Below are positions 1 through 20,000 of a stretch of DNA of 20,000 bases, piece by piece; position 1 is the stretch's first letter, and every line of letters starts with the position of its first letter. This DNA comes from an uncultured virus (IMG/VR IMGVR_UViG_3300045596_000200) (taxonomy: Duplodnaviria; Heunggongvirae; Uroviricota; Caudoviricetes). The stretch lies in the IMG/VR virus record IMGVR_UViG_3300045596_000200. The stretch is one strand, 5' to 3'. The notes beneath the pieces are model-generated. The model was not told the DNA's origin. It saw nothing but the letters and a program-made list of their open reading frames with translations, and did no database searches. The translations under genes were made by a program, and so were the position numbers.

Positions 1-1923
1 ATCATGAGCTACGGCATGGCATGGGCGGGCTCCGCCCCCGGGCCCGTGTCCCCGAAGGACTGGCTGGACGGCATCTACGACTACGCATCCCGCGTCATGA
101 CACCGGACAAGGTGTTCATGGGGCTTCCCGCCTACGGATGGAACTGGCAGATCCACGACACGCCGGAGAACCTCGGCGATACCTACCGGGGCGTCTCCAA
201 CACCTACTACGCGGCGAAGAACTGGATGACCGGCAAGTACAATTTCACGGACGACAAGCCGCCGCAGCCGTTCATCCCGATCCTCGCGTACTGGGACGAC
301 TACAACAAGGTGCCCTACGCCTTCCCGCAGGTCTACGACTTCATGGAAGGCCGCGACGCCACAAGCTACGAGTACCCGCAGCTGAACGGCACCTACAACC
401 GGCATCATTACCTGACCGCCTACGGCAAGCAGCAGAAAGCCACGTTCGGCACAATCTACGCGGACCACGACGGGACGCCGGACAGCCACTCCGGCATCGT
501 CTCCAGCGAAAACGGCATCGCCGTCATGGGCGACGCGGGGAGCGCGGCCTACCGCTTCACCGTCCCGTCCTCCAGAACCTACGACATCGCGGTGCGCCTC
601 TGCTATCCCTTCTGGGACAAGAACGGCATCTACGTGTCGATCGACGGAACCAGGAAACATTTCGCGGAGTCCCGCCTGTGGTGGCCATACTGGAGAAGCA
701 CCTTCTGGGCGAGCCTCGCGAACGGGATCACGCTTTCCGCCGGGTCGCACACCATCACGGTGTCGGTCGACGTGAAGGGCGTGCAGTTCCACGGGTTCCG
801 CGTCTGCTCCGCTTTTTCCGAAGCGCCGTCCGCCGGGTCCGCGTCCTTCACGCTCTCTCCCCGGAAGCTCATCGACGTTAACGGGAACGAATGCCAACCG
901 GACAAAGGCTTCAAGCTCACGGCCGAGGTGCTCCGCAGGAAACCCGACTCCGCCCTCATCTGGTACGCGGACTTCGAGGACTACGGCATGCTCGACACCG
1001 GCTACTGGCAGACCCTGTCCGGCTCGTGGAAGATCTGGCGGGAGGACGACCACTCCGAGGAGCGCGTCTACTCGCAGCTTGACGGAAGAGGGAAATTCGC
1101 ATGGAACTACGACGGCTTCCGCGACATCCACCTTCGGGCGCGCCTCGCGTTCCCCTCCGGAAGCACCGGACGCGCCGGGGTCTTCTGCGGAAGCCTGTTC
1201 TGCTGCCTCGACTATGACACGCAGGCCGTGGAACTCTGGGACGGCAGCACGAAACTCGGAAGCTACAGCCAGAGCATCAGCCAGACAAGAACGGCCGACC
1301 TCAGGACCGCCCCCACGATGTACACCATCGAGATGCGGATCCGGGGAAACACGGTGCGCGTCTATTCCGGCGCGTCCTCCACGCTCCGCTTCACCGTGAG
1401 CACCAGCGGATTCACCGGCGGCGAGGCAGGATACCAGAGCGACAACCGGACCGTGTGCGAGCTTCTCCGCATGGGCGACGCATGGACCTACGAGCCATAC
1501 GAGCGCTTCGACGTCACATTCCCGGACGGCACCGTAACGCAGTATGGCAGGATCGGCCGCACGGACTGCATATGGGACGACGAGTTCCAGGTGTTCACGC
1601 TGACCTCCGACGTGGAGGAACCCGCCACGAGAAGCGAATCCATCTCCATGGACTACGAGTTCTACCACTCGGCGCAGCTCGCCCTCGAATGCGGAAGCGA
1701 CTACACGATTACCGTCACGCCACGGGACATCAACATCTGGCTGTCACGCCTGTTCCTCGGGGACGCGGACGGATTCTCGATCCTCTACTACCAGGACGTG
1801 GACTCGCTCGTCTACTGGGCGAACCAGGCGGCCTACCGGTGGAGGCTCCGCGGGATCGCGATCTGGTCCCTCGGACAGGAGGACCTGAGGCTCTGGGAGG
1901 CGCTCCCAAGGCAAACCGGATAA
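1..1923 (+). CDS. Phage GH18-like (YaaH/SleL-type) glycosyl hydrolase / tail-associated protein with a large beta-rich insert; 5'-partial
   Basis: Frame is open from base 1. GH18-like segments IMSYGMAW..PGPVSP and KVFMGLPAYGWNW at the start, and YYQDVDSL..LRGIAIWSLGQED at the end. Lies immediately upstream of the holin. Confidence 0.75.
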   Translation: MMSYGMAWAGSAPGPVSPKDWLDGIYDYASRVMTPDKVFMGLPAYGWNWQIHDTPENLGDTYRGVSNTYYAAKNWMTGKYNFTDDKPPQPFIPILAYWDDYNKVPYAFPQVYDFMEGRDATSYEYPQLNGTYNRHHYLTAYGKQQKATFGTIYADHDGTPDSHSGIVSSENGIAVMGDAGSAAYRFTVPSSRTYDIAVRLCYPFWDKNGIYVSIDGTRKHFAESRLWWPYWRSTFWASLANGITLSAGSHTITVSVDVKGVQFHGFRVCSAFSEAPSAGSASFTLSPRKLIDVNGNECQPDKGFKLTAEVLRRKPDSALIWYADFEDYGMLDTGYWQTLSGSWKIWREDDHSEERVYSQLDGRGKFAWNYDGFRDIHLRARLAFPSGSTGRAGVFCGSLFCCLDYDTQAVELWDGSTKLGSYSQSISQTRTADLRTAPTMYTIEMRIRGNTVRVYSGASSTLRFTVSTSGFTGGEAGYQSDNRTVCELLRMGDAWTYEPYERFDVTFPDGTVTQYGRIGRTDCIWDDEFQVFTLTSDVEEPATRSESISMDYEFYHSAQLALECGSDYTITVTPRDINIWLSRLFLGDADGFSILYYQDVDSLVYWANQAAYRWRLRGIAIWSLGQEDLRLWEALPRQTG

Positions 1924-1947
1924 CGGAATACGGATACCAGCACCCAT

Positions 1948-1979
1948 GGCTGCCCGCGACCGCGCGGACGGCCTTTTTT
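1948..1979 (+). terminator. Putative intrinsic terminator between the tail gene and the lysis module
   Basis: Imperfect stem ggctgcccgcg/cgcggacggcc followed by tttttt. Confidence 0.5.
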
Positions 1980-2007
1980 CATGCCAATTTTCAAAGGAGG
2001 TCTACAC

Positions 2008-2421
2008 ATGAAGGAATTCTGGTCAATCATCCAGCTCATCTTCGCCGGAATCGGCGGATGGCTCGGCTACTTCCTCGGAGGCTGCGACGGGCTCCTTGTA
2101 GCGCTCATCATCTTCGTGGTCTGCGACTACATCACCGGCGTGCTGTGCGCCATCTCCGACAGGAAGCTCTCAAGCGCCGTCGGATTCAAAGGGATCTATC
2201 GCAAAATGCTGATCTTCATCCTGGTCGGCATCGCCAACATCCTCGACATCCACGTGCTCGGCCACGAAGGGGTCCTGAGGACGGCGGCCATCTTCTTCTA
2301 CATCTCGAACGAAGGGCTCTCCCTCACCGAGAACGCCGCACACCTCGGCCTTCCGATACCGGAGAAGCTCAAAAACGCACTGGAACAACTGCACGACAGA
2401 AACGACAAGGAGGAACAATAA
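2008..2421 (+). CDS. Phage holin (toxin secretion/phage lysis holin family)
   Basis: RBS AAAGGAGG before ATG 2008. Hydrophobic protein with the motifs DYITG, LSSAVGFKGI and FFYISNEGLSLTENAAHLGLPIP. Directly upstream of the endolysin. Confidence 0.93.
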   Translation: MKEFWSIIQLIFAGIGGWLGYFLGGCDGLLVALIIFVVCDYITGVLCAISDRKLSSAVGFKGIYRKMLIFILVGIANILDIHVLGHEGVLRTAAIFFYISNEGLSLTENAAHLGLPIPEKLKNALEQLHDRNDKEEQ

Positions 2422-2422
2422 C

Positions 2423-3391
2423 ATGGCCATCAAAGGAATCGACGTAAGCCACTGGCAGGGAAACATCGACTGGGCGAAGGCAAAGGCGTCCGGTGTCCGG
2501 TTCGCCATTATCAAGGCCGGAGGCTCGGATGACGGATTCTACACGGACAGCAAATGGGAGGCCAATTACAAGGATGCGAAGGCGAACGGCATCGCGGTCG
2601 GGGCCTACTACTTCGTCGGCCCGAAATGCGTAAACGCCACCGCCGGGAAAGCGGACGCCGAAAGGTTCATCCAGCTCCTCAAAGGCAAGCAGCTCGAATA
2701 CCCGGTGTTCATGGACAACGAGGCGCAGCCCGCCTCGGCGAAGGCCGGGATCACGGAGGCGACGATCGCCTTCTGCGAGACGATGGAGGCCGCCGGATAC
2801 TTCGTCGGCATCTACGGCTCCACAAATTCCGGGTTCCGCGAGAGGATGGACGACTCCAAGCTCACCGCATACACCCACTGGGTCGCGCAGTACGCTTCGA
2901 AATGCACCTACGCCGGATCCTACGGCATCTGGCAGTATTCCTCCACGGGACGCGTAAGCGGCATCAACGGAAACGTCGACATGGACCTGTCCTACGTGGA
3001 CTACCCGTCCGCGATCAAGAACGGCGGCTTCAACGGATACGCGAAAGGCACGACGACCGGCGGCACCCCGGCGGCAACGCCCGCGAAGAAGCCCGTGGAC
3101 GAGATCGCCTCCGAGGTGATCGCCGGGAAATGGGGAAACGGAGACAACCGAAGGAACAGGCTCACCGCCGCCGGATACGACTACAACGCCGTGCAGGCAA
3201 AGGTTAACGAGAAGCTAGGGGCATCCGCCGCCAAGCCATCCGCCGCCTACCACACGGTGAAGCGCGGCGACACGCTCTCGGCCATCGCAAGCAGGTACGG
3301 CACAAGCGTCTCTGCCATCCAGAAGCTCAACGGCTCGCTCATCAGGAACGTGAACCTCATCCAGATCGGCTGGAAGATCCGCGTGAAATGA
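2423..3391 (+). CDS. Endolysin: GH25 muramidase, Cpl-7 domain and LysM domain
   Basis: GIDVSHWQG and D-x-E (MDNE) of GH25, WQYSS. Cpl-7-like segment EIASEVIAGKWGNGDNRRNRLTAAGYDY. LysM segment HTVKRGDTLSAIASRYGTSV. RBS AGGAGG. Confidence 0.93.
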   Translation: MAIKGIDVSHWQGNIDWAKAKASGVRFAIIKAGGSDDGFYTDSKWEANYKDAKANGIAVGAYYFVGPKCVNATAGKADAERFIQLLKGKQLEYPVFMDNEAQPASAKAGITEATIAFCETMEAAGYFVGIYGSTNSGFRERMDDSKLTAYTHWVAQYASKCTYAGSYGIWQYSSTGRVSGINGNVDMDLSYVDYPSAIKNGGFNGYAKGTTTGGTPAATPAKKPVDEIASEVIAGKWGNGDNRRNRLTAAGYDYNAVQAKVNEKLGASAAKPSAAYHTVKRGDTLSAIASRYGTSVSAIQKLNGSLIRNVNLIQIGWKIRVK

Positions 3392-3407
3392 CCATCCACA
3401 CCCGTAC

Positions 3408-3450
3408 GCCCGCAGGCGTTCCCTCGTCGGAATGCCTGCGGGCCTTTTTT
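3408..3450 (+). terminator. Rho-independent terminator after the endolysin
   Basis: 15-bp stem gcccgcaggcgttcc/ggaatgcctgcgggc (one G-U pair), 6-nt loop, then a T6 tract. Confidence 0.85.
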
Positions 3451-3505
3451 GTTTCCGCTCAAACCCCGGTCCTTTCTCCAGTGGAAAGCGACGGGAGGTG
3501 TTTTC

Positions 3506-3928
3506 ATGAACACAGAGCAAAAAGAACAAATACGCAGCCTCCGCAAAGAAGGACACGGATATGCCGCGATAGCCCGTGCGCTCGGGCTCACCAAAAGCCA
3601 GGTATCGGCCTACTGCAGACGAAACGACCTCGCCGGAAGGCTCGCCGATCCCGATGGAGGGAACACGCCGGGCCAGTCATACTGCCAATGCTGCGGGAAA
3701 CCTCTCACGCAGCGACCCGGTCGGAAGGAAGCGAGGTTCTGCTCCGACGCCTGCCGCCTCAGATGGTGGAACAGCCACCCCGGCGACATCAACAGGAAGG
3801 CGTTCTACACATTCACCTGCGCCTGCTGCGGGAAACCCTTCACGGCCTATGGAAACCGCCACCGCAAGTACTGCTCCCACGTCTGCTACATCCAGGACCG
3901 GTTCAAAGGGGGTGACGGGCATGACTGA
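3506..3928 (+). CDS. HTH plus double zinc-finger DNA-binding protein of the integration module
   Basis: RBS GGGAGG. N-terminal HTH (GYAAIARALGLTKSQVSAY) and two CxxC…CSxxC fingers (CQCCGK..FCSDAC and CACCGK..YCSHVC). Confidence 0.8.
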   Translation: MNTEQKEQIRSLRKEGHGYAAIARALGLTKSQVSAYCRRNDLAGRLADPDGGNTPGQSYCQCCGKPLTQRPGRKEARFCSDACRLRWWNSHPGDINRKAFYTFTCACCGKPFTAYGNRHRKYCSHVCYIQDRFKGGDGHD

Positions 3929-4085
3929 CGAGCAGTTCGAACGCGAAAAACTCTATCAGGCCAGCATGGAGATGTTCCGCGCGATGCTGGGGCAGGGGCT
4001 CGTCACCGAGGAGGAATACGCGGTCATCGATGCCAGAATGCGCGAGAAATACAGCCCGGTGATCGGCACACTGTCACCCCGGTAG
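3921..4085 (+). CDS. Small SHOCT-like protein (54 aa), possible recombination accessory factor
   Basis: MTDEQFEREKLY…MLGQGLVTEEEY (SHOCT-like GxxTEEEY). Its start overlaps the end of the upstream gene and it precedes the recombinases. Confidence 0.7.
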   Translation: MTDEQFEREKLYQASMEMFRAMLGQGLVTEEEYAVIDARMREKYSPVIGTLSPR

Positions 4086-4088
4086 CAC

Positions 4089-4119
4089 TTGCTATGTGTC
4101 TGTTTCAGAGTGATATATG
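4089..4119 (+). promoter_or_regulatory. Putative sigma70-type promoter for the recombinase pair
   Basis: TTGCTA at 4089-4094 and TG-a-TATATG at 4111-4119, upstream of RBS GAAAGGAG. Confidence 0.4.
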
Positions 4120-4142
4120 GACGAGACGAAAGGAGTGATACC

Positions 4143-5936
4143 ATGCCGAAAATCACAAAGATAGAGCCAAAGGTCAAGGCTCTTCCGGCGCGGAAAAAGG
4201 TGGCGGCATACGCCCGCGTGTCCATGGAGACCGAACGGCTTCACCACTCCCTCTCCGCGCAGATAAGCTATTACTCGGAGCTGATCCAGAAGAACCCGGA
4301 ATGGCGATACGCAGGCGTCTACGCCGATGAAGGCATCAGCGGCACCGGCACGGCGAGACGCCCGGAATTCCAGAGAATGCTCGAGGACTGCGAGGCCGGG
4401 AAAATCGACATCGTCCTCACCAAGAGCATATCGCGGTTCGCCCGGAACACGGTCGACCTTCTGGAGGCCGTCCGGCATCTCAAGGACCTGGGCATCGAGG
4501 TTCGGTTCGAGAAGGAACACATCAATTCGCTGTCCGGCGACGGCGAGGTCATGCTGACACTGCTCGCCTCGTTCGCACAATCCGAATCCGAGAGCATCTC
4601 CACCAATGTGAAATGGGGAATCCGAAAGCGCATGCAGGCAGGCATTCCATACGCCAACGGCCACATGAACGTGTACGGCTACCGGTGGGAAGGTGACGAG
4701 ATGGTCATCGTCCCTGAGGAGGCCGCGATCGTGCGGCGCATCTACCAGAACTTCCTTGACGGGAAATCCCGGCAGGAAACAGAGAAGGAGTTCGCCGCCG
4801 AAGGCATCAAGACCAGAGGCGGCTACCGTTGGGTGGATTCCAACCTGAAGCTGATCCTCACGAACGTCACCTATACCGGCAACATGCTCTACCAGAAGGA
4901 ATACGTCTCCGATCCCATCACCGGAAAGGTCAAGAAGAACCACGGCGAGCTGCAGCAATACTACGTGGAGAACACGCATCCCGCCATCATCGACAAAGAG
5001 ACATTCGACTACGTACAGGCTGAGATGGCACGGCGCAGGGAGCTCGGCTGCTTTGGCAACAAAGCGCTCACGCTCAACTGCTTCTCCACGAAAATCAAAT
5101 GCGGACTGTGCGGACGGAGCTTCGTCCGTTCCACAAGAACAAACCGCGCAAAGATGAGCCTGCTCGGCGAGAAATATACCTTCTGGGCCTGCACATCCCA
5201 TAAAAGGAACAACTGCCCGTATTGCAAGAGCGGAACCATCCGCGAGGACGTACTGAAAGAGGAATGCGCCCGGATGCTCGGAACACCGGAATTCGACGAG
5301 GATGCCTTCAGCGAACGCGTGAAGCAGATCACCATACCCGAGGCCGGGACCATGATCTTCGAGTTCACGGACGGAAGCACTCTTGAACACCACTGGTACC
5401 GGAACGCGAAAAAGGAAAGCTGGACGGACGCTCACAGGAAAAGAGCCTCCGAATACAGGAAACGGCATCCGACGACCCGCAGCGACATCACCTGCTTCAC
5501 CACGAAGATCCGATGCGAGGAATGCGACTGCAACTACCGCAAGCAGACCACGACCATGGCAGACGGACATAAAAACGCCTACTGGTCATGCGCCGACAAG
5601 AAAACGCATCCCGGGAAAAGCCTGCGTGAGGATCATCTGAAGGAAATCATCGCACAGGTGCTGGGTCTTGAGGAATTCGGCGAGGAAGCATTCAAGGAAC
5701 GCATCGACTTCATCTCGGTCCGTGGGCTGACGCATCTTACATTCCATCTCAAAGATGGCTCGACTGTCAAACGCGACTACGAATTCCGTAAGGAAGGCAT
5801 CCCATGGACGGACGAGCGCCGCGAAAAGCAGACCAAAGCCATCCGGGATAGCCTCACGCCGGAACGCAGGCAGAAAACCAGCGAAAGTACGAAGAAAACA
5901 AGGAGTGAGAAACATTGGGACAGCAAAAGAAAGTGA
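4143..5936 (+). CDS. Large serine recombinase 1, with a duplicated zinc-ribbon module
   Basis: VAAYARVS (catalytic Ser), YADEGISGT, TKSISRFARNT, recombinase domain, and two Zn-ribbon-like segments (KIKCGLCG, KIRCEECD). RBS GAAAGGAG before ATG 4143. Confidence 0.93.
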   Translation: MPKITKIEPKVKALPARKKVAAYARVSMETERLHHSLSAQISYYSELIQKNPEWRYAGVYADEGISGTGTARRPEFQRMLEDCEAGKIDIVLTKSISRFARNTVDLLEAVRHLKDLGIEVRFEKEHINSLSGDGEVMLTLLASFAQSESESISTNVKWGIRKRMQAGIPYANGHMNVYGYRWEGDEMVIVPEEAAIVRRIYQNFLDGKSRQETEKEFAAEGIKTRGGYRWVDSNLKLILTNVTYTGNMLYQKEYVSDPITGKVKKNHGELQQYYVENTHPAIIDKETFDYVQAEMARRRELGCFGNKALTLNCFSTKIKCGLCGRSFVRSTRTNRAKMSLLGEKYTFWACTSHKRNNCPYCKSGTIREDVLKEECARMLGTPEFDEDAFSERVKQITIPEAGTMIFEFTDGSTLEHHWYRNAKKESWTDAHRKRASEYRKRHPTTRSDITCFTTKIRCEECDCNYRKQTTTMADGHKNAYWSCADKKTHPGKSLREDHLKEIIAQVLGLEEFGEEAFKERIDFISVRGLTHLTFHLKDGSTVKRDYEFRKEGIPWTDERREKQTKAIRDSLTPERRQKTSESTKKTRSEKHWDSKRK

Positions 5937-7498
5937 CCACGATCCCGGCGTCCCGTACGCGCTTTTCCTCCACTCCCATCACCGAGAAGAAAAAACGCAG
6001 GGTCGCCGGATACGCCCGCGTCTCGACCGACCATGACGACCAGTTCACCAGCTACGAGGCGCAGATCGACTACTACACGAACTACATCAAATCCCGTGAC
6101 GACTGGGAGTTCGTGAACGTCTACACGGACGAGGGAATCAGCGGAACCGGCATCAAGAAGCGTATTGGCTTCCAGAGCATGGTCGAGGACGCCCTCGACG
6201 GAAAGATCGACCTCATCGTCACCAAGTCCGTCAGCCGATTCGCCAGAAACACCGTGGACAGCCTGACCACGATCCGCAAGCTCAAGGATCATGGCGTCGA
6301 GTGCTATTTTGAGAAGGAGAACATCTGGACGTTCGACGGCAAGGGCGAGCTTCTCATCACGATCATGAGCTCCCTCGCGCAGGAGGAATCCCGCAGCATT
6401 TCGGAGAACTGCACCTGGGGCCAGCGGAAACGTTTCGCGGACGGCAAGGTGACGGTCCCGTTCAACCGGTTCCTCGGATACGACCGCGGCCCGAACGGGG
6501 AACTCGTCCTAAACGAGAAGGAAGCCGAGACCGTGAAACGCATTTACCGAATGTTCCTTCAGGGCATGACCTACAACGGGATCGCCAAGAAGCTGGCCGC
6601 GGACGGCATCAAGACGCCGGGCGGCAAGAACAATTGGAGCATCAGCACCGTCAGATCCATCCTCTCCAACGAGAAATACAAGGGCGACGCCCTATTGCAG
6701 AAGTCCTACACCGTCGACTACCTGACGAAGAAGACGAAGGTCAACGAGGGCGAGATCCCGCAATACTACGTGGAGGGCGACCACGAGGCCATCATCCCTC
6801 CGGAGACCTTCGACATGGTCCAGCGCGAGATGGAGAACCGCGGCAAGGGGAAGAAATACCACAGCGGCGTACACCAGTTCTCCAGCAAGATCCGGTGCGG
6901 AGAGTGCGGCTCCTTCTACGGCTCGAAGGTCTGGCACTCGAACGACAAATACCGTAAGGTCATCTGGCACTGCAACCACAAGTACGACCACGGGGAGAAA
7001 TGCAGAACACCTGCCTTGACGGACGACGAGGTGAAGGCCGCCTTCCTGTCAGCCGCGAACAAGCTCCTCGCCTCGAAAGCCGAGGTCATCTCCAACGGCA
7101 AGGAGATGCTTGGACTGCTCTTCCAGACCAACGAGATGGAGCAGAAACGCGAGCGTCTGATCGAGGACGCGCAGATCGTCGCCGACGCCGGCCAACAGAA
7201 CATCACGGAGAACGCCCACACCGCGCTCGACCAGACCGACTACCAGAAACGCTACGACGACCTTTCCGCCCGGTACGACAAGCTCAAGAAGGAAATCACT
7301 GAGCTGAGCGACAGGATACAGGAAACGCAGTCCCGGAAAGCCGGTGTCGAGGACTTCCTCAAGGCATTCGAGAAAACGCCCGGCACCCTGACGGAATTCT
7401 CCGTCGACGCCTTCAACGGACTGGTCGACCATCTCACCGTCCATGCCAAGGACGACATACGCGTGACCTTCCGGAACGGACAGGAAATCAAGGCATAA
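5915..7498 (+). CDS. Large serine recombinase 2 (serine integrase)
   Basis: VAGYARVST, YTDEGISGT, TKSVSRFARNT, Zn ribbon KIRCGECG..WHC and a coiled-coil C-terminus. TTG start with RBS AGGAG, overlapping recombinase 1 by 22 nt. Confidence 0.93.
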   Translation: MGQQKKVTTIPASRTRFSSTPITEKKKRRVAGYARVSTDHDDQFTSYEAQIDYYTNYIKSRDDWEFVNVYTDEGISGTGIKKRIGFQSMVEDALDGKIDLIVTKSVSRFARNTVDSLTTIRKLKDHGVECYFEKENIWTFDGKGELLITIMSSLAQEESRSISENCTWGQRKRFADGKVTVPFNRFLGYDRGPNGELVLNEKEAETVKRIYRMFLQGMTYNGIAKKLAADGIKTPGGKNNWSISTVRSILSNEKYKGDALLQKSYTVDYLTKKTKVNEGEIPQYYVEGDHEAIIPPETFDMVQREMENRGKGKKYHSGVHQFSSKIRCGECGSFYGSKVWHSNDKYRKVIWHCNHKYDHGEKCRTPALTDDEVKAAFLSAANKLLASKAEVISNGKEMLGLLFQTNEMEQKRERLIEDAQIVADAGQQNITENAHTALDQTDYQKRYDDLSARYDKLKKEITELSDRIQETQSRKAGVEDFLKAFEKTPGTLTEFSVDAFNGLVDHLTVHAKDDIRVTFRNGQEIKA

Positions 7499-7991
7499 GA
7501 ACAGCCTGGCTATCGAGCAAAGAGTGCCGATGGCCAGACTGTTCTCCGTCTATTGCAAAAACGTGAAATATGGCATCTGATCTTCGTGATCTGATGTCAG
7601 ACCGATACAATCCAAAGCTGAATCTCCTGAGAAGCCTGGCGTAAGCCTCCAAATTATAAGACTCGTCTAAGCTCAGAATCAGGTAACGTTCCCCGCCGTC
7701 TACTATCCAGGAATCGGCCCTGTGATAACCATTCCTCTCATAGAACGCGAGCCGCCTCTCCCGCTGCACAGCATTGACGGCCTTTGGGTCAGGCATTTCG
7801 ACGTTCAGGAAAACATCCTCTCTGCGATAAGTGCCGTAGCATTCAAGAATCTGCTTGCCTATGGCTTCCGGATTGCAGTTGTATGCCCGATGCAGGAGGT
7901 ACACGAAATCCGGTGTGATGATACGGCTGTGATTCTTGTCGTAGAGATACCGCCGATACTCCTCATACTGTTTATTCGTGATGCTGTGCAT
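7488..7991 (-). CDS. Hypothetical protein with a partial GNAT acetyltransferase-like C-terminal half (possibly chimeric cargo)
   Basis: Likely start MHSITNKQYEEY after AAGGG. Segment IGKQILE…LNVEMPD…QRERRLAFYERNGY resembles the GNAT motif A/B region. More AT-rich than neighbouring genes. Confidence 0.55.
   Translation of the reverse strand: MHSITNKQYEEYRRYLYDKNHSRIITPDFVYLLHRAYNCNPEAIGKQILECYGTYRREDVFLNVEMPDPKAVNAVQRERRLAFYERNGYHRADSWIVDGGERYLILSLDESYNLEAYARLLRRFSFGLYRSDIRSRRSDAIFHVFAIDGEQSGHRHSLLDSQAVLMP
7498..7545. terminator. Long hairpin between convergent genes
   Basis: agaacagcctggctatcg / cgatggccagactgttct, a 16/18 inverted repeat directly at the recombinase 2 stop. Confidence 0.6.
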
Positions 7992-8040
7992 GCGCTTTTC
8001 CCTTATATACAAAAATTCGCCGGTCATGTAACCGACGTTC

Positions 8041-8074
8041 AAAGCGACACCCCTGAATGAAAACCGACACCCCT
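8041..8074 (+). repeat. Direct repeat AAA(G/C)CGACACCCCT, two copies with 20-bp period, near the prophage end
   Basis: aaagcgacacccct at 8041-8054 and aaaccgacacccct at 8061-8074. Confidence 0.8.
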
Positions 8075-8720
8075 ATGCACATGCAACGTTGAATTGTATC
8101 CAATTTTGCGTCTTGTTTTCGTAGACGCGCCCGTGGTAAGGCTCGATGATTTCGACCAGCGTCTTGACTATGCAGGTGGGCGTGTAGAATTCGCCGGCGT
8201 TCTTGCCCTCCTGCTCGGCGAACTTGGCCAGGCAGTACTCGTAGGTACGACCCAGCACGTCCTGCGTGCCGTCCTTGCCGGCCATCTTCACGTTGGTGAA
8301 CAGGTCGACGACATCGCCCAGCATGCGCTTGTCGAGCTCCTGACGGGCGAAGTTCTTGGGGAGGATGCCCTTGAGCGCCTTGTTCTCCGTCTCGATCTCG
8401 CGCATGGCCTCGTCGATGACCTTGCCAATCTCGGGCGTGTGCGCCGCCTTCGCGATCTCCTCCCAGCGGGCTCCCTTCGGGACCCAGAAGATGTTCTCGA
8501 AGCTGTACTCGTCGCGGTCCTCCTCGAAGCCCTCGCCCTCATCCACGAGCTCCTGGTGGCGCTGCTCGAACTTGTCCGAGATGTACTTGAGGAAGATGAG
8601 GCCGAGCACTACGTTCTTGTACTCCGAGGCGTCGATGTGGCCGCGCATGCTGTCCGCTGCCTTCCAGATCTTCTCCTCGAAGCCCAGCTCCTGAGTGTTC
8701 GATTGCTTCTTGCCTGCCAT
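8073..8720 (-). pseudogene. hsdM: Type I RM methyltransferase subunit M, 5' part only (200 aa plus 15 foreign residues)
   Basis: IWKAADSMRG, EYKNVVLGLIFLKYISD, DVLGRTYEY, GEFYTP, EPYHGRVY, then the unrelated ENKTQNWIQFNVACA* in place of DPCCGSGG. No NPPF/Y motif. Confidence 0.92.
8091..8150. other. Putative hybrid attachment site (attL/attR) inside hsdM
   Basis: Recognisable HsdM sequence stops at GTC TAC GA (about 8119). Inverted repeat GCGTCT (8108-8113)-N9-AGACGC (8123-8128) spans the junction, and composition changes from AT-rich to GC-rich. Confidence 0.72.
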
Positions 8721-8729
8721 GTTGCCGCC

Positions 8730-11700
8730 TTAATCCATAACCCGACTGTCAGCCCAGAGCTCGCACTGCCGCATGACGGTGTCGAGCGCCTCTTCCTGGC
8801 CGTCGGGTGGGTACTTGTACTTCTTGAGGAGGCGCTTTATCGAGCGGCGCATGCCCGCACGGGCGCTCTCCTTCCTCTGCCAATCTATCGTAGCGTTGTT
8901 TCTCAGCTGCTCGGTCAGCTCCCGCGTGATGGCGACCAGCTGGTCGTTGTCGTAGAAGTCCTTGACCGCCTGCGGCTTGGTGAGCGCGTCGTAGAAGGCG
9001 AGCTCCTCCTTGCCCAGGCCGAGCTTCTCGCCCTCCTCGCGCTCCGCCATCATCTCGTGCGCCATCTTGAGGAGCTCCTCGATGACCTGCGCGTTGGAGA
9101 GCATGCCGTTGAGGTAGCCGTTGACGGAGCGCTGGAGCATGTCGGAGAACTTCTCCGCCTGGACGACGCTCGCCTTCCTATAGTCGCGTACCTGCTCCTT
9201 GATGAGGCGCTTGAGCGTCTCGTAGGCGATGTTCTTCTCCTTCATGCGGCGGATCTCCTCGAGGAAGCCCTCGTCGAAGAGCGACACCTCCACCTTGTCC
9301 TTGCTGTCGAACAGGTCGATGACGCCCTCGCTGTGCACGGACTGCTCGAGGATGGCAGCGACGCGGCGGTTGAACTCGTCGTAGGTCATGCCCCCGCCGC
9401 CGGTGCCGCTGCGGCCCAGGATGCGCATCACCTGCACGCGCAGGACGTCAATGAACGCCGCCTCGTGCTGGTCCTCCTCAGAGACCATGCTCTTGCAGAG
9501 GCTCTCCGCCTTCGCAAGGAGCTGCGCCTGCTTCAGGAAATCGTCGCGCGTTTCCTCGCGTGCCGGGTTGAGCAGCCAGTCGGCGCACTCGGATATGATC
9601 GTCGCGAGCGTAACCTTGTCGGACGTGAACACCCGCTCGCGGTAGCGCGTGCCGTGCAGGAGGTCGCGGCAGACCGATAGCTTCTCCTGAAACTTGGGAT
9701 AGGCCGTCTTGGCGACGTCCATGTCCCCGTAGTTCCTGCGGTCGCGGTTCGTGTAGGACTTCATGGCGTACTTGAGGGCGTTCGCGATGCCGATGTAGTC
9801 GACGATGAGGCCGCCCTCCTTGCCCGGGTGCATGCGGTTGACGCGGGCGATGGCCTGCATGAGGTTGTGGCCCTTCATGGGCTTGTACATGTACATGGTG
9901 GCAAGCGAGGGGACGTCGAAGCCCGTGAGCCACATGTCCACGACGATGGCGATCTTGAGTGGGTCATCGTCGCTTTTGAAGCGCCGCTCCATCTCCGCCT
10001 TATGCTCCTTGCCGCCCACGATGTCGAACCATTCCTCGGGGTCCTGGTTGCTCGTAGTCATGACCACGCCCACCTTGTTGCTCCACTCCGGGCGAAGGCG
10101 CATCAGCTCGTAGTAGATCTTCATGGCGATGGGGCGCGAGTAGGCCACAATCATCGCCTTGCCGGCGAGCAGCCCCGCGCGGTTCTCCTCGTAGTGGGAG
10201 ACTATGTCGCGGCAGAGGTCGGCCACCGTCTCAGAAGCGCCGAGGATGCCGTCGAGTCCGGACATGAGGTGCTTGCTGCGCTGCGTGGTCTCCTCGTCGT
10301 GCTCGTCGGAGAACTCCCTGTAGGCGGCATCGAGGCTCTCAAGCGCATCTGCATCGAGATTGAGGGCCACGACCCTGCTCTCGTAGTAGACGGGGACCGT
10401 TGCCTCGTCCTCGACTGCCTGCGTCATGTCGTAGACGTCGATGTAGTCGCCGAACACCTCGCGGGTGTTGCGCCCGTCCAGCGCAATGGGCGTCCCCGTG
10501 AAGCCGATGTAGCTCGCATTGGGCAGCGCGTCGCGCATGAGCTTTGCGGCGCCAATCGAGATGGTGCCGTCGGGCTTTATCTCCTCGGTGAGGCCGTACT
10601 GCCCGCGATGAGCCTCGTCAACCATGACGATGATGTTGTCGCGTTCGCTGAGCGGGCCGTCTCCCTCGGAGAACTTCTGCATGGTGGTGAACACGATGCC
10701 GTTTGCCTCGCGACCGGAGAGCAGGTCCTTGAGGTTGCCCTTGCCCTTGTCGCGGTGAAGCGCCTGCACGGGAACCTGTCTCAGGAACTTGGCGCAGCGG
10801 CCGAACTGCCCGAAGAGCTGGTCATCGAGGTCGTTCCTGTCTGTCACGACAACGAATGTGGGATTCTTCACCAGCTGCTGCATGAGGTGCGCAAAGAAGA
10901 CCATCGAGAGAGACTTACCAGACCCCTGCGTGTGCCAGAAGACGCCGATCTGGCCGTTCCCGCCGACGGCGGAGAGAGAGCGCGCTGCCGCCTTCCTCAC
11001 GCCGAAGTACTGGTGGTAGGCAGCCAGAATCTTCACCGTCTTGTCGGCGGAGTCGTTGAAGCAGATGAAGTTGCGGATGATGTCGCAGAGCCGCTCCTTG
11101 CGGAACATGCCCTCAAGCGTGGTCTTCCAGTCGGCGGTTTGGGTATCGGAGTAGTCCCCATCTGTGCTCTTCCAGGCGACGTAGCGGTCTTCGGGCGCGG
11201 TGATGGTGCCGAGGCGCGTCTCGGCCATGTCGCTCATCACGCAGAAGGCGTTGGGCACGAACAGGGAGGGAATCGCCTTCATGTAGTTTCGCAATTGCAG
11301 ATAAGCGTCCGAAGCGCTCGTCTCCTCGCGGGAGGGTGACTTGAGCTCGAAGATGACGACGGGGATGCCGTTCAGGAAGACGATGAGGTCGGGGCGCTTG
11401 TTCTCGTGCTCGACGTACGTCCACTGGTTAACGATGTGGAAGAAGTTCTTCTTGGGATGCCCGTAGTCGACGAGGTAGACGATATCGTCGCGGTCCTCCT
11501 TGCCGTCGAAGTAGTGTACTTCGACGCCCGACTGCAGGTAGTCGGTGAAAACCTCGTTGCGCTGTTCGAGAGAGCCGCCCTCCACCGAGGAGATTTTCAT
11601 CATCGCCTCGTCGATGGCGCTGAAAGGAAGCTTGGGGTTTATGCGGCAGAGGCTCTCCTTGAGAACCCTGGGGAGGAAGACATCCTGGTATAGGTCGCTC

Positions 11701-11828
11701 GTGCGCTCGACGTCGGGACCGTGCAGGTACTCGTAGCCGAGGTTCTCCATGAAATACTGGATGAGCATTTCCTCGTAGAACTCTTCGTTGAACGGAACGG
11801 AGACGGTCGCGTACTTCATATCGCCCAT
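8730..11828 (-). CDS. hsdR: Type I restriction endonuclease subunit R (1032 aa)
   Basis: RPDLIVFLNGIPVVIFELK nuclease motif, WHTQGSGKS Walker A, DEAHR, FTGTP, VDMWLTGFDVP, QAIARVNR. RBS GGAGG before ATG 11828. Confidence 0.96.
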   Translation of the reverse strand: MGDMKYATVSVPFNEEFYEEMLIQYFMENLGYEYLHGPDVERTSDLYQDVFLPRVLKESLCRINPKLPFSAIDEAMMKISSVEGGSLEQRNEVFTDYLQSGVEVHYFDGKEDRDDIVYLVDYGHPKKNFFHIVNQWTYVEHENKRPDLIVFLNGIPVVIFELKSPSREETSASDAYLQLRNYMKAIPSLFVPNAFCVMSDMAETRLGTITAPEDRYVAWKSTDGDYSDTQTADWKTTLEGMFRKERLCDIIRNFICFNDSADKTVKILAAYHQYFGVRKAAARSLSAVGGNGQIGVFWHTQGSGKSLSMVFFAHLMQQLVKNPTFVVVTDRNDLDDQLFGQFGRCAKFLRQVPVQALHRDKGKGNLKDLLSGREANGIVFTTMQKFSEGDGPLSERDNIIVMVDEAHRGQYGLTEEIKPDGTISIGAAKLMRDALPNASYIGFTGTPIALDGRNTREVFGDYIDVYDMTQAVEDEATVPVYYESRVVALNLDADALESLDAAYREFSDEHDEETTQRSKHLMSGLDGILGASETVADLCRDIVSHYEENRAGLLAGKAMIVAYSRPIAMKIYYELMRLRPEWSNKVGVVMTTSNQDPEEWFDIVGGKEHKAEMERRFKSDDDPLKIAIVVDMWLTGFDVPSLATMYMYKPMKGHNLMQAIARVNRMHPGKEGGLIVDYIGIANALKYAMKSYTNRDRRNYGDMDVAKTAYPKFQEKLSVCRDLLHGTRYRERVFTSDKVTLATIISECADWLLNPAREETRDDFLKQAQLLAKAESLCKSMVSEEDQHEAAFIDVLRVQVMRILGRSGTGGGGMTYDEFNRRVAAILEQSVHSEGVIDLFDSKDKVEVSLFDEGFLEEIRRMKEKNIAYETLKRLIKEQVRDYRKASVVQAEKFSDMLQRSVNGYLNGMLSNAQVIEELLKMAHEMMAEREEGEKLGLGKEELAFYDALTKPQAVKDFYDNDQLVAITRELTEQLRNNATIDWQRKESARAGMRRSIKRLLKKYKYPPDGQEEALDTVMRQCELWADSRVMD

Positions 11829-12004
11829 CACTTCGCCTCCTTCACGACGGCATCGGCAAGGATGGACGAAATGAGCGCACTCACGCTCATGCACTTCTTC
11901 TCTGCCAGCTCCCTGACTGCGCTCTTGAGCTCTGGAGTCACGGCGAATATAACCCTCTCAGTCTTCTTGCCATTGAGGAGAATCTGCCTGTTGGGCTGCT
12001 CCAT
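11828..12004 (-). CDS. Small ribbon-helix-helix (CopG/Arc-like) DNA-binding protein
   Basis: KTERVIFAVTPELKSAVRELAEKKCMSVSALISSIL fits a strand-helix-helix pattern. RBS GGAGG before ATG 12004. Its stop overlaps the hsdR start (TGATG). Confidence 0.72.
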   Translation of the reverse strand: MEQPNRQILLNGKKTERVIFAVTPELKSAVRELAEKKCMSVSALISSILADAVVKEAK

Positions 12005-12087
12005 GGGTGCCTCCATCTTGTTACGCATAAGACTTATATAATTTTAGCACCATCTCACAATTCTCTAACAGTGCGGATTACCCCTCT

Positions 12088-12133
12088 AAGCAAGTAGCCT
12101 ATCTTGTGCGCACAACGCACAAGATAGTGCTTG
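12088..12133. other. Candidate oriT
   Basis: Perfect 12-bp inverted repeat ctatcttgtgcg-cacaa-cgcacaagatag (12099-12127) directly upstream of mobC-relaxase. TATCTTG resembles the RP4-type nick motif TATCCTG. Confidence 0.6.
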
Positions 12134-12496
12134 TCGGCACCGGGGGCCGCACTCATCGCGCTGTCGCTTCGATGGCGCGTTGCCCCACCCGGATGCCGAG
12201 CGCCCTGGGAAGCCCGGACGACCGTCCGGGCAAGACACGCCGCCACGTGGTGCTCGACCTCGCCTGCGCGAACCGCCTCTACAGCGAGCTCAACCAGTGG
12301 GGCTACCAGCAGAACCAGGCCACCCACGCCCTGAACCGCATCGCCTACTACCTCAGGCGCGAGGCCATGGATGCATCAGACATCCTGGAGGAGCTCACCT
12401 CGGCTGGACGACAGCTGGAGCGCCTGCGCGAGAGGACGGGTGAGCTCGCTGCCCCCCGTCCGCGAGATGGCGGAGTCGCGCCTGCTCTTTCTCTAG
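12134..12496 (+). pseudogene. mobC: MobC-like relaxosome accessory protein remnant
   Basis: ELNQWGYQQNQATHALN resembles the MobC ELxxIGxNxNQxAxxxN motif. Apparent frameshift in the C6 run at 12452-12457 (the other frame reads VREMAESRLLFL*). Start is unclear. Confidence 0.6.
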
Positions 12497-12506
12497 GTGG
12501 CTGCCC

Positions 12507-13137
12507 ATGCCGCTACTCAAGCCCATATCTGGCCACACATCCTGCAAGGGCATCTACCGCTACCTCACCAAGGACGGGCGCGCTCTCGCCGCCAACTACC
12601 TGAACCTAGACGTCCTCGAACGCGAGGGCACCGCCTTCGACTGGGCTGCCGCGATGGACGACACGCGCTCGCGCTGGAGAAACGACACGCCCTGAGGAGG
12701 CAGGCCCTGCCGTACCTACAAGCACTACGTGCTCTCGCCGAATCCCAAGGACCGCGTGAGCCTGGGCACGCTCCGCGAGCTCACCGTCACCTAGGCGCGC
12801 GAGCACTTCGGCGACTTTGAGGTGGCCTCGTCTACCACGACGACAACACCGGGCACATCCCACATGCCCACGTGGTCGTGAACAACACAAATATCGTCAC
12901 GGGAAGGCGTCTTCAGGACCCCGACCCCAAGGAGCTCAAGCACTCCCTGCAGCGCATGGCCAAGCAGCGCGGGCTATCGGACTTCGACAGCGCCGAGGAG
13001 AGGGCGTCCGTGCGCGGGCGTGTGCGACCCCACACGCTGCAGGCAGAGCACGTGCGCCGCGCGGAGCGCGAGATATTGCCGAGAAGGGCGGCTACTCATG
13101 GGTGGAGGACATCCGCGCGCGCATCCGCACGGCGGCG
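12507..13137 (+). pseudogene. MOBP-type relaxase pseudogene
   Basis: MPLLKPISGHTSCKGIYRYL (Tyr motif), YKHYVLSP, VYHDDNTGHIPHAHVVVN (HUH). In-frame stops at 12693 (TGA) and 12792 (TAG), frameshifts at about 12828 and 13075, and the C-terminus appears to be missing. Confidence 0.85.
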
Positions 13138-13659
13138 GACCTCGCCGATGCGAGCATGTACCGCGGCAACGTCGTCACCAACTGGTCGCTTGACCTCTCC
13201 GGCGCCATGCGCGAGGGTGGCATGCTGCTCCTCTCCATGCGCTGGTACCCCGCACCGGGACAGGACGCGTCCGCCGGGCCGGAGGGCCTCCCCATAGCCC
13301 GCAGGCGCGACGGGTTCTGCGTCGTCGTTGCGGACAGCGAGGATGTGCCGCAGCTTTCCATGGTGACGGTGGACGGTGAGCTCGCGCTCCTGCGCGTGGG
13401 AGACGGCCTCGTGGACTGCAACCGCCTTGCCTGGGCCTCGCGCATTGCCGACGGTCTGCCCGTCCAGGCGGTTTCGGCTCATCGCACGCTTAGCATGCTC
13501 ATGAGTGATGGCACGGACGGCATTGATGTGGAGGCCAAGGTTTGCCGCCTGATGGGCTTTGACCCTGCAACGTATGAGTTTGTGGAGGATTTATCAGAGA
13601 TGGCATATGCCGATAAAGAAGATGCTGATGGCAGGTTCAGCGAGAATCCACCTACCTAA
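13138..13659 (+). pseudogene. 3' portion of a hypothetical gene joined to the relaxase remnant
   Basis: Protein-like open frame DLADASMYRGNVVTNW…SENPPT* with coding-like GC3 bias, no obvious start of its own and no relaxase resemblance. Confidence 0.45.
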
Positions 13660-13731
13660 AAGTACGTATAGTCTGACATTGCAAAATGCAATAATTTCTC
13701 CTGAAGCAAAGCGCGTCTATCAGGAGTCACC

Positions 13732-15990
13732 ATGCACGTTAACGATGAAGACAGACCCGAAGTTCAGTTCTCCTTCGAGGAAATGCCAGCGCTTCCACCT
13801 GGTGCAATGGAAGATTCCGACGCTCAAGGTCAAGACGAGCCCATCCGTATCGAGTTCGACGAGAGCATCGATAAAGCAGAGCGAGCAGACTACATCACCG
13901 CTGCGGCTATAGGCGCTTCGACAGGCGTGCTCAACATTTTCTGGCAGAAGCGGTTCGACCTGTCCGAGGCTCTCACGTGGGGCAAGGAGAAGATGGGAAG
14001 CTTCGTCTTCAATGCTGCAAAGGGCGCGGGATTCAAGCCGGATGGAAAAGACCTGAAGGACGCAATCCGTTTCCTTGAGGGTATGTTTCCTCTTGCAAGC
14101 GACAGACTGACCCCCGAGTTTGGCGGCGGCCTCCAGCATCACTTGAGGGACTTCGCCCATCACCCCTCACCCGTCGGTCTTCTCATGTCGATACTTGCCC
14201 AGTTCACAGGCAAGGGCTACGGCACCGACACCAGCGGCGCCTTCGTGATACTCGACCTCCCCGCAGACGCCCTGATAGGAAAGACCTTCCCTGAGAAATT
14301 GTTCTACGGGACGATTATCTGGGCGATGCACCTAGCGAGCGACATGGCGGGATCAAGCAGAGCATTGGGCGAGGGTACTGGCATACCTGGGCCAATCTTT
14401 TCGTTCCTAAAAGAACTCTCAGCACTTCCCGTCTTCAAGAAAGAAGGTGCAGACAACGCCTTTTCCAAGTGGATCTCAAAACTGTTCAACGGCACGTTGA
14501 TTCGCGATGCGGACGGCAATCCTATCCGCATCGACTTCAGAACGGAACTTGGAGTTGCCGACCAGGCGCTTTCACAGGCGAAATCTGTCATAGCGAACGA
14601 GTGCCTTGTCAGGGGCTATTACTTCTTGAGCCGCCTAAAGGACGAGCTCTCACGTAACGACGTACAGTCGCTTAAGGACTTTGATCGCATAGACGTGAAG
14701 AGGGTGATTCCAACCGACGAGCGCTCTCTTATTCGCATGCTCACCATATCGAGTTCCGTGTTTGTCCTCACCAACTTGGGAATTGCTGTAGGCAAGACCG
14801 CCGTAACATCCAAGGGCGATCGCAAGAAGTTTGCAGGCGGCGTATTGCTCAACCTGAATTTCGTCAGCATTGGCCGAATGGCGATGGCCATTGCAAGCGA
14901 CTCTAAGTACATCGCCGAGGACTTGAAAGACTATCTCAATAAGCGCGCTGAAGAAATGAATGCGTTTACGGAGGACTTCAAGCTGCTCAGACTGAATGAC
15001 CGGGAGGCGCGCCTTCTGTTCTCCTATCAGGTCATCGCCGTTAAAAAGGACATCGAACTCACCAAGGACGACAAGCACAGAGCTGCAAAGAGCGCCTGGC
15101 TTGAAGAGTTCAAAACCAGGCAGGCAGACCAGATGGGCTGCGATGCGGCAATATACTTCATCGATGAGGCAAGCGTGGCGGAAGAGATGCAGAAGGCTTT
15201 CGATGAGGACGCTTCCTCGTGGCCAACGCTACTCGCCATGGAGCTCTGGCTCTTCAAGCCGTACTACTCCTTCGATGCCGACTGGAAAGAGCGTCTGAAG
15301 GGCGTCAAATACAAGAATGACTATGTAGGGAAAGACTTCCTCAATGCACAGGACGTCATCGACAAGAAAAAGATCGATGAGGTGAAGAAAACCTACAAGC
15401 ACTTTACAGGTTTGCTTACCGGCGGCAGGGCCAAGACAGCAATCATTGCAGGGGGCACAGTTGCGGTTGGCATTGCGACAGCGGGCACCGCGTATGTTCT
15501 CGCCCCGGTCATTGCACCCGTGATTGCCGGAGAAGCAGTTGCAGGTCTCTCTGGCGCAGCTCTTACCAGTGCGAGTCTTGCTGCCGTTGGCGGCGGATCG
15601 CTTGCTGCGGGCGGCTTGGGAATGGCGGGTGGCACGGCGATAATCACCGGAGGCGGAGCCTTGCTGGGCATGGCTACCACAGGCGGCGCCGCGTTTGTCA
15701 GCGGCCTTAGCGAACATGCAGAGCAGTATGCCCTGAACCAGTGCGCACAGCTGCTCACGGTCTGCCAACAGCTCCCTAATGCAGACGACTCAACAAGCGC
15801 GTTCATGCTTCGCACGAAAGACCATATCGAGCGAATCCGCGACAAATGCCTCGAAGATATTGAGGCAGAGAAGACGAAGGGCAAAGAGGGCAACCAGAAG
15901 TCAATCAAATCGATGACCAAGGCAGCCAAATATCTAGAGAGGTGTGCGAAGGAGCTGCAAAAACTAGCGGACAATACTTCTGGAGCATAA
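13732..15990 (+). CDS. Uncharacterised 752-aa protein with a His-rich motif and a C-terminal glycine-zipper membrane segment
   Basis: RBS AGGAG and a long intact ORF. Motif LQHHLRDFAHHPSPVG. Gly/Ala-rich hydrophobic stretch GLSGAALTSASLAAVGGGSLAAGGLGMAGG followed by a charged helical tail. Confidence 0.85.
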   Translation: MHVNDEDRPEVQFSFEEMPALPPGAMEDSDAQGQDEPIRIEFDESIDKAERADYITAAAIGASTGVLNIFWQKRFDLSEALTWGKEKMGSFVFNAAKGAGFKPDGKDLKDAIRFLEGMFPLASDRLTPEFGGGLQHHLRDFAHHPSPVGLLMSILAQFTGKGYGTDTSGAFVILDLPADALIGKTFPEKLFYGTIIWAMHLASDMAGSSRALGEGTGIPGPIFSFLKELSALPVFKKEGADNAFSKWISKLFNGTLIRDADGNPIRIDFRTELGVADQALSQAKSVIANECLVRGYYFLSRLKDELSRNDVQSLKDFDRIDVKRVIPTDERSLIRMLTISSSVFVLTNLGIAVGKTAVTSKGDRKKFAGGVLLNLNFVSIGRMAMAIASDSKYIAEDLKDYLNKRAEEMNAFTEDFKLLRLNDREARLLFSYQVIAVKKDIELTKDDKHRAAKSAWLEEFKTRQADQMGCDAAIYFIDEASVAEEMQKAFDEDASSWPTLLAMELWLFKPYYSFDADWKERLKGVKYKNDYVGKDFLNAQDVIDKKKIDEVKKTYKHFTGLLTGGRAKTAIIAGGTVAVGIATAGTAYVLAPVIAPVIAGEAVAGLSGAALTSASLAAVGGGSLAAGGLGMAGGTAIITGGGALLGMATTGGAAFVSGLSEHAEQYALNQCAQLLTVCQQLPNADDSTSAFMLRTKDHIERIRDKCLEDIEAEKTKGKEGNQKSIKSMTKAAKYLERCAKELQKLADNTSGA

Positions 15991-15997
15991 AACAGCT

Positions 15998-16600
15998 ATG
16001 GATACGTATATCGGAACTTTAATCGGCGGGTTAATCGGCTTTCTATCCAGCCTGGGCGTTCAAATTGCGATGAGAGCGCTCGACCGCAAAGGGAAACTGA
16101 GCTTCTACAGCCGTATAAACTCATCATTCTTGCAAGGTTGTGGATTCTTCTCAGCAGACGGAAAGATAACGTTCGTTGTCCCACTGGAGCTTGAATGCCA
16201 AAACACTAGCAATGTCACCCGTGTCGTTCGAGACGTCTCTCTTTCTCTGTGGCGAGACGGAATCGAAGTAAAACGCATGCGGCAGACGCAAGGCATCCAT
16301 AACGAGCATAAACATAATGGAAAGATTGAATCCAGAGACAGTTTTGCCCTAGGCGATGTGAACGGGTCTTATTCTCTAGTAGTGCCGCCCAGGTCCATAA
16401 AGAAGATGAACTGTTTTTTCACATGCAAACAGGAACAGAACATTCAAGATATTACCTTCGATGAGATCCGAATATCCTGCTACGACGAGCGCGATTACCT
16501 ATATCGTTCACAACTAATGGAATTTGACGGTAATTGGAAAGAACGCTCGATACCGTTGAAGGACACTTGGGCAAAAGTAAACTTTCAGCGGATACGGTAG
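15998..16600 (+). CDS. Uncharacterised 200-aa protein with an N-terminal membrane anchor
   Basis: Starts 7 nt after the upstream stop. N-terminal IGTLIGGLIGFLSSLGVQIAM followed by RALDRK, then a beta-rich remainder. AT-rich. Confidence 0.78.
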   Translation: MDTYIGTLIGGLIGFLSSLGVQIAMRALDRKGKLSFYSRINSSFLQGCGFFSADGKITFVVPLELECQNTSNVTRVVRDVSLSLWRDGIEVKRMRQTQGIHNEHKHNGKIESRDSFALGDVNGSYSLVVPPRSIKKMNCFFTCKQEQNIQDITFDEIRISCYDERDYLYRSQLMEFDGNWKERSIPLKDTWAKVNFQRIR

Positions 16601-16655
16601 CGGAGATTTTCTATACGGCTACTAAATAGCATCTAATATCACAGTGTGGAACATG

Positions 16656-16683
16656 AGGGGCCTTCCTGCTAAGGAAGGCCCCT
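16656..16683. terminator. Hairpin terminator between convergent genes
   Basis: Perfect 12-bp inverted repeat aggggccttcct-gcta-aggaaggcccct. Confidence 0.75.
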
Positions 16684-18354
16684 GCTTATCGCTCCCTTTC
16701 CTCCACCCGTGATGCCGATGACGGAGGCGGCGCAACCCGCCGCAGCCAGGGCGCAGATTCCTGCAATCAGCAGCTCGTCTCCCGTCTGGGGAAGCTTGCC
16801 GCCGGGAGTCAGTGCCTCGGGAGTCTCGGGCGGCACGAGATCTACCGTCTGCCCCTCGTCGTTCACGTCGGCATGCGATGCGACCTCCTGGCCGTCCAGG
16901 GTGAGCGACTCAAAAGCGACGACCGCGTGCCCTGAGAGCTCCGCGCCGTCGAACGTGAAGGTGACCTCCTGCATGCCGTCTGCCGCATCGGGCACGAAGG
17001 CCACGGTGGAGGTGACGGCCTTGCCGTCCGAACGGACGGGTTCGCCGGTCTCCTTGCCCACCAGCGTGCCGGTGAGCGTGTACTTCTTGCCGGGCGTGAG
17101 GCCCGTGTAGGAGACGGTGTCCACGATGGTCACCGAGTCGTCGGCAACTACCTCGTGGTCGCCGTCGTCCGCGTCGGTCGCCTCGGTCCGCACGCTAGGC
17201 GCGGGAGGCGTCTCTGCGGGCGGCGCGTCGTTGGTGAGCGTGCCCAAATCCACGGTCACGGCGTCGCGGTAGACCGAGACGTCGAAGGCCGGGATGAGCG
17301 TGCGGTCGGCGTTAGCCTCGCAGGGAAGCTCCTCGACCGTGTAGGTGTCGTAGGGCAGCGCCCCCTTGGCGTCGTCGGGCTCGGAGGCTCCGAACCACAC
17401 GCCGGAGTCAGCCGTGCCGCCGTTGGTGCCTGCGGTATGGGCGTTCCAGCTCGCAGATGTCAAAGCCTGGCCGTTGCCATCCGTCACGATCACGTGGCTC
17501 TCGCCCGTGGTCTTGCTGGTGATCTTGAAGGGCACGCCCGCGAGTCGCTGCTGGGTGCCGTCCGCCACCTTCACGAGCACGAGGTCCCCGCGCACCACCT
17601 GCTCGGTGAACTCCCCTTCGGGTGTGAGCTCGAAGACGGCGGAGCCGTGCCCGGCGTCCCCGGCAGTAACCTCGAATACATGCTCCTCGGCATCGGGGAG
17701 GTAGCCCGTGGGGGGGTATTACCTCGCGCACGGAGACGCGGCCCAGCGGGATGCCCTCGAAGGTGACCTCGCTGCCCTTGGTGGTTCCCCTGACCGTCTT
17801 CACCTCTCCGTTCTGCTCGAAGCTCGCCTCGTAGACGGCGCCGTCGAGCGATGCCGCGCCCTGGGGCGTCGCCTCCCTTGTAGGCTGCCGCCTCGTCCGC
17901 GAGCTCTTTGGCGACCGCAACCATGGCGGGGTCGGCATCTGAGAAGTCGCCCTCGCTGGCCGTGCCGGAGGTGAGCCAGACGGCTATCTGCGTCACTGCC
18001 TGCGCCTCGGCGTCGCTCCACTCGGTGCCGCCTATAACGTTCGTCGCGGGGTAGCCCTGGCGAGGAGGTAGTCCTTAGCATGCGTGGCCTCGCGCAGGTC
18101 GGTGTAGTCCTGGCCGGCGCGTCCCGGGCCGTGGGCACCGTGGTCGTAGCAGTAGGACACCTGCCCGTCTGCGGTGCGGTAGCCCACGCCCTCGTTCACG
18201 GGGACGTAACCGCCCTCTATCTCGTAGCTGCTGATATGGACGGACCCCGTGTCGGCAAAGGCCGCACCTGCGGAAGGCAGATCGAGAGCGCGAGCGCAGC
18301 CGCGAGGGCTAGCGCGGCGCGTCCGATGAGTCCCTTTCTTTTGGTCTTCTCCAT
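16669..18354 (-). pseudogene. Sortase-anchored adhesin pseudogene (signal peptide, thioester/TQXA domain, SpaA-like domains, Thr-Gln ester/VaFE domain, LPQTG)
   Basis: MEKTKRKGLIGRAALALAAALAL signal peptide, SYCYD and TQIAVW, RGDLVLVKV..LAGVPFKITS, YTVEE, AVVAFE, HADVNDEGQ, and LPQTG at 16780-16794. Frame changes at about 18270, 18058, 17865 and 17713. Confidence 0.85.
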
Positions 18355-18361
18355 GGCGCAC

Positions 18362-18864
18362 CTATCCGATCTTTCGGGCGTCGGGGCGCACGCGCCCCGA
18401 GCGGTCGATCGCCTCTGCAGAGTCCCTGGCGGCACGTCCCCGGTCAGCGAGGGCGCGCGGGTCGTCGCCGTGCTCCTCGGCCCAGGCGCGCCTCGATGCT
18501 GTAAGGGCGTCCTTGATCCCTTGCGGCATGACCTTCACCACGTCCTCCACGCGCTTGCCGTCCGCGTCGGTGACGGGGCGCCCCCCGGGTCGAGCACCGA
18601 CCTCTTGAGCCACACCTCACGGTCCGCCAGGAGCGGGATGTCGCGCCACTCGGGCCCCTTGAAGCGCGACGCGTCCACGAAGAGCGGGCTGAACTCGTAG
18701 CCGCCCACATCGCGCCCGTCGATGACGGTGCCGGCGGGAAGCCGCACCTGGTTGAAGGTCTTTCGCTCCCCCGTGGCGCGGTCAGCGTAGGCGATGTCAT
18801 CGCGCACGAAGTTCTCGTGGAGCGTGAGGTAGACGTTTTTGCCCTGGCCTCTCTCATCTGCCAT
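18362..18864 (-). pseudogene. Conjugative-element hypothetical protein, frameshifted
   Basis: RBS AGGAGG. MADERGQGKNVYLTLHENFVR…VLDP continues in another frame as RPVTDADGKRVEDVVKV…RKIG*. The shift lies in the homopolymer run at 18581-18586. Confidence 0.65.
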
Positions 18865-18967
18865 TTTTTCCTCCTTGTCGTTATGGCGGAACGGGGGTCT
18901 CCGCCCTTTGTCGTTGCTTGCTTCTTGTCTTTCGGCCTAGGTGACCATGCCCACCTCCTTCCTCTGA

Positions 18968-19432
18968 TTAGCCGCCCATGACGTCGCGCGCCCATCCGCC
19001 GCTCTTCACGAGCGCCAGGATGAGCAGGATGCACATCGCCAGGTACTGGAGTGCGTAGCTGAGTCCTTCCGCCACCGAGTCGAGCACGGGCACACCCGCG
19101 CTCGCGGCGTTGAGGCCGCCGAGCACGATGGGAAAGCTCACGAGGAGGACGAGGATGACCACGCCCGCCAGGCACACGGAGGCGAAGTTCTTGAGGTAGC
19201 CCACGCCCATCTGGCACGTCTCGTCCTCGGAGAGCAGGGCCAAAGGTATCGGCGAGAAGGCGGCCATGATGTAGATCTGCAGCGCCCTCGCCCAACTCAC
19301 CACCAGCGCCACCACGTAGTCGGCAAAGTACCTGAGCACCGTGGAAAGCGAGGCGTTCAGGTACTTTGCCGCCTGCGCGAGGGTGAGAATCTCTCCCTCT
19401 GAGCTTGTCCTTGCATCGCTCTTCTCCTCCAT
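18968..19432 (-). pseudogene. In-frame fusion of an excisionase-type HTH N-terminus with a VirB6/TrbL-like C-terminus
   Basis: RBS GGAGG. EILTLAQAAKYLNASLSTVLRY (HTH_17/Xis-like) joined at about 19320 to YVVALVVSWARALQIYIMAAFSPIPLA..GVGYLKNFASVCLAG (VirB6-like membrane segment). Confidence 0.7.
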
Positions 19433-19640
19433 GGGATCCTCCCGTCTCCGTTGCTTCTGATTCGTCTCTAGCAGGCACGCTATGTCAGAAGGCAAGCGAT
19501 GGGCGGAGTCACTGCAAGTTCGAGTTAGAGCACTTCGAGACGATGTGATGGGAGTTTGCGGCGTCTGTTGAAAACTCGGACGGTTTGAGCCCTTCTCGGG
19601 CCATTTCTTTTTTAAAAATTCAAAGATACGTTCAAGACGC

Positions 19641-19758
19641 TTGCGCCAAGGCGCAAATTCGCCCTTGGTTGCTTGCGTTGGAGCGCAAAAGAGGCTTCTT
19701 TGTGCCGCAACCATATTTGCGCCAGAGCGCATGTTAACAACTAATGCTTGCGCCGCAA
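19641..19758. repeat. Cluster of 16-bp palindromic boxes TTGCGY-N4-GCGCAW
   Basis: 19641-19656 ttgcgccaaggcgcaa, 19673-19688 ttgcgttggagcgcaa, 19717-19732 ttgcgccagagcgcat, and a shortened copy ttgcgccgcaa at 19748. Confidence 0.65.
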
Positions 19759-19833
19759 CGTAACCAGAGAGCGGTTTTCGCGGCGTTTTTGGCTACCCGC
19801 GAAAAATTTTTGGCGGTAAAATGTCGGTCAAAC

Positions 19834-19866
19834 AAAAGCCCTGACCTGTTTCAGCAGATCAGGGCT
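19834..19866 (-). terminator. Terminator-like hairpin downstream of the tRNA
   Basis: Minus strand reads agccctgatctg-ctgaaa-caggtcagggct followed by TTT. Confidence 0.75.
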
Positions 19867-19873
19867 GTAGTTT

Positions 19874-19950
19874 TGGTCGCGGGGGCTGGATTTGAACCAA
19901 CGACCTCCGGGTTATGAGCCCGGCGAGCTACCAAACTGCTCCACCCCGCA
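19874..19950 (-). tRNA. tRNA-Met(CAT), initiator (fMet) type
   Basis: 77-nt cloverleaf TGCGGGG-TG-GAGC..GCTC-G-CCGGG-CTCATAA-CCCGG-AGGTC-GTTGG-TTCAAAT-CCAGC-CCCCGCG-A-CCA. Has three G-C pairs in the anticodon stem, A11-U24 and an encoded CCA. Confidence 0.96.
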
Positions 19951-20000
19951 CTATGGATGCGCTCAAGCGCAAGGAATAAAGATACATGCCGTTGCGCTCT

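Follow-up and report, generated by a model that had tools for sequence, protein, structure and literature searches.

A temperate phage very probably integrated at the motif I codons of hsdM, and a paired serine recombinase clade whose sites recur in DNA methylase genes

Large serine recombinases can integrate mobile elements inside coding sequences. The Listeria phages A118 and ϕ10403S in comK, the Bacillus subtilis prophage SPbeta in spsM and the skin element in sigK each split a gene, which is rebuilt when the element is excised; ϕ10403S and SPbeta are also the examples of active lysogeny, in which excision without lysis acts as a switch. A 2-bp overlap between the two junctions is the signature of serine-recombinase strand exchange, and excision by a serine integrase requires a separate recombination directionality factor. 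The arms of such attachment sites are inverted repeats, and attP and attB need share no more than a non-palindromic core of 2 bp. A related arrangement is found in SCCmec, where the recombinases CcrA and CcrB target the 3' end of rlmH, the gene of an rRNA methyltransferase, and leave rlmH functional. To establish a context for the locus described here, it should be added that in type I restriction-modification (R-M) systems neither methylation nor restriction takes place without HsdM, and HsdR works only within a complex with the M2S core.

Insertion into hsdM itself has been described for ICEs that carry a triplet of serine integrases (Ambroset et al. 2016, PMC4701971; Lao et al. 2020, PMC7563491) and for Tn1806 (Camilli et al. 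2011, PMC3055811), and restoration of hsdM by excision has already been suggested for those elements. According to the available passages of these papers, the streptococcal ICEs have several tandem large serine recombinases at one element end, insert site-specifically inside hsdM with disruption of the gene, are flanked by very short direct repeats (2-8 bp) and may hold cargo gene(s) between the recombinases and the target. A GGG duplication is reported for Tn1806, and the position of the site within hsdM is not stated in the passages of the published work. Durrant et al. 2022 (PMC10083194) found, in the part of their paper available to us, that the targets of serine recombinases are not enriched overall in or near defence genes. 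The same source describes a multi-targeting clade with relaxed, AT-rich specificity, usually with a DUF4368 domain.

Here we present an analysis of a 20,000-nucleotide stretch of DNA from an uncultured member of the Caudoviricetes (IMG/VR record IMGVR_UViG_3300045596_000200), referred to in its full length as the window. In it, a temperate phage has very probably been integrated by serine-recombinase site-specific recombination into the hsdM gene of an Olsenella-like bacterium (Coriobacteriia), with the codons of methylase motif I as the site. Several traits described in the available passages on the streptococcal ICEs recur: tandem large serine recombinases at one end of the element, insertion inside hsdM with disruption of the gene, a direct repeat of only 2 bp and a possible cargo gene between recombinases and target. 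However, those elements are conjugative, occur in Streptococcus and carry three recombinases, whereas here the element is a phage with two, and its relatives are found in Coriobacteriia and many Bacillota; the core is GA, against the GGG of Tn1806. Like A118/ϕ10403S, SPbeta and skin, the phage lies inside a coding sequence, but in those systems precise excision is known to restore the frame, regulated excision has been shown experimentally and the target is single, whereas the present site is a motif common to many genes, known from sequence. The resemblance to SCCmec lies in the adjacent paralogous recombinases and in a site inside a methyltransferase gene; here, by contrast, the element is a phage and hsdM is broken. 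As in the multi-targeting recombinases of PMC10083194, as far as that paper was available, close recombinases sit in divergent genes and specificity can be read around a conserved core dinucleotide, but instead of a relaxed specificity we find a specific site that coincides with a conserved protein motif.

Insertion of serine-integrase elements into hsdM was thus already known. What appears to be new is that the element is a phage, that the exchange falls at the Asp codon of motif I, that the range of methylases is wider and that several genes are used. The literature searched, with subscription journals outside its scope, yielded no description of a prophage inserted in hsdM motif I, of an exchange placed at the motif I Asp codon, of a target range that includes MmeI/Eco57I-type and DPPY-type methylases, or of one phage occupying different methylase genes. 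We regard the finding as real, and the main inference of the original prediction, which was made from the letters of the window, is supported, including the far prophage end that it foresaw.

Positions 1-8118 of the window are one end of a prophage, as judged from PHROG and Pfam matches of the genes (Table 1). The minor tail protein, the holin, the endolysin and the integrases bear out the earlier reading of the element as a prophage; a megablast search with window positions 1-8100 against the phage collection gave no match.

Table 1. Features of the prophage end, the junction and the adjoining host genes
Feature	Position	Strand	Description and basis
Minor tail protein gene	4..1923	+	5' end lost at window start; phrog_3432, E 4e-265
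Holin	1981..2421	+	PF05105 Phage_holin_4_1, E 4.2e-43; phrog_199
Endolysin, GH25 + CW_7 + LysM	2423..3391	+	PF01183, PF08230, PF01476; phrog_291
Phage HTH protein, function unassigned	3449..3928	+	phrog_2308, E 1.5e-49; weak HTH_28/HTH_38
Large serine recombinase A	4089..5936	+	615-aa frame; Resolvase, Recombinase, two Zn_ribbon_recom stretches
Large serine recombinase B	5915..7498	+	527 aa; Resolvase, Recombinase, Zn_ribbon_recom
GNAT-like gene	7488..8042	-	Last phage gene before the junction; same strand as truncated hsdM; domains of homologs
Phage att arm (attP right arm)	8091..8118		Half-site GTATCCAA-TTTT-GCGTCTT-GTTT, + strand reading
Crossover dinucleotide	8119..8120	-	TC on + strand, GA in coding direction; bases 1 and 2 of the motif I Asp codon
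Host-derived hsdM 5' part	8121..8720	-	200 codons; Pfam, homology to L001, PADLOC MTase_I E 3.8e-72
hsdR, intact	8730..11894	-	1054 aa, single open frame; Pfam and PADLOC

The two recombinases, which the original prediction had placed about 600 bp from the break in hsdM, lie about 620 bp from it. They are paralogs, 44% identical over 364 aa, and all three domains of the large serine recombinases are present in both: the PF00239 catalytic domain (E 1.6e-32 and 5.6e-34) together with PF07508 and PF13408; DUF4368 was not detected in either by Pfam. The catalytic motifs read YARVST in B, YARVSM in A and SRFARN in both, and the true start of A is probably the Met at residue 19 of the frame. In a comparison with solved structures that covered B, the nearest chain was 3g13, a conjugative transposon recombinase (E 1.4e-42), and SprA of SPbeta also matched. 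Viral contigs contain 538 relatives of B and species-representative genomes 569, and the best 80 of each set were taken as 160 related loci. Of the 132 loci whose upstream DNA is long enough, 124 have an A-like recombinase immediately before the B homolog. This conserved A+B pair may mark a widespread clade of temperate phages in anaerobic Bacillota and Coriobacteriia.

We consider it very improbable that the element is instead an ICE or a mobilizable element of the streptococcal hsdM-targeting kind. Such elements with serine-integrase triplets do insert in hsdM, on the available passages of the published descriptions (PMC4701971, PMC7563491, PMC3055811), and a third recombinase lies downstream in 10 of the 160 related loci. 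But the window has two recombinases in place of three tandem integrases, tail, holin and endolysin genes stand beside them, and the 8.1 kb of the element visible in the window hold no conjugation gene and no module of relaxase, coupling protein and VirB4. Moreover, provirus is the class given to the complete relatives G002, G003, G005 and G006, each at an estimated completeness of 100%; G004 is classed as linear, at 90%. A link between the clade and the streptococcal triplets was looked for and not found: among 201 Streptococcaceae genomes, 31 have a homolog of B, at 61% identity or less, and 20 short loci and 16 wider flanks contained no broken methylase. One Pseudolactococcus element (in genome G007) was tried as a methylase insertion and rejected, both of its strong N6_Mtase matches being intact.

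On the other side of the junction, the truncated hsdM frame (8073-8720, minus strand) translates into 215 aa that end in ...EFYTPTCIVKTLVEIIEPYHGRVY, followed by ENKTQNWIQFNVACA and a stop. The product is a normal type I methylase subunit through ...GEFYTPTCIVKTLVEIIEPYHGRVY, after which 15 phage-coded codons and the stop close the frame, which extends to 8073. Translation, Pfam and alignment to a relative confirm what had been seen in the letters, namely an HsdM that is normal up to EPYHGRVY and then switches to 15 unrelated residues. HsdM_N is matched with E 8.4e-31, and the N6_Mtase profile is covered only at positions 3-51 of 311, so that hsdM stops just before motif I. The closest HsdM relative found, that of Olsenella phocaeensis (L001), is 96% identical in amino acids over residues 1-201 and reads RVY-DPCCGSGGMF at the break point; motif I, which had been expected as the next residues, is indeed what follows there. 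The nucleotide homology between the window and L001 begins exactly at 8119, with no match before it, and amounts to 91.65% over 4084 bases. The relative L001 carries a stop of its own, in frame, at codon 338.

The upstream hsdR, earlier taken to be intact, proved to be so. Its product has all five expected Pfam domains (HSDR_N, SWI2_SNF2, ResIII, T1R_D3-like and T1RH-like_C) and matches the PADLOC REase_I model with E 4e-289. The locus presents two features of a type I R-M system: HsdM_N and a gamma-class N6_Mtase, with the 5' part here and the 3' part on the far contigs described below, and, adjoining hsdM, an HsdR with nuclease, SF2 motor and C-terminal domains. In the corresponding locus of Bifidobacterium pullorum (L002, 81% identical), an hsdR of 1037 aa and an hsdM of 504 aa are followed by a 412-aa frame. 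The window also contains a fragmented-looking adhesin region.

The window itself shows one side of the element, and the other side was sought in metagenome runs that contain window positions 7300-9300, by aligning the contigs of runs X1, X2, X4 and X6 to L001:8500-13500. The evidence for the far end thus consists of metagenome contigs placed on a 92%-identical relative, not on the genome of the window, and X1, X2 and X4 are perhaps the window's own source and not independent of it, a flag that X6 does not carry. In a further set of runs, X7-X20, the share of sampled words from window 7300-9300 came to no more than 0.28-0.46. In all four runs aligned, a near-junction contig covers L001 up to position 10602; the letters that follow in X2 and X4 are AAACAAGACGCAAAATTGGATACAATTCAA, the window's own phage arm. 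A far-junction contig covers L001 10601-11511 in X1, X2 and X4, with 71 differences and 0 gaps over these 911 bases, and the same interval is covered by three short contigs in X6. A different phage arm, GGGGTTGGTATCAAAGATAGAGTCTTAATA, precedes this stretch in X2 and X4. The 3' half of hsdM foreseen at the far prophage end was therefore found: it starts at GA and is collinear with L001 over 911 bases, so that both halves of hsdM follow a relative that is uninterrupted at this point. The continuation CCG TGC TGC GG had been predicted, and L001 reads GAC CCG TGC TGC GG where the far contig starts. This alignment of the far contig stops 50 bases short of the hsdM end, with no match to L001 farther downstream; hsdS would be expected on the same contig.

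Both junctions are seen directly in these contigs, which overlap exactly at L001 10601-10602, that is, at the GA of the Asp codon; this 2-bp core is what serine-recombinase exchange leaves behind. The depths of the near and far contigs match within each run (9.78/7.33, 12.4/11.4, 35.2/35.4 and 5.7/5.0 in X1, X2, X4 and X6). That hsdM was truncated by a deletion, by chimeric assembly or by an insertion that fell on a secondary site by chance, with no part played by the recombinases, could be argued from the window itself, where only one junction is present. We hold it to be hardly conceivable, since four runs contain both junctions, overlapping by 2 bp and equal in depth, an independent viral record (G001, below) joins the identical phage arm to another methylase, and the break falls at this codon in 36 distinct flanks. 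No contig bridging the empty attB of the same strain was found in the four runs, but contigs drop rare variants, and the result does not speak against excision. The only bridging piece, a 151-base record of X1 (record 6), differs in 11 of 74 letters and was rejected as a same-strain empty site; it looks like a gene of another organism.

Reconstruction of the attachment sites, which had been proposed as a check, was achieved from the junctions. Combining the near and far junctions gives an attP that reads GTATCAAAGAT-nnn-GTCTT-nATA-GA-AAnnAAGAC-nnnn-ATTnGATAC, an imperfect inverted repeat with arms GTATCnAA-n4-GnGTCTT-n4 on both sides of GA. The arm at 8091-8118 is identical in G001, forms the loose end behind L001 10602, and is present as a half-site at the junction in 40 of the 160 related loci. 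GA is found at every junction examined, including all 36 distinct flanks, the window's among them. The two halves of attB differ in conservation: the left half is poorly conserved (...nTnTAY, with T at -5 in 34/36, T at -3 in 30/36 and Y at -1 in 33/36), and the right half, as counted by base in 61 distinct right flanks, is well conserved as GA YCC nGC nTG YGG nAS nGG nGG nTT YCT, which is the coding sequence of motif I. The sites thus show the features of serine-integrase sites, with inverted-repeat arms, a non-palindromic 2-bp GA core and a 2-bp overlap of the junctions. Strand exchange very probably took place at this GA, which opens the Asp codon of the SAM-binding motif I (D-P-C-C-G-S-G-G). 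The proposal that the phage uses the motif I codons as attB is borne out by the overlap of the junction contigs at this codon and by the recurrence of the site.

The same phage was found in a second place. The nearest record found, the 12.1-kb viral fragment G001, is identical to window positions 1-8120 and then diverges into an 89-base flank. That flank codes for AGEFYTPHEVSLLISEIVAHHLENRQTIKIY, part of another N6-methylase, which is interrupted at the codon that is also cut in hsdM; the flank (GEFYTPHEVSLLISEIVAHHLENRQTIKIY) has a weak match to N6_Mtase. An identical phage part joined to a different flank means that one phage has used two different methylase genes. Both ends of the element could also be followed in relatives. 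In G002 and G004 the N6_Mtase is split, with profile positions 2-42 and 2-52, respectively, beside the recombinases and positions 47-310 and 48-311 about 56-57 kb away on the same strand, both parts being free of internal stops. G002 represents a cultured lysogen, an Absicoccus porci isolate (loci L128/L259), in which the halves of a type I methylase gene lie 55.8 kb apart. Two more contigs hold both halves, 56.0 kb apart in one (L131 and L253) and 58.2 kb in the other (L124 and L246), which makes four contigs in all with both gene halves around a prophage of about 56-58 kb. By analogy, the window's phage may have about the same length. The far junctions of the relatives read ...ACIKD[CY]V[LF]I|DPxCGSG....

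The 160 related loci allowed us to determine how often the site recurs. A near-side scan for methylase motif X with a stop soon after it flagged 37 of them, or 36 after removal of L134, which was a false positive by eye. Since the same break point is found in 36 distinct host flanks, the break in hsdM is not due to chance. The other 124 loci show no methylase flank. Many loci are too short for one, as the DNA beyond recombinase B measures less than 500 bases in 30 of the 160 and less than 2 kb in a further 37, but some long ones have flanks of other kinds. One outcome named beforehand as refuting the prediction was insertion of homologous elements at unrelated loci; with 36 of 160 at the same codon, in many methylase genes, and others elsewhere, the prediction that homologous recombinase pairs insert at the same codon held up and was not refuted.

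Pfam analysis of 24 near-side flank fragments identified HsdM_N with an N6_Mtase that ends at profile positions 42-51 in 12, N6_Mtase only in three (two of them under the curated cut-off), a SpoIVB peptidase in one and no match in eight. Searching with the left arm turned up 68 genomic sites and 13 more on viral contigs. In four of these (L215, L216, L221 and L278) the left arm runs through GA into the right arm, as in an attP, and most of the others continue with D-P-x-C-G-S/T-G.... Among 28 far-side fragments, N6_Mtase starting at profile position 52 was matched in 13, MmeI_Mtase in two, Eco57I in three and N6_N4_Mtase starting at the DPPY motif in three; three of these 21 methylase matches fall under the curated cut-off. 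Five fragments belong to other genes (pyrophosphatase-like, histidine kinase, another recombinase, DUF2726 and PhzF-like), and two have no Pfam match. The non-methylase targets resemble the attB pattern, with the PhzF-like gene reading DPVCGSGH, and these look-alikes point to a recombinase that is guided by the DNA sequence and not by what the gene does. For the A+B clade, then, a motif common to DNA methylase genes, dispensable to the host, very probably acts as a portable landing site. Its targets are mostly HsdM, with some MmeI/Eco57I-type and some beta-class methylases, the latter at DPPY, and occasionally look-alike DNA in unrelated genes. In the light of the lack of overall defence-gene enrichment in the available part of PMC10083194, this clade would be an exception.

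This concentration on methylases raises the question of whether the target was selected because knocking out a methylase or an R-M system benefits the phage, and not simply because the motif is conserved. DNA methylases make up 21 of 28 far-side and 15 of 24 near-side fragments, the targets span four Pfam families that all belong to R-M or related defence systems, and one phage sits in two different methylase genes. Selection for anti-defence by integration nevertheless seems to us unlikely: an incoming phage is already past restriction before it integrates, the progeny of an HsdM-less lysogen would be unmodified, which is a cost, and the DNA pattern is common to non-methylase targets too. We favour the reading in which the site is used as a conserved, widespread and dispensable motif and the loss of defence is a side effect, because the left half of attB is nearly free, one phage uses different methylase genes and unrelated look-alikes are used as well.

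For the host, the predicted consequences follow from type I R-M biology. A lysogen would lose both modification and restriction by this system, the latter because HsdR has no activity outside the M2S complex. The insertion would separate hsdR and the 5' part of hsdM from the 3' part of hsdM and from hsdS, and, given the mechanism of serine integrases, precise excision with a directionality factor should rebuild hsdM in frame. Among the genes shown, no candidate for such a factor was identified. Integration could in this way form a regulated, reversible switch of the active lysogeny type, in which excision without lysis under certain conditions reactivates the type I system. Both halves of hsdM are collinear with L001, with 0 gaps over 911 bases, hsdR is intact, the halves in G002 and G004 are open with no internal stops, and one more locus, L067, has an intact 923-aa hsdR beside the broken gene; the same idea was raised for ICEs in hsdM by Ambroset et al. 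2016 (PMC4701971), on the passages available. Recent insertion, however, explains intact halves equally well, and no empty site or circle from the same strain turned up in the contigs of the four runs, though contigs drop rare variants. No directionality factor or regulatory link was identified, and the use of unrelated genes and non-coding look-alikes by the same recombinase clade fits DNA recognition over gene-specific regulation. We therefore judge a regulated switch to be decidedly unlikely. Of ten large flanking frames tested beside other broken hsdM genes, one, that of L067, was an hsdR; in most relatives hsdM seems to be the first gene of the operon.

Use of a conserved methylase motif as a landing site would have several implications. 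Many landing sites, and perhaps a broad host range, could be gained without a looser recombinase, if a specific site is matched to a protein motif held constant by selection in many genes. Lysogeny that removes an R-M barrier could admit other foreign DNA and change methylomes. The attB consensus provides a simple means to locate such prophages and to predict the methylase genes at risk, and the paired recombinases, with a 2-bp core and arms of about 25 bp, are candidate integration tools. A bolder proposal is that these phages evolved to use the D-P motif of DNA methylase genes, whether SAM-binding or catalytic, as a universal attachment site and that integration is a reversible act of anti-defence and host reprogramming, selected as such, that with each lysogenisation turns one host R-M system (type I, IIG/L or beta-class) off, until excision turns it on again, and places the GNAT-like gene under a host methylase promoter; we offer it as a long shot.

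The GNAT-like gene has no direct Pfam, PHROG or PADLOC match, and its assignment comes from the homologs P0007 and P0008, which carry PF13508/PF00583 and are 70% and 54% identical over about 60% of the query. It was tried as the directionality factor and rejected, the homologs being GNAT-like and PHROG and PADLOC giving no match. Because it follows the truncated hsdM directly and in the same orientation, the GNAT-like gene could, speculatively, be transcribed from the host operon when the phage is integrated. A tblastn match to this gene is present in 41 of the 160 related loci.

Several sites matching the phage left arm (one of the attP halves that flank the crossover dinucleotide GA) lie outside methylase genes. 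At one of them (L213, 3-902), a different serine recombinase gene is interrupted, with the left arm joined to its interior at ...D|LIVTKSVSRFARN. A recurring non-methylase right flank, reading DTARVSGLDVMHSL..., was found in five genome loci (L203, L224, L228, L257 and L261) and, as DTVRVSG..., in the viral locus L277. Because this flank is nearly identical across five genomes of different taxa, it may represent a site within another mobile element. In addition, one relative (L074, 13497-13559) sits in a gene for SpoIVB (peptidase S55), a sporulation gene, at ...THVLIN|, where D-P would be expected next.

In Sarcina sp. (L136, 13415-17070, and L221), the right arm, GA and the left arm form an attP-like join, and 3.6 kb past this join a second right arm abuts a broken N6-methylase gene; the prophage may thus stand in tandem with a small element or with a remnant that has phage-type arms. 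In Eubacterium sp. F2 (L266, 924-1823), a 3' methylase fragment lies behind the phage arm, its N6_Mtase match ends at profile position 122, and the frame runs on into a second serine recombinase, matching its Recombinase and zinc-ribbon domains. This methylase gene appears to have been struck twice. A complete relative prophage, that of an Absicoccus porci isolate (G002, 12246-13193; L119), has its own internal 705-aa N6_Mtase-containing gene.

In the prophage-free locus of Olsenella phocaeensis (L001, 6890-11560), the restriction-modification (R-M) system is decayed, with an in-frame stop at codon 338 of hsdM and hsdR broken into two frames of 341 and 679 aa. Alignment with this locus revealed an extra stretch in the window, at 13037-16708, with a lower G+C content (0.47-0.57). 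The 752-aa frame of this insertion gave PADLOC matches to BnzB (E 2.8e-32) and PDC-M09A (E 1.1e-13), and its frames, listed below, may constitute a defence gene pair adjoining the R-M system.

Frames within the extra stretch of the window relative to the O. phocaeensis locus
Feature	Coordinates	Strand
Frame within the 13037-16708 insertion	13732-15990	+
Frame within the 13037-16708 insertion	15998-16600	+

At the prophage end (window 7488-8075), 31 bases separate the stop of the truncated hsdM frame, at 8073-8075, from the start of a GNAT-like gene that lies downstream in the same orientation; it looks possible that this phage gene is reached by read-through from the host hsdR-hsdM promoter. 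GNAT-like homologs were present in 41 of the 160 related loci.

Finally, a cell-wall adhesin-like gene (window 16669-19732, - strand) encodes TQ ester-bond and SpaA-fold domains with LPQTG near the end, and is preceded upstream by several short overlapping frames. A frameshift may have disrupted the gene, in keeping with the pseudogenes remarked upon in the original prediction.
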